Assembly (NCBI GenBank): GCA_964535555.1
Contig: CAZHUS010000036.1
Location: 337 to 64,336 of the forward strand
DNA length: 64,000 nucleotides
From: an uncultured Verrucomicrobiota bacterium
GTDB lineage: Bacteria > Verrucomicrobiota > Verrucomicrobiia > Limisphaerales > J093
Direction: 5' to 3'
In this document: one piece after another, positions 1 to 64,000 of the stretch
Layout of the letters: every line of letters begins with the position of its first letter
Position numbering within the stretch: position 1 is the first letter of the stretch
Position numbers and translations under genes: made by a program
Notes under the pieces: generated by a model
Database searches by the model: none
What the model was told of the DNA's origin: nothing
The model's input: the letters and a program-made list of their open reading frames with translations, nothing else

Positions 1-625
<625 letters not shown>

Positions 626-748
626 GAAAACGTTAGCTTGACCCAACCGATCGCCTTCGCGAGCGGTTGGTGCAATTGTTAAACTCGTCGCGCGATGCCC
701 ACTAACACGGCATCACACGAAGGGGCTCATCTTGTCGCACAATTCAAC

Positions 749-760
749 TTTCAAAGACCG
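749..760 (-). promoter_or_regulatory. boxA-like rRNA antitermination element in the rrn leader
   Basis: Minus strand GGTCTTTGAAAG about 125 nt upstream of the 16S 5' end; resembles the rrn boxA consensus. Confidence 0.6.
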
Positions 761-859
761 CGGGTTTTCACCCGTTGTTTTATCCCCATCTAGGGGATAA
801 AAAGGCCGACCGCCGAACCGGTTTGACTGATCCGACGCGTCAGCCGCTTCCCTCGAAGC

Positions 860-894
860 GCCGCCAAGCATAGGCCATCGGAGAAAAAGGTCAA
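860..894 (-). promoter_or_regulatory. sigma70-type rrn promoter
   Basis: Minus strand TTGACC (894-889), 16 nt spacer, TATGCT (872-867), then GC-rich discriminator TGGCGGC. This is the classic rRNA promoter layout. Confidence 0.8.
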
Positions 895-1036
895 CGGGTT
901 TTCGAAAGTTTTTGAGAGATCGTAACCATCTGTCGACGTGGATGTTACAAAAACGGCGCGTCTCAGCCCGAAAAAAGATGGGGGCGGACCAGCGAAAAAC
1001 GAGCGACTGCAGACCGAAAACGCGGCGACTTTCGGT

Positions 1037-2254
1037 TCAGGCTCCGGTCACCGAACCCGGGCCCGCCGGCGGATCTTCGGTTTCAACATGTTGACTACGA
1101 GTCCGTTCGGCACGAAGTCGCAGCTGACCGCATGCAGCGTCGATGTCCCGGCCCTTTTCTGTTCGCAGGGTGGCCAGAGCTCCCCCATCGATCAGCAAGC
1201 CCAGAAACCGCTCCTGGATCTCACGAGCCGGCGTTTCCCAAGCGAAATCCGGCACCCGGTTGTAGGGAATCAAGTTCACCTTGGCTCCCAATCGTCTCGC
1301 CAATCTGGCCAGTTCACGCGCTTGGAGCCCGGAATCGTTGAATCCGGCGATCAGGATGTACTCGAGCGTGATCATCCTGCCTTTGCGTACGACGTAATAA
1401 TCGCATGCTGACAGCAGCTCCCGCAGCGGGTACTTGCGATTGACGGGCATGAGTCGGTCCCGGAGCTCGTCCGAGACGGCGTGCAACGAAATGGCAAGCC
1501 GAAATTGCTCCGGTTCCGCGGCAAACTGGCGTATCTGCGGAACCAAACCGCTCGTGGAGACTGTGATGCGACGCGCGCCGATCCTTCCGCCCCAAGGGGC
1601 ATTCAAGATCCTCAGCGCGCTGAGCAGGTTGGGATAGTTGGCCATGGGCTCTCCCATTCCCATCACCACCACGTTGTCCACGACACGGACGGGTCGCCTC
1701 CGAGAATTGCCAGGGTTGTCCACAGAATCTTCGGGGGCGCCCTGGGGTGGATCTCCCGAGCGTGACGCGCTCGGTCGACACCAACGCTCCACCGCCAGCA
1801 CCTGGCCGACAATCTCCTCCACCCGGAGATTACGCCGGAAACCCTCGAGGCCGCTGGCGCAGAAGCGGCAGCCGTACGCACATCCGACCTGGGTGGAAAT
1901 GCAGAGCGTGTGCCGGTCGCTCGGTTCGCCGTAGAGTGCTTCGCTGGCAGGGATCAGGACGCTTTCGAGAAAGGCACCATCTGGCAGGCGCCAGAGGAAT
2001 TTCTGCGTGGAGTCCCGGGAGCCTTGCACGGTCACGACCGTGGGCGTTTGGCAGGTGAAGGCTGCGCGAAGCCGTTCGCGGAGCGGCCTCGGCAGGGTGG
2101 ACATCTGGTTCCAGTCATCCACGAACCGCACATGGAGCCAATCCATGAGCTGGCGAGCCCGATAAGCGGGCTCGCCCCATGAGCCCAGCACCGCCTCCAG
2201 TTCGGCAAGCGAGAGGGAGCGGATGTCAGGAAGCGGCGGCGCCGCGCGGGTCAC
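1037..2254 (-). CDS. rlmN: Radical SAM RNA methyltransferase RlmN (23S m2A2503 / tRNA A37)
   Basis: CISTQVGCAYGCRFCASG (CxxxCxxC), MGMGEP, LAISLHA, DIDAACGQL. GTG at 2254 overlaps the glgP stop (GTGA); the ORF track start at 2368 is probably too long. Confidence 0.93.
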   Translation of the reverse strand: MTRAAPPLPDIRSLSLAELEAVLGSWGEPAYRARQLMDWLHVRFVDDWNQMSTLPRPLRERLRAAFTCQTPTVVTVQGSRDSTQKFLWRLPDGAFLESVLIPASEALYGEPSDRHTLCISTQVGCAYGCRFCASGLEGFRRNLRVEEIVGQVLAVERWCRPSASRSGDPPQGAPEDSVDNPGNSRRRPVRVVDNVVVMGMGEPMANYPNLLSALRILNAPWGGRIGARRITVSTSGLVPQIRQFAAEPEQFRLAISLHAVSDELRDRLMPVNRKYPLRELLSACDYYVVRKGRMITLEYILIAGFNDSGLQARELARLARRLGAKVNLIPYNRVPDFAWETPAREIQERFLGLLIDGGALATLRTEKGRDIDAACGQLRLRAERTRSQHVETEDPPAGPGSVTGA

Positions 2255-4446
2255 GCTGCCGGTGGGCGGGGCGGCAGGTAATACCGCCCGGTGTACTCCC
2301 GAACCATGCGGGACGTGTTGAACTGCGGAACGAGGGTCGCCATGGACCTGCGGATTTTCTGAACCCATTGACGCGGGATGCCGTTGGCATCACGGCTAAA
2401 GAAGCACGGAATGACGTCCTGCACCAGCACCCGGAACAGCGCTTCGCTGTCCTCGTGGTCCTGGGCCTCGATCGTGGTAGGGTCCTCATCCCCACCAATG
2501 GCAAAGCCGTTGGCGTGCCCGGGCAAGTAGCCTTCCCGCCACCAGCCATCGAGAATGCTGAAGTTGAGGCAGCCGTTGATCGCAGCCTTCATCCCGCTCG
2601 TGCCGGAGGCTTCGAGCGGCCGGCGGGGGTTGTTCAACCAGATGTCGCAACCCGCAACCATCTGGCGCGCCACGTGGATGTCGTAGTTTTCGATGAACAC
2701 GAGGCTCCCGCGGAGTTCGCTGTGCTTGCTGAGGTGGAGGATGTGCTGGATGAGCCGCTTGCCCTCGTTATCACGAGGGTGCGCCTTGCCCGCGAAGATG
2801 AACTGAACCGGCTGGCGCCGGTCGTGGGCGAGTTTGATCACCTGCTCAAAGTGCTGAAACAGCAGGGTCGCCCGTTTGTAGGTCGCAAACCGGCGGGCGA
2901 AGCCGATGGTAAGGGCGTCCGGATTGAGCAGATGATCGTACTCGATGAAGGCGGTTCGCGTGAGCCGTTCGCCCTGCAGCAGCAACCGTCGCCGGGTAAA
3001 CTCCACAAGTTCGCGCCGGAGTTGATAGCGCAAGGCCCAGATCTCCTCATCGCTCACGAACTCCGGTGCAGTGATCTTGCTCCAGAACTCCGCGGTGTTG
3101 ACTTCGTCCTCCCAGAGTCGGGAACTGCGCAGATCTCCGCCGTTGGGGGCGCCCGCGCCGTTGTTGAGCTTGCGGCGCCAGAACTGCCTCACGCTGCCTT
3201 TCATCCACCCCAGGAGATGAACGCCGTTGGTGATATGGCCAATGGGCACCTGGTCCTCGCTCACGGTGGGGTACAGCCGGTGCCACATGCGGCGGCTGAC
3301 CTTGCCATGAAGTTCGCTGACGCCATTGGCGGCGCGTGATCCGTTGAGCGCGAGCACCGTCATGCAGAAAGGCTCGGTCTGGTCCTTGGGATGCACCTTG
3401 CCGAGCGCCATCAACTGGTCGTGGGTGAGCCTGAGTTGGGTGCAGAACTCGCCGGCGGCGTATTTCATCAGATCGCTGCTGAAACGGTCATGCCCGGCTT
3501 CGACCGGGGTGTGCGTCGTAAACACACACTCGGCGCGGGTCGCTTCCATGGCCGCCGCGAAGGAACGGCCCGCGACCATTTTTTCACGAGCCAGCTCAAG
3601 CGTGAGGAAGGCCGCGTGGCCTTCGTTCATGTGAAAGGTGGAGGGGCGGTATCCCAGCAGGCGGAGCAACCTCACCCCGCCGACGCCGAGGAGGAGTTCC
3701 TGCATGATGCGGGTGGTGCTGTCGCCACCGTAGACCCGCAGCGTCAGCTCGCGTTGGTGCGGCTCGTTCTCCGGCAGATCGGTATCCAGGAGAAACACCG
3801 GGCAGCGTCCCACATTCACCCGCCAGGCGCGGAACTGAATGTCGGCGGAAGCGATCCGCACGCTGCCGGTCACGGGTTCGCCGCGGGGATCAAGGACTGC
3901 CTCCATCGGCAGGTTGCGCGGGTCGAGGTGGGAGTAGTACTCCGTCTGCCAGTTCTCCTCGTTGAAGGACTGCATGAAGTACCCCTCGCGGTAGAAGAGG
4001 CTCATCCCGACGAAGGGCAGGCCCAGGTCGCTGGCCGATTTGGCATGGTCCCCGGCGAGGACACCGAGGCCTCCCGCCGCGATGGGCAGCGTCTCATGAA
4101 ATCCGAACTCGGCGCTGAAATAGGCGATCGGGGTTTCCCGGAGCTCACGCGCGTTGGCCGCCGCCCAAGTGTCGTCGCGCTGCATGTAGGCATCGAACTT
4201 CCGCAACACCCGCCTCACGCGGTTGGCGAAATCCTGGTCCTGCAGCCGGACTCGCAACTCATAATCCGAGACCTCCCGGAGGATCGCGACGGCGTTGTGG
4301 TAAAGGTTTTGCCAGCCGCGGGGAGAGAGTTCCTGGAAGAGGTCTTGGGCGTCCTGGTCCCAGGTCCACCACAAGTTGCGCGCCATGCGGTTCAACCCGA
4401 CCGCCAATCCCGTAATATCGCCCGGTGCCAGGGGTGTTGTGCCCAT
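2251..4446 (-). CDS. glgP: Alpha-glucan (glycogen/maltodextrin) phosphorylase
   Basis: NLWWTWD, AYFSAEFG, GGLGVLAGDH, HMNEGHAAF, FARRFATYKR, EASGTSGMKAAING (PLP lysine), DGWW. Start taken as MGTTP at 4446. Confidence 0.96.
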   Translation of the reverse strand: MGTTPLAPGDITGLAVGLNRMARNLWWTWDQDAQDLFQELSPRGWQNLYHNAVAILREVSDYELRVRLQDQDFANRVRRVLRKFDAYMQRDDTWAAANARELRETPIAYFSAEFGFHETLPIAAGGLGVLAGDHAKSASDLGLPFVGMSLFYREGYFMQSFNEENWQTEYYSHLDPRNLPMEAVLDPRGEPVTGSVRIASADIQFRAWRVNVGRCPVFLLDTDLPENEPHQRELTLRVYGGDSTTRIMQELLLGVGGVRLLRLLGYRPSTFHMNEGHAAFLTLELAREKMVAGRSFAAAMEATRAECVFTTHTPVEAGHDRFSSDLMKYAAGEFCTQLRLTHDQLMALGKVHPKDQTEPFCMTVLALNGSRAANGVSELHGKVSRRMWHRLYPTVSEDQVPIGHITNGVHLLGWMKGSVRQFWRRKLNNGAGAPNGGDLRSSRLWEDEVNTAEFWSKITAPEFVSDEEIWALRYQLRRELVEFTRRRLLLQGERLTRTAFIEYDHLLNPDALTIGFARRFATYKRATLLFQHFEQVIKLAHDRRQPVQFIFAGKAHPRDNEGKRLIQHILHLSKHSELRGSLVFIENYDIHVARQMVAGCDIWLNNPRRPLEASGTSGMKAAINGCLNFSILDGWWREGYLPGHANGFAIGGDEDPTTIEAQDHEDSEALFRVLVQDVIPCFFSRDANGIPRQWVQKIRRSMATLVPQFNTSRMVREYTGRYYLPPRPPAA

Positions 4447-4832
4447 TCGTTGTTCTTCCGTCCGCCGGTCTGGTTCAGCTCCCGAGCAGCGGCGACCGGC
4501 GATTCGCGCCGCCAACCCGGGGCTGTATCTCGAGCGCCGGAGGAAAACGCGCAGGGGTGGCGTATCCCGCCTTGGCGTTCGGTTGTCAGCCGCGCGAACG
4601 CTACCATCGGGTCCCCTGCCCGCAATCCAATTCCCGGCGCGAGAACAGCACCAACCCCTTGTCTCGGGGCGCGACGCGTCGTCCCGGCCCCGCCCAACTG
4701 TCCTGGCATGGTTCTAGCGAGCTGATCGTCCAAGTCGGCGTTACGCCGTGGAATTGGTGAAAGCAACCCAACAGATGTTCGCCTCTTGCGGAACCTGCCC
4801 GTTCGGCGCGGTCGCCTCTCTCCTCCCTCGTC

Positions 4833-7250
4833 ATGCACGCTCTTCGTAATCCCATCGGCCGGATTGCCGGATTCGCGGTTGTGGCTTCAGCCCTGCTTCA
4901 CGCCGGTGAAGGTCCCCCTGCCGGAAACACGGACCCAGCCAAAGTGAGCCTGGAAGCCGTTCGTGCTGAGACACACGAACCCGAGCCCAACATCCGCGTG
5001 GCACCCGGGGTTCTGCGTGTCAGCCGCCGGGGAGTCCTCGCCGAGGAACTTACCGTATGGCTGAAATTCGAGGGAAGCGCGACACCCGGACAGGACTATG
5101 AGGTGCTGCCGGCCCAGGTGACCATTCCCTCCCACCGCGAAAGCCTCGACCTGCTGGTGACCGCGCTGGATGACGAAATCGGTGAAGGACCGGAGACCGT
5201 GGTTGCGCTGCTCCAGCCGGATCCGGGGATGGGACCTCGCGAGCGCTACACCATCGAACCTGGAGCCGCCGCGGCCAAGGTGCAGATTTTCGATGGCCAC
5301 TCCGCCCCGCGAACTTCCGTCAGAATCACGGCACCCCTGCCGGGAATGCGCTTCCGGCAAGGCGAGCCGATCGCGATCGAAGCGGTCGCGATCGACTCCG
5401 CCGGGTTCATTGAGGCGCTCGATTTCTTCGCTGACGGCGAAAAGATCGGCGAATCGGTTCTCGCCTGGCCGGCCTGCGTGGGCTGTGAGCCCAAGCCAGG
5501 CGATCCAGCGAAGCATGCGTTCATCTGGAATGCCCCGCCCGCGGGCAGGCATGAACTCTGGGCGACGGCCTCGCACCGCTTGATACTTGCGCCGTCACCG
5601 GAGGAGGAAACGATCGACCCCCCGGCCACAAGCGTCCCGGTGGAGGTCAACGTTGTTGGAATGCCCTCCTCGGTGCGGTTCGCCGTCCACGCGACGCGAC
5701 CAGTCGCCGAGGAATCCTCCCTGCCGTACAAGCGAATTCCCCTGACAGGCGAACTCGTGATTTCGCGTACCGGTGATCTCGCGCAACCCGCCGCGGTCTT
5801 CGTCCAATACGAGGGCGAGGCGAAAGCCGGCGTCGATTACGAACCGCTCCCCTGGCGGGTTGAGATCCCCGCCGGAGAACGCGCCGTGGCGCTCGAGGTC
5901 AGGGCCATTCCTGACGAAGTGACCGAAGGCGCCGAGAAGCTGGTGGCGACACTTTCAGTCTGCCCGCCGTCCCTGGACCCTCCTTCGGAGCTTCCTTGCC
6001 TCGATGTGGACATCAACCCGGAGTTCGCCTCGGCGGGGATTGTGCTTTGCGATGACGCCCGCTGCGGACGCTCCGCATCGCTCGAACTCACGCATCCCCG
6101 GCCGGGCACGAAATACCGCGCCGGCGAATCCGTTCCGGTCCGCGCGGTGGCGATCGATCCGTTGGGCGCCATCTATCGGGTCGAGTTTTGGGCCGGCGAA
6201 GAGCGCGTCGGTGTCTCGGAACTGTGGACCTTCCGCGAGCCCGATCCCGGTGACCCCATGCACCACGAGTTCGTCTGGAAAGGAGCCCGGCCCGGCACGC
6301 ACCTTCTCACCGCCCGCGCCACGGATTCCGCAGGAGCACCGCTCGTCTCTGCGCCGGTCGAGGTGACCATCGTGACATCGCCGGCCTTGAAGGTCAGCAT
6401 TCTGACGCCTCCCAAGGGCGCGGTGTTTGGGCCGGACGACGCGGTGGAAGTCCACGCGGTGGCTTCGAGCGAGTCAGCCCGAATCCAGCGGCTTGAGGTC
6501 TACGGTGATGACAGCTTGCTGGGATCGACTGACTCAGGCGAACTCAAGGTCTCCTGGGACCAACCGCCCTTGGGAGTTCACAAGCTCATCGCGCGTGCGA
6601 GCAGTGACGACGGTCAAACGGCGACCTCGGAACCCGTGCGGTTCCTCGTTCGCCCCGAGCCGGCGCGCGGTTACGTGGAGCGGAGCTTGCCGCCGACCTA
6701 CACACCGGGGCAGAGCCTCGAAGTCCTTCTCGCCTCCGCGCCACCCCAGGGAGCCCAGGCGTGGGCCGTCGCCGACCGGCCACCCGCGGGTTGGAGTGTT
6801 TCCGATATGAGCCCGGGGGGAAGCTGGGACGCCGCGTGGGGAGTCGTGAGGTTCGGGCCTTTCTCGGATACCCAGACCCGGACGCTCAGCTACCAGGTGC
6901 TACCGCCTGAAGCGTCCAAGGACCGCCAGGTCTTCTCCGGAAAGGCCTCGGTGGACGGGAAGGTAAGCCTGATTCGGGGCGACCGGCTCATCCTCCCCAG
7001 CAGAACGGCCCCCGACCCCGCCGAGCCGGCTTTGACTTTTCGAGGGTACCACCGCCAGGGCCAGGAGATCCGCTTCGAAGTGGGCGGAAAACCCGGCGTC
7101 GTCTGTGAGATTGAAGTCTCGTCTGACCTGAAGCGCTGGGAGCATCATTCGACTGTCTTTGTCCTGGAGGATGGCACCGTCCCGGTCATGGAGGACCGCC
7201 CCTCGGAAAATCGGCGCTTTTTCCGCGCGCGCCCGGTCAGTGAACCATAG
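4833..7250 (+). CDS. Secreted multidomain protein: two Calx-beta + Ig-like pairs, a further Ig-like and a cohesin-like domain, and a C-terminal domain
   Basis: N-terminal signal-like segment; G.A..G.DY Calx-beta motifs; repeated 'AVAIDxxGxIxxV(D/E)FxAxxE(K/R)(I/V)G' Ig units; ends EVSSDLKRW...RFFRAR. Confidence 0.8.
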   Translation: MHALRNPIGRIAGFAVVASALLHAGEGPPAGNTDPAKVSLEAVRAETHEPEPNIRVAPGVLRVSRRGVLAEELTVWLKFEGSATPGQDYEVLPAQVTIPSHRESLDLLVTALDDEIGEGPETVVALLQPDPGMGPRERYTIEPGAAAAKVQIFDGHSAPRTSVRITAPLPGMRFRQGEPIAIEAVAIDSAGFIEALDFFADGEKIGESVLAWPACVGCEPKPGDPAKHAFIWNAPPAGRHELWATASHRLILAPSPEEETIDPPATSVPVEVNVVGMPSSVRFAVHATRPVAEESSLPYKRIPLTGELVISRTGDLAQPAAVFVQYEGEAKAGVDYEPLPWRVEIPAGERAVALEVRAIPDEVTEGAEKLVATLSVCPPSLDPPSELPCLDVDINPEFASAGIVLCDDARCGRSASLELTHPRPGTKYRAGESVPVRAVAIDPLGAIYRVEFWAGEERVGVSELWTFREPDPGDPMHHEFVWKGARPGTHLLTARATDSAGAPLVSAPVEVTIVTSPALKVSILTPPKGAVFGPDDAVEVHAVASSESARIQRLEVYGDDSLLGSTDSGELKVSWDQPPLGVHKLIARASSDDGQTATSEPVRFLVRPEPARGYVERSLPPTYTPGQSLEVLLASAPPQGAQAWAVADRPPAGWSVSDMSPGGSWDAAWGVVRFGPFSDTQTRTLSYQVLPPEASKDRQVFSGKASVDGKVSLIRGDRLILPSRTAPDPAEPALTFRGYHRQGQEIRFEVGGKPGVVCEIEVSSDLKRWEHHSTVFVLEDGTVPVMEDRPSENRRFFRARPVSEP

Positions 7251-7400
7251 TCGGCGCCTGTCTCCGCGCCTGCCATCGGAGGGAGCGCCACGGTCTCTCG
7301 CCTGCCTCCAGCGTGTGCCTCGGCGCGAAGGAACGGCCCGGCCGCGGCCGGGGCTTCGGGCTTGACGCGATCCGAGCCCGTCGGTGGAGTGTTTTTCCTG

Positions 7401-8171
7401 ATGCGCACGCCACGTTTCGCCCGAGCCTTGCTGATCGCGCTCCTGCTGCCTGTGCTTACCCCGCCGGTTGCTCGTGCTGCCGAGCCCGCGGCGGCGGAGG
7501 ATCCGCTGCGGGAGAAGACGCAGGAAATCGAGCGGCTGAAACGGGAACTTGACGCGCAGGAGCGCGAGTTGGAACGGTTGCGCAAGGACAATGAACGGCT
7601 GAAGAAATCGGAGCAGAAGGAACAAAAGCAACGGCAGGCCGAGGAGGAAAAGCGTCTCAAGCAGGACCTGGAACGTCTCCGGCGGGAGAACGAGCGACTC
7701 CGCTCAGCGACGCCGAGCGCCTCGAATCCCGTGGCGGATTCGTCACCCGCACTCCAGCCTCTGCCCCGGATCGAAACCCTCCCTCCGTTGGCGGACGACG
7801 CGCTCGTGGCCGCCGCGGAGCTCGTGGGGCATTTCCTCGCGGAACCTGAAGCGGCCGCGCGGCGTTACCAGGGCAGGACTTTCCGCGTGAAGGGCGAGGT
7901 GGACCGCTTTGATCGCGCGATGGTGACTCGGGATTTCACGGTGATGCTGCGCTCCCCGGACCGTGGCACTCTCCTGAAGTTCAAGTTCAACTACGTGGGC
8001 AAGTACCGAACTGTTTTCACGGCTCAAGACGGCCGGGAACTGGTCGCGCGGGACTCACGCGGGGGTGATTTCATCCTCTTGACCGCCGGCGAAGAGGTGG
8101 TTCTCAGCGGTCGATTCCAAGGTCTGAAGGACGGGAGCCTCACCTTTGGAGCGGCGGACATTTCCCGATAG
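7401..8171 (+). CDS. Exported coiled-coil protein with C-terminal OB-fold (tRNA_anti-like) domain
   Basis: Signal peptide (LLIALLLPVLTPPVARA), charged coiled coil, then 'A.RRYQGRTFRVKGEV...EEVVLSGRFQG'. Confidence 0.65.
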   Translation: MRTPRFARALLIALLLPVLTPPVARAAEPAAAEDPLREKTQEIERLKRELDAQERELERLRKDNERLKKSEQKEQKQRQAEEEKRLKQDLERLRRENERLRSATPSASNPVADSSPALQPLPRIETLPPLADDALVAAAELVGHFLAEPEAAARRYQGRTFRVKGEVDRFDRAMVTRDFTVMLRSPDRGTLLKFKFNYVGKYRTVFTAQDGRELVARDSRGGDFILLTAGEEVVLSGRFQGLKDGSLTFGAADISR

Positions 8172-8425
8172 CTCCTCGTTCTCTCAAGGGCGCTCGTTAC
8201 AGCCCGATCCCGGGAATTCACCCACGGGCAGAACGCTGACCGTCTGAGGCGCGCCTTGCTCTCGTTAAGAGCCCGGGCTAGTAAGCACTGCGGATTGACG
8301 CTCCTCGGGGTCTAAGCTCAGCCTCAGCAGCAGGACGGCCCGGGAGCACGCGTTCAATTGCAGCCCCTTCATCAGCCCGGACCGTTCAACATTCGACGTG
8401 AGGGTCAGGGCTGGCCCCGGGGAGT

Positions 8426-10525
8426 ATGCAGCGAACCCAGAGGCGGAAAAGCGCGCCGGCACGTGTCGTCCCAGGACATCGCCGCGGTGTGCGGCTTTTG
8501 TTGGCCTGGCTGGCTGTCTGGTGCGTCGGGCCGCTGCGGAGTGACTCGACCCTCCCTTCGACCGCGCAGGCCAGGGAACCACGGTCTCTCCAGGTACAAT
8601 TCGCCTCGGGGGTGGGTCTCGGGTTGGCTTTGGGGTTCGTGCTTCAAATCGGATTGCGACGCTGGCGGAGGACCCGCGAAGCGTCGGGCGCCGATGTCCA
8701 AACCGCCTCGACCCTGCTTTCGGGCCAAGCCCCGGCACGGGACTGTCAGGATTCGATGGCTGCGCTCCACGAGGAGAGGCAACGCCTCCTCAGCGTGATC
8801 GATGCGGCGCAGGTCGGCACCTGGGAGTGGAACGTTCAAACCGGCGCCACGGTTTTCAACGCCCGCTGGGCGGGCATCATTGGGTACACCCTCGAGGAGC
8901 TTCAGCCCGTCTCCATCGAGACCTGGAATCGTCTGGTGCATCCCGACGACCTGCGGGCCAGCGCGCAAAACCTGAACCGGCATTTCACCCGTGAAACGGA
9001 GTACTACGAGACGGAAGCCCGCATGCGCCACAAGCATGGGGCGTGGGTATGGGTCCTCGATCGCGGACGCGTCGTTTCCTGGACCCTGGACGGCAAGCCG
9101 CTGCTGATGCGGGGAACCCACACCGACATTTCACGCCAGAAACGCTTGGAGGAAGCCCTGATAGACCGCGAACGCGAGTCGTCCACCCTGATGCAGAACC
9201 TCCCGGGAATGACTTACCGCTCGCGGGATCCGAGTCGTCCCTGGTGCCTTGATTTTGTGAGCGACGGAGCTGTCGCCCTGACCGGTTATCCCAAGGCGGC
9301 TTTGCTGCAAGGAGGCGGGACCACTTTCGCGGACCTCGTCCATGAACTGGACCGCGCCGCCGCCGAGAATGAAATGCAGTCGCGGCTCCGCCGGGGCGAA
9401 CCTTATGTCCTGCAGTATCGCTTGCGCACCTCGACGGGCCACGAGAAGTGGGTGTGGGAGCATGGCAGCGGGATTCCCGACAACCAAGGCAGGCTGCGGG
9501 GCATTGAAGCCCTGGTCCTGGACATCACCGCGCAGAGACAGGCGGAGGAGGAGTTGCGCCGAAGCGAGACCCGGTTTCGTGCCTTGATCGAACACGCGCC
9601 GGACGGGGTGGTCTTGGTATCGGCGCAGGGAGTCATGACCTTTGCCAGCCCGGCCGCACGGCGCATGTTCGGCTACAGCTCGGAGGACGTCCGGAGCATC
9701 AGTCCCAACGATTCAACGCACCCGGAGGATCTGCCCGGCGTTCTGCAGGCGCTGGAGTTGCTGATGCGTGAACCGCATCAGGTGCAGACGCTTTCCTATC
9801 GGTTCCGGCATCGGAACGGGCGGTGGATCTGGATCGAAAGCGTCTTCACCAACCTGCTGGGAGTGCCGGGGGTGGATGCCATCGTGATCAACTTCCGGGA
9901 CGTTGACGACCGCAAGCAGGCCGAGGCGGCGCTCCGCAGCAGCGAAGAGCGGTTTCGAACGCTGGTGGAGACCGCGCCGGAGGCCATCTTCATCCAGACC
10001 CAAGAATGTTTTGCGTACGCCAACACCGCCGCCCTGGCCCTGTTTCGGGCCGAAAGCGTCGAGGAACTCGTCGGCACGCCTGTTCTTGATCGCTTCCATC
10101 CGGATTACCGCGAACAAGTCCGGGAGCGGATCCGAAGGTTGAATGAAGAGGGACTGGCGGTGGAAGCGGTGGACGAGGTCTGCTTGACCCTCAAAGGCAC
10201 CTCCCGCGACGTCTCCGTCTCGGCCGTGCCTTTCTTCCACCAGGGGAGCAGGGGTGCCCTCGTCTTCGCGCGTGATATTTCCGAACGCAAACAGGCAGAG
10301 TACAAGCTGGCAAACCAGGTGGAAGAACTCCGCCGGTGGCATGCCGTCACGTTGGGACGTGAGCGCCGGGTGCTCGAGCTCAAGTCGGAGGTCAACGCGC
10401 TTCTGGCCGAACGCGAGCAACCGCCCCGCTACTCGAGCGCCGTGGGACCGACCCGGGACGATCTACCCACCGGCGGCGTAAGACGGGATCGGGACCGGCT
10501 CGCCCCGGCCGAGAATATGCCATGA
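8426..10525 (+). CDS. Membrane-anchored multi-PAS sensor (4 PAS/PAC domains) with no recognisable output domain
   Basis: GTWEWN..., VHPDDL, VHELDR, THPEDL and FHPDYR PAS cores; DIS/DIT PAC ends; C-terminal coil GRERRVLELKSEVNALL; no H-box or GGDEF. Start uncertain. Confidence 0.85.
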   Translation: MQRTQRRKSAPARVVPGHRRGVRLLLAWLAVWCVGPLRSDSTLPSTAQAREPRSLQVQFASGVGLGLALGFVLQIGLRRWRRTREASGADVQTASTLLSGQAPARDCQDSMAALHEERQRLLSVIDAAQVGTWEWNVQTGATVFNARWAGIIGYTLEELQPVSIETWNRLVHPDDLRASAQNLNRHFTRETEYYETEARMRHKHGAWVWVLDRGRVVSWTLDGKPLLMRGTHTDISRQKRLEEALIDRERESSTLMQNLPGMTYRSRDPSRPWCLDFVSDGAVALTGYPKAALLQGGGTTFADLVHELDRAAAENEMQSRLRRGEPYVLQYRLRTSTGHEKWVWEHGSGIPDNQGRLRGIEALVLDITAQRQAEEELRRSETRFRALIEHAPDGVVLVSAQGVMTFASPAARRMFGYSSEDVRSISPNDSTHPEDLPGVLQALELLMREPHQVQTLSYRFRHRNGRWIWIESVFTNLLGVPGVDAIVINFRDVDDRKQAEAALRSSEERFRTLVETAPEAIFIQTQECFAYANTAALALFRAESVEELVGTPVLDRFHPDYREQVRERIRRLNEEGLAVEAVDEVCLTLKGTSRDVSVSAVPFFHQGSRGALVFARDISERKQAEYKLANQVEELRRWHAVTLGRERRVLELKSEVNALLAEREQPPRYSSAVGPTRDDLPTGGVRRDRDRLAPAENMP

Positions 10526-13500
10526 ACTCCTCATCCCCGGGAGCAGGCATATCAACCCGCGTGCCAGGCAGCACGAGTACCCCGTCGCCTGCCGAGCCCG
10601 GCGCATCCCGCCCGGCACCTCCTCCGCAGTTCCGGGCTGATTTTTCTCCAAGCCCGAAGTCGGCGACCAGGGAGGAACCGGGGGAGGCAGGCCTTCCCCA
10701 CACGGCTCCACCTGACCGGAGGGACGGTGCTCTTGCACGACTCACGACTTGGCTCCAGCGGCCGTGCTCCGGATCCGTGCCGCGCATTCTGGCGGTGTCG
10801 GTTTTGATTGGCGTGCTCCCGGGGATCGTGTTGCTGGCTGTTTTGGGTTTGTACCATCGATCCGCAATGCTCGAGCAGGCCCGGCTGGCTGCGCTGCGTC
10901 TGATGGAAGCCAGCAGTCCGTGGACAGAACATTGGCTCCAACACGCCGGCCCGGGCCTGGAAGGACCAGGGAGCACGACGGCAGGCCCTTTCGAACCCGC
11001 GCTGTATCCGGCCGGAACCCACCTGGTCATCGTGGATGAACGCGGGCTGGACTTGTACCGCTACCCACCCCAGGCATCACCCGCCTCCTCGAGGCAGCCC
11101 CTGCCTCCCGAGACCTGGAAGGCCGCGCAGGCGCTTCCCCCCCGGGAGACCTTCACCGCCCTGGGCCTCGCGCGGGAACCGTGCACCTTCGCCCACCGCG
11201 CCATCAGCTCGGCCCGCAGCGAGTCGCAGGCGCTGCGAGTCCTGGTCGGCATCCCTCAGACCGAAATGGGAGCGGTGTTCGCCTCTTGGGTCTTGAGGAA
11301 CGGCACGCTGGCACTCCTCGCCACCGTCGGCGCCATGGGGGCATCGATCCTCCTCGGCAACCGCCAGATCGTCCGCATCCTCGATCGAACCAAGGCCGCC
11401 GCGCTCGACCGCGACCGAGCCGAGCGCGAGGCCGTACAGCAGGCACTCCACCTTCAGGAGGAGAAATACCGGCTCGTCGTCGAGAACGGCGCGGAGGCGA
11501 TCGTCGTCGCGCAACAGGGCCGTCTCGAGTTCGCGAACAACCGGACATCCGAGCTGAGCGGCTACCAGCGCGAGGAACTCCTGTCGTTACCCTTCCTCGA
11601 ACTGGTGCATCCTGAAGACCGGGAGCGAGCCATCGCCAACCATGCCGCGCGGATCTCCGGCGCTCCCGTCCCCGTGCGGGTGACCTATCGGCTGCTCCAC
11701 CGGACGGGCGAGGTTCTTTGGACCGAAGTCGCCGCGGTGCCGATCTCCTGGAACGGGGCCATGGCGGTCCTGATGTTCCTCACCGATGTCACCGCCCGGA
11801 AGGTCGCAGAAGACCGGGCGCGCGCCGCGCAGATGGAAACGTCGCGCCTCCTGGGGCTGGCCGAGCATTCTCGCCAAGCCCTGTTGAGCCTGGCCGAAGA
11901 CCAGCGTGCCGCCGAGACGGCCCTCGAGGCGAAATCACGTCAGGCCGAACAGGAGCGCCGGAATCTGCAGGCTCTCTTCGACGCGTCACCGATCTCGATG
12001 ATGCTCTTCAACAGCCGCGCGCAACTGATCCGGGTCAACCGGGTGGTGGAGCGCATGGCCGGCGTGCCCAATGCCACGGGACTCCTCGGCCGATCCGGCG
12101 GCGCCGGGCTCGCCTGCCTGCACGGTCGGGATGGCCAGGAATGTGGCGCCAGCCCGGGATGCTCCGGATGCCTGTTTCACGGCACCTTGACGCGCGTCCT
12201 GGCCACCGCGGAGCCGGCCGTCGGCGTGGAGCTTCGCAGCACCGTGCTGCGCGACGCCCTGCCCCGCGAGGCCTGGCTGATCTTCTCCTGCGTCCCTGTC
12301 ATCACCGACGGCGACCGCGGCGCGCTCGGCACCGTCGTTGATATCACGGACCGCAAAGCGGCCGAACTGGAACTGGCCCGGCACCGTGACCACCTCGAAG
12401 AACTCGTCCGGCAGCGGACGGCGGAGCTTGACGCCGCGAATCAGGCCAAAAGCGCCTTCCTCGCAAACATGTCCCATGAGATCCGCACCCCGCTGAATGC
12501 CATCCTCGGATACGCTCAACTCCTCGAACGCGATCCGCGCATTCCCGAACCGAGTCGCGGCAAGCTGGGAATCATCAACCGCAGCGGGGAGCACCTGCTC
12601 TCACTGATCAACGCCGTCCTCGAGATGGCGAAAATCGACTCCGGGCGGCTGACGGTCGAGCTGTCATGCTTTGACCTGTCGCGGTTGCTGGCGGACATGG
12701 CCTCCATGTTTGGCTTGCGTGCCGAGTCCCGGGGTCTGGCCTTCCGGGTGGTGGCCCGGGAGGGCACGCGGCAACAGATCCGCGCCGACCAAGCCAAGGT
12801 GCGCCAGGTTCTGGTGAACCTGCTGGGGAACGCCTTCAAGTTCACCACAAGCGGCCATGTCGAGCTGCACGTGGAGATCCGGGGAACAGCCGGGGAGCAA
12901 ATGTGGCTCGCCGCGGAGGTCCGCGACACCGGCCCAGGGATCGCCCTGGAAGAACAGGCCCGGCTCTTCCGGCCGTTTGAACAGACCAGCAGCGGCCGGC
13001 GGCTTCAGGCCGGGACGGGTCTCGGCCTGGCCATCAGCCGGCGGTACGCCCAACTCCTCGGCGGAGACCTCACGGTGGAAAGCCAGCCAGGCCAGGGCAG
13101 CACCTTCCGGTTCACGGTGCCCGTCCAGGTCCTCGAGGCCGACCCCAACGCCCCGGACCCCGAGCCCACCCAGGGAACGCGCCTGGCACCGGGACAACCC
13201 GCCCCGCGGATCCTGCTCGTCGACGACCACCCTGAGAATCGCGGATGGTTGAGTGAACTGCTGGGGCAGGCCGGCTTCGAAGTCCGCGAAGCTGCCGACG
13301 GACAGGAAGCGGTGAACGCCTGGAAGACCTGGGCGCCCCAGCTCGTCTTGATGGACCTTCGCCTGCCGGTCCTGGACGGTTACGAAGCAACGCGCCGCAT
13401 CCGCTCACTTCCGGGGGGAGAACAGGCCTTGATTGTGGCCCTGACCGCCGCGGTCTATGAGCCCGACCGCCAGGCCATCCTCGCCGCCGGAGCCGTGGAA

Positions 13501-13848
13501 GTCCTGACCAAGCCCCTCGAAGCCTCGCGGTTGTTCGAGTGCCTCGAACGACGACTCGGAGTCAGACTCGTCCCCACCACCGAACTCCCGGAAGACGACC
13601 CGCGGCCCGGAGAGGGCACGCCCTCCCCGCTCGATCCCCGAGACCTGTTCACGCTCCCCACGAAACTGCGAACCGACCTCCGCGCCTCGCTGCTCGGGGG
13701 CGACGCCCGCCGGATGAACCGGTTGCTCGATGAGATCACCACGCTGGATGCGGCCTTGGGCGCCCGGTTGAAGCCCTTGATCCAGGACTATGCCTACGAT
13801 CAACTCGCCGAACTCCTGCCCGCACCCCTGCCCCACCATGAGTCCTGA
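10522..13848 (+). CDS. Hybrid sensor histidine kinase (TM/Cache-like, PAS x2, HisKA, HATPase, REC)
   Basis: FLANMSHEIRTPLNAI, NLLGNAFKF, VRDTGPGI, GTGLGLAIS, LLVDDH...MDLRLPVLDG. ATGA overlap with the upstream gene; the true start may be downstream. Confidence 0.93.
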   Translation: MNSSSPGAGISTRVPGSTSTPSPAEPGASRPAPPPQFRADFSPSPKSATREEPGEAGLPHTAPPDRRDGALARLTTWLQRPCSGSVPRILAVSVLIGVLPGIVLLAVLGLYHRSAMLEQARLAALRLMEASSPWTEHWLQHAGPGLEGPGSTTAGPFEPALYPAGTHLVIVDERGLDLYRYPPQASPASSRQPLPPETWKAAQALPPRETFTALGLAREPCTFAHRAISSARSESQALRVLVGIPQTEMGAVFASWVLRNGTLALLATVGAMGASILLGNRQIVRILDRTKAAALDRDRAEREAVQQALHLQEEKYRLVVENGAEAIVVAQQGRLEFANNRTSELSGYQREELLSLPFLELVHPEDRERAIANHAARISGAPVPVRVTYRLLHRTGEVLWTEVAAVPISWNGAMAVLMFLTDVTARKVAEDRARAAQMETSRLLGLAEHSRQALLSLAEDQRAAETALEAKSRQAEQERRNLQALFDASPISMMLFNSRAQLIRVNRVVERMAGVPNATGLLGRSGGAGLACLHGRDGQECGASPGCSGCLFHGTLTRVLATAEPAVGVELRSTVLRDALPREAWLIFSCVPVITDGDRGALGTVVDITDRKAAELELARHRDHLEELVRQRTAELDAANQAKSAFLANMSHEIRTPLNAILGYAQLLERDPRIPEPSRGKLGIINRSGEHLLSLINAVLEMAKIDSGRLTVELSCFDLSRLLADMASMFGLRAESRGLAFRVVAREGTRQQIRADQAKVRQVLVNLLGNAFKFTTSGHVELHVEIRGTAGEQMWLAAEVRDTGPGIALEEQARLFRPFEQTSSGRRLQAGTGLGLAISRRYAQLLGGDLTVESQPGQGSTFRFTVPVQVLEADPNAPDPEPTQGTRLAPGQPAPRILLVDDHPENRGWLSELLGQAGFEVREAADGQEAVNAWKTWAPQLVLMDLRLPVLDGYEATRRIRSLPGGEQALIVALTAAVYEPDRQAILAAGAVEVLTKPLEASRLFECLERRLGVRLVPTTELPEDDPRPGEGTPSPLDPRDLFTLPTKLRTDLRASLLGGDARRMNRLLDEITTLDAALGARLKPLIQDYAYDQLAELLPAPLPHHES

Positions 13849-15007
13849 AAAGCACCACGCGGCCAGTGTGATGATCGTGGACGACATGCCTGACAACCTG
13901 CGGTTGCTCGAGGACGTGTTGCAGGAGCACCACTTTCACGTGCGGTCGTTTCGAGCCGGGAGGCTGGCGCTGAGCGCCGCCACCGAGGATCCACCCGACC
14001 TGTTGCTGCTCGATGTGCACATGCCGGAAATGAACGGCTACGAAGTGTGCACCCGGTTCAAGGCCGACCCGCAGCTCGAGCGGATTCCCATCATTTTCAT
14101 CAGCGCCGCCAGCGAGCCCTGGGACAAGGTGCGGGCCTTTCGTGAAGGCGGCGTGGATTACGTGACCAAGCCGTTTCAAGTCGAAGAAGTGCTGGCGCGC
14201 ATCCGCACTCATCTGCGGCTGGCCCACCTGCAACGCGAACTCGAGACCTTCGCGTGCTCGGTTTCGCACGACCTGCGGGCGCCGCTACGGGGCATCATCG
14301 GCTTTTCCCAGCTCCTCGCCCAGGACCACGGGCACCGCATGGATCTCGAAGGCAAGCGGCTGCTGCAGGTGATCGGGAACCAGGCGCAACGCATGTCTGA
14401 CATGATCGGTGCGCTGCTGGCCTTTTCCCAACTCGACCGGCACCCGATCTTGCGCACGACGATTGCGATGACTTCCCTGGTGGAGGAGATCTGGAAGGAG
14501 CTGCTGGCTCAGCCGGCATCGCGAAAAGCCGTCCTCCAAACCACTGCGCTCCCGCCCGCGCTGGGTGACCCCGCCCTGGTCCGCCAGGTCCTGGTCAACC
14601 TGCTTTCCAATGCCCTGAAGTACTCCGCGAAGCACGCCCATCCCCGGATCGAAGTGGGAAGCGTGAACGAAGACCGCGACACGGTTTACTATGTGAAGGA
14701 CAACGGCGCCGGGTTCGACATGAGGCACGCCGGACGGCTGTTTGGGGTGTTCCAACGGCTCCATTCCAGCGCCGACTTCGAAGGAACGGGCGTCGGGCTC
14801 GCCCTGGTGCGCCGGATCATTCACCGCCATGGCGGCTGGGTCAAAGCGGAAGGCCGACCCGGCGAAGGCGCAACCTTCTGGTTCACGCTGCCGGGAAAGC
14901 CGACCACCGCGGATCCTCCCATCGAGCGCGGCGAGCTGAACGCGCCGGCGCCCCGGCGCTGCGCGGTCGAACTCGCAAGCACGCCCTCAACCCTCACCCG
15001 CGCATGA
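13838..15007 (+). CDS. Receiver-histidine kinase (REC-HisKA-HATPase)
   Basis: MIVDDMPDNL, LLDVHMPEMNG, DYVTKPF, SVSHDLRAPLR, NLLSNALKY, VKDNGAGF, GTGVGLA. Confidence 0.93.
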   Translation: MSPEKHHAASVMIVDDMPDNLRLLEDVLQEHHFHVRSFRAGRLALSAATEDPPDLLLLDVHMPEMNGYEVCTRFKADPQLERIPIIFISAASEPWDKVRAFREGGVDYVTKPFQVEEVLARIRTHLRLAHLQRELETFACSVSHDLRAPLRGIIGFSQLLAQDHGHRMDLEGKRLLQVIGNQAQRMSDMIGALLAFSQLDRHPILRTTIAMTSLVEEIWKELLAQPASRKAVLQTTALPPALGDPALVRQVLVNLLSNALKYSAKHAHPRIEVGSVNEDRDTVYYVKDNGAGFDMRHAGRLFGVFQRLHSSADFEGTGVGLALVRRIIHRHGGWVKAEGRPGEGATFWFTLPGKPTTADPPIERGELNAPAPRRCAVELASTPSTLTRA

Positions 15008-16191
15008 CGGCCGAACCTGGAAGCGCCCCCAGCGTGATGCTCGTGGATGACACGGCCGACAACCTGCGGCTCCTGGATGAGGTGCTGACCGACCGCGGGT
15101 ACGCCGTACGCTGCTTTCCGCGCGGCCCGTTGGCGATCGCCGCCGCCAGGGAGCAACCGCCCGATTTGTTCCTGCTCGATGTGAACATGCCCGGCATGAG
15201 CGGGTACCAGGTGTGCGCCCGCCTCAAACAAGACCCCGCGCTCGCGTCGATCCCCGTGATCTTCCTCAGTGCCCTTGATGAGACCCGGTGCAAGGTCGAG
15301 GGGTTCCGCTGCGGCGGGGCCGACTACATCACCAAGCCGTTTGAGATCGAGGAAGTCCTCGCCCGGGTGCAGACCCAGCTTGAACTGCGCCGCCTCCACC
15401 GGCAACTCGAGCAGCAGAACGCCCAATTGGACGCCCTGGTCCAGATGCGCACCCGCCAGCTCGCCGAGTCCCAGGCCCGCCTCGCGTTGCTCGAGCGGGC
15501 CAAGAGCGATTTTCTTCAGCTCATCTCGCACGAGTTGAGGACGCCCCTCAGCGGACTCGTTGGCATTGGCGAACTGCTGCTCGCCGCAGGCCCGCTCAAC
15601 TCCGAGAAGCTCGCCTATCGCCCGCTCTTCGATGAATCGCGCGACCGGCTTCTGCGGCTCATGGATGATGCGCTGCTGCTGGCCCAACTCGAGACCGACC
15701 CCGCCCGGTTTGCTGCCAGGACCTGCTCGCTCGAGCAGGTCCTGGTGCGGGCGGTGGATCAGGTATCGGAGTTCGCCCGCCGCCGGGCGGTGGTGCTCGA
15801 CACACCCGGTCGCGTACCCGGGGCCATCTGGGGCGACCTCGATCTGTATGTGAAAGCCGTCCACGGGCTGCTCGAGACCGCGATCAAATTCGCCGCGGAC
15901 CGGACGCCCCTGCGTCTTGAAGTCAGCGGCACGCCGGCCACGCACCTGCTGCGCATCACCAGCCAAGGACGTACCGTTCCCGCGGAAGCCCTCCCCCGGG
16001 TTTTCGAGGTCCTGGCCGTATCCGAACCCTTGTTTCCAGGAGCAGAGCTTGGGCTCGCCGCTCCGCTCGCCCGGCGGATCCTCGTTCTGTTTGGGGGCGA
16101 GGTGACGTTGGAAAACGTCGCGGGTGCCGGGCTTCGTTTCGAGGCGAAGTTCGTTACCCAGGATCCCGCCGTGGGAGGGAAGCACCCGTGA
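15004..16191 (+). CDS. Receiver-HisKA protein with degenerate HATPase domain
   Basis: MLVDDTADNL, LLDVNMPGMSG, DYITKPF and ISHELRTPL are intact; the N/G1/G2 boxes are altered (LLETAIKF, ITSQGRTVP, GAELGLA). Confidence 0.88.
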   Translation: MTAEPGSAPSVMLVDDTADNLRLLDEVLTDRGYAVRCFPRGPLAIAAAREQPPDLFLLDVNMPGMSGYQVCARLKQDPALASIPVIFLSALDETRCKVEGFRCGGADYITKPFEIEEVLARVQTQLELRRLHRQLEQQNAQLDALVQMRTRQLAESQARLALLERAKSDFLQLISHELRTPLSGLVGIGELLLAAGPLNSEKLAYRPLFDESRDRLLRLMDDALLLAQLETDPARFAARTCSLEQVLVRAVDQVSEFARRRAVVLDTPGRVPGAIWGDLDLYVKAVHGLLETAIKFAADRTPLRLEVSGTPATHLLRITSQGRTVPAEALPRVFEVLAVSEPLFPGAELGLAAPLARRILVLFGGEVTLENVAGAGLRFEAKFVTQDPAVGGKHP

Positions 16192-16216
16192 GCCCCCACA
16201 AAACGCCTCCGCCTGG

Positions 16217-16957
16217 TCACCGTTGGGCTTCCCCGGTCATGGGCACGAAACGCACCGGCAGCACCGCCCGTCGTTCCACCTGGCCTCCACGCTTGTCCAG
16301 CAGGTAAAGCTCCTGGTCCCCGGCCGGCCCAACGGGAATGATCAGCCGCCCGCCTTCCTTGAGTTGGTCCACCAGGGGCTGCGGAATGTGATCGGGAGCA
16401 CATGTCACCAGGATCGCGTCAAAGGGAGCCGCCTCACGCCAGCCTTGGTAGCCGTCGCCTGACCTCACTTTGACGTTCGCGTACCCGAGCCGGAGCAAAT
16501 CCCGCTCGGCACGCCGGGCGAGTTCGTCCACAATCTCAATGGTGTGAACCTCCGCCGCCAGTTCGGCGAGCACCGCCGCCTGGTATCCTGAACCGGTCCC
16601 GACCTCGAGCACCTTCTCCTCGGGCTGCGGGTCGATCGCCGCACTCATGAACGCGACGATGAATGGCTGCGAGATTGTCTGGCCGTGCCCGATCGGCAAG
16701 GGGTGATCGGCGTAAGCTTCGCGACGCAGGTTCTCCGGGGTGAACTCGTGGCGCGGCACTTTGCCCATCGCCGCCAACACCCGGGCATTCGTGATGTCCC
16801 GGCCCGGGGCTTTCAATTGCTGCTCCACCATTTGGCGGCGGAGGAGGGTCCACCGGTCCTCGTCGTCGCCAGACGTTCGGCTGTCAGATCCCACACCGTT
16901 ATGGCATCCCATCATCGCCAGCCACATCAACATCAACCAAGGGAGGCGCCGGCTCAT
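16217..16957 (-). CDS. pcm: Protein-L-isoaspartate O-methyltransferase
   Basis: GQTISQPFIV, VLEVGTGSGYQAAVLA, GDGYQGW, APFDAILVT, LKEGGRLIIPVG, VRFVPM. Confidence 0.95.
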   Translation of the reverse strand: MSRRLPWLMLMWLAMMGCHNGVGSDSRTSGDDEDRWTLLRRQMVEQQLKAPGRDITNARVLAAMGKVPRHEFTPENLRREAYADHPLPIGHGQTISQPFIVAFMSAAIDPQPEEKVLEVGTGSGYQAAVLAELAAEVHTIEIVDELARRAERDLLRLGYANVKVRSGDGYQGWREAAPFDAILVTCAPDHIPQPLVDQLKEGGRLIIPVGPAGDQELYLLDKRGGQVERRAVLPVRFVPMTGEAQR

Positions 16958-16999
16958 GTCCCGAACCTAGTCCCGCGCGCCTTCCCGGCAAGCGTGGAC

Positions 17000-19180
17000 T
17001 CATTCGAGCAGCCAACGCACCGCCGCGTCGGCACGGGAGCCGGGTGCCTCGGGAAGCGCGGTCAACTGGCGGGGCGTTGAACCCGCGGCAGCCGCCCAAG
17101 CCAGGAGTCCATTTGAGGCCAACGATTCTCCCGCCACCGCCAGCTTCGGAGGCATCGCGACGGCGAGCATTCCGGGCAAATCCGCGTACTTGGCACCCCC
17201 CGGCAGGAAGTCCGGGTCTTGAAGGTCCGTGATGGAAGCGAAGCGGAAGCCTCCGGTGTCGATCGCCGCAGCCGCCAGCGCCCCGGGTGCCACGGACAAT
17301 GCGGCGGCGGCCCAGGAGCCGGCGCCATCGAGGCCCACCAGCATCATCCTCCGGGGCTTGGCGTCCCGAATGAACGCGAGCCCCGTCAGCACGTCGTGCA
17401 CCCGTTGGGCGAACAGGCTGTGATTGTAGCCGAAGGTGTAGGCTGCCGCCTCGCGCGGGTTCTTCACCCGACGCGTCTGGCTCACCGGTTGGCCGTCAAC
17501 CAGGAACTCGCCCTGCATGAACAGGTCCAGGCCCACAACGGTCTTGCCGCCCGCGAGCAAGGCGCGAATCGGCCCGGTGGGAACGCCCTGGTCATCGAGC
17601 AGCCCCGCCTTGCCGCGCGCGTGCAACCAGAGGACCGTGTCGCCGTCAGGCTGGAGCGGATCGAGAACGAGGACCGGGACTTCTTCACGATGGGCGCTGT
17701 TGCGCAACACGCCCCATCGCTCGCGCCAGCTTTCGCGACGGGTGTCCTTGCTGACGAATAACACCACCGGCCCCGCCTCCGCCAACGTCCGGCCCAGAAC
17801 GATCTCCAGGCCCTGAGCAACCAGGGTCCGGGCCGCGGCCGGGTTGGATTCGGCCGCTTGGTGGAGCTGGCGCTGGCTGTCTTCATGCCAGCCCCGCAGC
17901 AGGGCGCGCTCAAACTCCGGACCCGCCGGGGGGCGCGGGTGGTTGTCGTCCCAGACGGCCAGTTGCTCGCGGGTGAGTCGCGGGTAATCGCGCTCAATGA
18001 CCGGTTCCTGGGCGCCCAACTTGAAGTGGCGGTTCAGCCACCCGTAGAAGGCGGAACGGGAGACCGCGTTGTAATTGTGCGGGAAGTGCTCGCCGCGCTG
18101 GAGCATGACGTTATCCGGGGCTCCCATCAGCGTGTAGAGCTGTTTCAGCTGGGGAAACCCCTTCGCGGCCATCTCCCGGGTCCAGTCGTTCGCGGTGGTC
18201 ATCCCCTGCGGCTTCGGCGCAAACAAGGCGGCGAACTCCACGTTGCCTGTCTCCACCCGGAGCAAGCACGCGTTCTCGCACGTGCAGCCGCCCTGCATGG
18301 CGGTGCTCACCATGACTGCCGGGAAGGCAAGCGTCAGCCGTGGGTCAATCGCCGCGAGGAGCATCGTTTGGGTGCCTCCGCCGCTGGCACCTGTCATCGC
18401 CACCCGGTCCGGATCCACCTCCGGCAGGCTGAGGAGGAAATCCAGCGAGCGGATCGAGTTCCACGTCTGCAGACCCATGACACTTTGGAGATGGGCTTCC
18501 GCCTGGGGGCTGAAAAGGCCCCAGTTCCCGGCCGCATTCATCTCGGGACGTTGCTTTGCAAAGCCGTGGACGAGTTGCGCCGGAAGCTGCTGGGAATCCG
18601 AGTTCCCCAGCATGTCCCACTGCCAGACGACGCAACCCATCCGCGCCAGTTGAACACACATCGATTGGAAGCGACTGCGACCGCCCTCGGTGAACCGTTC
18701 CTCGCCCGTGGCGATTTCGCGCAGCAACTCCGCCTCGCCGCTCTCCGACAAACGCGCGTCCTGCCAGTGTCCATGCGCGAAAAGCACGCCCGGGACCTTG
18801 CCTTGCACGTTCCGCGGCCGGTAGAGATTCCCGGTGACGAAGAACCCGGGCGCACTCTCGAAGTAGACCTTCTCGACGGTGTATTCGTCGCGTTCGGTGC
18901 GTCCGTGGATCACCGTGTTCAGCGGCGTCCGCGTGGGCATCGGCCAGAGCCCTTGGGAGACGAGAATGCGGCGTCGGACGAGTTCGGCTCGCGTTGCCCA
19001 GGCCTCCTTCGAAGCGGGAGGCTGGAACGGGAAATAGCCATCCAGGTCCTTCAGCGGCTGCAGACGAACGTCATTGGGAAGGTGCCCGGGAGGCAGGGCG
19101 CGGGGGGCATCGGCGGCGAGAAGTCCTGCTGTGACCAGCGCGAAACAAGCACCACCGGCGAGTCGGGTGAGGTTGGACAT
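17000..19180 (-). CDS. Secreted alpha/beta-hydrolase (acetylxylan esterase-like, two domains)
   Basis: Signal peptide; GVLFAHGH; nucleophile motif GASGGGTQT; GGCTCEN; second alpha/beta domain 'DVLTGLAFI'. Confidence 0.75.
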   Translation of the reverse strand: MSNLTRLAGGACFALVTAGLLAADAPRALPPGHLPNDVRLQPLKDLDGYFPFQPPASKEAWATRAELVRRRILVSQGLWPMPTRTPLNTVIHGRTERDEYTVEKVYFESAPGFFVTGNLYRPRNVQGKVPGVLFAHGHWQDARLSESGEAELLREIATGEERFTEGGRSRFQSMCVQLARMGCVVWQWDMLGNSDSQQLPAQLVHGFAKQRPEMNAAGNWGLFSPQAEAHLQSVMGLQTWNSIRSLDFLLSLPEVDPDRVAMTGASGGGTQTMLLAAIDPRLTLAFPAVMVSTAMQGGCTCENACLLRVETGNVEFAALFAPKPQGMTTANDWTREMAAKGFPQLKQLYTLMGAPDNVMLQRGEHFPHNYNAVSRSAFYGWLNRHFKLGAQEPVIERDYPRLTREQLAVWDDNHPRPPAGPEFERALLRGWHEDSQRQLHQAAESNPAAARTLVAQGLEIVLGRTLAEAGPVVLFVSKDTRRESWRERWGVLRNSAHREEVPVLVLDPLQPDGDTVLWLHARGKAGLLDDQGVPTGPIRALLAGGKTVVGLDLFMQGEFLVDGQPVSQTRRVKNPREAAAYTFGYNHSLFAQRVHDVLTGLAFIRDAKPRRMMLVGLDGAGSWAAAALSVAPGALAAAAIDTGGFRFASITDLQDPDFLPGGAKYADLPGMLAVAMPPKLAVAGESLASNGLLAWAAAAGSTPRQLTALPEAPGSRADAAVRWLLE

Positions 19181-19269
19181 GCCGGCAGCCTACGCTGCCA
19201 CCGCGATCGCGCCAAGCATGCGGTGGGCTTGGGTTCCCACGCATGGCCGCGCGGAACCGCGGACACCGG

Positions 19270-20529
19270 CTACCGATCCACTTCGCCCATCACGATGTCC
19301 ACCGCCCCGAGGATCACCACCGCGTCCGCCAACGTGTGACCCAGGCACATGTCCTCGAGAATCGTGAGATTCACAAAGCTCGGGGCCCGGACGCGGTACC
19401 GGTAGGGGTTGGCGGTGCCGTCGCTGATCAGGTAAAAACCGAGCTCCCCCTTCGGGCTCTCGATGCGTCCGTACGCCTCCCCCGCCCGCGGCTTGAAGCC
19501 GCGCAGCTTGGCTTTGGGATCGATCACGGGACCGCCCGGCAGGTCGCGAAGCGCCTGCTCGAGGATCCGGTGCGACTCCCGCAACTCGAGCATCCGGATC
19601 ATGTAACGGTCGTAGGTGTCGCCATGATCCCCCAGTGGGACGCGGAAGCTGAAACGATTGTAGATCCCGTAACCGTCGACCTTGCGGATGTCGTAGTTCA
19701 CCCCCGAGGCCCGCAGCATCGGGCCCGTGATCCCGGCGCTGACCGCGAGCGCGGGTTTCAAGACTCCGACACCTTGCGTGCGGGCCAGCAGGATTTCATT
19801 CGAGCGCAGCAGTCGTTCGAACTCATCCAGGAAAGGCGGCAGTCCGGTGACAAACCTCCCCACCGCGTCCAGCCAGCCCGGCGGCAGATCGCAGCGGCAG
19901 CCGCCGAACCGGAAATAGTTGCACATCATCCGGGCCCCGGTCAGCGCCTCGAACAGATCCAGGATCTTCTCGCGCTCCCGGAACGCGTACATGAGCGGCG
20001 TCCCCATCGCTCCCATGTCATGAACCAGGAAGCCGGTGAGGCACATGTGGTTCAGCACCCGGGTCAACTCGGCCGCGATGACGCGGATGTACTCGGCCCG
20101 TTCCGGGACGGCCAGCCCGGCGAGCCTCTCCACGGTGAGCACGTAAGCCCAGTTGTTGGTGAGCGAACAAAAATAATCCAGCCGGTCGGTGTAGGGAATC
20201 GACCCCAGGTAGCTCGTGCCTTCGCCAATCTTCTCGTGATTCCGGTGCAGGTAGCCAAAAACGGGCTTGAGCTGAACGACCTTCTCGCCGTCCAGCACCA
20301 CGTCCATGCGGAACACCCCGTGAGTGGAAGGATGATGCGGCCCGATCGAGACCTCCAGGAGATCACCCTCCAGCAGCCCGGCCGGTCGCGGCTTGGGTCG
20401 AACCTCGTACCGGGGCGTTTCGACCGGGGGAAGGCCCCCACCGGCCGGAACCGGTTCCGGCACGAGATCGCCTGTCGAGAGGCCGGAGATGAGGTCTTCA
20501 GAGGCAACGCCGGGGGTCGACTCGTTCAT
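19270..20529 (-). CDS. nuoD: NADH-quinone oxidoreductase subunit D
   Basis: [51 protein letters not shown]. Start MNEST at 20529. Confidence 0.95.
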
Positions 20530-21176
20530 GCCGCGCCCTCCACCGGGTAATGCCGCCTGGCCTTGTCCAGGACGTCCTCGTGAGGCGTCGGCTCGTACTC
20601 GTAATCGTCGGGCTCGACGTAGTCCTTCCGCATCGGAAAGTCGCGGAACTCCTCCCACATCAGGATCCGCCGGAGATCGGGATGTCCCTTGAAGGCCACG
20701 CCGAAAAGGTCGAAGACCTCACGTTCCTGGAACTCGGCGCTACGCCAGACCGGCGTGAGCGAGGCCACCCAGGCGTCGTCCGCGCGATTGCCCGTCCGCT
20801 GTCGCAAGACCAACGGTCCGTGCCGGAGCGCCATCGAGTAGAGATGATAGACGACTTCAAGCCGGGCCGGCCGCCGCCGCTCGACGGCTTCCTCGACTTC
20901 TTTCTCGACTCCGTCCACCAACTTGCGAACGCGGACCTTCTCTTTGACCACCGCCTCAAGCCAGTCGACCCCGGTCACGTTCGAACAATAGTCGAGTTGC
21001 AGGCCGGGGTCTTCCCGGAGAAAACGCGCCACCGCCACGGCATCCCGCCGGTCAACCGTGAGCGAGGGCTGGGAAGCCACGCCCGGGTTGGGTTGGATCT
21101 CCAGCCTCACCCCGCTCAGGGTGCCTTCGACGCGAGCCTTGATTTGTTCCAACGTCTCCACAGCCTCAGCCCGCAT
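20526..21176 (-). CDS. nuoC: NADH-quinone oxidoreductase subunit C
   Basis: [35 protein letters not shown]. Confidence 0.93.
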
Positions 21177-21786
21177 CCACCCGTTCGAGCGGCAGCGGTT
21201 TCCAGATCTCCGGGTTTCGGGAAGGCTTGAGGTCGTAAGACCCGTATTCCGGCACCGGGAATTCCCCCGGGGCGCCCGCCACGAGGTGACGCGGCCGGGT
21301 GTCGCCCGTCAGTCTTTGCGCGCCGATCTTCTCCTGCAACTGCATGATCCCGTAGAGCAGCGCCTCGGGCTTGGGCGGGCATCCTGGAATGTGCACATCC
21401 ACCGGCAGGTATCTGTCGATCCCCTTCAGCACGTTGTATCCCTGCTTGAATGGCCCGCCGGAGATCGCGCAGGCGCCCATGGCCAGCACGTACTTGGGTT
21501 CCGGCATCTGGTTGTAGAGACGAACCACCAGCGGCGCCATCTTCTTGGTGACCGTGCCGGCGACGATCATGAGATCGGCCTGTCGGGGCGAAGGCCGGAA
21601 GACCTCGGCGCCGAAGCGCGAGATATCGAACCGGGCCATCGAGGCGGCAATCATCTCGATGGCGCAGCAGGCCAGTCCGAAATTGAGAGGCCAGACGGAG
21701 TTGCGACGGCCCCAGTTGTACAGTTCCTGGAGCGTCGTGGTGAACACGCCCTGCTTGCTCAACTCGCTGCGCAGTCCTTCGTCCAT
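21166..21786 (-). CDS. nuoB: NADH-quinone oxidoreductase subunit B
   Basis: [46 protein letters not shown]. Start MDEGL at 21786. Confidence 0.96.
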
Positions 21787-21832
21787 GGCTGCTAATGAAG
21801 CCCGCGGTTGAGCCCGGGGCAAACCCTGGCGC

Positions 21833-22210
21833 TCACCTCCACTGCAACACCCCTTTGCGCCAGGCCCATACCAGGCCCTCGACCAGCAGGAGAAGGAACA
21901 CCAGCATCGCCACCACGGCCCCCAGCGGCAACCCGGTGAACGCCACGGCAAAGGGCAGGATGAAAAGGGCCTCGACGTCGAAGATCAGAAAAATCAGCCC
22001 GTACAGGTAGTACCCGGAGTGGAACTGCACCCAGGCCTCACCTTCCGACCTGACCCCGCACTCGTAGGCCGCGTTCTTCTCGTCGCCTGGCTTCGCGGGT
22101 GAAAAGCAAACGGACCACACGTGCGCCAGGGCCAGCGGGGTCAGGCAGAAGGCCACGGCCACCACCGCCATCACGAGCAGGAACAGGTAAGGGTGTCCCG
22201 TCGCCTCCAT
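21833..22210 (-). CDS. nuoA: NADH-quinone oxidoreductase subunit A
   Basis: [31 protein letters not shown]. Confidence 0.95.
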
Positions 22211-22215
22211 CGCCT

Positions 22216-22482
22216 TCAGTTCTTCTCAGGTTCGTGTCGGCGCAGGCCCACCGAATGCGCAATGTCGTCGAACTCCTGCGGGCTGACGTCTTCGAGTTGC
22301 TTGCCCCGATCGGCGAGCTTCTCGTTGATCTTGATCGCCTTCTCGGTCATGGACTCGTGGGTCTCCTGCGTGCCGCCGATCAGGGCGAAGTTCGGTCCCT
22401 TGGTGACGCGCTTATGGCCGTCGGAGTCCAATCCGACGCCCAACATCACCGCCCGAGCCCGTTTCCGAGGCCGTTCAGACAT
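22216..22482 (-). CDS. Small hypothetical protein upstream of nuoA
   Basis: 88-aa ORF with protein-like composition (LGVGLDSDGHKRVTKGPNFALIGG...THESMTE) and coding-like codon pattern; 5 bp from nuoA. Confidence 0.75.
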   Translation of the reverse strand: MSERPRKRARAVMLGVGLDSDGHKRVTKGPNFALIGGTQETHESMTEKAIKINEKLADRGKQLEDVSPQEFDDIAHSVGLRRHEPEKN

Positions 22483-22592
22483 GGGTCCAAGCTACGGTCG
22501 CCCCCCGTGGGATCCAAGTGAAAACTCGGCCACCGGCCCCGACCGCGCCACCACGGTGCGGCCCCGGACAACCCGGACGCCTTCGCCATGCC

Positions 22593-23498
22593 TTATCCAG
22601 GCGGCGGAGCAGCCAGTCCCAGGTTCCCGATGATCCGCGAGACCGCCGCCGCCTTGTTAAGCGTGTAGAAATGCAATCCCGGCACCCCGTGCTGGAGCAG
22701 GCGGTCACATTGCTCGGTGGCGAACTCGATACCCAGTTCGGCGGCCGCCGCGTCGTTATCGGCCACCGCATCCAGTCGGGCGGCCAGGCCCGCCGGGATC
22801 GTGGCTCCGCACAGGGCGACGAACTTCCGGATCTGACCGGCGCTTTGGATCGGGATGATCCCGGGAACGATGGGTACCCGCACACCCAGACGGTTCACGA
22901 GATGGTCCCGGAACTCGTAGAAATAGTCGTTGTCGAAGAAGAGCTGGGTCACAATGAAATCGGCGCCACAGTCCACCTTGGCTTTCAGCCGCTCCCAGTC
23001 TACCAACCTTCCCTCCTTGCACTCGATGTGCCCTTCCGGAAAACCGGCAACCCCGATTCCGAAGCCCCCGAGCTTGCGTGTCAGCGTCACCAACTGGTGC
23101 GCGTACTCAAACCCCCCGGGGACCTTCTGGAAAGCCGTCGCTCCGGCCGGCGGATCGCCGCGCAGGGCGAGGATGTTGCAGATGCCGCGGCGCCGGGCGT
23201 CCTCGAGGAGGGCAACGATCTGGTCACGGCTCGAACCGACGCAGGTCAGGTGAGCCATGGCGGCCACACGATGGTCGCGCTGGATCCGCTCGACCATCCC
23301 CAAGGTCCTGTCACGAGTGCTGCCGCCGGCGCCGTAGGTCACGGAAAAGTAACCCGGCTGCAAAGCGGCGAGCGCCGGGACGGTGCGCTCGAACAACGAA
23401 CGCTCGCCCTCGTCCGTTTTCGGAGTGAAGAACTCGAAAGAAAGGACGGGGCGTCGCTGAGCGCCCGCCACCGTGTAGAGCTCATGGATCAAGTGCAT
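22593..23498 (-). CDS. metF: 5,10-methylenetetrahydrofolate reductase
   Basis: SFEFFTPK, SVTYGAGGS, AHLTCV, LALRGDPP, ADFIVTQLFF, GLHFYTLN. Confidence 0.96.
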   Translation of the reverse strand: MHLIHELYTVAGAQRRPVLSFEFFTPKTDEGERSLFERTVPALAALQPGYFSVTYGAGGSTRDRTLGMVERIQRDHRVAAMAHLTCVGSSRDQIVALLEDARRRGICNILALRGDPPAGATAFQKVPGGFEYAHQLVTLTRKLGGFGIGVAGFPEGHIECKEGRLVDWERLKAKVDCGADFIVTQLFFDNDYFYEFRDHLVNRLGVRVPIVPGIIPIQSAGQIRKFVALCGATIPAGLAARLDAVADNDAAAAELGIEFATEQCDRLLQHGVPGLHFYTLNKAAAVSRIIGNLGLAAPPPG

Positions 23499-23543
23499 AG
23501 TCCGGTCAGATCGCCCTGGCTGGTGTCTCGGAAAAAATCGACT

Positions 23544-23966
23544 TCAGGGGGCCACCGTATTCCCGGCGGCTTTCCAGGCATTGAACCCGCCATCCAGGTG
23601 CGTGACCTCCCGGAAACCCAGCGCTTCGAAGGTCTCCAGCGCCTTGGTGCTGCGTCGCCCCGACGCACAATGGACGAGATACGAGGGGCGCCGGTCCAGC
23701 TTGCTGAGGTTGGCCTGGAATCCCGGGTCGTTGAAGTCGACGAGCTGGGCACCGGGGATATGGCCCGCCGCGAATTCCTGGGGCGTCCGCACATCCAGCA
23801 CGACTACTTTCCGCTCGTTGATCAGCTTGGCCGCGCCCTGGGCATCCACGTGATGGATCGCGGTGGGTTCCGCCGCATGCGGTGCGGTGGCAGTGTCGCG
23901 GTGCTGTTGACAGCCGCTGATGGTAAGGCCAAGGGCGGTGAGCAGCCCTGCAAACATCCATTTCAC
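23544..23966 (-). CDS. Rhodanese-like lipoprotein
   Basis: Lipobox LTISGC; VLDVRTPQEFAAGHIPGA; VHCASGRRS; LDGGFNAW. Start GTG 23966 or ATG 23957. Confidence 0.88.
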   Translation of the reverse strand: MKWMFAGLLTALGLTISGCQQHRDTATAPHAAEPTAIHHVDAQGAAKLINERKVVVLDVRTPQEFAAGHIPGAQLVDFNDPGFQANLSKLDRRPSYLVHCASGRRSTKALETFEALGFREVTHLDGGFNAWKAAGNTVAP

Positions 23967-24091
23967 GCGGCGAGAGTGCCACAAGGCAGGCGGGGCGCAA
24001 CAACCGGGCGGGAACTGGTGACGGCCACCGCGCAATGGCCCACCACGATGGCACCGGCACGGGAGAGGCACCCTCATCGCGCGCGGACGGT

Positions 24092-24868
24092 TCAACCGTA
24101 CCGGCCTTCGACGTACTCCGCGGTCCGCGGATCACCAGGTTCGAGGAAGAGTTGCTGGGTCCGGCGGTGTTCGACAATCTCGCCGAGCAACATGAACACG
24201 CACTCGTCGCTCGCACGCCGCGCCTGGGCCATGTTGTGCGTGACGATGACGAGGGTGTAGCGCCCCTTCAGTTCGAACATCAGTTCCTCGATGGCCCGGG
24301 TGGCTTCGACATCCAGCGCGGAACAGGGTTCGTCCATGAGGATGACCTCGGGCTTGAGCGGCAACAACCGGGCGATGCAGAGCTTTTGTTGTTGCTCGAG
24401 CTGGAGCGCGGTGGCCCGGGCGTCCAGACGGTCTTTCAAGTCCTTCCAAAGGCCAACTTCCGTCAGCGCACTCTCGACGGCCGCATCGAGTTCCGCGCGG
24501 GTCAGGGCGCGGCGCGGATGGTGGATCCGCAGTCCGAAAACCACGTTTTCATAGATGGAAATGGGCAGGGGATTCGGTCGCTGAAACACCATGCCCACCG
24601 CCTTGCGCAGCTCGATCAACGAAACGTCGGGATCGTAAATGTTCTTTCCCAGCACCCGGATCTCCCCCGTGGTGGTAACGTAGCCGTAGCGCTCGTTGAC
24701 CCGGTTGAAGCAACGCAGGAGCGTGGTCTTGCCGCATCCCGAAGGGCCGATCAACGACGTGATCAGCCCGTGCCGAACCTGCACGTTCACGTTGCGGAGC
24801 GCCTGGAACTGGCCGTACCAGAGGTTCAGCTCGCGGGCGGTGATGGCATGGCCGTCGGGGGCGCTCAT
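24092..24868 (-). CDS. pstB: Phosphate ABC transporter ATP-binding subunit PstB (copy 2)
   Basis: GPSGCGKT, GMVFQRPNP, LMDEPCSALD and VTHN are intact; the signature motif is altered to LQLEQ. Confidence 0.92.
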   Translation of the reverse strand: MSAPDGHAITARELNLWYGQFQALRNVNVQVRHGLITSLIGPSGCGKTTLLRCFNRVNERYGYVTTTGEIRVLGKNIYDPDVSLIELRKAVGMVFQRPNPLPISIYENVVFGLRIHHPRRALTRAELDAAVESALTEVGLWKDLKDRLDARATALQLEQQQKLCIARLLPLKPEVILMDEPCSALDVEATRAIEELMFELKGRYTLVIVTHNMAQARRASDECVFMLLGEIVEHRRTQQLFLEPGDPRTAEYVEGRYG

Positions 24869-25631
24869 CCAAACAGTCCGTTCACATAGTCGAACGTGCG
24901 CCGGTCGCGCGGATGGTCGGAGAAGATGACCTCGGTGCGATCCACCTCGACCAATTCGCCGTTCCAGAGAAACAACGTCCGGTCCGCAAGGCGCCGGGCC
25001 TGTTGCGTGAGGTTGGTTACCAGGATGATCGTGATCTCCCGCCGGAGCTCCCGCAACACGTCCTCGATCCGCATCGTCGTCACCGGATCAATCGCGATCG
25101 AGAATTCGTCCAGGCAGAGAATCTCCGGTTGGTGCGAGAGCGCCCGGGCGATGGTCAATCGCTGTTGCTGACCTCCGGAGAGCTTGGTGCCAAGGCTGTG
25201 GAGGCGGTCCTTCACCTCGTCCCAGAGCGCCGCCTGCCGCAGACACTTCTCCACCAGGGCGTCCAGGTCCGGCCCGCGTTTCACCCCCGAACAGCGCGGG
25301 GCGAAGGCGACGTTCTCGTAGATCGAGAGGGGCAGGCCCACCGGCAGCGGCGCCACCATCCCGATCTTGCGTCGCAAGGCGAAGACGTCGCGGATGCGGG
25401 CGAGATCCTCGCCGTCCACCGTGACCGACCCGGAGAACTGGGCGTTGGGAATGAAGTCGATCGTCCGGTTCAGCACCCGCAGGAGCGAGGTCTTTCCTGA
25501 TTGTGCGGGCCCGATGATTCCGAGGATTTCCCGGGCGTGCACCGCGAAGGAGATGCCGTGGATCGCCTCGCGGTTTCCGTACGCGAGGCGGAGGTCCTGG
25601 ACTTCGATGCGTTTGACAGGGTCCGGGGCCA

Positions 25632-25632
<1 letters not shown>
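24865..25632 (-). CDS. pstB: Phosphate ABC transporter ATP-binding subunit PstB (copy 1)
   Basis: GPAQSGKT and LSGGQQQRL present; Q-loop altered (GMVAPLP) and H-switch altered (LVTN). ATG 25632 overlaps the pstA stop. Confidence 0.9.
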
Positions 25633-26555
<923 letters not shown>

Positions 26556-26558
26556 GGC

Positions 26559-27497
26559 TCACTTCCTGCGAATGCCCCGGATCACCAGGTCCGCCGTGAG
26601 GTTGACCACGAACGTGAGACTGAACAGCAGGACCCCGGTCAGGAAGAGCACGCGGTAGTGCTCCGAGCCCGCGGGTGCTTCCCCGAGTTCCGCGGCGATA
26701 TTGGCCGTGAGGGTACGCACCGAATCCAGGATGCCGCCCGGGATGTGCACCGCATGCCCCGTGGCCATCAACACCGCCATGGTCTCGCCCACGGCACGCC
26801 CGACCCCCAGCAGGACGGCGGCGAGCAATCCGTTCCGCGCCGCCGGGAGGAGGACGCGATAAACCAACTGCCAGCGCGTCGCGCCCAGGGCGATCCCCGC
26901 TTCACGAAACGAATCCGGCACCGCCTTGAGCGCGTCCTCACCAATGGAAACGATGATGGGCACGCTCATGAGGGCGAGGATGATGCCGCCGTTCAGGATG
27001 TTAACACCCACCGGAGCCCCCGTGACCGTCACAATCAACCGGCTCATGACCGTCAGACCAATGAAACCCCACACCACGCTGGGAATCGCCGCGAGCAGCT
27101 CGATCACAATCTTGAGCGCCTCCTTCAACCGCGGACCGCAGAACTCGGAGACGAAGATCGCCGCCCCCAGCCCGGAGGGGACCGCGATGGCCATCGCCAG
27201 AACCGTGACGCTCAGCGTGCCGACCGTGAGCGCGAGCGTGCCGTAACGCACATTGGCGACCGAGGTGGGATACCACTCGGTGCTGAATAGGAACTTCCCC
27301 AGGTCGAACCGCTCGCTGCCAAAAAGAACCGGCGCCGCCTCCCGGAAGACGAAAAAGAAGATGGCGAGCACGAAGAGAATCGCGCTGACGCCGCTGATGC
27401 GGATGACCCACTCGATCGCCTGTTCGCCCAAGACCGCCCATCGCGGCCGACTGGGACGGACCGACGGGGCGGTGGCTGGGACTGCTGGGACGGACAT
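26559..27497 (-). CDS. pstC: Phosphate ABC transporter permease PstC
   Basis: ELLAAIPSVVWG, ALGATRWQ, GRAVGETMAV, TLTANIA. Confidence 0.95.
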   Translation of the reverse strand: MSVPAVPATAPSVRPSRPRWAVLGEQAIEWVIRISGVSAILFVLAIFFFVFREAAPVLFGSERFDLGKFLFSTEWYPTSVANVRYGTLALTVGTLSVTVLAMAIAVPSGLGAAIFVSEFCGPRLKEALKIVIELLAAIPSVVWGFIGLTVMSRLIVTVTGAPVGVNILNGGIILALMSVPIIVSIGEDALKAVPDSFREAGIALGATRWQLVYRVLLPAARNGLLAAVLLGVGRAVGETMAVLMATGHAVHIPGGILDSVRTLTANIAAELGEAPAGSEHYRVLFLTGVLLFSLTFVVNLTADLVIRGIRRK

Positions 27498-27560
27498 GCG
27501 AAGTGCGTTCGAGCTGAAATCTGCGCGCGGGTCGGCGCCGTCAGCGCCTCCCGCCCCGCT

Positions 27561-28451
27561 TCAAGGCGTTCCGCCCGGGCCGGTCACCGGAACGTAACCG
27601 CTCTGCACCACGACCTTCTGCCCGGCCGGCGACAGGATCCAATCCACGTAGCGCTTCAGTTCGCCCTCGGGCTCGCCCAGGGCGCAAACGTGCAGCGAGC
27701 GGGCAATCGGGTAGGACTTGTCCAGGGTGTTGGCCACGCTGGGAGGGATCGCGGGCTGTCCCGCCTTGGCCGAGATCCGCAGCATTTTCACCTGGGCCGA
27801 GGCGTACCCCATGCCGCTGTATCCAATCGCGCAGGGCGTGCTTCCGACCAGTTCCACCACTTCCTTGGAGCCATTCATGTCCCGGGACCCGAGCTTGAAG
27901 TCGTGGTTGGCAAGCACGTGCTCCCGGAAGAACTCGTACGTCCCGGAGCTCGACTGACGACTGACCCGGATGATCTCGTCGTTGTCGCATCCGGGAACCT
28001 TGACGCCCAGTTGGGACCACCGCGTCGTGGCTCCGCCCTCGGAATAAATGGCCGCAAGCTGTTCGAACGAGAGTTCTTCAATCGGGTTGTCCTTGTGGAC
28101 GTAAACCGCCAGCGCGTCGTAACCGACCGTAATCTCCTTGGGCGCCTTGCCGGTATTGCGGCGAGCCTGCTCGATTTCGTCCGATTTGAGGTCACGGCTC
28201 GCGTTCGCCAGGTCGACGGTTCCACGGAGCAACGCGGCAATCCCCACGCCGGAGCCGCCCCCCGAGACCTCGATCTCAACCTCGGGAACCACCGCATGGT
28301 AGGCCTCCGCCCAGGCTTGGGCGAGATTCACCATCGTGTCCGATCCCTTGTTCTGGATCACGCGAGCGGAACTGCCGCCGCCCCCGCCGCCGCAGCCCGC
28401 AAGGACCAAAGCGGCACATCCGGTCGTGATGAAGCGCTGGAACGCAGTCAT
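27561..28451 (-). CDS. pstS: Phosphate-binding lipoprotein PstS
   Basis: Lipobox LAGC; KGSDT, SGGGSGVG, SRQSSSGT, YPIARSL. Start MTAFQ at 28451. Confidence 0.95.
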   Translation of the reverse strand: MTAFQRFITTGCAALVLAGCGGGGGGSSARVIQNKGSDTMVNLAQAWAEAYHAVVPEVEIEVSGGGSGVGIAALLRGTVDLANASRDLKSDEIEQARRNTGKAPKEITVGYDALAVYVHKDNPIEELSFEQLAAIYSEGGATTRWSQLGVKVPGCDNDEIIRVSRQSSSGTYEFFREHVLANHDFKLGSRDMNGSKEVVELVGSTPCAIGYSGMGYASAQVKMLRISAKAGQPAIPPSVANTLDKSYPIARSLHVCALGEPEGELKRYVDWILSPAGQKVVVQSGYVPVTGPGGTP

Positions 28452-28458
28452 AAATCGT

Positions 28459-29589
28459 TCAGACTTTCGAGGCCACGGCGATCGGGGGCTGGATCTCGCC
28501 CTCATCCAGCACCGCCGCAACCAAGGCGTGCACATGCTCTTCGAGGAAGCGGTACGCCGTTTGGTGAATCTCCTGTACCGTTTCGGGAGAACCCTCCGCC
28601 AGGGCCGGATCCGGCACGGACCAATCAAGCAGAATGCGCTTGTGCGCCTGCCGGGGCAGCACCTTCCGCACCTCCGGAGCCAGGGCGACGAGCACGTGGT
28701 ACCGATCCAGTTCCTGCACCTCGGTGAGGGCTCTGGACGCCCGTCGCGAAAGATCGAAGCCCTTGGCCTTCATGAACTCGATCGTGGCCGGGGCGATCGG
28801 CCGCGGATCCAGCCCCGCGCTCGCAAACCCAAACTTCCCCCGGGCCAGGGATGCCCCAAGCGCTTCCGCCATGGGACCCGCGCCGGCATCATGCCGGTCG
28901 ACGAGCAGCACGCGAACAGTCCCGGTGCCGAGGTGCTTGGCGTACTCCCCCGTGCACAGGTAAAGCGTCTCCAGACAGATGTCGCGGGCCTGATCCGAGA
29001 CCCGCTCGAGCCGCCGGGTGATCGTCAGGCACGGGTCCAGGGCCTCGAACGGCAGCCGGTTTTCCCGGTACCACCGCATCAGATCGGTCCGGAGGCGCGT
29101 CTTGAGACCATCCACCGTGTCTTCGGTCTCGATGGTGGTTCGCGCCAAGGCGGCGTCCTCGGTCAGAAACGCCCGCATGGCATCCGCCAGCATGCCCACG
29201 GCCAGATCGGTGATCTGAAGAAATCGGTCGGCCGGGATTTCGAAGGGGATGTCACTCAGCTTGGCAGCCTGGTGGGCGATGCTCTGGGCGTAATCCCCCA
29301 CCCGCTCCAACTCGGCGTTGACCTTGATGCTGCTGTAGGCGAACCGGAGGTGACCTGCCGCGGGTTGCTGCCGGACGAGAAACTCGAGACAGAGCCGGTC
29401 GATTTCCTTTTCCAGGCCGTCGATCGCCTGGTCGCGGATGATGACGGCGTAGGCGCGCTGGTGATTGCGCTCAAGCAGGGCCTGCACCGCCTCCCGCACC
29501 GCCCGTTGACAACGCGTGGCCATGTCCGCAAGGCGGGCGCGGATCTGATCGACTTCCCGCTGGAGGGACTGGTCAAGGAGGTGCGCCAT
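28459..29589 (-). CDS. phoU: PhoU fused to a C-terminal ArsC/LMW-PTP-like domain
   Basis: Two PhoU repeats (ELERVGDYA, RLERVSDQARDI); C-terminal 'VLLV..........MAEAL...FASAG...M...G.DL...W.VPDP' ArsC/LMWP fold. Confidence 0.9.
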   Translation of the reverse strand: MAHLLDQSLQREVDQIRARLADMATRCQRAVREAVQALLERNHQRAYAVIIRDQAIDGLEKEIDRLCLEFLVRQQPAAGHLRFAYSSIKVNAELERVGDYAQSIAHQAAKLSDIPFEIPADRFLQITDLAVGMLADAMRAFLTEDAALARTTIETEDTVDGLKTRLRTDLMRWYRENRLPFEALDPCLTITRRLERVSDQARDICLETLYLCTGEYAKHLGTGTVRVLLVDRHDAGAGPMAEALGASLARGKFGFASAGLDPRPIAPATIEFMKAKGFDLSRRASRALTEVQELDRYHVLVALAPEVRKVLPRQAHKRILLDWSVPDPALAEGSPETVQEIHQTAYRFLEEHVHALVAAVLDEGEIQPPIAVASKV

Positions 29590-29637
29590 AGAACCGCCCC
29601 GAGTTTCAGGGAAAGCACCCGGCATGGCGATGATTTT

Positions 29638-29655
29638 GTTACGACTTCGTGACAG
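29638..29655 (-). promoter_or_regulatory. Pho box (PhoB/PhoP-type direct repeat)
   Basis: Minus strand CTGTCAC-GAAG-TCGTAAC with 11-bp periodicity, about 50 nt upstream of phoU-pstSCAB. Confidence 0.7.
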
Positions 29656-29805
29656 TTCTTCCCATGAACCTCCCCCGGAGCGCGGACTTCAGTCCGCAGG
29701 AACCCGCGCCGGCCTGGAGAACGTCCCTGCGGGCTGAAGCCCGCGCTCCGCAACGGTTCCAAGTCACTGCGCATGGCCGCCAGGCCAGGGATCTTCCCAA
29801 GGAAG
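29656..29805. repeat. REP/BIME-like palindromic element (type A core)
   Basis: Hairpins GCGGACTTCAGTCCGC and GCGGGCTGAAGCCCGC, bounded by CTTCCCATGAACC; near-identical inverted copy at 57987-58088. Confidence 0.85.
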
Positions 29806-30127
29806 CCGGCGCCCCGCCGGCCATCACGGCTGCTGCATCACCCGGCCCCTTCCGGCCCGGAGACAGGAACGGGACTTCTCGAACCCGCCCATGAATCTCG
29901 CTGCTTTCAGGCTGGCCATGCTTCTGGCCTTGCTCCATGCTCACGAAGACGTCCACGGCGGCTTGAACAGACTGGCCGCGCCGGGGTTACCTCGGCCGCG
30001 CGGCAACCCGCCATGGGGTCGCCGCCCCGCTGCCACGTGAGAAACGTGGAACGCGCGGGGTCGCGTCCGATGAATCCGAATCGGTGCCGGGACGTCCTTT
30101 TCGCCAGCTATGTGCCGTTCGCCGCGA

Positions 30128-32257
30128 ATGGGTTGGTGGCGCCAGCTAGGGACGGTGCTCGTCCTGCTGGTGGCGCTGACTTCGTGTCAACGCTACGAGG
30201 AAGGGCGGGAACCGGAGCGCGCCAAACCGGCAAAAAGCACCCGCAAGGCGGAGCGAAAACCGGCTGCGGCCACGGCCGATTCGACGGTGCCAACGACGGA
30301 TTCCGCCCCCCCTCCGGCTTCGTCCACGACGGCCGCGCCTCCGCCCGTCGAACCGGAGCCGAAAGTCTCCTATAGCGCGTTTCACGACGACGAGATCAAG
30401 GAAATCCTCAAGCTCGCAGACGCCGAGCGCTGGGAGGAAGCCGAGACCCGCGCCAAGGCCTTGGAAGCCAAGGACCCCCAGGATGCCGCGGCCCGGCGCC
30501 TCCGCGGCTGGGTCCAAAAGGAACGCGAAGCCGCCCGCGAGAAAGCCCTCGAGGATCGCATCCGCGAAATCGACGCGCGTCATTCGGTCTTCAACCCGAC
30601 CATCAAGGACGTTCTCACCGAGAGCAAGGATCGGGGCTTGCCCCCGCGCAAGGACGTCCGGGACACGGTCGAGCAGATCGAATCGGCCCCGTACATCCCC
30701 TCGAGCTTTGGGAGAACCAACCGCCTCGACGGCGTCCTGTTCGACATGGAATCCGAACAGGGCCGGATGGCGCAAATCCTGGAAAAGCCGATCTCGATCC
30801 AGTTGGACAACACGACGCTCAGCGACATCATCTTCAACATCGGGCAGACCGAGGGAATCAACTTCGTCGCGGACAAGTCCCTGCCGGCGTTCCAGCAGAA
30901 GCTGAGCATCAACATGGAGCGGGTGAAGCTCTGGGAACTCCTGCGCTACATCTCCCGGAATCTCGACCTGCAGTTCCAGGTGGGCGATGACCTGATCTGG
31001 ATCGTCGACGGCAAGGACCCCAAGAAGGCGCTCGAAGAGACGCGGTTCTTCCGGCTCCGGAAAGGCTTCATCCTCCCCGCGAGGTTCGGTCCGGACAAGG
31101 TGGTGATGAACAAGGCCATGACCCCCCAGGGCCAGGTGCAGGCCATCACCGAAAGCCAGGAACTGAACGTCTTCGTCAACGACCTGACGCCGCAGATGGT
31201 GGCGATGGAGCGGGCCATCACGAATTTCTTCACGGGCTCGAAGTACATGCTCGATTACGAACGCAACCTCATCGTGGCCAGCGGCACCCGCGAGCAATTG
31301 CAGGTCCTCGAACGGATCGTGAAGGAATTCGACAAGCCTCTGCAGCAAGTCTTCATCGAGGCCAGGTTCATCACCCTGACTGAAGCCGCCTTCCTCCGCC
31401 TCGGCGTGGCATGGGAGACGGGTCGGAGCACCTCGGACACCGAGGCCGATTCCTCGACCGCCGCCGCCCTGGGGCTGTTGAATCCCGCCTTGGGCATCCA
31501 GGAGGTGTTCACGAACATCCTCAACCGGCCCACGCTCACCGCCACGCTCTCCCTGTTGGATCAGAGTGGCGAGAGCCAGCTCTTGAGCGCCCCAAGGTTG
31601 GTCGTGATCAACAACCTCCCGGCCACGATCAGCGACGGGAAGATGCAGTACTACTACGAGGAGTACCAGGTGAAGCAGCAGATCCTCGAACGCCGGTCTT
31701 CTTCCGCCCTCGTTCCCGCCGGCAAGCCCACCAAGATCCAGTCCGGCGCGAGCCTCGAAGTGCTCGCGAGCATCGGCGGCGATGGCCAGACCATCTTCCT
31801 CGCGCTTCACCCCAAGGTGAACTCCGCGGTGCGGCTGGTGAATTTCCTCACGGTGTCCGACACCGACGACGCCGGAAACGTGGTCAGCACCACCGACATC
31901 AAACTGCCCGAATACCGCACCCAGGACCTGTCCACGCGCGTCGCCGTGAGGTCGGGCCAGACCGTCGTGATGGGCGGGGTGCTCGAGCGGGAACAGACCA
32001 CCTTCGTCGAGTCGGTGCCGATCCTGGGCAACCTGCCGATCATCGGCGCCGCCTTCCGCCGTCGCACCGAGATCGACCGCCCGCGATACCTGCTGGTGTT
32101 CGTGACGGCGACGCTGTTGTCTGAGACCGGCGAGTTTCTCGTTTATGACGAACCCGTGACGCGCAGGCCGGACACGGTGGAACCCGCCGGCCCGGGACCG
32201 GCGCCGGTCAGCCCGTCCGCGACCCTGCCCTCGGCGGCGCCCACTCCAGCCCAGTAG
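30128..32257 (+). CDS. Secretin (GspD/PilQ family) with lipoprotein signal
   Basis: Lipobox LTSC; STN/N-domain; QVFIEARF, APRLVVINN, GQTVVMGG, VPILGNLPIIGAAFR, LLVFVTATL. Confidence 0.92.
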   Translation: MGWWRQLGTVLVLLVALTSCQRYEEGREPERAKPAKSTRKAERKPAAATADSTVPTTDSAPPPASSTTAAPPPVEPEPKVSYSAFHDDEIKEILKLADAERWEEAETRAKALEAKDPQDAAARRLRGWVQKEREAAREKALEDRIREIDARHSVFNPTIKDVLTESKDRGLPPRKDVRDTVEQIESAPYIPSSFGRTNRLDGVLFDMESEQGRMAQILEKPISIQLDNTTLSDIIFNIGQTEGINFVADKSLPAFQQKLSINMERVKLWELLRYISRNLDLQFQVGDDLIWIVDGKDPKKALEETRFFRLRKGFILPARFGPDKVVMNKAMTPQGQVQAITESQELNVFVNDLTPQMVAMERAITNFFTGSKYMLDYERNLIVASGTREQLQVLERIVKEFDKPLQQVFIEARFITLTEAAFLRLGVAWETGRSTSDTEADSSTAAALGLLNPALGIQEVFTNILNRPTLTATLSLLDQSGESQLLSAPRLVVINNLPATISDGKMQYYYEEYQVKQQILERRSSSALVPAGKPTKIQSGASLEVLASIGGDGQTIFLALHPKVNSAVRLVNFLTVSDTDDAGNVVSTTDIKLPEYRTQDLSTRVAVRSGQTVVMGGVLEREQTTFVESVPILGNLPIIGAAFRRRTEIDRPRYLLVFVTATLLSETGEFLVYDEPVTRRPDTVEPAGPGPAPVSPSATLPSAAPTPAQ

Positions 32258-32268
32258 CTCCGCGTCCA

Positions 32269-34086
32269 ATGTCCATTCCCGCTGCTCCCTGGTTGCCGCG
32301 AGTCTTCCCCGTGCTGGGACGGCGGCTGGTGGTGATCGATCCGGGACGGGAGTTCATCAAAGTGCTGGTGGTGGATCACGGTCTGTTCCAGCCGCGGGTG
32401 GTTCATTTCGAGACGATCGTCCCGTCCGAGGCCCCGGGCGCGGTGGTCGAGGACATGGAAGCCGAGCTCGACCGGCTGCTGGCGCAGACCGGCGCTCACG
32501 AGCGTGTCCTGGTCCTGCCGCAGTACCGGGCGATTGCCCAAGTGGTTGAGGCGCCCTCGGACACCCCGGCTGAGATCCGCGCGGCCTTGATCCGCGAGGC
32601 CCGGCGCCTGAGCGGCTTGGACGAAGGCGGAATGGCGTTCGACGCCCAACAGCTCCGCCCCTTCGGCCGCTACCAGCGTCCCTCGTGGCTGACCCTATGC
32701 AAACGCGAGGAACTCGACTCCTTGCTGGGACGGTTTGCCACCACCCGGAGCGAGGCCGGGGCACCGGTCGAGGATATCGTCCTGGCCGAGGTGACGACCA
32801 GCGGGCAGGCGCTGTTCGCCGCTGCGCACGCGTTGGGTCCCGAAGCCAGGAGCGCCGTGCTGGTGGATCTCCGCGCCCACAACAGCGTCATCGCCATCGT
32901 TATCGACGGGCAGGGCGTTCAGACCACGACCATCCCGACCGGTTCCATCCAGTTCCACACGCCGGGCGCCTCCGGCCCGTCAGATCCCGGCCGGAGGACG
33001 GATGATCCGGCCTTCAAGGTGTCCCACACCAATGTGGAGGCCGCCGCCGCCGCCTTGCGCAAGTGGGGGGGTGAGATCCGGCTGGCCGTGAGTGAATGGC
33101 TCGAGGACAATCCCGAGTGCCGCCTGGCCTTGAGCGATCTGCCGGTGTTTCTGTGCGGCGTGGGGGCGACCCAGCCAGGCCTGATCGAGTTCCTCAACAC
33201 CCTGGGGCCGCTGCGGTTTGTGGCTTGGGAACACCGCGTCACCAGCGGTCGGCCCTGGCCCATGGCGGACTACCTGGTGCCCTACGGAGCCGCGTTGCTC
33301 GCCTTCCAGCGCGCGCCCCACGGGGCCTCGTTCCTGCCCGCCGAGGATCGATCCGTCAAACACCGGCGCCGCACCCTCGCGCGCCTGCAAAGCTCCAACG
33401 TGCTCCTGATGGTGCTGCTCGTTGCCTTGCTGGGCTTCGCGATCCACCAGAAGCGCGACCTCGTTCAGCGGAAACGGGAGATCACCGCCCGCGCCCAGGC
33501 GTCCTTGCAGAGCGCACTGGCCATCGACCAGGCGTACCGCGAGCTGAACCAGCACTACGCCGAGGTCCTGCCCATCCTCGAGCGTCAGCGTTCCACGATG
33601 GAGGCGCTCCAGACCCTCGCCGCGGTCCGCTCTGCCCGCACCAACGACGATTTCTGGTACGTGCTCTTCGCGGATGCGACCAGTTACGCGACGGGACGCA
33701 CCGGCGTCGCCGTCGAAAGTCCGCCCGGAGATCCTCCGCCCGCCGCCAATCCGACCTCGGCCTCCGCGTCACGCGAATTCGTCGTCGAGGTCTGCACTCC
33801 CCACGATGGCGAACGCCAGCGGCGGATCCTCAGTGACCTGGTATCAACCCTGAAACGCGAGGTCATCTTCCGCCGCGTCGACGCCCTCCCCCCCGAACGC
33901 AAGCGGGACTGGCTCGCCACGAACGTCTACGTCTCGAACCACGTGTTCGCCATCGCCATGGAGGTGGCCGGCAATGAGCTGCCGCCAGTCTCCTCCCTCG
34001 CCCCGGCAGCACCGGAAACCACGCGTGACAACCGGCGCCCCGGCACGGCGCGCAACCCCGCGCCGGCCGAGCCACCCCGTCGCTGA
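32269..34086 (+). CDS. PilM/PilN (GspL-like) fusion, assembly platform protein
   Basis: N-terminal VIDPG actin-like start, LVDL, FLCGVGA...PGL; then a TM helix and coiled periplasmic PilN-like region. Confidence 0.7.
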   Translation: MSIPAAPWLPRVFPVLGRRLVVIDPGREFIKVLVVDHGLFQPRVVHFETIVPSEAPGAVVEDMEAELDRLLAQTGAHERVLVLPQYRAIAQVVEAPSDTPAEIRAALIREARRLSGLDEGGMAFDAQQLRPFGRYQRPSWLTLCKREELDSLLGRFATTRSEAGAPVEDIVLAEVTTSGQALFAAAHALGPEARSAVLVDLRAHNSVIAIVIDGQGVQTTTIPTGSIQFHTPGASGPSDPGRRTDDPAFKVSHTNVEAAAAALRKWGGEIRLAVSEWLEDNPECRLALSDLPVFLCGVGATQPGLIEFLNTLGPLRFVAWEHRVTSGRPWPMADYLVPYGAALLAFQRAPHGASFLPAEDRSVKHRRRTLARLQSSNVLLMVLLVALLGFAIHQKRDLVQRKREITARAQASLQSALAIDQAYRELNQHYAEVLPILERQRSTMEALQTLAAVRSARTNDDFWYVLFADATSYATGRTGVAVESPPGDPPPAANPTSASASREFVVEVCTPHDGERQRRILSDLVSTLKREVIFRRVDALPPERKRDWLATNVYVSNHVFAIAMEVAGNELPPVSSLAPAAPETTRDNRRPGTARNPAPAEPPRR

Positions 34087-34091
34087 AACGC

Positions 34092-34943
34092 ATGCCTTCC
34101 GCCGCTTCATCCCGGACCTCGCGCCTGCGCTTCTCCGAAGCCACCGCCTTGCTCACCCTGCTGCTCGCGCTGGTGTTCGTGCTTGGCTTCGAGCCTGTCG
34201 CCCGGCGGGCCAGCCTGATGGACCAACCCCTGCGTCATGCGTGGGAGGCCTTCGCCCGCACCAATCAGTCGAGCCTGGCCACCGCCGGCGTCCCCGAGGA
34301 CAGACTTCCCGCACGGCTTGAGGCCATCCAGGCCACCGCCACCGAACTCGACGACCTCCGCCGCCTCGCGTTCCAGCGCATCGAATTGACCCCGGAGGTG
34401 GCGGACCGGATCCAGGCCCCCTTCCAGCTGATCGATTTTGACAACGAACGGCTGCGCATCGCGGACGAACTTGCCGCGCTCGGCAAGGCCAAGAAGGTCC
34501 CGATCCAGCCCGCGGCCCTCGGCGGGCTGCCCCGCTATCCGTCGGAATCGGCCCCGGCGTTCCTCTGGCCGCGGCTCCACATCGCGCAACAGGCGCTGCT
34601 CACCGCGGCGCACTGCGAAGTTGCCGGCATCCTCGAACTGAGCCAGCTGCCGCCCGTCACGCACCGCAGCCCCATGGACGGCCGGCGCCTTTATGAAGAA
34701 CTGCGGATGCGACTGGAAGTGGCCGGAGCCGCTGAACCGCTGGGACGCTTTCTCACCAGCCTGCCCCTCCGGGGAGAGGAACTCAAAGCCACCGGCCTGG
34801 CGGAGATCCTCACCAACAAACCCGCGCTCTTCGTCAGTCAACTCCTGATGCGCAAAGCCGCACCCGACCGGCCCAACGACGCGCGCCTTGAACTGGTGAT
34901 CAGCGGCTTCGTGCCTTCGGCCGGTCCGCGGCGAGCGCTTTGA
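34092..34943 (+). CDS. PilO/GspM-like platform protein
   Basis: Single N-terminal TM, coiled coil and ferredoxin-like C-terminus (MRLEVAG...LELVISGF); operon position. Confidence 0.6.
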   Translation: MPSAASSRTSRLRFSEATALLTLLLALVFVLGFEPVARRASLMDQPLRHAWEAFARTNQSSLATAGVPEDRLPARLEAIQATATELDDLRRLAFQRIELTPEVADRIQAPFQLIDFDNERLRIADELAALGKAKKVPIQPAALGGLPRYPSESAPAFLWPRLHIAQQALLTAAHCEVAGILELSQLPPVTHRSPMDGRRLYEELRMRLEVAGAAEPLGRFLTSLPLRGEELKATGLAEILTNKPALFVSQLLMRKAAPDRPNDARLELVISGFVPSAGPRRAL

Positions 34944-34958
34944 AGCAGGTTGCCTCCG

Positions 34959-35462
34959 ATGACGCCCAGCCTCGAACGAAGCCTCTGGATCTCGGCCGGC
35001 GTCCTCTCCGGCCTGCTGGTCCTGTTGGTCCTCACGGTCTACCGCGTCGGCGGCAACGTCCCCGCCCTCCGTCCGCTCGGCGGGACGAATCGCCTCGGCC
35101 CGGCCGCCCTCCCTGTCGACGCCGCCAACGAGTGGTTTCAACCCGCTCAACTCACCCGCTTGATCGGCCAGACGAACTTCCCCAATCCGTTCTATACCGC
35201 TCACTTCGCGCCGCCGCCGCCGCCCAGCACCAAGCCGGTCGAGCTCACTTACCTGGGCTTCATGGACAGCGACAACCGGCCCCGCCGCGCCCTCGTCCAG
35301 GTGAACAACGCGACCCAACTCCTGACCAACGGCAGCCGTCTGGTCGCCGACCACGTCGTCAAGGACATCGCCCGTCGAACCCTGACCCTCACCAACGGCG
35401 CCAGCATCACCAACGTGCTCGAGTTCCGCATCAAGAAGGTCATCGAAGTCCCCGCCCAGTGA
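34959..35462 (+). CDS. PilP/GspC-like bitopic protein
   Basis: One TM, NPFY...PPPP linker, 'LTYLGFM...RALVQV' beta domain; operon position. Confidence 0.55.
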   Translation: MTPSLERSLWISAGVLSGLLVLLVLTVYRVGGNVPALRPLGGTNRLGPAALPVDAANEWFQPAQLTRLIGQTNFPNPFYTAHFAPPPPPSTKPVELTYLGFMDSDNRPRRALVQVNNATQLLTNGSRLVADHVVKDIARRTLTLTNGASITNVLEFRIKKVIEVPAQ

Positions 35463-37231
35463 ATCCCGTGAACCCCCCTGAAGAACCCCGGCGCGAGGTG
35501 GGCGACGTCCTCCTCGCCGCCGGCAAACTGGACCCGGAACAGCTCGAACTCGTCCGCCGGCGTCAGAAACGACTCCGGACTCCCCAACACGAAGCCCTGG
35601 TTGAACTGGGCTTCGCCTCGGAGACCGACACCTACTCCGCCCTCGCCAGCCTCCACGGCCTCGAGTTCGTTGACCTGTCCAACTTCAACTTCCCCCCGGG
35701 ACTGCCGGACGAAAAGCTGTTCCCTCTGGCCGTCGTTCATAACCACCGCGTCCTGCCCCTCACGATCGACGAAACCTCGATCACCGCGGCCTTTGTCGAA
35801 CCGCCCCGCCAGACCGAACTGGGCAACCTCCGCCTGCTGGTGAACCGCCAGATCAAGCCGGTCCTCACGACCCCAAGCTGCTACCGCGACGTCGTTCGCC
35901 GGCACCTCGGCCTGGGTGCCGAAACCATCCAACGCATGGGCGAGGACCGGGAAGGCCAGGAAGGATCCCCCGACATCGTCTTCCAGGTCGGAGCGGGCGA
36001 GGATGATGCCGCGGTCAGTGCCGGTGTCACGCGCTACGTTGATCTGCTCCTCGCCGATGCCCTTCGCCTGGAAGCCACGGACATCCACATCGAACCCTAC
36101 GCCTCGCGCATCAAGCTCCGGTACCGCGTGGATGGCGTCATGCAACCCATCACCGCCCCCGAGAGCCTACGCCAGGTCTACGGGGCGCTCGTCTCCCGGT
36201 TGAAAATCATGGCCGGGCTCAACATTGCCGAGAAGCGCCTTCCGCAGGACGGGCGTATCTCCATGAAGACCGACGCCGCGGCCTATGACCTGCGCGTGTC
36301 CATCGTCCCCAGCAAACACGGGGAGGCCGTCTGCCTTCGCATTCTCGGCCGGCACAGCCTCCTGCTTGACCTGCGCGAACTGGGCCTCGAGGCGGAGCAG
36401 GAACACATGCTCCGTTCTCTGACGCGCCTGCCCCAGGGCCTGGTCCTGCTCACCGGCCCCACCGGCAGTGGCAAGACCACCACGCTCTATGCGGCCCTAG
36501 CCAACGCCAACGACGAAGGCCGCAAAATCATCACCATCGAAGATCCGGTCGAGTACCAGCTCGAGGGTATCGTTCAGATCCAGACCAAGGACGACATCGG
36601 GCTGGATTTCGCCGCCGGGCTGCGTTCCATCCTGCGCCACGACCCGGATGTGATGCTCATCGGTGAAATCCGCGATCGCGAGACCGCCGACATCGCCGTC
36701 CGGGCCGCGCAAACCGGCCACCTGGTCTTCTCGACCCTGCATGCCAACGACAGCGTCAACGTGATCACCCGCCTTTTGGACATGGGGATTGACCCCTTTC
36801 CACTGGGCTCGGCCCTCGTCTCCAGCATCGCCCAGCGGCTGGCCCAGCGGATCTGCCGTCATTGCGGCGGACCCGACGACGAGATCGCACCCGAGGTGCG
36901 GGCGGAGATTGCCGCGGCGCTCCGGCTCGACCCGGCCCAGGTGCGCGCCTCCCGGGGGCGCGGCTGCGTGGAATGCAACGGGAAGGGCACGCGCGGTCGG
37001 GTTGCCATTTACGAGTTCTTCCTGATGAGCGAGGAAATCGCCGATCTCTTCGGTCCCAATCTGACCACCGGGCACCTCCGCAACGCGGCCCGGCAGCAGG
37101 GCTGGCGTTCGTTGCGAGACCAGGCCTGGAAGAAGGTCCAGCAAGGCCAGATCCCCATCGCCGAAATCCAGCGGCTTACCTTCCGGATCCAGCAGCCGAA
37201 CGTCCAGCCCCTCCTCGCGCTGGTGCCGTGA
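35459..37231 (+). CDS. GspE/PilB secretion/pilus assembly ATPase
   Basis: MshEN-like N-terminus; ATDIHIEP, RYRVDG, LPQDGR, GPTGSGKT, EDPVEY, LRHDPD, GHLVFSTLH, CxxC...CxxC. GTG start overlaps the upstream stop. Confidence 0.95.
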   Translation: MNPVNPPEEPRREVGDVLLAAGKLDPEQLELVRRRQKRLRTPQHEALVELGFASETDTYSALASLHGLEFVDLSNFNFPPGLPDEKLFPLAVVHNHRVLPLTIDETSITAAFVEPPRQTELGNLRLLVNRQIKPVLTTPSCYRDVVRRHLGLGAETIQRMGEDREGQEGSPDIVFQVGAGEDDAAVSAGVTRYVDLLLADALRLEATDIHIEPYASRIKLRYRVDGVMQPITAPESLRQVYGALVSRLKIMAGLNIAEKRLPQDGRISMKTDAAAYDLRVSIVPSKHGEAVCLRILGRHSLLLDLRELGLEAEQEHMLRSLTRLPQGLVLLTGPTGSGKTTTLYAALANANDEGRKIITIEDPVEYQLEGIVQIQTKDDIGLDFAAGLRSILRHDPDVMLIGEIRDRETADIAVRAAQTGHLVFSTLHANDSVNVITRLLDMGIDPFPLGSALVSSIAQRLAQRICRHCGGPDDEIAPEVRAEIAAALRLDPAQVRASRGRGCVECNGKGTRGRVAIYEFFLMSEEIADLFGPNLTTGHLRNAARQQGWRSLRDQAWKKVQQGQIPIAEIQRLTFRIQQPNVQPLLALVP

Positions 37232-37298
37232 CGCGCCGCTTTGACCTTTTCACCTGCCGGTTCATGCCTTAGAAAGCGCGGTTCGCGACTGCAACGGC

Positions 37299-38873
37299 AT
37301 GAAACAAAAAGTCGGCGTCGAAATCTACGACACCACCCTGCGCGACGGCAGCCAGGGTGAAGGTGTGAACTTCTCGGTGGCGGACAAGATCCGCATCGCC
37401 GAGCGGCTCGACGCGTTCGGGGTCCACTACATCGAGGGCGGGTGGCCCGGAAGCAACCCCAAGGACCTCGAGTTCTTCAGACTCGCCGCGCGCCGCAAGT
37501 GGAAGCGTGCCCGGATCGCCGCCTTCAGCATGACCCGTCGCAAGGGCCTGATGGTCGAGAACGACGATCTCATGCGCCAGATCCTCGAGGCGGAAACCCC
37601 CGTCGTGACCATCGTGGGTAAGTCATGGCTGCTCCACGTCCAGGAGGTCTTGCGCGCCAAACCCGAGGAAAACCTGGGCATGATTGGCGACACCGTCCGG
37701 TATCTCAAGGACCAGGGGAAGCTCGTCGTGTACGACGCCGAACATGCCTTCGATGGGTACCGCGATGATCCCGACTATGCCCTGGCCACCTGGCAGGCTG
37801 CCGAAAAGGCGGGCGCCGACTGCGTCTGCCTTTGTGACACCAACGGCGGCCGTCTCCCGGAAGAGATCGCCGCCATCACCCGGGCGGCCCGCGGACGCCT
37901 CACCACGCGCCTGGGAATCCACACGCACAATGACTGCGGGCTGGGCGTGGCGAACGCCCTCGCCGGCCTCGAGGCCGGGGCGCGCCAGGTCCAGGGCACC
38001 ATCAACGGCTACGGAGAACGCACCGGCAACTGCAACTTGATCAGCGTCATCCCCCTCGTTCACTTCAAACTCGGATGGCAGGGCGTTCCGGCGCGGTCCC
38101 TTCCCAAGTTGAAGGAACTCTCCGAGTTCGTGGATGAGATGGCCAACCTGCGCCACGATCCCCGCCAGCCGTGGGTCGGCCAGACCGCCTTCGCCCACAA
38201 GGGGGGCATGCACGTCCACGCCGTCGATCGCGTGGCCCGCAGTTACGAACACATCGATCCCCAAGCCGTGGGCAACGCCCGCCGGGTCCTCGTCAGCGAC
38301 ATGTCCGGCCGCACCAACATCCTGATGAAGGCCACCGAACTCGGGTTCCACCTGGCTCCCGAGGCCCCGGAAACCCGCGCGATCACGGCCCGGGTCAAGG
38401 AACTCGAAGGTCAGGGCTACGAGTACGAAGCCGCCGAAGCCTCGCTCGCCCTCCTGATCCGCGGCATCCTCGACCACAATCCCGAACTCCTCTTCACGGT
38501 CGATTCCTACCACGTCTCGATGCGCAGTAACGGCAGCCAGTCCGTGTGCGAAGCCACCGTCAAAGTACGCGTCGGCCAGCACGTCCATCACACGGTCGCG
38601 GAAGGGGACGGCCCGGTGAACGCCTTGGACGGCGCGTTGCGCACCGCCTTGGTCCGGTCCTATCCCCAACTCCGCAAAGTCGAACTCACGGACTACAAGG
38701 TCCGGATCCTGGACGGCGTCGCGGGCACCGCGGCCAAAACCCGGGTCCTTATCACCTCGAGCGACGGCAGGCGGGAATGGGGCACCGTGGGCGTCAACGA
38801 GAACATCATCACCGCCTCGCTGCAGGCCCTCGTGGACAGCATCGAATACGCGCTGCTCCGCAAGACGGGCTGA
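37299..38873 (+). CDS. cimA: Citramalate synthase
   Basis: DTTLRDGSQGE, EGGWPGSNPKD, YDAEH, HTHND, FAHKGGMH, GDGPVNALD, DYKVRIL. Confidence 0.92.
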   Translation: MKQKVGVEIYDTTLRDGSQGEGVNFSVADKIRIAERLDAFGVHYIEGGWPGSNPKDLEFFRLAARRKWKRARIAAFSMTRRKGLMVENDDLMRQILEAETPVVTIVGKSWLLHVQEVLRAKPEENLGMIGDTVRYLKDQGKLVVYDAEHAFDGYRDDPDYALATWQAAEKAGADCVCLCDTNGGRLPEEIAAITRAARGRLTTRLGIHTHNDCGLGVANALAGLEAGARQVQGTINGYGERTGNCNLISVIPLVHFKLGWQGVPARSLPKLKELSEFVDEMANLRHDPRQPWVGQTAFAHKGGMHVHAVDRVARSYEHIDPQAVGNARRVLVSDMSGRTNILMKATELGFHLAPEAPETRAITARVKELEGQGYEYEAAEASLALLIRGILDHNPELLFTVDSYHVSMRSNGSQSVCEATVKVRVGQHVHHTVAEGDGPVNALDGALRTALVRSYPQLRKVELTDYKVRILDGVAGTAAKTRVLITSSDGRREWGTVGVNENIITASLQALVDSIEYALLRKTG

Positions 38874-39145
38874 ATCGCAACGAGCCGCGCGCACGGGGAC
38901 AACAACCCGGCTGCCGGCCCGGCCGCAGGCGTCACAGCCTGTCTTCCTTCGGCATCAAGAACCACAGGACCGCTGACCCACCCAGGGTCCGAGCGGCTTG
39001 TTTCAACCATCTTGCCGGCCCGCGGACGACTGCAGTCCGGTCCCTGAATCGCCGTCCGGGCCCAGCGGCCTTCAAGGTAGGGCGGGCTCTCCGCAGCCCG
39101 CCGCATCTGAATCCGCGCAGGCTTCCCCACCCACCCAGCTTCGCC

Positions 39146-39174
39146 TTGCGTTCGGCACGCAACCTTCGCATTGT
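39146..39174 (+). promoter_or_regulatory. Candidate promoter with overlapping inverted repeat; possibly leaderless
   Basis: TTGCGT, 17 nt, CATTGT, with ATG 7 nt later; inverted repeat TTGCGT-N5-ACGCAA (39146-39162). Confidence 0.5.
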
Positions 39175-39181
39175 GGCCGCC

Positions 39182-39691
39182 ATGCAGTCCCACGAGTTGT
39201 TGCGGGCCGTGTACGATGCCGGCAACCCCAAACAGATTGCCGCGGACCTCGGCCTCTCCCTTTCCCTGATCTACAAGTGGGCTGAGCCGACCACCGAAAC
39301 CGGCAGCGGGACCACCAACCCGCTGGACCGCATCGAGCAACTCGTCCGTTCCACCACGGACGACCGCATCGTCCAGTGGATTTGTCAGCGCGCAGGCGGG
39401 TTCTTCATCCGCAATCCCAAGGCCATCTGGCCACACCCTCCCGATCTTATCCCGGCCACCAACCAGGTGGTGCAGGAGTTCGCCGACCTGCTGGCCGTCG
39501 TTGCCTCGTCGGCGGCCGACAACACCGTCTCCAGCCAGGAGGCCAGGACCATCCGGGCGCGTTGGGAAGACCTCAAGCGCGCCACGGAGGCCTTCGTTCG
39601 CTGCTGCGAGGAAGGGAACTTCACGGCGCTTCGTGAAGCCGCGGCGGCCCGCGCGAAGGTCGAAGCGCCAGACTCCCCGCGCCATCCGTAG
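39182..39691 (+). CDS. Phage CII-like / HTH regulatory protein
   Basis: HTH 'KQIAADLGLSLSLIYKWAE', then NPLDRIEQL, IVQWICQRAGGFF and a helical C-terminus, matching the CII-like pattern as I recall it. Confidence 0.7.
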   Translation: MQSHELLRAVYDAGNPKQIAADLGLSLSLIYKWAEPTTETGSGTTNPLDRIEQLVRSTTDDRIVQWICQRAGGFFIRNPKAIWPHPPDLIPATNQVVQEFADLLAVVASSAADNTVSSQEARTIRARWEDLKRATEAFVRCCEEGNFTALREAAAARAKVEAPDSPRHP

Positions 39692-39756
39692 ACCGTCGTC
39701 TCGCTGGACCGATCACGAACCCAGGCGCGTCAGACCACTCCCATCCTTCCCTCCGC

Positions 39757-40392
39757 ATGAAAATCAACCTCCTCCTCCTCGGCCTCGGTATCGGTCTGGC
39801 CGTTCTCCCCGCGTCCAGCGGAGCGGCGGTCCCGCTCTCCGACGGCAGCACGTTTCAGGGCTGGGAAGGAGCGACGTCGGGTACCAACGCCACGTGGCGC
39901 CTCGTCGACGGCGCGTTCGTGGGCGGCTCGCTGAAGGCACCTGTCCCGCGCAACGAGTTCCTCTGCACCACCCGCTCCTATACGAACTTCGTGCTGCGCC
40001 TGAAGTTCAAGGTCCTTGGGGAAGGGGCCAATGCCGGCATCCAGATTCGGTCCCGTCGGGTGCCGAACCATCACGAAATGGTAGGCTACCAGGCGGATCT
40101 CGGTGGCCCCGAATGGTGGGGATGCCTCTACGACGAGTCGCGCCGGAACCGGGTCCTGGCCAAGGCTGACACTGCCGCCGTGCGTGGCGTCCTCAAGCCC
40201 GGAGACTGGAACACGTACGAAATCCGTGCCGAAGGCCGACGGATCCGGCTTTCGATCAACGGGCTGGAGACGGTGGATTACACCGAGCCCGACGCCTCGA
40301 TCGAGCAGGCGGGCCTTATCGGCCTGCAGATCCACGGCGGGCCGCCCAGTGAGGCTTGGTACCGCGAGCTTACGATTGAGGAACTGCCGTAA
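39757..40392 (+). CDS. DUF1080 (3-keto-disaccharide hydrolase family) secreted protein
   Basis: DG.T..GW, YTNFVLRLKFK, NAGIQIRS, GYQADL, WNTYEI, GLIGLQIH. Confidence 0.92.
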   Translation: MKINLLLLGLGIGLAVLPASSGAAVPLSDGSTFQGWEGATSGTNATWRLVDGAFVGGSLKAPVPRNEFLCTTRSYTNFVLRLKFKVLGEGANAGIQIRSRRVPNHHEMVGYQADLGGPEWWGCLYDESRRNRVLAKADTAAVRGVLKPGDWNTYEIRAEGRRIRLSINGLETVDYTEPDASIEQAGLIGLQIHGGPPSEAWYRELTIEELP

Positions 40393-41329
40393 GGCCCTCG
40401 GCCTTCGTTTGCTGCGGCAACCGCCGCAGGGATCGCTCGTAGAGCCAGCTTCCCAGCGGCGCCAGCACCGCCGCCATGAGTATCCCAGCAGCCACGTCGA
40501 CGGCGTAGTGGAACCGACAGTACACCGTTGAGAGACACAGGAGAATCGTCACGGCCAGGTGCGCAAAGCGGATCCGGGGCAGGTACCGGAACGAGAACCA
40601 CAGCGTGGTGAGCGCCACGGCCACGTGGCTGCTTGGCATGGCCGCCCCCGCGGGTTCGAACAGGGCATAGATGAAGGCAATCACCCGGTAGAACACACCG
40701 CGCGTCAACTGCTCGGGAACCGGGTGTGCCGCCCCCAGGGCCAGCCATTCGCTGCCGAGCTGATAATGATCCACTTCCCTGAAGAACAGCCGCGGCCCGC
40801 TCACGGGCAGAAAAATGTAAATCAGGTAACAGCAGTAGAAGACGAACGAGACCACGGCCAGGTAGTGGAAGAACTGCCCGCGGTTGCGGAGAAACAAGGC
40901 CAGGCCAATCCCCACGATCATCACGTAATACGAGAAGTAGGCCGCGTAGAACATCTCGCTCACCAGCAGGTACGGAAGCGCGTTCATGAACGCCAGGCTC
41001 GGCTGGAATCCGAAGAGGCGTTGTTCCACGGCGATGAACTGGGGATCCAGGTACGTCGGCGTGAACATCTCGTTCAAGACGCCCGTTTCCCGGTAGAACG
41101 CCGTAAAAAGCAGCACCGGGTAGAAGTGCCTCAGGAAGTGCAGCCCGCGATGGGCCGGCCTCCGCGCCTGAGCGACGATCAACGTGTGCACCGCCACCAG
41201 CGTCGCCACGTGCACCGGGATCAGGACCTCCCACCCCGGCACCCGCTCATTGTGGAAAAAGACAATCAGCAGGCCCACCAAGGCTACATAGCCCTGCGTC
41301 GCCCAGTCCACAAACGTGTAATGCTTCAT
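40370..41329 (-). CDS. PAP2-superfamily membrane enzyme, AUR1/IPC-synthase-like
   Basis: Multi-TM; AAMPSSHVA and STVYCRFHYAVDV (His/His/Asp triad); PVSGPR. Confidence 0.8.
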   Translation of the reverse strand: MKHYTFVDWATQGYVALVGLLIVFFHNERVPGWEVLIPVHVATLVAVHTLIVAQARRPAHRGLHFLRHFYPVLLFTAFYRETGVLNEMFTPTYLDPQFIAVEQRLFGFQPSLAFMNALPYLLVSEMFYAAYFSYYVMIVGIGLALFLRNRGQFFHYLAVVSFVFYCCYLIYIFLPVSGPRLFFREVDHYQLGSEWLALGAAHPVPEQLTRGVFYRVIAFIYALFEPAGAAMPSSHVAVALTTLWFSFRYLPRIRFAHLAVTILLCLSTVYCRFHYAVDVAAGILMAAVLAPLGSWLYERSLRRLPQQTKAEGLTAVPQS

Positions 41330-41366
41330 TCACACCCGGCAGTGCCGGTCAGGTATTCCGCTGCGT

Positions 41367-42353
41367 TCATCGAAGCCAGCCGTGCTCACGAAACCAGTCG
41401 CGAGTCACGAGGAGCCCCTCCTTGAGACCGGTCCGGCATGCCTCGCCGAAAATCGCGTGGAGCCTCTCGGTGTCGGCAACCCATCCCGGAGCAGCCAGTT
41501 CCCGATACTTCCCCCAGGCCAACAACGTGGGCTTCCGCGTGAGGATGGAACAGAACCCGGCCGTGCTGCAAACCAGATTCAACAGCGGCATCGGCAGCGG
41601 CAGGGGCATCGCCCGGCGCGGTATCGCCGCCGCGATGCTCCTGACCAATTCCGCGGTCGTAACCACCTCGTCCGCGGCGACGTTCACCACCGCGCCCACC
41701 GCCCCGTCCACGCGGATTGCCCGCACGATGACCTCGGCCAGATCCGGCGCAAACACCAGGCGCAACTCCTGGCGCCCACCGCCAAACAGTGGCGTGATCC
41801 CCGCCGCCGCCGCCCGGAAGATCCGCAGAAACTCGCGATCCCGGGGACCATACACGCCTCCCGGCCGCAGGATGGTGAACTCACATCGACATCCGCGCAG
41901 GACCTCCTGCTCCCCAGCCAGCTTGCTCTCCCCATAGGCCGACAGCGGCCGAGCCTCGTCCATCTCACGGGCGGGAGCGGCCCGGGTGCCCGCACCCCCG
42001 GCCGCCAGGCTCGACAAATGAACCAACCGTTGCATCCGGCTGCCCGCGGTGTTGATGGCCTCGACCAGGTTGCGCGTACCGCGCTGGTTCATGTGGAAAA
42101 GGCCCTCTCGCGTCAGGGCCTTGGTCGCGCCCGCACAGTGAACCACGTGCGTCACCCCTGCGAGCGCCACCTCCAGGCCCGCCGGATCCTCGAAACCGCC
42201 GTGGCAGACCTCCACGCGGCTCAAATGCGGGTGGATGAAGCTCGTATCGGCCCGGCGCCGCAACAGGACCCGCGCGGGGATGCGCTCCTCAAGCAACCGG
42301 TCCAGGACGTGGCTTCCGACAAAGCCGTTCGCGCCGGTGAGCAGGACCTTCAT
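41367..42353 (-). CDS. NAD(P)-dependent epimerase/reductase (extended SDR)
   Basis: TGANGFVG, VHCAG, SSLAA, YGESK (YxxxK), RPGGVYGP. Confidence 0.9.
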   Translation of the reverse strand: MKVLLTGANGFVGSHVLDRLLEERIPARVLLRRRADTSFIHPHLSRVEVCHGGFEDPAGLEVALAGVTHVVHCAGATKALTREGLFHMNQRGTRNLVEAINTAGSRMQRLVHLSSLAAGGAGTRAAPAREMDEARPLSAYGESKLAGEQEVLRGCRCEFTILRPGGVYGPRDREFLRIFRAAAAGITPLFGGGRQELRLVFAPDLAEVIVRAIRVDGAVGAVVNVAADEVVTTAELVRSIAAAIPRRAMPLPLPMPLLNLVCSTAGFCSILTRKPTLLAWGKYRELAAPGWVADTERLHAIFGEACRTGLKEGLLVTRDWFREHGWLR

Positions 42354-42405
42354 GGCCGCCGGAGGCGCAAACCGTCACCCGAGGCGCAACCCTTGGATCG
42401 CTGCC

Positions 42406-43734
42406 TCACAGCAGCCCGAGTTCCCGCCCCACGTGTGCCATCTTTTCCAGCGCGTAGTCGATCTGCGCGTCCGTGTGGGTGGCCATCAGGCTGAGTCGCA
42501 GGAGTTCCTGCCCGGGCGGAACCCCGGGAGAGACGACCGGATTCACGAAGACGCCCTCCTCTTCCAGCCGCTTGCAGAAACGGAAGGTCGTCATCAGGTC
42601 ACGGACGTAGACGGGCAGAATGGGCGTGTGGGAGGCCCCGAGGTCGAATCCCAGGCTCAGCAGCCCCTGCTTCATCCGTTCGGTGTTGACCCACAACCGA
42701 CGGATGCGCTCCGGTTCGCTCCGCATGATCTGCAGGGCGGCCAGGGTCGCGGCGGCGTTGGCCGGACTCATGCTTGCGCTGAAGATCAAGGCGCTGGAAT
42801 GGTGCCTCAGGTAATCGATCGTCGCCGCATCCGCGGCAATGAACCCGCCCAGGCTCGCGAGCGACTTGCTGAAGGTCCCCATGATCAGGTGGACCTCGTC
42901 GGTGAGGCCGAAGTGGTTTGCCGTCCCCGTCCCGTGATCCCCCAGCACACCGATCGCGTGGGCATCGTCGACCATCACCACGGCGTGGTGCTGCCGGGCC
43001 AGCTCACACAACTCCGGCAACTGGATGATGTCGCCCTCCATGCTGAACACGCCGTCCACCACAATCAGCTTGCCCGCTTCGGGTTCGAGTTGCTGCAGGC
43101 GGTTCTCCAAGGCGGCCATGTCGCGGTGCGTGAACCGGATGAACCGGCCCGGAGACAACTGGCATCCGGCGACGATGCTGGCGTGGTTGCTCTTGTCGGC
43201 CAGGATATACTCACCCCTTCCGACCAGGGCGCTGATGACGCCCAGATTCACCTGGAACCCGGTGCTGTAAAGCAACACGGCCTCCTTGCCGACGAACTCC
43301 GCGAGGGCGTGCTCGAGTTCGAGGTGAATGTCGAGCGAACCATTGAGAAAGCGAGAGCCGGCGCAGCCGGTGCCGTACTTGGCCACCGCCGCCCGCGCCG
43401 CTTCCTTGATTCGAGGATGATTCGTCAGCCCGAGATAGCTGTTCGACCCGAGCATCAGCACCTTCTTGCCGTTGATGATCACCTCGGTGTCCTGCGCCGA
43501 CGTGATCGTGCGGAAGTACGGGTATAGTCCCAAGGACCGCACCTGGGCGGCGTTCCGGTAATTGCGGACCTTGTCGAGCAGCCGCAGCGAGCCCAACGGG
43601 CGCTTCGAGGGGTCTGTCACCGACGCCGTGGCTCCGTGAGTCGCCGCGGAGGGGGACGGACAGGTGGAAGCCTGTCCAGGGGGAGCGCCGTTGCCCGGGA
43701 TGCTAGAGATCGCTGCGTAACTCTCGGCTTTCAT
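42406..43734 (-). CDS. spt: Serine palmitoyltransferase-like alpha-oxoamine synthase
   Basis: [63 protein letters not shown]; motif set like bacterial SPTs. Alternative start GTG 43620. Confidence 0.75.
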
Positions 43735-44020
43735 GTCTGAGCGGAACCATCAACACGGCTGGCCAAACCGCGTTCCGAGCTTCCCTCGGCCAGCACGCCT
43801 GGCGGGAGCTTCCGGGCTGAAGAGTCGGCCAAAACTGCGCGCCGAGCGTCCGTTCTTGCTGGCAAACCTGTCAAGCCGTTTTCCGGCAGCGCAAGCCCCC
43901 ACGCGGCGACGGCCGACACGGTGCCCGACGCCGCATGCGCCCTCGTGAGTCCGGCGGCTTTTGGTCGCCGGGTTGAGCTTGCTTTCCCGCGCCCAAACGC
44001 ATAAGTAATGCGCGCCTTCG

Positions 44021-44707
44021 ATGCGGCTCATCAGACTCTTCCGACGGTCGCTGATCCCCGTGCTCGTTGCCCTCGGCAGTTGTTGCGTTTGCGGCGATGA
44101 ATTCCAATGGCGGCCCGCGGCGTCCATCCGGCTCCTCCAAACCGGAAAGCTTGAGCTCTTCGCGTACAACGAAAACTGGATGGTGCCTCGTGACGGCCTG
44201 GACCAGGCGCTTTACCAACTCTCGATGCGCCTCCGGTACAATGCCCACACCAACCTCGCCCTTGGCCTGAACTACACGTACGTCGACAGTCAGACCTTCC
44301 TCGACGACGGCAGCAGCACCTGGGCGGACCAAAACCGCATCGAGTTCGAGGTCACACCGCATTGGGAACACCCGGGCGGCTTTCGCTTCAGCGCGCGTCA
44401 GCGACTCGAGGTCCGCTGGCTGGAAGATCGTCCCGACGAAAACTACCGATCCCGCCACCTCCTCGAACTGGGGTGGCCGGTCAAACTCCCCAAGCCGTTC
44501 ACGGGGGCGTTCAGCAGCGGGGAGATCTTCTATGACTGGTCCCGGGGTCGCCTGACCGAGTGGCGGGCCTCGCCGGCCGGCGTGGACCTCCGGCTGTGCT
44601 CCAGGGCTTCGGTGCGGTTCTATTACACGTGGCGCGAGACCGAGTCCTCCGGCGACTGGAATGTCTCCCATGTGTTCTGGTCGGTGCTGAACATCCGCCT
44701 GCAGTAG
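44021..44707 (+). CDS. DUF2490-like outer-membrane beta-barrel protein
   Basis: Signal peptide; alternating amphipathic strands; QNRIEF, RQRLEVRW, YRSRH; ends LNIRLQ. Confidence 0.75.
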   Translation: MRLIRLFRRSLIPVLVALGSCCVCGDEFQWRPAASIRLLQTGKLELFAYNENWMVPRDGLDQALYQLSMRLRYNAHTNLALGLNYTYVDSQTFLDDGSSTWADQNRIEFEVTPHWEHPGGFRFSARQRLEVRWLEDRPDENYRSRHLLELGWPVKLPKPFTGAFSSGEIFYDWSRGRLTEWRASPAGVDLRLCSRASVRFYYTWRETESSGDWNVSHVFWSVLNIRLQ

Positions 44708-44794
44708 CGGCGCGCCGTCTCGTCGCCTCACCCGCCTTTGAGGCTTGGACTTGGCCTCAGAACCGTCCACATTCCCGGCACCACGACCTGCCCT

Positions 44795-46657
44795 ATGCAT
44801 CCGAGCCCTGACATCCGTTCCGAGTTTGGCCGAGCCGGGTTCTCCTGGATCTCGGCCGCCGCCCTCGCGTTGGTGACGCTGACAACCGCGGGACTTCCCG
44901 GCTCCCCAAGCGAAGCCCGCTTCCGTTTCATGGAGCCCAACGAGCGCTCGCTCCAACTGGTCGACGGCGACCGCCCGGTCCTGGTGTACAACCACGGCAT
45001 CATCACCCCAAAGGACCACCCGGCCGACCGGGCCAGGAGCACGTACATTCACCCGCTCTACGGCTTGGACGGTGAGGTGCTTACCGACGATTTCCCGGGA
45101 GATCACCCTCACCACCGGGGTCTGTTCTGGGCCTGGCCGCACGTCCGGGTCGGCACCAACCACCACGATTTGTGGATGCTCCAGGGTGTCCGACAGCAAT
45201 TCGGCCGATGGCTCGCCAGGAAACCCGACCTCGAAGGTGCGGCCGTGCTCGGCGTCGAGAACGGCTGGTATGTCGGGGATCGCCAAGTCATGAGCGAGCA
45301 GGCTTGGTTCCGGGTCCACACTGTCCAGGGAGACACCCGGGCCATCGACGTTGAACTGACCTGGGTACCTGCGAACGAGGACATCACCCTCTCCGGCGCC
45401 GAGGGGAAGAGCTACGGCGGCCTCACGCTGCGATACGCGCCTCGAACCAACACTGTCATCACGACCCCGCTCGGACAGAGCCCCCAGGACCTCGCCATGA
45501 CCCGGCTCCCCTGGGCTGACCTTTCCGCCCAGTTCCAGGGCTCGGACCGCTTTAGCGGCGCCGCCATCCTGATCTCGCCGAAGCATCCGGACTTCCCGCC
45601 CACGTGGCTCACCCGCCACTACGGATGCCTCTGCGTCGGATGGCCCGGCGTTCAAGAACGGACGTTCCGTCCCGGCGAGCCGATCCGCTGCGCGTACCGG
45701 GTCTTGATTCATCGAGGCCGCGGCGATGTCGACCTTTTGACTCGGGCCGCCGCGGAGTATGCCTCGTCGGCAGCCCAGGAATGGGTGAACTCGGCCCGGA
45801 GCCCCCAGGCGGAATCACTCCCCCGGGCCCAGCAGGTCGAAGCCCGGCAATCCGAGGACCGGGTGTCCATTCACGTCGATGGCCGGCCGTTCACCGAGTA
45901 CATCTACCCCGCAGACGCCAAGTATCCGTACTTCTACCCGGTCATGGGACCGCGCTCCGGACGATCGGTCACGGTTCACAAGACGGAACCTTACCCGCAC
46001 CACAGCTCCTTGTTCTTCGGCTGTGACCGGGTCAACGGTGGGAACTACTGGCAGGAAGGGCTGGAGCGTGGCCGCATCGTTTCGGAGCAAGTCCGCATTC
46101 TGCGAAACGCGGGCGAACGCATCGAGTTCGAACAGGAATGCCTGTGGCGACGTCCTCAAGCCGATTCGCCCTTCTCCGACCACCGTCGGATCTCGGTCTC
46201 CGCCCCGACTCCGGACCTCCGCTGGATCGATGTCGAGATTACCCTGACGGCCCGCACCGACGTGAAGATCGAGAAGACCAACCATTCGCTTTTCGCCGTC
46301 CGGGTGGCCCCTGACCTGGCCGTCAACGGCGGAGGACGTTTGATCAACGCCCACGGAGGCTCCGGCGAGGCGGGCACGTTCGGGAAGCCCTCCCCATGGG
46401 CGGACTATTCCGGCACCCGCGACGGGATCGAGGAGGGGGTCGCCATCCTGTCTCATCCTTCCAACCGGTGGTTTCCAGAGCCTTGGTTCACTCGCGACTA
46501 CGGCTTTATGTCGCCCACGCCGCTGAACTGGATCGAAGGAGGGTCCTTCTCCCTCGCCCAGAACGAGACGCTCAAGTTCCGGTACCGGGTGGTCGTTCAT
46601 GCCGGCGCCATAACCGATGCCGAGAAAGCCGCCTGGTTCGAGGCCTGGGCGCAGTAA
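44795..46657 (+). CDS. Secreted protein with two tandem DUF6807 ('PmoA-like') domains
   Basis: Domain 1: YIHPL, DHPHHRGLFW, WLTRHYG. Domain 2: YFYPV, YPHHSSLFF, WFTRDYG. Confidence 0.8.
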   Translation: MHPSPDIRSEFGRAGFSWISAAALALVTLTTAGLPGSPSEARFRFMEPNERSLQLVDGDRPVLVYNHGIITPKDHPADRARSTYIHPLYGLDGEVLTDDFPGDHPHHRGLFWAWPHVRVGTNHHDLWMLQGVRQQFGRWLARKPDLEGAAVLGVENGWYVGDRQVMSEQAWFRVHTVQGDTRAIDVELTWVPANEDITLSGAEGKSYGGLTLRYAPRTNTVITTPLGQSPQDLAMTRLPWADLSAQFQGSDRFSGAAILISPKHPDFPPTWLTRHYGCLCVGWPGVQERTFRPGEPIRCAYRVLIHRGRGDVDLLTRAAAEYASSAAQEWVNSARSPQAESLPRAQQVEARQSEDRVSIHVDGRPFTEYIYPADAKYPYFYPVMGPRSGRSVTVHKTEPYPHHSSLFFGCDRVNGGNYWQEGLERGRIVSEQVRILRNAGERIEFEQECLWRRPQADSPFSDHRRISVSAPTPDLRWIDVEITLTARTDVKIEKTNHSLFAVRVAPDLAVNGGGRLINAHGGSGEAGTFGKPSPWADYSGTRDGIEEGVAILSHPSNRWFPEPWFTRDYGFMSPTPLNWIEGGSFSLAQNETLKFRYRVVVHAGAITDAEKAAWFEAWAQ

Positions 46658-46997
46658 TCACCCCGGTCCAGGCACTCCGCCCGCGGCAGGAAGAGCCTGC
46701 CGCCTCCATTCACCACGCCGGTGAGGGGGGACGGCGCCGAATCGTGAGGAGAATCCCCCCTCCTCTCGCCGGGGCACCGACTCGCACGCCCTGCTCCGCC
46801 GCGCCTTGGCCGCGCCCGACTTTCCTAAAACCTGTCCCAAAACGACTTGCCTTGGTGGCTCCAAGGGGATAGATGCTCTCCATCAGCCCTGAAAAGACCG
46901 CGGCACACCCGACGCCTCCACGGGGCGGGCCAGCCGACACGGTCCTCTCCGGGCCTGAGAAGACCCTAGAGACCCTAGAGACCCTAACCTAACCAAC

Positions 46998-49676
46998 ATG
47001 ATACCAACCCGAAGCACCTCACGCCTGGCCCGGACGGTGGCCACGGCCCTCACCGCAGCCGCCGCTCTGGCTCTCCCCGCGACCACCCAGGCGGCACTCA
47101 GCGATGGCCTCGTCTCCTACTGGCCGCTCGATGACGTGGTCGGCACCAAGACGCCCGACCTCGCCAGCGGTTACGACATGGAACTCGCCAACCTCACCGC
47201 GGCCGACCTGGTCGCGGGCAAGGTGGGCCGTACGTTCAAGCTGGAGAATGCGCGCCAAACCATGCTGCGACGGGTCAACCAACCCGGCGAGCAACTCCCC
47301 ATCAACCAGCACCCCGCCCTCTCCCTCTCGATGTGGGTGAACGTCACGGGGACGGGCCTCAGCGACCTGCGGATCTTCTCGGAAGGAAACACGGCCAACA
47401 ACAACCCCCTGTTCAACCTGGGCACGGCCAACACTGGCAATGACGGCAGCCTGGACATCTTCTTCCGCCAGAGCCCCTGGACTGACGTGAACCACATCCG
47501 CAGCGTGGGGCAACCGCTCGACGGCACCTGGCATCACGTGGCGTTCGTGCAGCAGGCCGACGGCACCCGGACGCTCTTCATCGACGGGGTCAGGGATGCC
47601 CTCGAGATCCCGGCCAAGCCTGAAGGTGCCTGGAGCCTGAACACCACCACCATCGGAGGCATCCTGCGCGCGAACCCCACCCACTGGCTGACGGGCATGG
47701 TGGACGAGGTGGCCCTCTGGAAGCGCGCCCTCAGTGATGCGGAAGTCACGCAGGTGTTCAGCGAAGGTCTGGACAGCGTGTTCCCGCCGCTCACCAAGGC
47801 CATGGTCGCCTACTGGCCTCTCGACGAGGTCTTCGGCACCAAGACCCCCGACCTGGCCAGCGGTTACGACATGGAACTGGCCAATCTCACCGGCGCCGAT
47901 CTGGTGGCCGGCAAGTGGGGCAAGGCGATGAAGCTCGAAAATGCGCGCCAGACCATGCTGAAGCGGGTCAACAACGCCGGCGAACAACTCCCGATCAATC
48001 AGCACCCCGCGCTGTCGATCTCGATGTGGGTGAACATTGTTGGCACCGGGCTCACCGATCTCCGGATCTTCTCCGAAGGGAACACCGCCAACAACAACCC
48101 GTTGTTCAACCTCGGCACGGCCAACACCGGCGCCGATGGGTCGGTCGACTTCTACTTCCGGCAGACCGGCTGGACCGAGGTCAACCACCTCCACAGCGTC
48201 GGCCAGCCCTTGGATGGCACCTGGCGCCACCTCGTCTTCGTCCAGCAGGAGGATGGCACCCGCGCGTTCTACATCGATGGCGTCAAGGATGCCGTTGAAA
48301 TCCCGGCCAAGGAGGCGGGGGCGTGGAGCGTGAACACCACCACCATCGGCGGCATCCTGCGCGCCAATCCCACCCACTGGCTCACCGGTCAGGTCGACGA
48401 TGTGGCGCTCTGGAAACGAGCCCTGGCCGAGGCGGAAATCACCTCCCTCTTCCAGAATGGCACCCCCGTGCCGTTTTCGGTGCCCCAACCGCTCGCCATC
48501 CGCTCCTTCAAGTCCGACCTCCCGGCTGTGGGCGTTGGCGATTCCATCTGGCTCCGCTGGGATGTCACCAAGAACGTCACCGTTGAAATCGATCAGGGTA
48601 TCGGCGACGTCACCCCCCTCACCGTGTCGGGTCTGGGGGCGGTCCAAGTGCCCATGACCACAAGCCGCACTTTCACGCTCACGCTCCGGCGGGGCGTCGA
48701 GACGCTTTCCCAGCAGCTCACGGTTTCGGCCATCAGCGGAATCGCCGAAGGCTGGACGTTGCTCGACAACTTCGACCGCTACCCTCTCGGCCTGCTGAAC
48801 GGTCGGGGCGGCTGGGGAGACCTCGATGCCGTGGACTTCACCCTGGTGGATGTCAACGGGAACGTCATGGTGGGGGCCAATGCTGGCGATGCCACCGCCA
48901 CCCTGCCCCTCGGCCCGCTGACAGTGACCGAAGGGCTGCAACGCACCTTGTTCTTCCGCGTTTATCAGACGGGTGAAGCGTTCGAGACGGCCAAGGGCAT
49001 GGTGGCCTTGACCGACCGCAACGTCCGCTTCGGAAGTGACGTCGGCGCGAATGGCAACGACATCGGCCCCGGCGCGATCGCCAGCACGGAATGGAGCGGC
49101 GCGCTCCAACTCGGCGGCGCCAACGGCAACGGCGCGGCCGTGGACTTTTACGACCCGCTCCTCGACTTCCAGACCGTGTACAACGTCTGGGTGGACATCA
49201 CCAACGGTCCGTTGATTGCGGACCCGTTCTCAAGCGGTGACACCTACTCCATCTATGTCGCCAAGGAAGGGGTGGCGCAGAGAACCACCGTCCTCACCGG
49301 GTACGCCTCGGCCCGCGGCCCGGGGGCTGCGGATGTGGGCTTCGCCACCAAAGACCTGAACAAGCTGTTGCTCGGAGGCCTGAATGGGACCAGCACCACC
49401 ACCAACTTGTTCTTTGATGACATCTATCTCAGCAAGGCAGGGTTCCTCACCACGGTGCCCCGGCCCTTCGGCTTCACCACCCCGGTTCCGCCGCCCGCCG
49501 GCGACATCACCATGGCGATTGCCCGGGACGGCAGCCAGGTGCGGGTGACTTGGAGCGCCGGTTCCCTGGAGTCGGCTCTGGCCGTCACCGGTCCCTGGAC
49601 CGCGGTCGCCGGCGCCGCCTCACCCTACACCGCCACGCCTTCCGGAGGGGCCTTGTATTACCGGGCCAGGCAGTAA
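46998..49676 (+). CDS. Secreted protein with two tandem LamG-like domains, Ig-like region and C-terminal domain
   Basis: Signal peptide ending TQA; two near-identical units (YWPLD...W(H/R)H.....Q...DG.R..(F/Y)IDG...G.VD.VALW.RAL); ends GGALYYRARQ. Confidence 0.88.
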   Translation: MIPTRSTSRLARTVATALTAAAALALPATTQAALSDGLVSYWPLDDVVGTKTPDLASGYDMELANLTAADLVAGKVGRTFKLENARQTMLRRVNQPGEQLPINQHPALSLSMWVNVTGTGLSDLRIFSEGNTANNNPLFNLGTANTGNDGSLDIFFRQSPWTDVNHIRSVGQPLDGTWHHVAFVQQADGTRTLFIDGVRDALEIPAKPEGAWSLNTTTIGGILRANPTHWLTGMVDEVALWKRALSDAEVTQVFSEGLDSVFPPLTKAMVAYWPLDEVFGTKTPDLASGYDMELANLTGADLVAGKWGKAMKLENARQTMLKRVNNAGEQLPINQHPALSISMWVNIVGTGLTDLRIFSEGNTANNNPLFNLGTANTGADGSVDFYFRQTGWTEVNHLHSVGQPLDGTWRHLVFVQQEDGTRAFYIDGVKDAVEIPAKEAGAWSVNTTTIGGILRANPTHWLTGQVDDVALWKRALAEAEITSLFQNGTPVPFSVPQPLAIRSFKSDLPAVGVGDSIWLRWDVTKNVTVEIDQGIGDVTPLTVSGLGAVQVPMTTSRTFTLTLRRGVETLSQQLTVSAISGIAEGWTLLDNFDRYPLGLLNGRGGWGDLDAVDFTLVDVNGNVMVGANAGDATATLPLGPLTVTEGLQRTLFFRVYQTGEAFETAKGMVALTDRNVRFGSDVGANGNDIGPGAIASTEWSGALQLGGANGNGAAVDFYDPLLDFQTVYNVWVDITNGPLIADPFSSGDTYSIYVAKEGVAQRTTVLTGYASARGPGAADVGFATKDLNKLLLGGLNGTSTTTNLFFDDIYLSKAGFLTTVPRPFGFTTPVPPPAGDITMAIARDGSQVRVTWSAGSLESALAVTGPWTAVAGAASPYTATPSGGALYYRARQ
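47100..48470 (+). repeat. Intragenic tandem duplication, period 693 nt (231 aa)
   Basis: TACTGG at 47118 and 47811; near-identical peptides KTPDLASGYDMELANLT and EGNTANNNPLFNLGTANTG in both units. Confidence 0.92.
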
Positions 49677-49705
49677 CGTTAGGACTTGGTATCCAACGAC
49701 CCAGA

Positions 49706-49731
49706 ACGGCCGGGCGCTCGCCCGGCCGTTT
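49706..49731 (+). terminator. Perfect 12-bp hairpin after the LamG gene
   Basis: AACGGCCGGGCG-CT-CGCCCGGCCGTT followed by T. Confidence 0.7.
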
Positions 49732-49736
49732 CGCTG

Positions 49737-49766
49737 TTGACGCTCTGCGGAACCGCCCCGTAACCT
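49737..49766 (+). promoter_or_regulatory. Candidate sigma70 promoter for DUF5679-ndk
   Basis: TTGACG, 18 nt, TAACCT. Confidence 0.45.
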
Positions 49767-49817
49767 CCCACCCAGTTACGGAGAGGCCGCCTGAAGCGGC
49801 CTCTTTGGCGCTTTCAT

Positions 49818-50066
49818 ATGCCTGAAGGTTACTGCGTCAAATGCAAAGCCAAGAAGGAGATCGCCGATGCTGTCGAAGAGATCATGAAGAACGGACGCAA
49901 GGCGATCAAGGGGCGGTGCCCCACCTGCGGCGTCGTCATGTTCAAGATCCTGGGCGGCAAGGCAACGGTACCCCCGTCGCCGGCGGCCCCCCCTGCCGCT
50001 GCTGACCCCGCGTCCACGCCCGCGGCAGGCCCCAGCACGCCCGATTCAACCTCCGCCGCTTCTTAA
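49818..50066 (+). CDS. DUF5679-like small zinc-ribbon protein with Pro/Ala tail
   Basis: YCVKCKAK...GRKAIKGRCPTCG.VMFKIL. Confidence 0.85.
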   Translation: MPEGYCVKCKAKKEIADAVEEIMKNGRKAIKGRCPTCGVVMFKILGGKATVPPSPAAPPAAADPASTPAAGPSTPDSTSAAS

Positions 50067-50070
50067 CGCC

Positions 50071-51243
50071 ATGTCCGAACAGCTCGCTTACGCCATCCTC
50101 ACGCCGCACTCGCTCCACAAGTCGCGCACCGGCGGCATTATCGCCCGGTTGATCGCCCGGACCAGCGTCGACCTGGTGGCTGCCCGCATGTTCGCCCCCG
50201 GCCCGGAGCTGGTGGCGGAGTACGCAGCGGCCGTCGTCTCGCCCCATGATCCGCAAGACCGTCGCGTTCAGGAGCTCATCCGGGACTACGTGATCCAGAA
50301 TTTCAGCGAAGACCCCAAGTCGCATCGACGCCGCCGGGTGATGCTGCTGCTCTTCAAGGGAGAAGACGCCGTCCGCCAGGTGCGCAACGTCGTCGGCAGC
50401 TTCAGCCAACATCGCCGCGGCGGCCAGTCGATCCGGGATACCTACGGGGACTTGATCCTGGACGACAACGATAACGTCCGCTATTTCGAACCGGCTGTCC
50501 TCGCCGCTCCCACACCCGACGAAGCCGCCGCCAAACTCCGGATCTGGGCCAAACACTCCGATACCGACGGCGGCGTGCTGGAGAACGTCGTCTCCTACGA
50601 ACCCGAGGAGAAGCCCGAGCGCACCCTGGTCCTGCTGAAGCCCGATAACTTCCGGTTCGCATCCGGCCGCCCGGGGAACATGATCGATTTCTTCTCCCGC
50701 ACGGGCCTCTTCATCGTCGGCATCAAGCTCCACCAGATGAGCGTCGCTCAGGCGATGGAGTTTTACGGACCCGTCCGCGAAATTTTGCGCACCAAACTTC
50801 AGGACGTGGTCGCCGGAAGAGCACGCGAGGCCCTCGAACGGGAACTCGGCTTCAAAGTGCCCGCTTCCGAGCAGAAGAAGCTTGGCGAGGTCCTGGGACC
50901 GATCTTCGGGGAAAACCAGTTCGAGAATATCGTCCGGTTCATGGCGGGCCGCAGCCCCAGCGAATGCGACCCCGCGTTGATGACCTCTCCGGGCACGGAG
51001 AAGTGCATCGCGCTCGTCTACGAGGGCGTCAACGCCGTGGCCAAGATCCGCGACGTGCTCGGTCCCACCGACCCCACCAAGGCACCCCCGGGTTCCATCC
51101 GACGCGAGTTCGGGTCGAACATCATGGTGAACGCCGCCCATGCCAGCGACTCGGCGGAGAACGCCCGTCGGGAGATGCGCATTGTCAATGTGGGCGATAA
51201 CCTGTTCAAACGGTTGGTGGAAGGCACGCTCGGGAAGATCTGA
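50071..51243 (+). CDS. ndk: Nucleoside-diphosphate kinase, long two-domain form
   Basis: C-terminal domain: ERTLVLLKPD, PGSIRREFG, NAAHASDS. N-terminal NDK-like domain lacks the catalytic His. Confidence 0.88.
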   Translation: MSEQLAYAILTPHSLHKSRTGGIIARLIARTSVDLVAARMFAPGPELVAEYAAAVVSPHDPQDRRVQELIRDYVIQNFSEDPKSHRRRRVMLLLFKGEDAVRQVRNVVGSFSQHRRGGQSIRDTYGDLILDDNDNVRYFEPAVLAAPTPDEAAAKLRIWAKHSDTDGGVLENVVSYEPEEKPERTLVLLKPDNFRFASGRPGNMIDFFSRTGLFIVGIKLHQMSVAQAMEFYGPVREILRTKLQDVVAGRAREALERELGFKVPASEQKKLGEVLGPIFGENQFENIVRFMAGRSPSECDPALMTSPGTEKCIALVYEGVNAVAKIRDVLGPTDPTKAPPGSIRREFGSNIMVNAAHASDSAENARREMRIVNVGDNLFKRLVEGTLGKI

Positions 51244-51291
51244 TCCCGGGACCGCTTTGACGGGTCAGCCTGGCTGACTCACTTTCGGGCG

Positions 51292-52701
51292 TTGAACGCA
51301 TCATCAACGCCCGAGACCACCGCTCCTCCGTCACCACCCGCCCGACCCTGGTGGGCGCTCCTGAATCGCTACCATTGGTTCGTCCTGATGGTGGCCGCCT
51401 TGGGCTGGCTGTTCGACTGTCTGGACCAGCAGCTCTTTAACATCGCGCGCGTCCCCGCGATGAAGGACCTCCTCGGTACCTCCGACCTCCGCGCCGCTAC
51501 CGAGTACGGCGGCTATGTCACCGCGATCTTCCTCGTGGGTTGGGCGGCAGGCGGACTCGGCTTTGGCATCTTGGGGGACCGGATCGGGCGCGCGAAGACG
51601 ATGCTGCTCACCATCCTGGTGTACTCCGTGTGCACCGGCCTGAGCGCCGCGTCCACGGGGTTCTGGGATTTTGCCCTGTATCGGTTCCTCACTGGACTCG
51701 GCGTCGGCGGCGAATGGGCCGTGGGAGTCGCCCTCGTGGCGGAAACCATGCCCGAACGAGCGCGTCCCTATGCCTTGGGGCTCCTCCAGACCCTCTCCAC
51801 GGTGGGAAACGTCACCGCGGCCCTGATCAGCATGGGCATGGGTTGGCTTGAGCAATCAGGCCGACTCGGCACCTGGGACGCCTGGAGGGTCATGTTCCTG
51901 ATTGGCGCCCTCCCCGCCCTGCTTGCCGTCGTCATCCGACGGCGTCTTCGCGAACCGGAGCGCTGGCAGGAAGCGGTCGCCAAAGCCCCCGCCGGACATC
52001 GCGCCGTCGGCTCGTACGCCGAGCTGTTTGGGAATCCCCGCTGGCGAAAGCACGCCCTGATCGGCTTTCTGCTGGCGTTCGCCGGTGTCGTTGGCTTGTG
52101 GGGGATCTTGTTCTTCAGCATCGACCTCATCCGGGCCGTCCTGCGCCAGGGGCTGGAAGCTGAAGGCCTGGCCCCTGCGGTTGTCGCCGGCAAACTGAAC
52201 CTCTGGGCCGGCATCGCCAGCATCATGATCAACGTCGGCGCCTTTGCCGGCATGTGGACGTTCAGCGTCCTCAACGAACGCCTGGGCCGGAAACCATCGT
52301 TCGCACTGGCCTTCGGACTCGCGATGGTCTGCACTGCGCTGGGGTTCTGGTTCATCCGAACCCCCGCCGATATCTTCTGGCTCGTTCCCCTCATGGCTTT
52401 CGGGCAGTTCGGCCTCTTCGCGGGATACGCCATTTACCTGCCCGAACTCTTCCCGACGCGGCTTCGCAGCACCGGCGTTTCCTTCTGCTACAATGTCGGC
52501 CGGTTCGCGGCCGCACTCGGACCACTGACCTTGGGACTCCTTACCAGCAAGGTCTTCGGCCACCTTCCCGGTCTGCTCCCGCTCCGGTACGCGGGGATCA
52601 CCTTGTGCCTGGTGTTCCTGGTGGGTCTGGCCGCGCTTCCCTTCGCTCCCGAGACTCGTGGCCGCGGGCTCATCGAAGACGACACCCCGCTCCCGAGCTG
52701 A
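51292..52701 (+). CDS. MFS transporter (metabolite/sugar-acid type)
   Basis: GWLFDCLD, GDRIGRAK, RFLTGLGVGGEW, ELFPTRLRSTG; about 12 TM. Confidence 0.93.
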   Translation: MNASSTPETTAPPSPPARPWWALLNRYHWFVLMVAALGWLFDCLDQQLFNIARVPAMKDLLGTSDLRAATEYGGYVTAIFLVGWAAGGLGFGILGDRIGRAKTMLLTILVYSVCTGLSAASTGFWDFALYRFLTGLGVGGEWAVGVALVAETMPERARPYALGLLQTLSTVGNVTAALISMGMGWLEQSGRLGTWDAWRVMFLIGALPALLAVVIRRRLREPERWQEAVAKAPAGHRAVGSYAELFGNPRWRKHALIGFLLAFAGVVGLWGILFFSIDLIRAVLRQGLEAEGLAPAVVAGKLNLWAGIASIMINVGAFAGMWTFSVLNERLGRKPSFALAFGLAMVCTALGFWFIRTPADIFWLVPLMAFGQFGLFAGYAIYLPELFPTRLRSTGVSFCYNVGRFAAALGPLTLGLLTSKVFGHLPGLLPLRYAGITLCLVFLVGLAALPFAPETRGRGLIEDDTPLPS

Positions 52702-52936
52702 AGGGGAGAACACGCTCTCTCAGGTGTTGCGTGTCCCTGTTTACGCCCTCGCCGGTCGGGCGTCTCCGAGTGGCGGGCGAGGCGCCCGCCACAGCACCCG
52801 AGCCGGGTGCGCTCCCCAACCCGGAAAGGGGAGCACACGCGCTCTCGCGTGTCCCGACCGGCGCCCTCACCGGGCGGGCGTCTCCACCTGTCGGGTGAGG
52901 CGCCCGCCACGGCACTCGAGGCGGGCGCGCTCCCCT
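52702..52936. repeat. Two tandem REP-like palindromic elements between convergent genes
   Basis: Two units of about 110 nt: GGGGAG(A/C)ACACGC...CGCCCTC(G/A)CC...GAGGCGCCCGCCAC...GCGCTCCCC. Confidence 0.85.
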
Positions 52937-52944
52937 GAATGCTG

Positions 52945-55800
52945 CTACCGCGTCGCCCGGTAGAACTTCTGCGGTCCCGCGGTGAGCGGGTCCACGGTGA
53001 CCGTCTTCTGTGGCAGGTTCGTGAATGGACCGGTCACGGTGTCCGCGACCTGGAGCGTGCTGTCCGTGGTGATGGTCACCTGGCCGTTGGCGGCCCGGCT
53101 CACGTTGATGGTTGGCAACGCGACCAGGTTCAGGACCTCGAGGGTGAACCCATCCAGGATGGCGTTCGGATCCGTCAGGTCCTCACGCGTGGCTGCCGCG
53201 GCGTCGAGCACGATGTAGAGATTGTCGCGCTGCGTGACAATCTCGAACGAAACCATGGCACAGGAGTTGATGATGTTCACCGTGCCACCCTGGGTCTCCG
53301 TGGGAACGAAGTTCTCCGCGACCAGAGCGCCGTCCGCGTACACGTTGAAGCCACGGTTCGCGCAGCACTGTTCGTAGAAGAACATCTGGCACTTGTAGGT
53401 GCTGCCCGGGAACAGCCCCGTCAGGCGCACACTCACCGTGGGGCTGTAGCGGATGGACTGGGTGACTTTCTCCAGCACATCATCGGCGGGACTGTCGCCG
53501 TAGGCCGGTTGGTCCCAGGCGGCAACATTGTTCGCCGCGGTCACCGTGACACCCGCAACGTTGTCGGCGGTGAAGTCGGCGTCGTAAGCCTTCCCGGCAG
53601 GACCCGCCGTACTCACGTTCACGGCGTAAAGGAACGTGCCGGCGAAATCCGCCCCCGGCGTTGCGTTCCACTGGGCGTCCAATCCTTCGCCCGGATCGCC
53701 CCCGGTGAGGGTCTCGATCCGGATCTTGCTGATCTGAGACGGGGCGTCCGCCGGGTTGGTGCCGGCCGCGACCTCGGCGCCGTCCGTCACGCCGTCGCTG
53801 TCCGAATCCCGCTTGAGCGGGTTGGTGTGGTAGGTGTTGACCTCCGCGCCATCCTTGAGTCCGTCCGCGTCAGTATCCGCATTGGCGGGATTCGTATTGT
53901 GAGTCTTGATCTCCTCGCCGTCCTTGAGGCCGTCCTTGTCCTGGTCGGCCTTGGTGGGGTCGGTGTAGTTCACAAACTCGTCCAGGTTGGTCAGGCCATC
54001 CGCGTCCGTGTCAGCGCTTGCTGTCTGATTGAGGTTCCCAAACACTTCGTTCTCCCAGGCATCGGGCAGGCTGTCGCTGTCCGAGTCGGCTGGAGGTGAG
54101 ATGACCTCGATCGTGGCCGCCTGGAGCAGGGCATTGTGGTCTGTCAACTCCGGAAGGGTCACACCGCGGCCGTCGAGGAGCGCGGTCACGACGTTGCTGC
54201 GTGCCACGAAGCTGTGGGTGAGAACCGCGCCGCTGTTCTTGGTGAAACCACCCTGGTAGAACTGCGGGCTGAAGTCGTCGGCAACCTGGTGAGCGTCCAC
54301 GAACACGTCAAACCCTCGCGGCCAGCCTTCCTCGGCAGCGATCAACTGGAGCTTGTAAGCCCCTCCGGCCTGCAGGTTGGCGAATTCGAGCAGGACATTT
54401 GGCTGCGCCGCATTCGCCGCGTCGCTCCAGCGAATGGTGTTCATGAACAACTCGAGCACGTCGTCATTCGGGGTGTCACCAAACACCGGATTCGGATGCC
54501 AGTTCACCGCGGTGTTTTGGGCAAGCACCGTCACTCCCTCGACCGCATCCTCCGTGAAGTTCGCGTCGCGAATCTGGCCCGCGGCGGGCGTGGTTCCCAG
54601 GTGGATCGCGTACAGGAAATCCCCGTCCAGGTCCAGGCCTTCGCCGGCATCGCCGCCGGTGAACCGGCCCACCGAGGTGTTCTTGGGCTTGCTGTCGGCG
54701 TCTTTGGGATCGGTGAGCAGTCGCAACTCGTCGTAGTCGTTGGCGGTGTCACCATCGGTGTCACTCTTCAGCGGGTCGGTCAGGGTCGTATTCACCTCGG
54801 TGCCGTCCTTGATGCCGTCACTGTCCGTATCGGCCTTGTTGGGATCGGACTTGGTGGTGTTGACTTCCACATCGTCGTTCAACGTGTCCTGATCCGTATC
54901 CTTCTTCAGCGGATCGGTGAGGTGCGTTTTCACCTCCGCCCCATCCAGCAGGCCGTCCTCGTCCGAATCCGGCTTGGTGGGATTGGTCGACTTGGTGAAC
55001 TCGCCGCTGTTGTCGAGGCCATCGCTGTCCGGATCGCCACTGCCGGTCTGGCTCAGGTTGCCGAACTGCTGCGTTTCCCAGGCGTCGCTCAGGCCGTCGC
55101 CGTCGCTATCGCTCGCCGTCGAGGTTTTCTCGAGGGTGACGCCGCTCAGAATCGCGTTGTGATCCGTCAACTCCGCGGTCGAGACGGATCGGCCATCGAG
55201 CACGATCTCGAGGACCGGGCTATCGGCCATGAACTCCTCGGTGACCACGACGGCAGACTCGGGAACGTTCGAGCCGCCCTGGAGCGCGCCCGGGGCGACT
55301 TCATCCGCAACCAACGCACCGTTCAGGTACACGTCGAAGCCGCGGTTGATGCAACAGCCCTCGCCGAAGAGCAACTGCAGCTTGTACCGCGCGCCCACCT
55401 CGATGCCGGCCAGTTGGACGGTCACAACCGGCGTGGCCGACGCCGCATCGCTCCAACGGATGGAACGAATGACCAGTTCCATGACATCATCGGCCGGGGT
55501 ATCCCCGTAGGCCGCCGCCGTGTTCCAGTCGACGATCTGGTTGCCGGCCGTGACCGTGACGCCGGCAACGTTGTCGCCGGTGAAGTCCGCATCACCGGCC
55601 TTTCCGGCGGCGCCATACGGGCCAATGTTGATCGCGTAAACGAAGTTGCCCTGCAAATCGAGCCCTTCATCCGGATCGCCTCCGTAAAACAGACCAACAG
55701 TCGCCGCACCCGACGCGGGAGCAGCGGAAAGCAGGGCGCCAACGGCCAGGGCGCACAGTCGCGGCAGGAACAAGGGTTCTTTCGGTGCTGGGGTGCTCAT
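52945..55800 (-). CDS. Large secreted protein: three copies of a ~190-aa beta-rich domain separated by TSP3-like DxDxDG repeats, plus C-terminal domain
   Basis: Signal peptide; repeats GGD.(D/G)EGLD...YA...; D(S/T)DxDGL.D..E......TxP...D repeats; ends PQKFYRATR. Start MSTP at 55800. Confidence 0.88.
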   Translation of the reverse strand: MSTPAPKEPLFLPRLCALAVGALLSAAPASGAATVGLFYGGDPDEGLDLQGNFVYAINIGPYGAAGKAGDADFTGDNVAGVTVTAGNQIVDWNTAAAYGDTPADDVMELVIRSIRWSDAASATPVVTVQLAGIEVGARYKLQLLFGEGCCINRGFDVYLNGALVADEVAPGALQGGSNVPESAVVVTEEFMADSPVLEIVLDGRSVSTAELTDHNAILSGVTLEKTSTASDSDGDGLSDAWETQQFGNLSQTGSGDPDSDGLDNSGEFTKSTNPTKPDSDEDGLLDGAEVKTHLTDPLKKDTDQDTLNDDVEVNTTKSDPNKADTDSDGIKDGTEVNTTLTDPLKSDTDGDTANDYDELRLLTDPKDADSKPKNTSVGRFTGGDAGEGLDLDGDFLYAIHLGTTPAAGQIRDANFTEDAVEGVTVLAQNTAVNWHPNPVFGDTPNDDVLELFMNTIRWSDAANAAQPNVLLEFANLQAGGAYKLQLIAAEEGWPRGFDVFVDAHQVADDFSPQFYQGGFTKNSGAVLTHSFVARSNVVTALLDGRGVTLPELTDHNALLQAATIEVISPPADSDSDSLPDAWENEVFGNLNQTASADTDADGLTNLDEFVNYTDPTKADQDKDGLKDGEEIKTHNTNPANADTDADGLKDGAEVNTYHTNPLKRDSDSDGVTDGAEVAAGTNPADAPSQISKIRIETLTGGDPGEGLDAQWNATPGADFAGTFLYAVNVSTAGPAGKAYDADFTADNVAGVTVTAANNVAAWDQPAYGDSPADDVLEKVTQSIRYSPTVSVRLTGLFPGSTYKCQMFFYEQCCANRGFNVYADGALVAENFVPTETQGGTVNIINSCAMVSFEIVTQRDNLYIVLDAAAATREDLTDPNAILDGFTLEVLNLVALPTINVSRAANGQVTITTDSTLQVADTVTGPFTNLPQKTVTVDPLTAGPQKFYRATR

Positions 55801-55906
55801 GCTGATACGGCTTTCTGTTGATGGGTTGACTCCGCGCGACCGCGTGTACCCTCCGCGGGGCGCAGCCCACGTAGAGGTCCACAAGGTCTTTCAGGATTGC
55901 TGTGGC

Positions 55907-55934
55907 AACGTAGCAGGGGTCCTCTTTGAGGCAA
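55907..55934 (-). promoter_or_regulatory. Candidate sigma70 promoter for the TSP3-repeat gene
   Basis: Minus strand TTGCCT, 16 nt, TACGTT, with an upstream T-tract. Confidence 0.45.
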
Positions 55935-55979
55935 CACCAAAAAAAGGCCGTGAGACCGGTCCGATCGTCCGGTCCGTGG

Positions 55980-57863
55980 TCATGGCTCGGAAGCCTCGGT
56001 GCCGAGAATGTCCTTGAGCAAGCGCGGGACCAGCTCGCTCATTCGCGTCGAGACGCCCGGGAGCGTGGTGGGGAGCTTCCGCAGGTCCGGAAACACTGGT
56101 TTCACCTTCGCGCCGAGCGCATCCAAGGCGTTCAACGCCTCGACCGCAAGGTACAGCCCGGATCTTTCGAGGCTCGCCAGAGGAACCAGCGTCTGAAGCG
56201 CGCGGTCCACGTCTTCCGCCTCTCCAAAGGCGCCCAGCGCCTGGGCAGCGGCGATCCGCACCGAACCGGACGGGTCCTCCAGGGCCTTTCGCAACGCCTC
56301 GCGTCGAGCGAGTACCGCCTCAGCTCCCCGGACCTGCAGACCGGTGATCGCCCAGAAGCGAACGCCGGCGTCCGTGTCGGAAAGGTCCCGCTCGTCCGCT
56401 CCGGGGTCGGTTCCTGTGGGCATCGACGCCCGTTCCGCAGCCTCGAGGATCCGCTCCAACGGGTAGCGGCCGGGATCATGCCCGAGGTCGTACGGCGCCA
56501 CCGTCCCCCGGCGCGACTGCATTTCCGCCTCCGGAAGGAACCCCAGATCGCGAGTGGCAAGGAGCTGGCTTCGCAAGGCCGCGCTCAGACGGGCTTTGAC
56601 GTTCTGCAGGCCTGGCGAGCCGGCCAGGTTGACGACCTCGTCCGGGTCGGTCTGCAAATCGTAGAGCTCCTCCGGCGCCTTGCGCTGCCAGAAATAGGCC
56701 TGTGCCGGCGGCAAGGCGCCCTCGTCGTAAAGCTTCTTCCAGGCCCGGGTCGAAGGGGTCACGAACATGTAGGCGACATGCTGGCCATGCGGAAGATCCG
56801 GACGGTAGTTCCGCACGTAGACGAACCGGCCGTCCGTCACGCTTCGCACCAGATCGATGCGTTCATCCATCCGGCCACGATAGCCAAAGTTGAAAGGTCG
56901 CGATGCGGAAGCGTGCTCGCCCATGAACGCCGTTCCCTGCATCCAACGAGGCGCCTTGAGGCCTGCAAGGCTCAACACCGTGGGCGCGAGGTCGACGAAA
57001 CTCACGAGTCGATCCGAACGCCCCCCGGCTTGATACTCGGGCGGCGCGAGCGCGCGCCACTTCTCCGGCACGTAAACGATCAACGGGACACTCAAACCGG
57101 AGTTGTAGGGAAACCGCTTGCAGCGCGAGATCCCGGGGCCGTGATCGCCGTAGAAGAAGACGATCGTGTCCTCGGCCAACCCGGCTTCCTCCAGCTCTCT
57201 CAAGTTGGCCCCGGCCAGGCTGTCCATCTCCGTCACCTTGTCATAATACTGGGCCCAGTCCTGCCGCACCTCCGGGATGTCCGGATGGTAGGCGGGCACA
57301 CGCACGCGCGCCGGATCATGCACCTGCGTGTGCGGACGAAGGCGGATCTGGCTTTCGTGAGTCACCGTGTGGTTGAAGACGGCGAAGAAGGGCTGACCCG
57401 CACCACGGTTCTTCCAATGCGCGCGCCGGGACGATTCGTCCCAGACCTTGCCTGGCTTTTCGAGGTTGTAATCCTCCTTCTCGTTGTTGGAGCAGTAATA
57501 GCCCGCGCCTCGGAGGAACTGCGGGTACATCTGGAACCCGGACGGGAGCGGCACGAGGCTGCGCATGTGCTCCGACCCCGTTGAAGGCGGGTACAGCCCG
57601 CTGATGATCGCCGTGCGCGCCGGGGCACAGACCGGAGCTCCGGACCAGGCGCGGGTGTACATCATGCCACGAACGGCAAGGCGATCCAGGTTGGGAGTGG
57701 TGGCGAAACGGTCGCCGTAGCACCCAAGCTGCGGTCCCGTATCCTCGCACGTGATCCAGAGGATGTTCGGGCGCGGAGTGCCGGTGGCGACCGCCGCGCG
57801 AACGGCGACAACCGCGGAGGCGAGGGCGAAACTGAGCAGCAGCGTTTTCATGCGCAAACCCAT
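55980..57863 (-). CDS. Formylglycine-dependent sulfatase (S1) with C-terminal HEAT-like repeats
   Basis: PNILWITCED, CAPARTAIISG (CxPxR), FFYGDHG, ELYDLQTDP.E..NL; helical 'VRFWA..GL', 'VRIAAAQAL'. Confidence 0.95.
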   Translation of the reverse strand: MGLRMKTLLLSFALASAVVAVRAAVATGTPRPNILWITCEDTGPQLGCYGDRFATTPNLDRLAVRGMMYTRAWSGAPVCAPARTAIISGLYPPSTGSEHMRSLVPLPSGFQMYPQFLRGAGYYCSNNEKEDYNLEKPGKVWDESSRRAHWKNRGAGQPFFAVFNHTVTHESQIRLRPHTQVHDPARVRVPAYHPDIPEVRQDWAQYYDKVTEMDSLAGANLRELEEAGLAEDTIVFFYGDHGPGISRCKRFPYNSGLSVPLIVYVPEKWRALAPPEYQAGGRSDRLVSFVDLAPTVLSLAGLKAPRWMQGTAFMGEHASASRPFNFGYRGRMDERIDLVRSVTDGRFVYVRNYRPDLPHGQHVAYMFVTPSTRAWKKLYDEGALPPAQAYFWQRKAPEELYDLQTDPDEVVNLAGSPGLQNVKARLSAALRSQLLATRDLGFLPEAEMQSRRGTVAPYDLGHDPGRYPLERILEAAERASMPTGTDPGADERDLSDTDAGVRFWAITGLQVRGAEAVLARREALRKALEDPSGSVRIAAAQALGAFGEAEDVDRALQTLVPLASLERSGLYLAVEALNALDALGAKVKPVFPDLRKLPTTLPGVSTRMSELVPRLLKDILGTEASEP

Positions 57864-57944
57864 GGGTGGTCGCCAACCAAGGGAGCAACGCCTTCCCTTC
57901 CCGGCAAGCCGAAACCGGCACCGTGTCGGAAATAGGCCTCAGGG

Positions 57945-58350
57945 AATCTTGGGAAGCGACCTGTTCCGCGTGGACCGCCTCGGTGGCCATGAACCGTTGA
58001 GAAGCGCGGGCTCCAGCCCGCAGGGACGTCCCTGCGCCGGCGTGGCTTCCTGCGGACTGAAGTCCGCGCTCCGGGGGATGGTTCATGGAAGGTGCCCTTC
58101 GCCTGTCGACCATGCGCCGTGGGCATGAACCGAAAAGCGCCGGTAAACCGGACGCACTCCAAACGCTTCGCGCCGCTCCATGGCGCGTCCGAAGTCGCGA
58201 AGCGCCTGGAGTGCGGGGATTCATCCCCGCTTTTCGGATCAGGTTCATGGGAAGGTATGGCGCGCGCAATCCCTTGTGCGCAGGATCGGCAGGCAGGGGA
58301 GTGCCCGCCCTACCCTTCACAACCCGGTAGGGCGAGCGTTTCCGTGAGCC
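57945..58350. repeat. BIME-like mosaic of several REP cores and GGTTCATGG/CCATGAACC linkers
   Basis: (C/G)CATGAACC at 57987 and 58123; GGTTCATGG at 58080 and 58242; type A core, AAAGCG...GCACTCCAAA...GGAGTGCGG...CCGCTTT core, and GCCCTACC/GGTAGGGCG core. Confidence 0.85.
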
Positions 58351-58462
58351 GTACGCTTGGGCGCTCAACACGGCCCGGCAGCCGCCTCCTCCCACCGCTT
58401 CCGCCTGTACAGGCGATGCACCCGGGCTTACGGTCCCCGTGCACCTTGAGTGTGGGCTGATC

Positions 58463-58612
58463 ATGCTGACTCCACAGCAACTTGCTGAACTCCAGCAGGA
58501 GGAGGACGCCCGGCACCGACGCGTCGGTGTCGCCGCTGGATTTCTCCTGGGGATTATTGCTGGACTGGGCCTCGCCGCCACGCTCGCGGTCTACTTCTTC
58601 GGCGTCTGGTAG
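58463..58612 (+). CDS. Small 49-aa single-TM membrane protein (not in the ORF track)
   Basis: My translation: MLTPQQLAELQQEEDARHRRVGVAAGFLLGIIAGLGLAATLAVYFFGVW*. Confidence 0.6.
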   Translation: MLTPQQLAELQQEEDARHRRVGVAAGFLLGIIAGLGLAATLAVYFFGVW

Positions 58613-58668
58613 GAGGGCCCACGCCGCGCCAGGTCCAAGACCGGATGCCCGGCGCCGCGCTCGATTCC

Positions 58669-60846
58669 CTACGGGACGGGCGATGGCGCGTTCGTCGCGA
58701 CCGACTCCCGGCTGGGCTTCGAATTCATTCCGTAGCGCATCAGCCATCGCGCTCCCGGGCCGGTTGTCGCCGGTTGACTGTTCGAACCGCCCTCCGGACC
58801 GAGGCGGTGACCCAGCCTGACCACTCCGGAAACCGATTTCGTGGCGTGGATGGGGCAGCCGATCTCGCAGGTCCAGAACGGTTGGGTGGGCCCCGGGAGC
58901 GGTTCGTAGGTGTAGGTGATCTGTTGGGGATTCCAGGATGCCCAATCGCCCGCGGCCTTCCGGTTGGGGTCAGCCGGACACACCAACGGCTCCGGGGAAG
59001 CCAGTTCCTGGACCAGTGCACCCAAGTCCGGCGGTGGCTGCTGCTGGTGCGCCAGGGCCCATCGACCCACCGCATTGCCGAGAGCCGACACGTTCTCGGC
59101 GCAGATCCGCGCCTGGAGTTCGGCAAGCGTTTCCGGGCGCATCGGCAGCGCGCCCCCAACCGCACCCATCACCTGCTTGAACGAGAAGCACGCCGCCAAC
59201 GCCACAACGCTGTAGCCCACCACCACCACCCCATGGCGCATCACTCGCGACGCCCGCTGATCCAGCCTCCGGTAGTTCTGGCAGGCACACGCAAGCGCGC
59301 TGATGAAGAACCCCGCCAACAGCCCCCCCCAGACGAGTACCCATCCCGCCCCCGCCGGTGAGAAGAGCGACCGTCCCTCCGTTTCGAACGGCACAAACCA
59401 GTTCCACAACCCCGCACGGGTCGGCGCCCTATCCAACATCCCCCATCCCAGCGTCTCGAGCGTGAGACCGATGGGGGCGGCCCAGAGCATCGCGCGCAGG
59501 GCAGTCGGCGCCAGCGTCGAGATGTACAGCGCGAGCGTGCACAAGCCCAGCACCTGCAAGGCGGCGATGCCCGTTCCCATGGGGACAACTTTGCCCGTCG
59601 GGGACAGCAGGCCCAAGGCTCCTCCGACCTCGATCACCAGCCAGGGCAGGCCGATCGCCAACACCAGCGCCAGCACCAGGGCAGTGACCGCTTTCACCGC
59701 CCACTGCCGCCAAACGGCCACCGGTTGCACCAGATGCCACTGGAGCGTACCGGCATGACGGTCCTCCGCACACGCCAGCGAGCCCACCAAGAGGCTGACC
59801 AACACGCCGTAAACCATCGTAGCTGCCGTCAACAGCTCGGAAGTGCCCGCCGTCCCTGCCGGTCCGTGATGCCCCAGCCCGCGCAGGACCAAATCGAAGC
59901 CGGCGATCAACAGGTACAAGCCCGCCACCACGAACGCCGGCGCCATCAATCGGAGCTCCTTACCGGTCAGCGCCAGCCAATCCCTCCGCTTCGTGCGCCG
60001 GACGGCCACAAGCCGTCCGCCCGGTTCCATGGTCTCCGCCCGCCCACCCGAAACCGCCGTCGCGTTCGACCGGAGCGCCGCACCACCCGAGCGCACGGTC
60101 GTCCCGGCAACGCCGCCAAAGAACCGCGGCAGACGAATCGCCACACCGCGCGACTCCGTGGCTTCGAGACGAGTGAAAGCCACATACGTGAGGATCGGGC
60201 CGAGCAGCCACGCCCCAACCGTCCCGGCAACAAACCACGTGGTTGCCACTCCCTGCACCACGGGCGAATCGCGGTTCTCAAGCCCGTACGGCACACAAGC
60301 CACCAACGCCGCGGCCTGCCAGAGCACGATGGGCAACGCCAGCGTGAATACCGTCCCCGCCAGCGTGCTGCGGCTCCAGAGCGTCAGCGCCGGGGCCACC
60401 AGCAGTCCGTAGCCCAACGACGTCACGGACATAAGCCCGGCAAACCCGAAAAAAGCCCAGCCGTTGCCATGCAGCACCGGACCCGCCAGCCGGAGGAGGA
60501 ACAGCACGGCCATGGCCGCGCCCAAGACCTGCATCTTCAACCACCAAAGCTCGCGCCGGCGCACCGGTTGGCTGAGGCTCAACACGAGCGTGCGGTGGGA
60601 GAACTCGTGGCCGAAAGCTGCCGCTCCCATCGCCACCACCGCCACCTCGCCGGCCAGGTAAAACACCCACGCCGCCGGGGGCAACACCTGCGGCAACCCC
60701 AGCAACCCGACCAGGCTCGCCGCCAACGCCACCACGCCGAACGGCACGAGCTCGTGCAGTTCCTTCGCCGCGCCGACGGAGAGCACGGGCGTCCGTACCC
60801 ACCCCGGCAGCAGGAACAGCACCGGCACCCGGTTGCGCGCTCTCAT
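58669..60846 (-). CDS. ABC-2 type permease (two fused permease repeats) with C-terminal pilin/DUF1559-like domain
   Basis: Repeat 1 'EFSHRTLVLSLSQPVRR', repeat 2 'EDRHAGTLQWHLVQPVAV'; C-terminus C.ENV..LG.A...LVCP.D...YTY...CPIH. Start MRARN at 60846. Confidence 0.8.
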   Translation of the reverse strand: MRARNRVPVLFLLPGWVRTPVLSVGAAKELHELVPFGVVALAASLVGLLGLPQVLPPAAWVFYLAGEVAVVAMGAAAFGHEFSHRTLVLSLSQPVRRRELWWLKMQVLGAAMAVLFLLRLAGPVLHGNGWAFFGFAGLMSVTSLGYGLLVAPALTLWSRSTLAGTVFTLALPIVLWQAAALVACVPYGLENRDSPVVQGVATTWFVAGTVGAWLLGPILTYVAFTRLEATESRGVAIRLPRFFGGVAGTTVRSGGAALRSNATAVSGGRAETMEPGGRLVAVRRTKRRDWLALTGKELRLMAPAFVVAGLYLLIAGFDLVLRGLGHHGPAGTAGTSELLTAATMVYGVLVSLLVGSLACAEDRHAGTLQWHLVQPVAVWRQWAVKAVTALVLALVLAIGLPWLVIEVGGALGLLSPTGKVVPMGTGIAALQVLGLCTLALYISTLAPTALRAMLWAAPIGLTLETLGWGMLDRAPTRAGLWNWFVPFETEGRSLFSPAGAGWVLVWGGLLAGFFISALACACQNYRRLDQRASRVMRHGVVVVGYSVVALAACFSFKQVMGAVGGALPMRPETLAELQARICAENVSALGNAVGRWALAHQQQPPPDLGALVQELASPEPLVCPADPNRKAAGDWASWNPQQITYTYEPLPGPTQPFWTCEIGCPIHATKSVSGVVRLGHRLGPEGGSNSQPATTGPGARWLMRYGMNSKPSRESVATNAPSPVP

Positions 60847-61787
60847 GCCGCCCCTCCTTCCTGCTTGAGCGCGGTCACGAAGATCTCCTCCAGCGTGAGC
60901 GCCTCGCTCGTCAACGCCTCCGGCGACAGCGACTCCAATCGCTCCATCACCCGCGCCTTGTTCCCGTTGACCACCACCTCCAATTCGCGCCCTTCGCGCC
61001 GCAGGACCCGGAGCTCGCCCAGCTCCACCGACGGCAGTTCCCGCGGGAAGCGCGCGTAGATCCGCTGGTACTGTTCCCGGGCGGTGTCTGCCGCCATCGT
61101 CATGACTTCGCGCCCCCGGTCGATGATCGTAAACTCGTCGATCAACCCCTCGAACTCGCTGATCAGATGCGTGGACACGAACACCGTCCTCCGGCCGGGG
61201 TCCCCCTCCTGGAAGGCACCGATCACCGTCTGAATGAATTCGCGACGCACGATGGGATCCAACCCGGATGTCGGTTCGTCGAGGATGAGCAACTCGGGCT
61301 CGGGACAGATGGCGGCAATCAAGGCGAGCTGGGTTCGCTGGCCCTTGGAGAGGTGGCTCGTCTTGCACTCGGTGTCGAGTTGGAACCGTTCGAGCAGGGC
61401 CCCCTCCGTGTCATCACTCCAGTGCGTGCGGAACGAGGCGAGGTAATCGAGCGTCTCGCGCACCGTCATCCAGGGATAAAACGCCACCTGGTCGGGCACG
61501 TACGCCAGTCGTGACTTCACCGCCACCTCGTGCCGTGAGGGCTGGAGTCCGAAGAGCCGGACCGCGCCCGAAGTCGGCCGAAGCAGGTCAAGGACACACT
61601 TGATCGTCGTGGTCTTGCCGGCACCGTTGCGTCCAAAGAAGCCATAGCAGCGTCCGGGCTGGACCTGCAGGCTCAGCCCCGCGACGGCATCGGCATGCCC
61701 GAAACGCCGCACCAGCTTGTCAATCTCGAGGACGGGAGTCGTCGTCGTGGTCATAGAAGGATCCATGGATTCGCGGATGCGGTTCAC
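60843..61787 (-). CDS. ABC transporter ATP-binding protein (YtrB-like)
   Basis: GRNGAGKTT, LSKGQ, LILDEPTSGLD, VSTH. Confidence 0.95.
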   Translation of the reverse strand: MNRIRESMDPSMTTTTTPVLEIDKLVRRFGHADAVAGLSLQVQPGRCYGFFGRNGAGKTTTIKCVLDLLRPTSGAVRLFGLQPSRHEVAVKSRLAYVPDQVAFYPWMTVRETLDYLASFRTHWSDDTEGALLERFQLDTECKTSHLSKGQRTQLALIAAICPEPELLILDEPTSGLDPIVRREFIQTVIGAFQEGDPGRRTVFVSTHLISEFEGLIDEFTIIDRGREVMTMAADTAREQYQRIYARFPRELPSVELGELRVLRREGRELEVVVNGNKARVMERLESLSPEALTSEALTLEEIFVTALKQEGGAA

Positions 61788-62149
61788 AGCCGCCGCTGCA
61801 CACTGCCGTCACACAAGACGGCCATCTCGGCTCCATCGGGGAAACCAACCCGCATCAGCACTTCGTGCGGTCGGTTGACGTCGGGCCGGAGCGAAACGAC
61901 GACGTTCCAGCCGTCGAGTTCCTGGGCCTGGGCGGGAGCCAGCCAGCCGGCCTGGAGCAACTCGGGTGCTGAAACGGCGGCGGGAACCGCTTTCGCCTCC
62001 GTTTCCAGACTCTGCCGGTAAGCCTGGGCGGCGAGGTAAACCGCGGCAAGGTCGGGCGACCGCGGTGCGAGGTTGACCCGGTTCAGCCCCAGGCTGAGCC
62101 CGAGGATTCCGGCGAAGATCAGGGTCACGGGGATGGCAGGATGCTTCAT
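61784..62149 (-). CDS. Small exported/bitopic protein ending in a pilin-type 'DGSVQ' motif
   Basis: N-terminal hydrophobic segment; 'L...G.L' pilin-like helix; C-terminal AVLCDGSVQ. Confidence 0.7.
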   Translation of the reverse strand: MKHPAIPVTLIFAGILGLSLGLNRVNLAPRSPDLAAVYLAAQAYRQSLETEAKAVPAAVSAPELLQAGWLAPAQAQELDGWNVVVSLRPDVNRPHEVLMRVGFPDGAEMAVLCDGSVQRRL

Positions 62150-62160
62150 GGTATCTCTCC

Positions 62161-62574
62161 TCAGCTTGCGGATTCGGCTGATGCCTTGGCGCGCCGGGCC
62201 TCGAAGAGGTCGAGCCGCTGGTTCACCAGCTTCAGAAAATCGGGACGGTCGATCTGCAGGTGATGGGCCTGGACGATGGCGGCATCCACTTCCTCGGCGA
62301 GCAACTGGTTACGCACCTCGCGCTTGAACGGGGAGCCGTTGGCCTTGAGGAAGCAGCCTTTGCCGGGGAGGGTTTCGATGACGCCCTGGGTCTCAAGTTC
62401 GGCGTACGCTTTGGCGATGGTGTTGCGGTTGACGCGCAACTGCTCGGCGAGCGGGCGGATCGAGGGGAGCGGCTCGCCGGCCTGGAGGGCGCCGGCGGCG
62501 GCGGCGGCTTTGATCTGGTCCACCACCTGGAGGTAGACGGGCTTGCCGGACTTGAAATTGAGCTGGAGCAGCAT
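62161..62574 (-). CDS. GntR-family regulator, YtrA subfamily
   Basis: PVYLQVVDQI, LPSIRPLAEQLRVNRNTIAKAY.ELE..G.I....GKGCF; short C-terminus; heads an ABC operon. Confidence 0.93.
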   Translation of the reverse strand: MLLQLNFKSGKPVYLQVVDQIKAAAAAGALQAGEPLPSIRPLAEQLRVNRNTIAKAYAELETQGVIETLPGKGCFLKANGSPFKREVRNQLLAEEVDAAIVQAHHLQIDRPDFLKLVNQRLDLFEARRAKASAESAS

Positions 62575-62595
62575 GAGCAGGCTCGGGTTTGTTAT

Positions 62596-62634
62596 CTGTC
62601 ATAGGACAGTATGACAGTCGCCCGCCGACGTCAA
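62596..62634 (-). promoter_or_regulatory. YtrA-type operator overlapping the promoter
   Basis: Inverted repeat CTGTCATA-N6-TATGACAG (62596-62617) over a -10 TACTGT (62611-62606); -35 TTGACG (62634-62629); 17 nt spacer. Confidence 0.8.
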
Positions 62635-62787
62635 GCGCGATTTTTGAGATTTTTCCGGCATGCCCAAACGCGCCGCCATCCGTGGCGCGCCGGCGTTGCC
62701 GGCTCGCACCCGCGGGCAGCGGAGAGCCCGCCCCTCCTGGTGCGTCGTGCGTTGACAAGCTCATGCGCCTCGCCACAGAACTGGCGC

Positions 62788-63471
62788 ATGCCAAGAACCG
62801 CCTTGATCACGGGAGCCACACGCGGAATCGGCCGCGAGGTCGCCCGACAATTGCACGCTGCCGGTTTTCGGGTGTTTGTCACCGGCCGCGACCACCCGAC
62901 GTTGGCCACGCTGCAGCAGGAACTCGGCTGCCCCGGCGCCCCTGCCGATCTCGCCCACAGCGATACCGTGCTGAAGCTTTACGAGCAGGCACGCCAGGAA
63001 CTGGGCCAGGTCGACGTACTGGTGAACAACGCCGGCTTCAACAAGGCGAAGGACCCCATTCCTCGCATCATCGCCGAAGACCTGGACACTTCTTACGCCG
63101 TCAACGTCCGCGCCCCGATCCTGCTCGCGCGCGAAGCCCTCCGGGAAATGGCGGCGCGACGGGCGGGCCACATCGTGAATGTGCTCAGCAGCATCGTGCA
63201 CGTGAAGACCGAGAACTACTCGGTTTACACCACGATGAAGCACGCGCTGCACGGCTTCACCGGCTGTCTCGCCAAGGAAGCCCGCCCATCCGGCGTGAAA
63301 GTCACCGCGGTGTATCCCGGAGGCGTGAACACGACCTTCCGACCGAACGCCCGACCCGATTACATGGACCCCCTGTCGGCCGCCCGCGTGATCGTGGACT
63401 GCATCCAGGCACCTGAGGACGTCGTGGTTCACGAACTCACGTTCCGGCCGATGGTGGAAACGAACTTTTGA
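62788..63471 (+). CDS. Short-chain dehydrogenase/reductase
   Basis: TGATRGIG, DVLVNNAG, YTTMK (YxxxK), VYPGGVNT. Confidence 0.93.
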   Translation: MPRTALITGATRGIGREVARQLHAAGFRVFVTGRDHPTLATLQQELGCPGAPADLAHSDTVLKLYEQARQELGQVDVLVNNAGFNKAKDPIPRIIAEDLDTSYAVNVRAPILLAREALREMAARRAGHIVNVLSSIVHVKTENYSVYTTMKHALHGFTGCLAKEARPSGVKVTAVYPGGVNTTFRPNARPDYMDPLSAARVIVDCIQAPEDVVVHELTFRPMVETNF

Positions 63472-63605
63472 AGCTCGGAGCGCCAGTTCCCCGGATAAGG
63501 ACCGCGAGCGTCCAGCGAACCGGCGCCCGACCGGTCCACAACGGGCACTCCGGCATTCCGTTTGTCGGGGGACGCAGCTTCACGTATGATCGGGCGACTT
63601 GGCTC

Positions 63606-64000
63606 ATGGCTTGGATGTTCCGCGCGTGGCTGTTGATGGTGGTGTTGGGCTGGGGTGCCGTCGCCCTCGCACAACCCCGGTGGCGCCTGGTCTGGAGTGA
63701 TGAATTCCAGCAACCGGAAGGCACGCCTCCTTCCTCAGCTCGATGGGCCTTTGACACCGGCGGTCACGGATGGGGCAATTCCGAACTGCAGTCCTACACC
63801 ACGCGGCGGGCCAACTCGCGCGTCGAGAGCGGAATGCTGGTGATCGAGGCGCGGAAAGAAGCCTACACGGGAACGGACGGCATCCGCCGCGAGTACACCT
63901 CGGCGCGCCTCAAGACCATGGGCAAGGCGTGGTGGACCTATGGCCGGATGGAGGCCCGCATCCAGATCCCGTCCGGGCAGGGGCTTTGGCCCGCTTTCTG
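63606..64000 (+). CDS. Glycoside hydrolase family 16 (laminarinase-like), truncated by the window end
   Basis: My translation: signal peptide, LVWSDEF, GWGNSELQSY, YTSARLKT, YGRMEARIQIP.GQGLWPAF. Confidence 0.9.
   Translation, partial: MAWMFRAWLLMVVLGWGAVALAQPRWRLVWSDEFQQPEGTPPSSARWAFDTGGHGWGNSELQSYTTRRANSRVESGMLVIEARKEAYTGTDGIRREYTSARLKTMGKAWWTYGRMEARIQIPSGQGLWPAF

Follow-up and report, generated by a model that had tools for sequence, protein, structure and literature searches.

Paired PstB Paralogues with Complementary Motif Substitutions in a Family of Pst Phosphate Transporter Operons

Introduction

The ATP sites of ABC transporters are composite, in that each is formed by the Walker A, Walker B, Q-loop, and switch motifs of one domain together with the signature motif of the other. 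To our knowledge, the need for both sites in type I importers has been argued from engineered mutants only, such as HisP with one inactive subunit. Among the closest known systems is PstSCAB from Escherichia coli (9k3x, 9k3y, 9k3s; PMC12976172), in which two identical PstB proteins provide two consensus sites, with one PstB located beneath PstA and one beneath PstC. The PstB pair reported here shares the PstB fold and, by our proposal, the placement of one ATPase subunit under each membrane subunit. However, its two subunits are paralogues that are only ~38% identical, the pair retains one consensus site, and the phoU gene lies upstream and encodes an extra domain.

Adjacent pstB paralogues within a single pst operon are also known from Firmicutes, where the proteins are called PstB1 and PstB2 (or PstBA and PstBB), as in Enterococcus faecalis and Bacillus subtilis (PMC12096839, PMC11466899). 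Genetic analysis has shown that the tandem proteins of E. faecalis have non-equivalent roles, in a report stating that no tandem pstB paralogue study had previously been published (PMC12096839). Both Firmicute copies are canonical (PMC12096839), whereas the proteins described here carry complementary defects.

In the literature, degenerate ATP sites are discussed as an exporter feature, and reviews describe them as frequent in this group of ABC transporters (PMC3971661, PMC7756269). Examples include TM287/288, TmrAB, BmrCD, TAP1/2, CFTR, and MRP1, and these share with our pair both the use of two non-identical ATPase domains and the concentration, in one composite site, of deviations from the catalytic motifs of one domain and the signature of the other (PMC7756269, PMC3971661). 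In contrast to our type I importer with free ATPase subunits, these transporters have an exporter fold with fused membrane domains. Among importers, the sugar and nucleoside transporters RbsA and NupO are likewise predicted to have one non-functional ATP site (PMC11466899). Their ATPase domains are fused and have lost the Walker A Lys or Walker B residues, whereas the PstB subunits are separate with Walker A and B intact, and the family and substrate also differ. A first-pass annotation of this DNA was aware of no earlier account of such asymmetry in Pst, and our literature search, conducted in an incomplete library, likewise found no description of a complementary-degenerate PstB pair.

Results and Discussion

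A pst Operon with Two pstB Genes

The window (the whole 64,000-nucleotide stretch of DNA analyzed) carries on its minus strand the gene order phoU(fusion)-pstS-pstC-pstA-pstB1-pstB2. The first gene (28459..29625) encodes a PhoU-phosphatase-like fusion protein matched by the TIGR02135 PhoU, PF01895 PhoU, and PF01451 LMWPc models. It is followed by a gene for the phosphate-binding lipoprotein PstS (27561..28451), whose probable start is the Met at 28451, with the lipoprotein signal LVLAGC next. PstS is matched by PF12849 and by TIGR02136, the latter with 214.5 bits against a PstS-family cutoff of 206.6. The permease genes pstC (26559..27497) and pstA (25632..26555) both encode PF00528 BPD_transp_1 domains; PstC is 54-82% identical to the PstC proteins of all related loci, and the assignment of PstA also draws on the junction sequence and the conserved gene order.

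The genes for PstB-1 (24865..25638, with an alternative ATG at 25632) and PstB-2 (24092..24868) lie directly 3′ of pstS-pstC-pstA, with PhoU encoded in the same operon, as is also seen in the related loci (22 listed). The stop codon of pstA overlaps the start region of pstB1, and the sequence ATGA joins the PstB-1 stop to the PstB-2 start codon. Judged from the sequence, such stop/start overlaps form an arrangement that is typical of translationally coupled subunits. A scan for sigma-70 promoters yielded none, and terminator-like sites occurred at background level only, so that the operon boundaries are defined by gene spacing alone. A search for RNA sequencing runs covering pstB1 also returned none.

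A rhodanese lipoprotein gene (23544-24095) follows pstB2 in the window. We rejected its product as a component of the system because the gene is absent from 22/22 related loci listed. Farther downstream are a gene for methylenetetrahydrofolate reductase and a cluster of likely NADH dehydrogenase genes (translations judged by eye), and upstream of the operon is a cluster of secretin and secretion-ATPase genes in divergent orientation. The nearest protein relatives carry a Verrucomicrobia label, and the DNA of the window is present nearly whole in one sludge metagenome run, which identifies a sludge metagenome as its source.

PstB-1 and PstB-2 Deviate at Complementary Motifs

Each of the motifs that the first-pass annotation had quoted for the two proteins was borne out by translation of the minus strand. 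PstB-1 has the Walker A motif GPAQSGKT (25489-25512) and an intact signature, LSGGQQQRL (25156-25182). In its Q-loop, GMVAPLPVG (25336-25362), the Gln is replaced by Pro98, and in its switch, ILVTNL (25009-25026), the His is replaced by Asn210. The Walker B motif and D-loop read ILCLDEFSIAID (25087-25122), with FSIAID as the D-loop. PstB-1 nevertheless keeps the A-loop Tyr, the Walker A Lys, and the Walker B Asp-Glu. PstB-2 presents the opposite picture, as its Walker A motif (GPSGCGKT) is canonical, as is the Walker B and D-loop segment (VILMDEPCSALD), and both the Gln of the Q-loop (GMVFQRPNP) and the His of the switch (VIVTHN) are kept. Its one noncanonical motif is the signature, LQLEQQQKL (24380-24406), in which the two glycines are replaced by Leu-Glu. 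Thus, neither protein carries the full consensus set of ABC motifs, and the LSGGQ sequence of the system occurs on PstB-1 only, where it is invariant.

Both proteins nonetheless find their best match in TIGR00972, the PstB equivalog model, with 270.9 bits for PstB-1 and 320.0 bits for PstB-2, although both scores fall short of the curated cutoff (343.2 bits). None of the NCBIfam models matched was specific to either protein. For annotation, the consequence is that the pair combines sub-cutoff PstB scores and the lack of a dedicated family model with generic database names, namely "phosphate ABC transporter ATP-binding protein" or "ATP-binding cassette domain-containing protein." Toward the C-terminus, the pair keeps those residues that canonical PstB proteins have in common. 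An AlphaFold2 model of PstB-1, built from an alignment of database proteins only, has a mean pLDDT of 82; among solved structures, it is most similar to E. coli PstB (9k3x_C; TM 0.86/0.90). Based on this model, the PstB fold is predicted to be intact.

The Two Genes Are Strictly Paired and Their Substitutions Are Fixed

A scan of species-representative genomes seeded with PstB-1 recovered at least 22 loci with 57-77% identity, below which identity falls sharply to 49% or less, marking the onset of canonical PstB proteins. A PstB-2-type gene directly follows the PstB-1-type gene in all 22 of the loci listed, one of which (L011) ends at a contig end. The 22 genomes listed span roughly six to eight phylum-level groups. 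Hosts include Verrucomicrobiota (Limisphaera), Acidobacteriota (Holophagales, Thermoanaerobaculia), Planctomycetota, Poribacteria, Binatia, Myxococcota/delta-proteobacteria (Polyangiaceae), and Gammaproteobacteria (Chromatiaceae), as well as a genome labeled Accumulibacter.

Across this range, all PstB-1-type members conform to the consensus GxVxPLPVG / LSGGQQQRL / LDEFSIA[IV]D / VTNL, and all PstB-2-type members to GMVFQRPNP / L[QSLTA]LE[QEKA]QQKL / DEP[CA]S[AS]LD / VTHN. The substitutions are present in 23/23 PstB-1-type and 22/22 PstB-2-type genome sequences, and none of the ~68 canonical PstB sequences in the same alignment carries any of them. In the reciprocal direction, a metagenome scan seeded with PstB-2 found a PstB-1-type gene upstream in 77 of 80 contigs. 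In the other three, the contig extends less than 200 bases upstream, such that 77 of 77 testable contigs are paired, and these pairs carry the substitutions wherever the motif falls inside the contig. Of the 120 database proteins most closely related to PstB-1, 119 have the combination P / GG / FSIAID / N, and the one that deviates is apparently a false match of the motif search. Judged from these alignments, the motif pattern is far beyond chance.

Four other loci (L028, L036, L044, and L058) contain tandem PstB proteins with canonical motifs that are ~60% identical within each pair, and these copies fall outside both the PstB-1 and PstB-2 clades. PstB-1 and PstB-2 do not belong to the Firmicute-type PstB1/PstB2 tandem.

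Phylogenetic analysis by neighbor joining places the PstB-1 and PstB-2 proteins in two monophyletic clades (50/50 bootstraps each) on long stems. The two proteins are ~38% identical to each other, and PstB-1 and PstB-2 are 44% and 48% identical, respectively, to canonical PstB; the clades appear as sisters in 11/50 bootstraps. Pairwise distances within the two clades correlate with r=0.887 (22 loci), which indicates that the subunits travel and diverge as a pair. Estimates of dN/dS for both genes among closer relatives are 0.08-0.35, values that are rough because dS is near saturation.

We also examined 87 alignment positions that are at least 90% conserved in canonical PstB proteins. PstB-1 has fixed alternatives at 11 of these, comprising two in Walker A, three in the Q-loop, two in the switch, one in the D-loop, one just past the signature helix, the residue after Walker B, and one a few residues beyond the D-loop. 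PstB-2 has fixed alternatives at six; three of these belong to the signature, one is located in the Q-loop region, one just past the signature, and one further on. The fixed changes are therefore nearly all in or beside catalytic motifs, while 76 and 81 of the 87 positions in PstB-1 and PstB-2, respectively, show no fixed change. Within PstB-1, conservation is 100% at the Tyr of the A-loop, the Lys of Walker A, and the Asp-Glu of Walker B. These sequence patterns indicate that PstB-1 and PstB-2 represent functional specialization and not erosion.

A Probable Heterodimer with One Catalytic Site

We consider it probable, given the sequence patterns described above, that the two PstB proteins assemble into an obligate heterodimer that has one catalytic site and consumes one ATP per transport cycle. 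This heterodimer would sit under the PstC-PstA membrane pair. Its site 1 would combine the P-loop, Gln, Glu, and His of PstB-2 with the LSGGQ of PstB-1, and as a complete site it would split ATP. Site 2 would be composed of the P-loop of PstB-1 and the LxLE signature of PstB-2 and would be without the Gln, the His, and both signature glycines, from which we predict no ATP turnover at a useful rate. In a homodimer of PstB-1, Gln and His would be missing from both sites, and a PstB-2 homodimer would lack an intact signature at both. Because neither homodimer would have a complete site, whereas the heterodimer would, this arrangement would explain why the genes are never found apart.

Several observations bear on this model. 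When the standard head-to-tail arrangement of ABC domains is applied, the residues lost from PstB-1 (Q-loop and switch) and from PstB-2 (signature) map to the same composite site, and the other composite site is consensus apart from one deviation that reaches it, which is the D-loop of PstB-1. In addition, the two genes are distinct, always adjacent, translationally coupled, and co-diverging. The recurrence of a complementary split in a more distant lineage (described below) and the seating of one PstB under PstA and the other under PstC in E. coli (PMC12976172) also speak for the model. The first-pass annotation had foreseen one canonical site (PstB-2 Walker motifs with PstB-1 LSGGQ) opposite a degenerate one, and had proposed that the substitutions should be conserved together in homologous pairs. 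The latter expectation was confirmed in both search directions, in the 22 genomes listed and in 77/77 contigs, and together with the geometric mapping this co-conservation supports the former. The analysis shows the gene order, the motifs and their co-conservation, co-divergence, and purifying selection; from these we infer heterodimer assembly, the identity of the active site, the number of ATP molecules used, and the nucleotide state of the second site.

Site 2 keeps a Tyr that stacks on adenine, along with Lys and Thr in Walker A and Asp-Glu in Walker B, and it therefore probably still binds nucleotide. How it does so may differ from other degenerate sites. PstB-2 has an invariant Glu at the second glycine of the signature, which is the position of G551 in CFTR. 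At G551, an Asp or Glu residue, unlike Ser or Lys, repels the γ-phosphate of ATP and prevents dimer closure (PMC4178940). Since the invariant Glu is expected to oppose closure over the γ-phosphate, site 2 is unlikely to be a tight ATP-occluding hinge of the kind seen in CFTR site 1 or TM287/288, and a rebuilt non-catalytic or regulatory pocket is the more likely description. Degenerate-site exporters, in contrast, hold ATP tightly, and the Glu argues against canonical occlusion of this kind in the PstB pair (PMC4178940). Thus, the comparison with CFTR and TM287/288 made in the first-pass annotation holds in its logic but not in its detail, as the Walker B Glu is kept and an invariant Glu occupies the G551 position.

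Some findings count against the model. Loss of the Walker B Glu is the hallmark of degenerate sites (PMC7544095), as seen in the exporters, whereas PstB-1 retains this catalytic residue in 100% of its members. The noncanonical D-loop of PstB-1 reaches into the presumed active site. Moreover, the active site of ABCC1 still supported transport with Asn or Gln at the switch-His position (PMC7756269), and Asn210 alone therefore need not abolish hydrolysis. Finally, excess PstB2 can stand in for PstB1 in E. faecalis (PMC12096839), which demonstrates that tandem PstB proteins are not always obligate heterodimers, although both of those proteins are canonical.

Alternative Explanations for the PstB Pair

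One alternative is that the pair is a decaying pstB duplication and that the motif losses are neutral damage, as might be suspected from the failure of both proteins to reach the curated PstB cutoff. This reading is almost certainly wrong, and we regard it as already refuted by the conservation data. The low dN/dS values (0.08-0.35) and the few fixed changes (11 and 6 of 87) exclude decay, identical substitutions recur across phyla, 76 to 81 of the canonical conserved positions have no fixed change, and the predicted PstB fold is intact. Another alternative is that both sites hydrolyze ATP, with site 2 serving as a slow, non-canonical ATPase for which Asn210 and the PstB-1 Glu suffice, so that two ATP molecules are used. 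The complete conservation of the Walker B Asp-Glu, Walker A Lys, and A-loop Tyr in PstB-1 would fit such a role, as would the activity of ABCC1 with Asn or Gln in place of the switch His (PMC7756269). However, three independent catalytic elements are absent from this one site, namely the Gln of the Q-loop, the His of the switch, and the glycine pair of the signature. Each of these losses is fixed across phyla, and an acidic residue at the position equivalent to CFTR G551 blocks closure over ATP (PMC4178940). We therefore judge hydrolysis at both sites to be unlikely.

It is also conceivable that a PstB-2 homodimer is the sole motor and that PstB-1 competes for the transporter in an accessory or regulatory role, as a brake or PhoU adaptor, like the accessory PstB1 of E. 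faecalis. Every catalytic residue is present on the PstB-2 chain, and the tandem proteins of E. faecalis are non-equivalent, with excess PstB2 replacing PstB1 (PMC12096839). We nonetheless give this explanation little credence, because a PstB-2 homodimer would carry LxLE at both sites and hence have no complete site, the only LSGGQ is the invariant one on PstB-1, and the two genes are translationally coupled and never found apart. There is, in our estimation, only a slight chance that the unusual ATPase pair reflects import of another oxyanion, such as arsenate, phosphite, or thiophosphate. Such a function could be suspected from the arsenate-reductase-like or phosphatase-like domain of the PhoU partner and from the rhodanese lipoprotein encoded after pstB2 in the window. 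But PstS and PhoU score above their curated family and equivalog cutoffs, respectively, the phosphatase-like domain is without its catalytic Cys, and the rhodanese gene is absent from 22/22 related loci listed.

A PhoU Fusion Is Associated with the PstB Pair

The PhoU portion of the fusion protein scores 149.5 bits with TIGR02135, above the equivalog cutoff of 130.25. Its C-terminal domain is matched by PF01451 LMWPc with 24.8 bits and resembles low-molecular-weight phosphatases and arsenate reductases. The P-loop-like stretch of this domain, VRVLLVDRHDAGAGPMAEAL (28858-28917), has an Asp at the position of the catalytic Cys, and in an alignment of 14 fusion proteins a conserved VLFVD replaces the Cys-bearing loop in 14/14. 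The presence of Asp for the catalytic Cys in all 14 copies indicates that the phosphatase-like domain is a pseudo-enzyme.

PhoU proteins with a C-terminal extension of 139-149 amino acids occur in 13 of the 22 asymmetric-pair loci listed and in the window. All 46 canonical loci with a PhoU lack this extension; any extension there is no longer than 33 residues. The extended phoU gene is positioned either upstream of pstS or between pstS and pstC. This co-occurrence supports the existence of a distinct Pst cassette. We found no description of a PhoU-phosphatase fusion in the (incomplete) library of literature searched.

One possibility is that site 2 has been rebuilt as a sensor of nucleotide or phosphate status for the transporter, and that the Cys-less PhoU fusion reads or sets its state. 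With an intact P-loop, Asn for His, Pro for Gln, and an invariant carboxylate from PstB-2 at the place of the ATP γ-phosphate, the site 2 pocket would have a preference for ADP, or ATP would act on it as an inhibitor. We consider this speculative reading of the sequences to be rather improbable; for a sensing role that links the dead site to PhoU, which the first-pass annotation had raised, the support is associative and consists of gene co-occurrence. If true, the cassette would constitute a class of its own among phosphate importers, self-regulating and spread laterally, that spans wastewater, soil, and aquatic bacteria, including the genome labeled Accumulibacter.

Implications for Importers and Phosphate Uptake

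The PstB pair appears, from its sequences, to be a natural and widespread type I importer with free ATPase subunits in which a one-site design has become fixed. It thus offers a direct system in which to address the number of ATP molecules required by a binding-protein-dependent importer, the membrane subunit to which the active site couples, and the role that a non-catalytic site plays in an importer. Because the cassette is present in activated-sludge organisms and at one locus in an Accumulibacter genome, it is also relevant to the control of phosphate uptake in biological phosphorus removal.

A Second Lineage with Similar Pairs

More distant PstB relatives (P0131, P0161, and P0172) have a Q-loop that reads GMVFAVPQPLP, in which the Gln is lost, together with a retained LSGGQ and the switch LVTNN. 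At locus L084, the gene after one of this type encodes a partner whose motifs read GMVFQRPNP, LSAEQQQRL, and VTHN. The same pair is present at L083, followed by a plain PhoU gene, and at L081 the downstream gene begins as a PstB with a canonical Walker A motif. On the evidence of these motifs, the second lineage repeats the complementary split, again with an acidic residue at the second-glycine position of the signature. In a tree that includes this lineage, the PstB-2-like partners group together in 0/50 bootstraps and the PstB-1-like proteins in 48/50.

Recurrence of the Complementary Split in Tandem PstB Genes

The complementary division of motifs seen in the asymmetric PstB pair recurs in tandem PstB genes of another, more distantly related lineage, found at three loci in other genomes (L084 1802-3203, L083 3-921, and L081 671-1644). 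In this lineage, the first gene retains LSGGQ but has lost the Gln of its Q-loop as well as the switch His (LVTNN), while the LSAEQ signature of the second gene is its sole departure from the canonical form.

Just downstream of the asymmetric pair in a Poribacteria locus (L005), a third PstB-like gene (8483-9283 on that locus) is also degenerate, carrying VGMVFRKPIP, QLSIGQQQLL, DEPCGELD, and IFATNK. This gene is preceded by a partial PstA-like ORF and followed by a plain PhoU. Another three PstB-like proteins (P0160, P0175, and P0241) have LSIGQ or LSVGQ signatures and altered Q-loop surroundings (GLLAQKP, GLLLQKP, and GFISQRP) and keep the switch His. The range of non-consensus PstB variants may be wider than the two lineages examined here.

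PhoU Fusion and Genomic Context

The PhoU protein of the operon (28459-29625, minus strand) is fused to a domain resembling low-molecular-weight phosphatases and arsenate reductases, with a P-loop-like stretch at 28858-28917. Asp occupies the catalytic Cys position of this domain (VLLVDRHDAGAGP), and the substitution is conserved in the 14 fusions compared. The fusion is present at 13 of the 22 asymmetric-pair loci, compared to none of the 46 canonical loci that hold PhoU.

Between the window and L001 through L004, the cassette shares 68-77% protein-level identity; the genomes compared are labelled Verrucomicrobia, Acidobacteria, Holophagales, and delta-proteobacteria. Such sequence likeness across these labels suggests either that the operon was transferred laterally as a unit or that metagenome bins were mislabelled.

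Directly 3′ of pstB2 lies a gene for a rhodanese-domain protein (23544-24095, minus strand; likely start 23957 or 24077), whose longest ORF overlaps the pstB2 stop. In its product, LTISGC forms a lipoprotein-type signal and HCASGRRS the active-site loop; the gene occurs at none of the 22 related loci. The region at 30110-37231 (plus strand) is transcribed divergently from the pst operon and encodes a secretin (PF00263) as well as a type II/IV secretion ATPase that contains an MshEN domain, the two genes being separated by two ORFs without a Pfam match.

What the first reader, a model, noticed from the sequence alone, without database searches (positions are those of the whole stretch)
49490..49676. 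Shared C-terminal '(F/Y)(F/Y)RA' domain on three unrelated secreted proteins: possible sorting signal
Seen: three large signal-peptide proteins with unrelated bodies end in a similar 55-75 aa module after a Pro-rich or short linker. Calx-beta protein (about 7020-7250): RQGQEIRF...IEVSSDLKRW...RFFRAR. LamG protein: RDGSQVRVTW...LESALAVTGPW...LYYRARQ. TSP3 protein (52945 to about 53120, minus): RAANGQVTIT...LQVADTVTGPF...KFYRATR. Shared pattern: R-x(1-3)-G-x-(V/I)...(L/I)(E/Q)x(A/S)xx(V/L)...(W/F)...[FY][FY]RA near the C-terminus. Inference: the layout parallels the T9SS CTD, so this may be a lineage-specific export or surface-sorting domain. The T2SS-like operon at 30128-37231 is one candidate machine, but no link is shown. 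I recall similar tails on other verrucomicrobial proteins but no mechanism.
Basis: partly seen in the sequence, partly recalled or inferred. Interest (0 to 1): 0.72.

Follow-up and report, generated by a model that had tools for sequence, protein, structure and literature searches.

The report
Shared C-terminal Ig-like tail module
Three unrelated secreted proteins in this window end in the same small, undescribed beta-sheet module, which caps thousands of large surface-type proteins, mainly from Verrucomicrobia; it probably docks or sorts them at the cell surface, but it is a cut-down immunoglobulin-like repeat and not a proven export signal.

Summary
Proteins A (4833-7250), B (46998-49676) and C (52945-55884, minus) have unrelated bodies: Calx-beta/Big_7, LamG, and TSP3/malectin. 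Each ends in a 54-67 aa all-beta module that finishes on an aromatic-aromatic-Arg strand.

- **Detection:** profiles built without the window sequences find only these three tails among the window's 583 ORFs. B and C belong to one subtype and A to a second. The two subtypes match profile-to-profile (94.6%, E 6.7e-8).
- **Family size:** no Pfam or NCBIfam model covers the module, yet it has 12,324 cluster representatives.
- **Position:** all 43 copies in Verrucomicrobia loci, and 85 of 87 single-copy top hits, stop within 0-4 residues of the protein end.
- **Carriers:** mostly proteins with signal-peptide-like N-termini and diverse adhesin or lectin bodies.

The T9SS-like sorting idea is only partly supported. 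The module also occurs as tandem pairs and arrays. It matches the core of 94-aa Ig_7-like internal repeats in giant proteins, two of which carry their own T9SS sorting domains. So 'FYR' is a fold signature, not a signal motif. No conserved neighbour gene and no link to the secretin operon was found.

My best reading is a C-terminal surface docking or anchoring module (about 0.45).

The parts
4833..7250 (+). Protein A, 805 aa. Signal-peptide-like N-terminus (MHALRNPIGRIAGFAVVASALLHA), a Calx-beta and Big_7 body, and an A-type tail.
   Evidence: ORF. Pfam Big_7 E 1.2e-23 and Calx-beta E 3.2e-15. Signal-peptide heuristic.
7065..7235 (+). A-type tail module of protein A (GQEIRFEVGGKPGVVCEIEVSSDLKRWEHH...NRRFFRARP). 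It is followed by 4 residues and the stop codon, and preceded by a Pro-rich linker (APDPAEPA).
   Evidence: A leave-window-out A-type profile gives E 6.5e-6 over HMM positions 3-56. AF2 gives 6 beta strands at pLDDT 77.5. hhalign to the B/C subtype gives 94.6%.
46998..49676 (+). Protein B, 892 aa. Signal-peptide-like N-terminus, two tandem LamG_3 domains, an unannotated region, a Pro-rich linker and a B/C-type tail.
   Evidence: ORF. Laminin_G_3 E 1.3e-30. Signal-peptide heuristic.
49512..49673 (+). B/C-type tail module of protein B (MAIARDGSQVRVTWSAGSLESALAVTGPWTAVAGAASPYTATPSGGALYYRARQ). The stop codon follows directly.
   Evidence: Leave-window-out profile gives E 3.7e-21, 70 bits, over HMM positions 1-55. 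AF2 with an 89-sequence alignment gives pLDDT 94.2 and 5 beta strands.
52945..55884 (-). Protein C, 979 aa from the TTG start at 55884. The signal-peptide-like start is the ATG at 55800. It has three malectin-like units with TSP3 repeats and a B/C-type tail.
   Evidence: ORF. TSP3_bac E 1.4e-25 and Malectin E 9.9e-6. Signal-peptide heuristic.
52951..53106 (-). B/C-type tail module of protein C (NVSRAANGQVTITTDSTLQVADTVTGPFTNLPQKTVTVDPLTAGPQKFYRAT). One more residue (R) and the stop codon follow.
   Evidence: Leave-window-out profile gives E 7e-12, 40 bits, over HMM positions 2-54. BLASTP against the B tail gives 33% identity, E 1e-4. A near-identical tail sits on a different upstream sequence in P0001.

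Best explanation
The three tails are homologous copies of an undescribed, roughly 55-65 aa all-beta module.

**What is shown.** The module is a cut-down immunoglobulin-like domain. It matches the central part of 94-aa Ig_7-like bacterial repeats and ends on their 'aromatic-aromatic-Arg' strand. It has no counterpart of the roughly 20 residues that follow that strand in the repeat. I read those residues as the last Ig strand, but I did not check this against coordinates. In the sampled MAGs, mostly labelled Verrucomicrobia (Pedosphaera/Limisphaerales type), it is shuffled onto many large Sec-exported adhesin- or lectin-like proteins with unrelated bodies. It usually follows a Pro-enriched linker, and the protein stops 0-4 residues after the last strand.

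**What is inferred.** The module most likely works as a common C-terminal docking or anchoring handle. After Sec export, the folded tail binds a shared partner at the cell envelope (an outer-membrane or surface scaffold protein, or an envelope polymer). This holds diverse binding domains on the cell surface, much as dockerins, SLH or other wall-binding modules do in other bacteria. Tandem copies would add avidity. I think a pure, cleavable export signal of the T9SS type is less likely.

Confidence that the module is real, homologous and C-terminally biased is about 0.95. The confidence given below is for the docking or anchoring function.
For: **Homology and reality:**

**Family size and annotation:** 12,324 representatives at E<=1e-3 and 3,494 at E<=1e-10. 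No Pfam, NCBIfam or PDB sequence match.

**Terminal position:** 43 of 43 copies in the window and 33 genome loci, of which about 28 are labelled Verrucomicrobia, Pedosphaera or Limisphaerales. 85 of 87 single-copy top hits end 0-3 aa from the end. In 30 of 41 copies exactly 3 residues follow the R. In multi-copy proteins of this type the last copy is still terminal.

**Bodies:** diverse and mostly binding or adhesion modules, including LamG_3, Ig_3/I-set, PA14, Big_7, LRR, cadherin, Calx-beta, TSP3 and VWA. Signal-peptide-bearing enzymes in the window, such as the sulfatase at 55980-57863, lack the tail.

**Independent conservation:** median tail identity is 45% between body-unrelated pairs and 50% between body-related pairs.

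**Linker:** Pro is 13% in the 20 aa upstream, against 5.9% in the rest of the same proteins.

**Signal peptides:** signal-peptide-like N-termini in 30 of 38 and 36 of 55; none in 6 cytoplasmic controls.

**Copy pattern:** tandem C-terminal duplicates are typical of anchoring modules and not of export signals.

**Fold:** compact 5-6 strand beta fold, pLDDT 94.2 and 77.5. Relation to Ig_7-like repeats: hhalign 97.1%, E 5.8e-11, with no counterpart of the segment after YYRV.
Against: - No partner, receptor or localisation data exist.
- No neighbouring gene family recurs across loci.
- Foldseek matches are all non-significant. I could not inspect coordinates, so strand topology and an exposed edge strand remain inference.
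- The same fold serves as a plain internal repeat in giant proteins, two of which have their own T9SS CTDs. The terminal position could therefore reflect descent of a 3' cassette rather than function.
- An orphan 55-aa copy without a signal peptide exists.
- The top-150 list is ranked by summed score, and the loci were selected through the tail. Both proportions are therefore biased samples.
Confidence: 0.45

Rival explanations
1. The tail is a lineage-specific export or sorting signal that works like the T9SS C-terminal domain. An outer-membrane translocon or shuttle recognises it, carries the Sec-exported cargo across the outer membrane, and possibly cleaves the tail off.
For: - Near-obligatory extreme C-terminal position.
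- Sits on signal-peptide-bearing, unrelated cargo.
- Many copies per genome.
- A small beta-sandwich of CTD-like size, with RgpB/T9SS CTD structures among the best TM-scores (5hfs 0.59, 7pq4 0.61, 5ag8 0.57).
- A secretin plus GspE-like ATPase cluster lies in the same window.
Against: - Tandem and internal copies exist. To my knowledge T9SS CTDs are single.
- The homologous motif is an internal repeat in cargo that carries its own CHU_C or Por_Secre_tail, so the motif is not itself a signal.
- No sequence match to TIGR04183, PF18962 or PF13585.
- Foldseek E-values are 4-7, and Fn3-like domains match equally well.
- No conserved cleavage motif is visible in the variable linker.
- No co-located machine.
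- Secreted enzymes in the window lack the tail.
- T9SS is confined to the Bacteroidota/FCB group (my knowledge).
Confidence: 0.2
2. The tail is just a generic extracellular Ig-like structural, spacer or ligand-binding domain with no sorting or anchoring role. Its terminal position and fixed distance to the stop codon are inherited. A 3' cassette (module plus stop) spread by duplication and recombination among paralogous surface-protein genes.
For: - Remote homology to ordinary internal Ig_7-like repeats.
- Arrays of up to 28 matched stretches.
- Mixed A-type and B/C-type copies within one protein (P0106).
- Within-genome similarity of tails (JACQWK loci).
- An orphan remnant and a split gene show that the 3' cassette is evolutionarily mobile or fragile.
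- No partner gene found.
Against: - A generic domain would not be last in about 97-100% of single-copy carriers across 12,000 clusters with unrelated bodies.
- Tail conservation is as high between body-unrelated proteins as between related ones. This implies purifying selection on the tail itself.
- Loss of the final segment relative to the parent repeat suggests specialisation.
Confidence: 0.3
3. The resemblance is chance, or a compositional effect in a 65% GC genome, and there is no shared module.
For: - The bare four-residue motif is expected about 0.75 times per window.
- A does not match B or C by BLASTP.
Against: - Leave-window-out profiles hit only these three tails, at E 3.7e-21, 7e-12 and 6.5e-6.
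- There are 12,324 family representatives.
- AF2 gives a confident fold.
- Profile-to-profile match of 94.6%.
Confidence: 0.01

Closest known systems
T9SS C-terminal sorting domains: type A (Por_Secre_tail, PF18962/TIGR04183) and type B (CHU_C, PF13585)
   Same: Both are small C-terminal beta-sandwiches on Sec-dependent, multi-domain, unrelated cargo, present in many copies per genome. The protein ends right after the last strand. RgpB CTD structures give TM 0.57-0.61 to the B-tail model.
   Different: - No sequence match.
- The tail has 54-67 aa and 5-6 predicted strands, against about 70-100 aa and 7 strands for the CTD (CTD figures from my knowledge).
- It occurs in tandem and internally.
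- Homologous repeats coexist with genuine T9SS CTDs in the same proteins.
- The carriers sampled from genomes are mostly Verrucomicrobia MAGs, which are not known to have T9SS (my knowledge).
- No machine or cleavage is known.
Ig_7 (PF19081, 'Ig-like domain CHU_C associated') and Ig_3/I-set-type bacterial Ig repeats
   Same: They share the motif W-Q-S-A..GPW.D[IV].GA[TS]..Y......[FY]YR[VAL]. hhalign of the tail profile against the 94-aa repeats of P0094/P0097 gives 97.1%, E 5.8e-11, over 41 columns. The Ig_7 hit in P0097 (539-627) encloses a module match (564-605).
   Different: - The tails themselves do not reach any Pfam Ig model, even at E<=10.
- They lack the roughly 18 aa before and roughly 20 aa after the core. 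I read these as the first and last strands.
- They have a 6-residue hairpin insertion.
- They are terminal rather than serial.
Dockerin/cohesin and other C-terminal surface-anchoring modules (SLH, wall-binding repeats)
   Same: This is a functional analogy only. In each case one small module is appended, mostly C-terminally and sometimes in tandem, to many unrelated secreted proteins through a flexible linker, and tethers them to a common scaffold.
   Different: The fold is unrelated: the tail is all-beta, while dockerin is a Ca-binding helical repeat (my knowledge). No cohesin-like partner has been identified here.
PEP-CTERM/exosortase sorting signal (TIGR02595), which occurs in Verrucomicrobiota (10.1101/2023.06.07.544157)
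   Same: Both are C-terminal tags on many secreted proteins of the same phylum.
   Different: The tails have no PEP motif, no hydrophobic helix and no basic terminal cluster (read directly from the sequences). They give no NCBIfam hit. The tail is a folded domain, not a membrane anchor.

Membership tests
T9SS CTD type A (Por_Secre_tail, PF18962/TIGR04183) | Sequence match to the family model | tested here: not met
   No hit for the three full proteins at E<=0.1. No hit for 40 B/C-type and 8 A-type tails at E<=10 in Pfam, nor for the 40 B/C-type tails in NCBIfam.
T9SS CTD type A (Por_Secre_tail, PF18962/TIGR04183) | Seven-stranded Ig-like beta-sandwich of about 70-100 aa | tested here: inconclusive
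   AF2 gives 5 strands in 54 aa (pLDDT 94.2) and 6 strands in 74 aa. Foldseek to 5hfs, 7pq4 and 5ag8 gives TMq 0.57-0.61 but E 4-7. Fn3-like domains match equally well.
T9SS CTD type A (Por_Secre_tail, PF18962/TIGR04183) | Single copy, strictly at the C-terminus | tested here: not met
   The module is terminal in all three window proteins and in 85 of 87 single-copy hits. However, 63 of the top 150 proteins have 2-28 stretches, including internal ones.
T9SS CTD type A (Por_Secre_tail, PF18962/TIGR04183) | Host encodes the T9SS machinery (SprA/Sov, PorV, PorU and others) and the CTD is cleaved | not testable with these tools
   Only 64 kb of the genome is available. No such gene was seen among the 10 window ORFs I scanned. 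There are no proteomic data.
T9SS CTD type B (CHU_C, PF13585) | Sequence match to the family model | tested here: not met
   No hit. CHU_C is present as a separate terminal domain in P0092, downstream of the repeats that resemble the tail.
PEP-CTERM (TIGR02595) | PEP motif, then a transmembrane helix, then a basic cluster at the C-terminus | tested here: not met
   The tails end ...[FY][FY]R[AVL][KR]x with no hydrophobic stretch. No NCBIfam hit.
Ig_7 / Ig_3 / I-set bacterial Ig-like domains | Match to the Pfam model above its gathering score | tested here: not met
   No Ig model was reported for any tail at E<=10.
Ig_7 / Ig_3 / I-set bacterial Ig-like domains | Remote homology to bona fide members | tested here: met
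   hhalign of the tail profile against Ig_7-annotated 94-aa repeats gives 97.1%, E 5.8e-11. The repeats were found with the tail profile, so this test is not fully independent.
Ig_7 / Ig_3 / I-set bacterial Ig-like domains | Complete sandwich including the first and last strands | tested here: not met
   The alignment covers template columns 35-77 of 111. The tail stops where the repeat continues for about 20 aa. The strand assignment is inferred, because I could not inspect coordinates.
T2SS substrate linked to the secretin operon at 30110-37228 | A demonstrable genetic or phyletic link between the tails and the secretin/GspE cluster | tested here: not met
   The cluster holds a secretin (E 1.3e-29), two unknown ORFs and a T2SSE/MshEN ATPase (E 2e-120). 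No secretin or ATPase recurs near tail genes in 33 loci: the ATPase has one homologue in one locus. Genome-wide profiling was not possible.

The most novel reading that the evidence does not exclude
The 'FYR tail' is the recognition handle of an as yet unknown outer-membrane export or surface-attachment pathway of Verrucomicrobia. It would be a functional counterpart of the T9SS CTD or the dockerin, derived from an Ig-like repeat by loss of its last strand. The exposed aromatic-aromatic-Arg edge strand at the free C-terminus would dock by beta-strand augmentation onto a shared envelope receptor, for example a barrel protein, a secretin-associated factor or a pseudopilin-like protein. If so, a linear, transplantable address tag for surface display would exist in a phylum where none is known.
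Probability: 0.2. Interest if true: 0.8.

Novelty: new variant of a known kind. Interest (0 to 1): 0.52.

Why it matters
Verrucomicrobia are abundant in soil, freshwater and the sea, and they encode many giant surface proteins. How these proteins reach the cell surface and stay there is poorly understood.

A 55-aa module sits at the very end of thousands of such proteins, and the copies of Pfam and NCBIfam searched here have no model for it. That makes it a concrete, testable handle.
- It defines a candidate surface proteome by sequence alone.
- It could serve as bait to find the envelope partner.
- It may be usable as a tag for surface display.

Even if it turns out to be only a structural domain, a family model would improve annotation of more than 12,000 protein clusters. 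The finding also shows that 'FYR' endings are a fold signature shared with Ig_7-like repeats.

Tried and rejected
**Searches that gave little or nothing**
- Word-indexed homologue searches with short tails were nearly blind: 1 hit and 4 hits. The 40-tail alignment returned only fragments of 102 aa or less.
- Exact look-up of protein B found no source contig.
- Five literature searches found no description of this tail. The search for the motif strings returned only unrelated text.
- PDB sequence search gave only sub-threshold CBM32/discoidin and GH32/43 'S.D...W' matches (E 0.02 or worse). I judged these to be motif coincidence.
- Foldseek on both models gave no match at E<=0.001.

**Tests that came out negative**
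- Clustering of neighbour genes in 33 loci found no conserved partner. It turned up only common PVC genes: FG-GAP/ASPIC, DUF1559 with N_methyl pseudopilin-like proteins, sulfatase and oxidoreductase.
- 'Stand-alone tail proteins' were mostly artefacts. P0017 is a split gene. P0064 is a genuine orphan ORF of unclear meaning.
- The context of P0093, a protein with five tandem copies, was uninformative.

**Technical notes**
- I rejected PEP-CTERM, T1SS (the proteins have Sec-type N-termini) and a membrane anchor (no hydrophobic C-terminus).
Full report
**1. The observation**

The window (65% GC) encodes three large proteins with unrelated bodies.
- A: 4833-7250 (+), 805 aa, Big_7 E 1.2e-23 and Calx-beta E 3.2e-15.
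- B: 46998-49676 (+), 892 aa, two Laminin_G_3 domains, E 1.3e-30.
- C: 52945-55884 (-), 979 aa, TSP3_bac E 1.4e-25 and malectin.

Each has a signal-peptide-like N-terminus by a simple heuristic. That heuristic gave no call for six cytoplasmic window proteins and did call the sulfatase and the secretin. Each protein ends in ...[FY][FY]RA. Among 165 six-frame ORFs of at least 150 aa, only these three end this way. About 0.75 would be expected by chance, so the motif alone is weak evidence.

The profile evidence is strong. An HMM built from 38 tails of other organisms hits the last 54 residues of B (E 3.7e-21) and the last 53 of C (E 7e-12). No other ORF among the 583 in the window scores better than E 0.016. 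An HMM of 15 non-window A-type tails hits only the end of A (E 6.5e-6).

B and C are related by plain BLASTP (33% identity, E 1e-4). A is not detectably related to either. A belongs to a second subtype ('...YxLExSSDLKxW....D......RFYRA'). Three results link the subtypes:
- hhalign of the two subtype profiles gives 94.6% probability, E 6.7e-8, over 52 columns, the whole module.
- Intermediate sequences exist, such as P0131 and P0084.
- An A-type HMM absorbs the B/C type within three iterations. It then scores A at 5e-13 and B at 2e-4.

**2. What the module is**

No Pfam or NCBIfam model covers the tails. This holds for the full proteins, for 40 B/C-type and 8 A-type tails scanned in Pfam at E<=10, and for the 40 B/C-type tails scanned in NCBIfam. 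A profile search of PDB sequences gives nothing significant.

AlphaFold2 on B's 54-aa tail with an 89-sequence alignment gives pLDDT 94.2 and five beta strands. A's 74-aa tail with 18 sequences gives pLDDT 77.5 and six strands. Foldseek against the PDB finds no match at E<=0.001. The best TM-scores (0.54-0.66) go to Fn3-like modules, designed minimal Ig domains, CBMs and the T9SS CTDs of RgpB. The fold is therefore a small Ig/Fn3-like beta-sandwich with no specific structural relative.

A full HMMER scan of 1.84 billion cluster representatives finds 12,324 proteins at E<=1e-3 and 3,494 at E<=1e-10. The highest-scoring ones are giant proteins with 11-28 matched stretches. In P0094 and P0097 the matches recur every 94 aa, inside repeats of the form '...vCvGGs..LtA.vtGGSs..tLQWQS....GPWtDIsGaT...Y.aPT..G.YYRV.V.D...C..P.S..v.v.V'. 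Pfam calls the P0097 repeats Ig_7, 'CHU_C associated'.

hhalign of the tail profile against these repeats gives 97.1%, E 5.8e-11. It aligns the tail from the 'W' strand to 'YYR', with a 6-residue insertion. The repeat continues for about 20 more residues where the tail stops. P0092 and P0095 carry similar arrays and end in genuine T9SS sorting domains, CHU_C and Por_Secre_tail. The tail is a truncated derivative of such a repeat. The strand assignment is my inference.

**3. Where it sits**

A pattern scan of 185,579 species genomes with the B/C alignment returned 33 loci. About 28 come from MAGs labelled Verrucomicrobia, Pedosphaera or Limisphaerales. The rest are labelled only 'bacterium', one Omnitrophota, and one 'Akkermansia' record that is near-identical to a Pedosphaera MAG. 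Up to 7 loci came from one genome.

Local HMM iteration over the six-frame ORFs of these loci plus the window found 43 B/C-type copies. All lie at the ORF end, 0-4 residues from the stop, except one at 13 residues. Ten of the 43 lie in genes other than the ones used to fetch the loci. A few further A-type tails also turned up. This suggests a high copy number per genome, but the estimate is biased because the loci were selected through the tail.

Among the top 150 representatives, 87 have a single copy, and 85 of those end 0-3 residues from the protein end. In 30 of 41 locus copies exactly three residues follow the Arg.

The bodies are diverse: 33 Pfam families in 36 proteins. These are mostly binding or adhesion modules, including LamG_3, Ig_3/I-set, PA14, Big_7, LRR, cadherin, VWA, CotH and LTD. 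Of the 561 protein pairs, 386 share no body similarity. Even so, their tails are 45% identical at the median, against 50% for body-related pairs. The 20 residues upstream are Pro-enriched: 13% against 5.9%. Signal-peptide-like N-termini occur in 30 of 38 locus and window proteins with an intact N-terminal region, and in 36 of 55 long representatives. Several of the misses are visibly mis-called starts.

**4. What argues against a pure sorting signal**

63 of the top 150 proteins have two or more stretches. That list is ranked by summed score, so it is biased towards multi-copy proteins. The multi-copy forms include:
- tandem C-terminal pairs, such as P0114 and P0101;
- five tandem copies after a short body (P0093);
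- copies interspersed with other domains (P0098);
- a B/C-type copy directly followed by an A-type copy and then Ig domains (P0106).

In these Verrucomicrobia-like proteins the last copy is still terminal. Several apparent exceptions simply end in an A-type copy. Internal and terminal copies keep the same F[WY]R[LV]R ending.

No gene family recurs beside tail genes in the 33 loci. Only common PVC genes appear. Nothing links it to the tails. Signal-peptide-bearing enzymes in the window, such as the sulfatase, lack the tail.

**5. How it most likely works**

*Shown.* This is a conserved, independently shuffled, almost always terminal folded module. It sits on Sec-type, adhesin-like proteins behind a Pro-enriched linker.

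*Inferred.* It most likely serves as a common C-terminal docking or anchoring handle that holds these proteins on the cell envelope through a shared partner. Tandem copies would add avidity, as with dockerin or SLH modules. I put this at about 0.45.

*Rivals.*
- A T9SS-like export signal (about 0.2). Tandem and internal copies, coexistence of the homologous repeat with real CTDs, and the absence of a machine all weaken it.
- A generic Ig-like domain whose terminal position is inherited as a 3' cassette (about 0.3). The near-universal terminal position across unrelated bodies, and body-independent conservation, weaken it.
- Chance (about 0.01). Refuted.

**6. Comparison with known systems and novelty**

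The tail works most like a C-terminal sorting or anchoring module, but it fails the membership tests:
- T9SS CTDs: no sequence match, and not single-copy.
- PEP-CTERM: no PEP motif and no transmembrane helix.
- Pfam Ig models: no hit.

It is a remote, truncated relative of Ig_7-like repeats. Five literature searches found no description of it. I rate it a new variant of a known kind: an undescribed family of Ig-derived C-terminal modules. Interest is moderate. The family is large and the positional rule is striking, but the function is unproven and the fold is ordinary.

**7. Limits**

- The loci and the top-150 list are biased samples.
- The signal-peptide calls are heuristic.
- I could not inspect model coordinates.
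- No whole genome, phyletic profile or experiment was available.
- The organism behind the window is not identified. It is inferred to be a verrucomicrobium from the relatives of its tails and from PVC-typical genes such as DUF6807, 3-keto-disaccharide hydrolase and sulfatase.

Noticed in passing
L034:6001-6168 (+): An orphan 55-aa ORF (P0064) consists of the tail module alone. It has no signal peptide and no body, and lies between glutamate dehydrogenase and glyoxalase genes. The same ORF is on 9 contigs. It is either a remnant or a stand-alone mini-protein.
   Followed up: partly
L036:3212-6222 (+): A 905-aa PA14/Ig/Big_7/GH115_C body and a separate 73-aa tail ORF (P0017) lie 72 nt apart on the same strand. 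This looks like a gene split by a frameshift, a nonsense mutation or an assembly error.
   Followed up: partly
window 30110-37228 (+): A cluster of a secretin (PF00263), a 605-aa ORF and a 283-aa ORF without Pfam matches, and a T2SSE ATPase with an MshEN domain. No pseudopilin or GspF-like gene was seen in it. It could be a type IV pilus/MSHA-like or an atypical T2SS module.
   Followed up: partly
window 46998-48500 (+): Protein B contains two tandem LamG_3 units of about 230 aa that are highly similar to each other (LSDGLVSYWPLDDVVGTKTPDLASGYDMELANLT... repeated). This looks like a recent internal duplication.
   Followed up: no
window 52945-55884 (-): Protein C is built from three malectin-like units (GGDP.EGLDL.G.F.YAI...) with runs of bacterial TSP3 Ca-binding repeats between them. 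It gives weak NCBIfam matches to CglD and the Amuc_1099 family through the TSP3 repeats.
   Followed up: no
L021 versus L024: The contig labelled 'Akkermansia muciniphila' MAG (CAMAWP010000415) encodes a 1347-aa tail protein almost identical to one from a Lake Baikal Pedosphaera MAG. The label probably reflects mis-binning or contamination.
   Followed up: no
window 28459-29622 (-): An ORF fuses two PhoU domains to a low-molecular-weight phosphotyrosine phosphatase domain. It lies next to a phosphate-binding PBP_like_2 gene (27561-28625). This is an unusual fusion in a Pho-type neighbourhood.
   Followed up: no
P0094, P0097, P0092, P0095 (representative proteins): These giant proteins carry arrays of repeats with the 'LQWQS..GPWtDIsGaT..Y..PT..G.YYRV' core. 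The period is 94 aa in P0094/P0097 and about 264 aa, together with GEVED domains, in P0095. Pfam models cover them only in part.
   Followed up: partly
L007:1026-2099 (-), L016:14752-15786 (+): Prepilin-type N_methyl (with or without DUF1559) pseudopilin-like genes recur near tail genes in a few loci. They are very common in PVC genomes, so this is probably coincidence.
   Followed up: no
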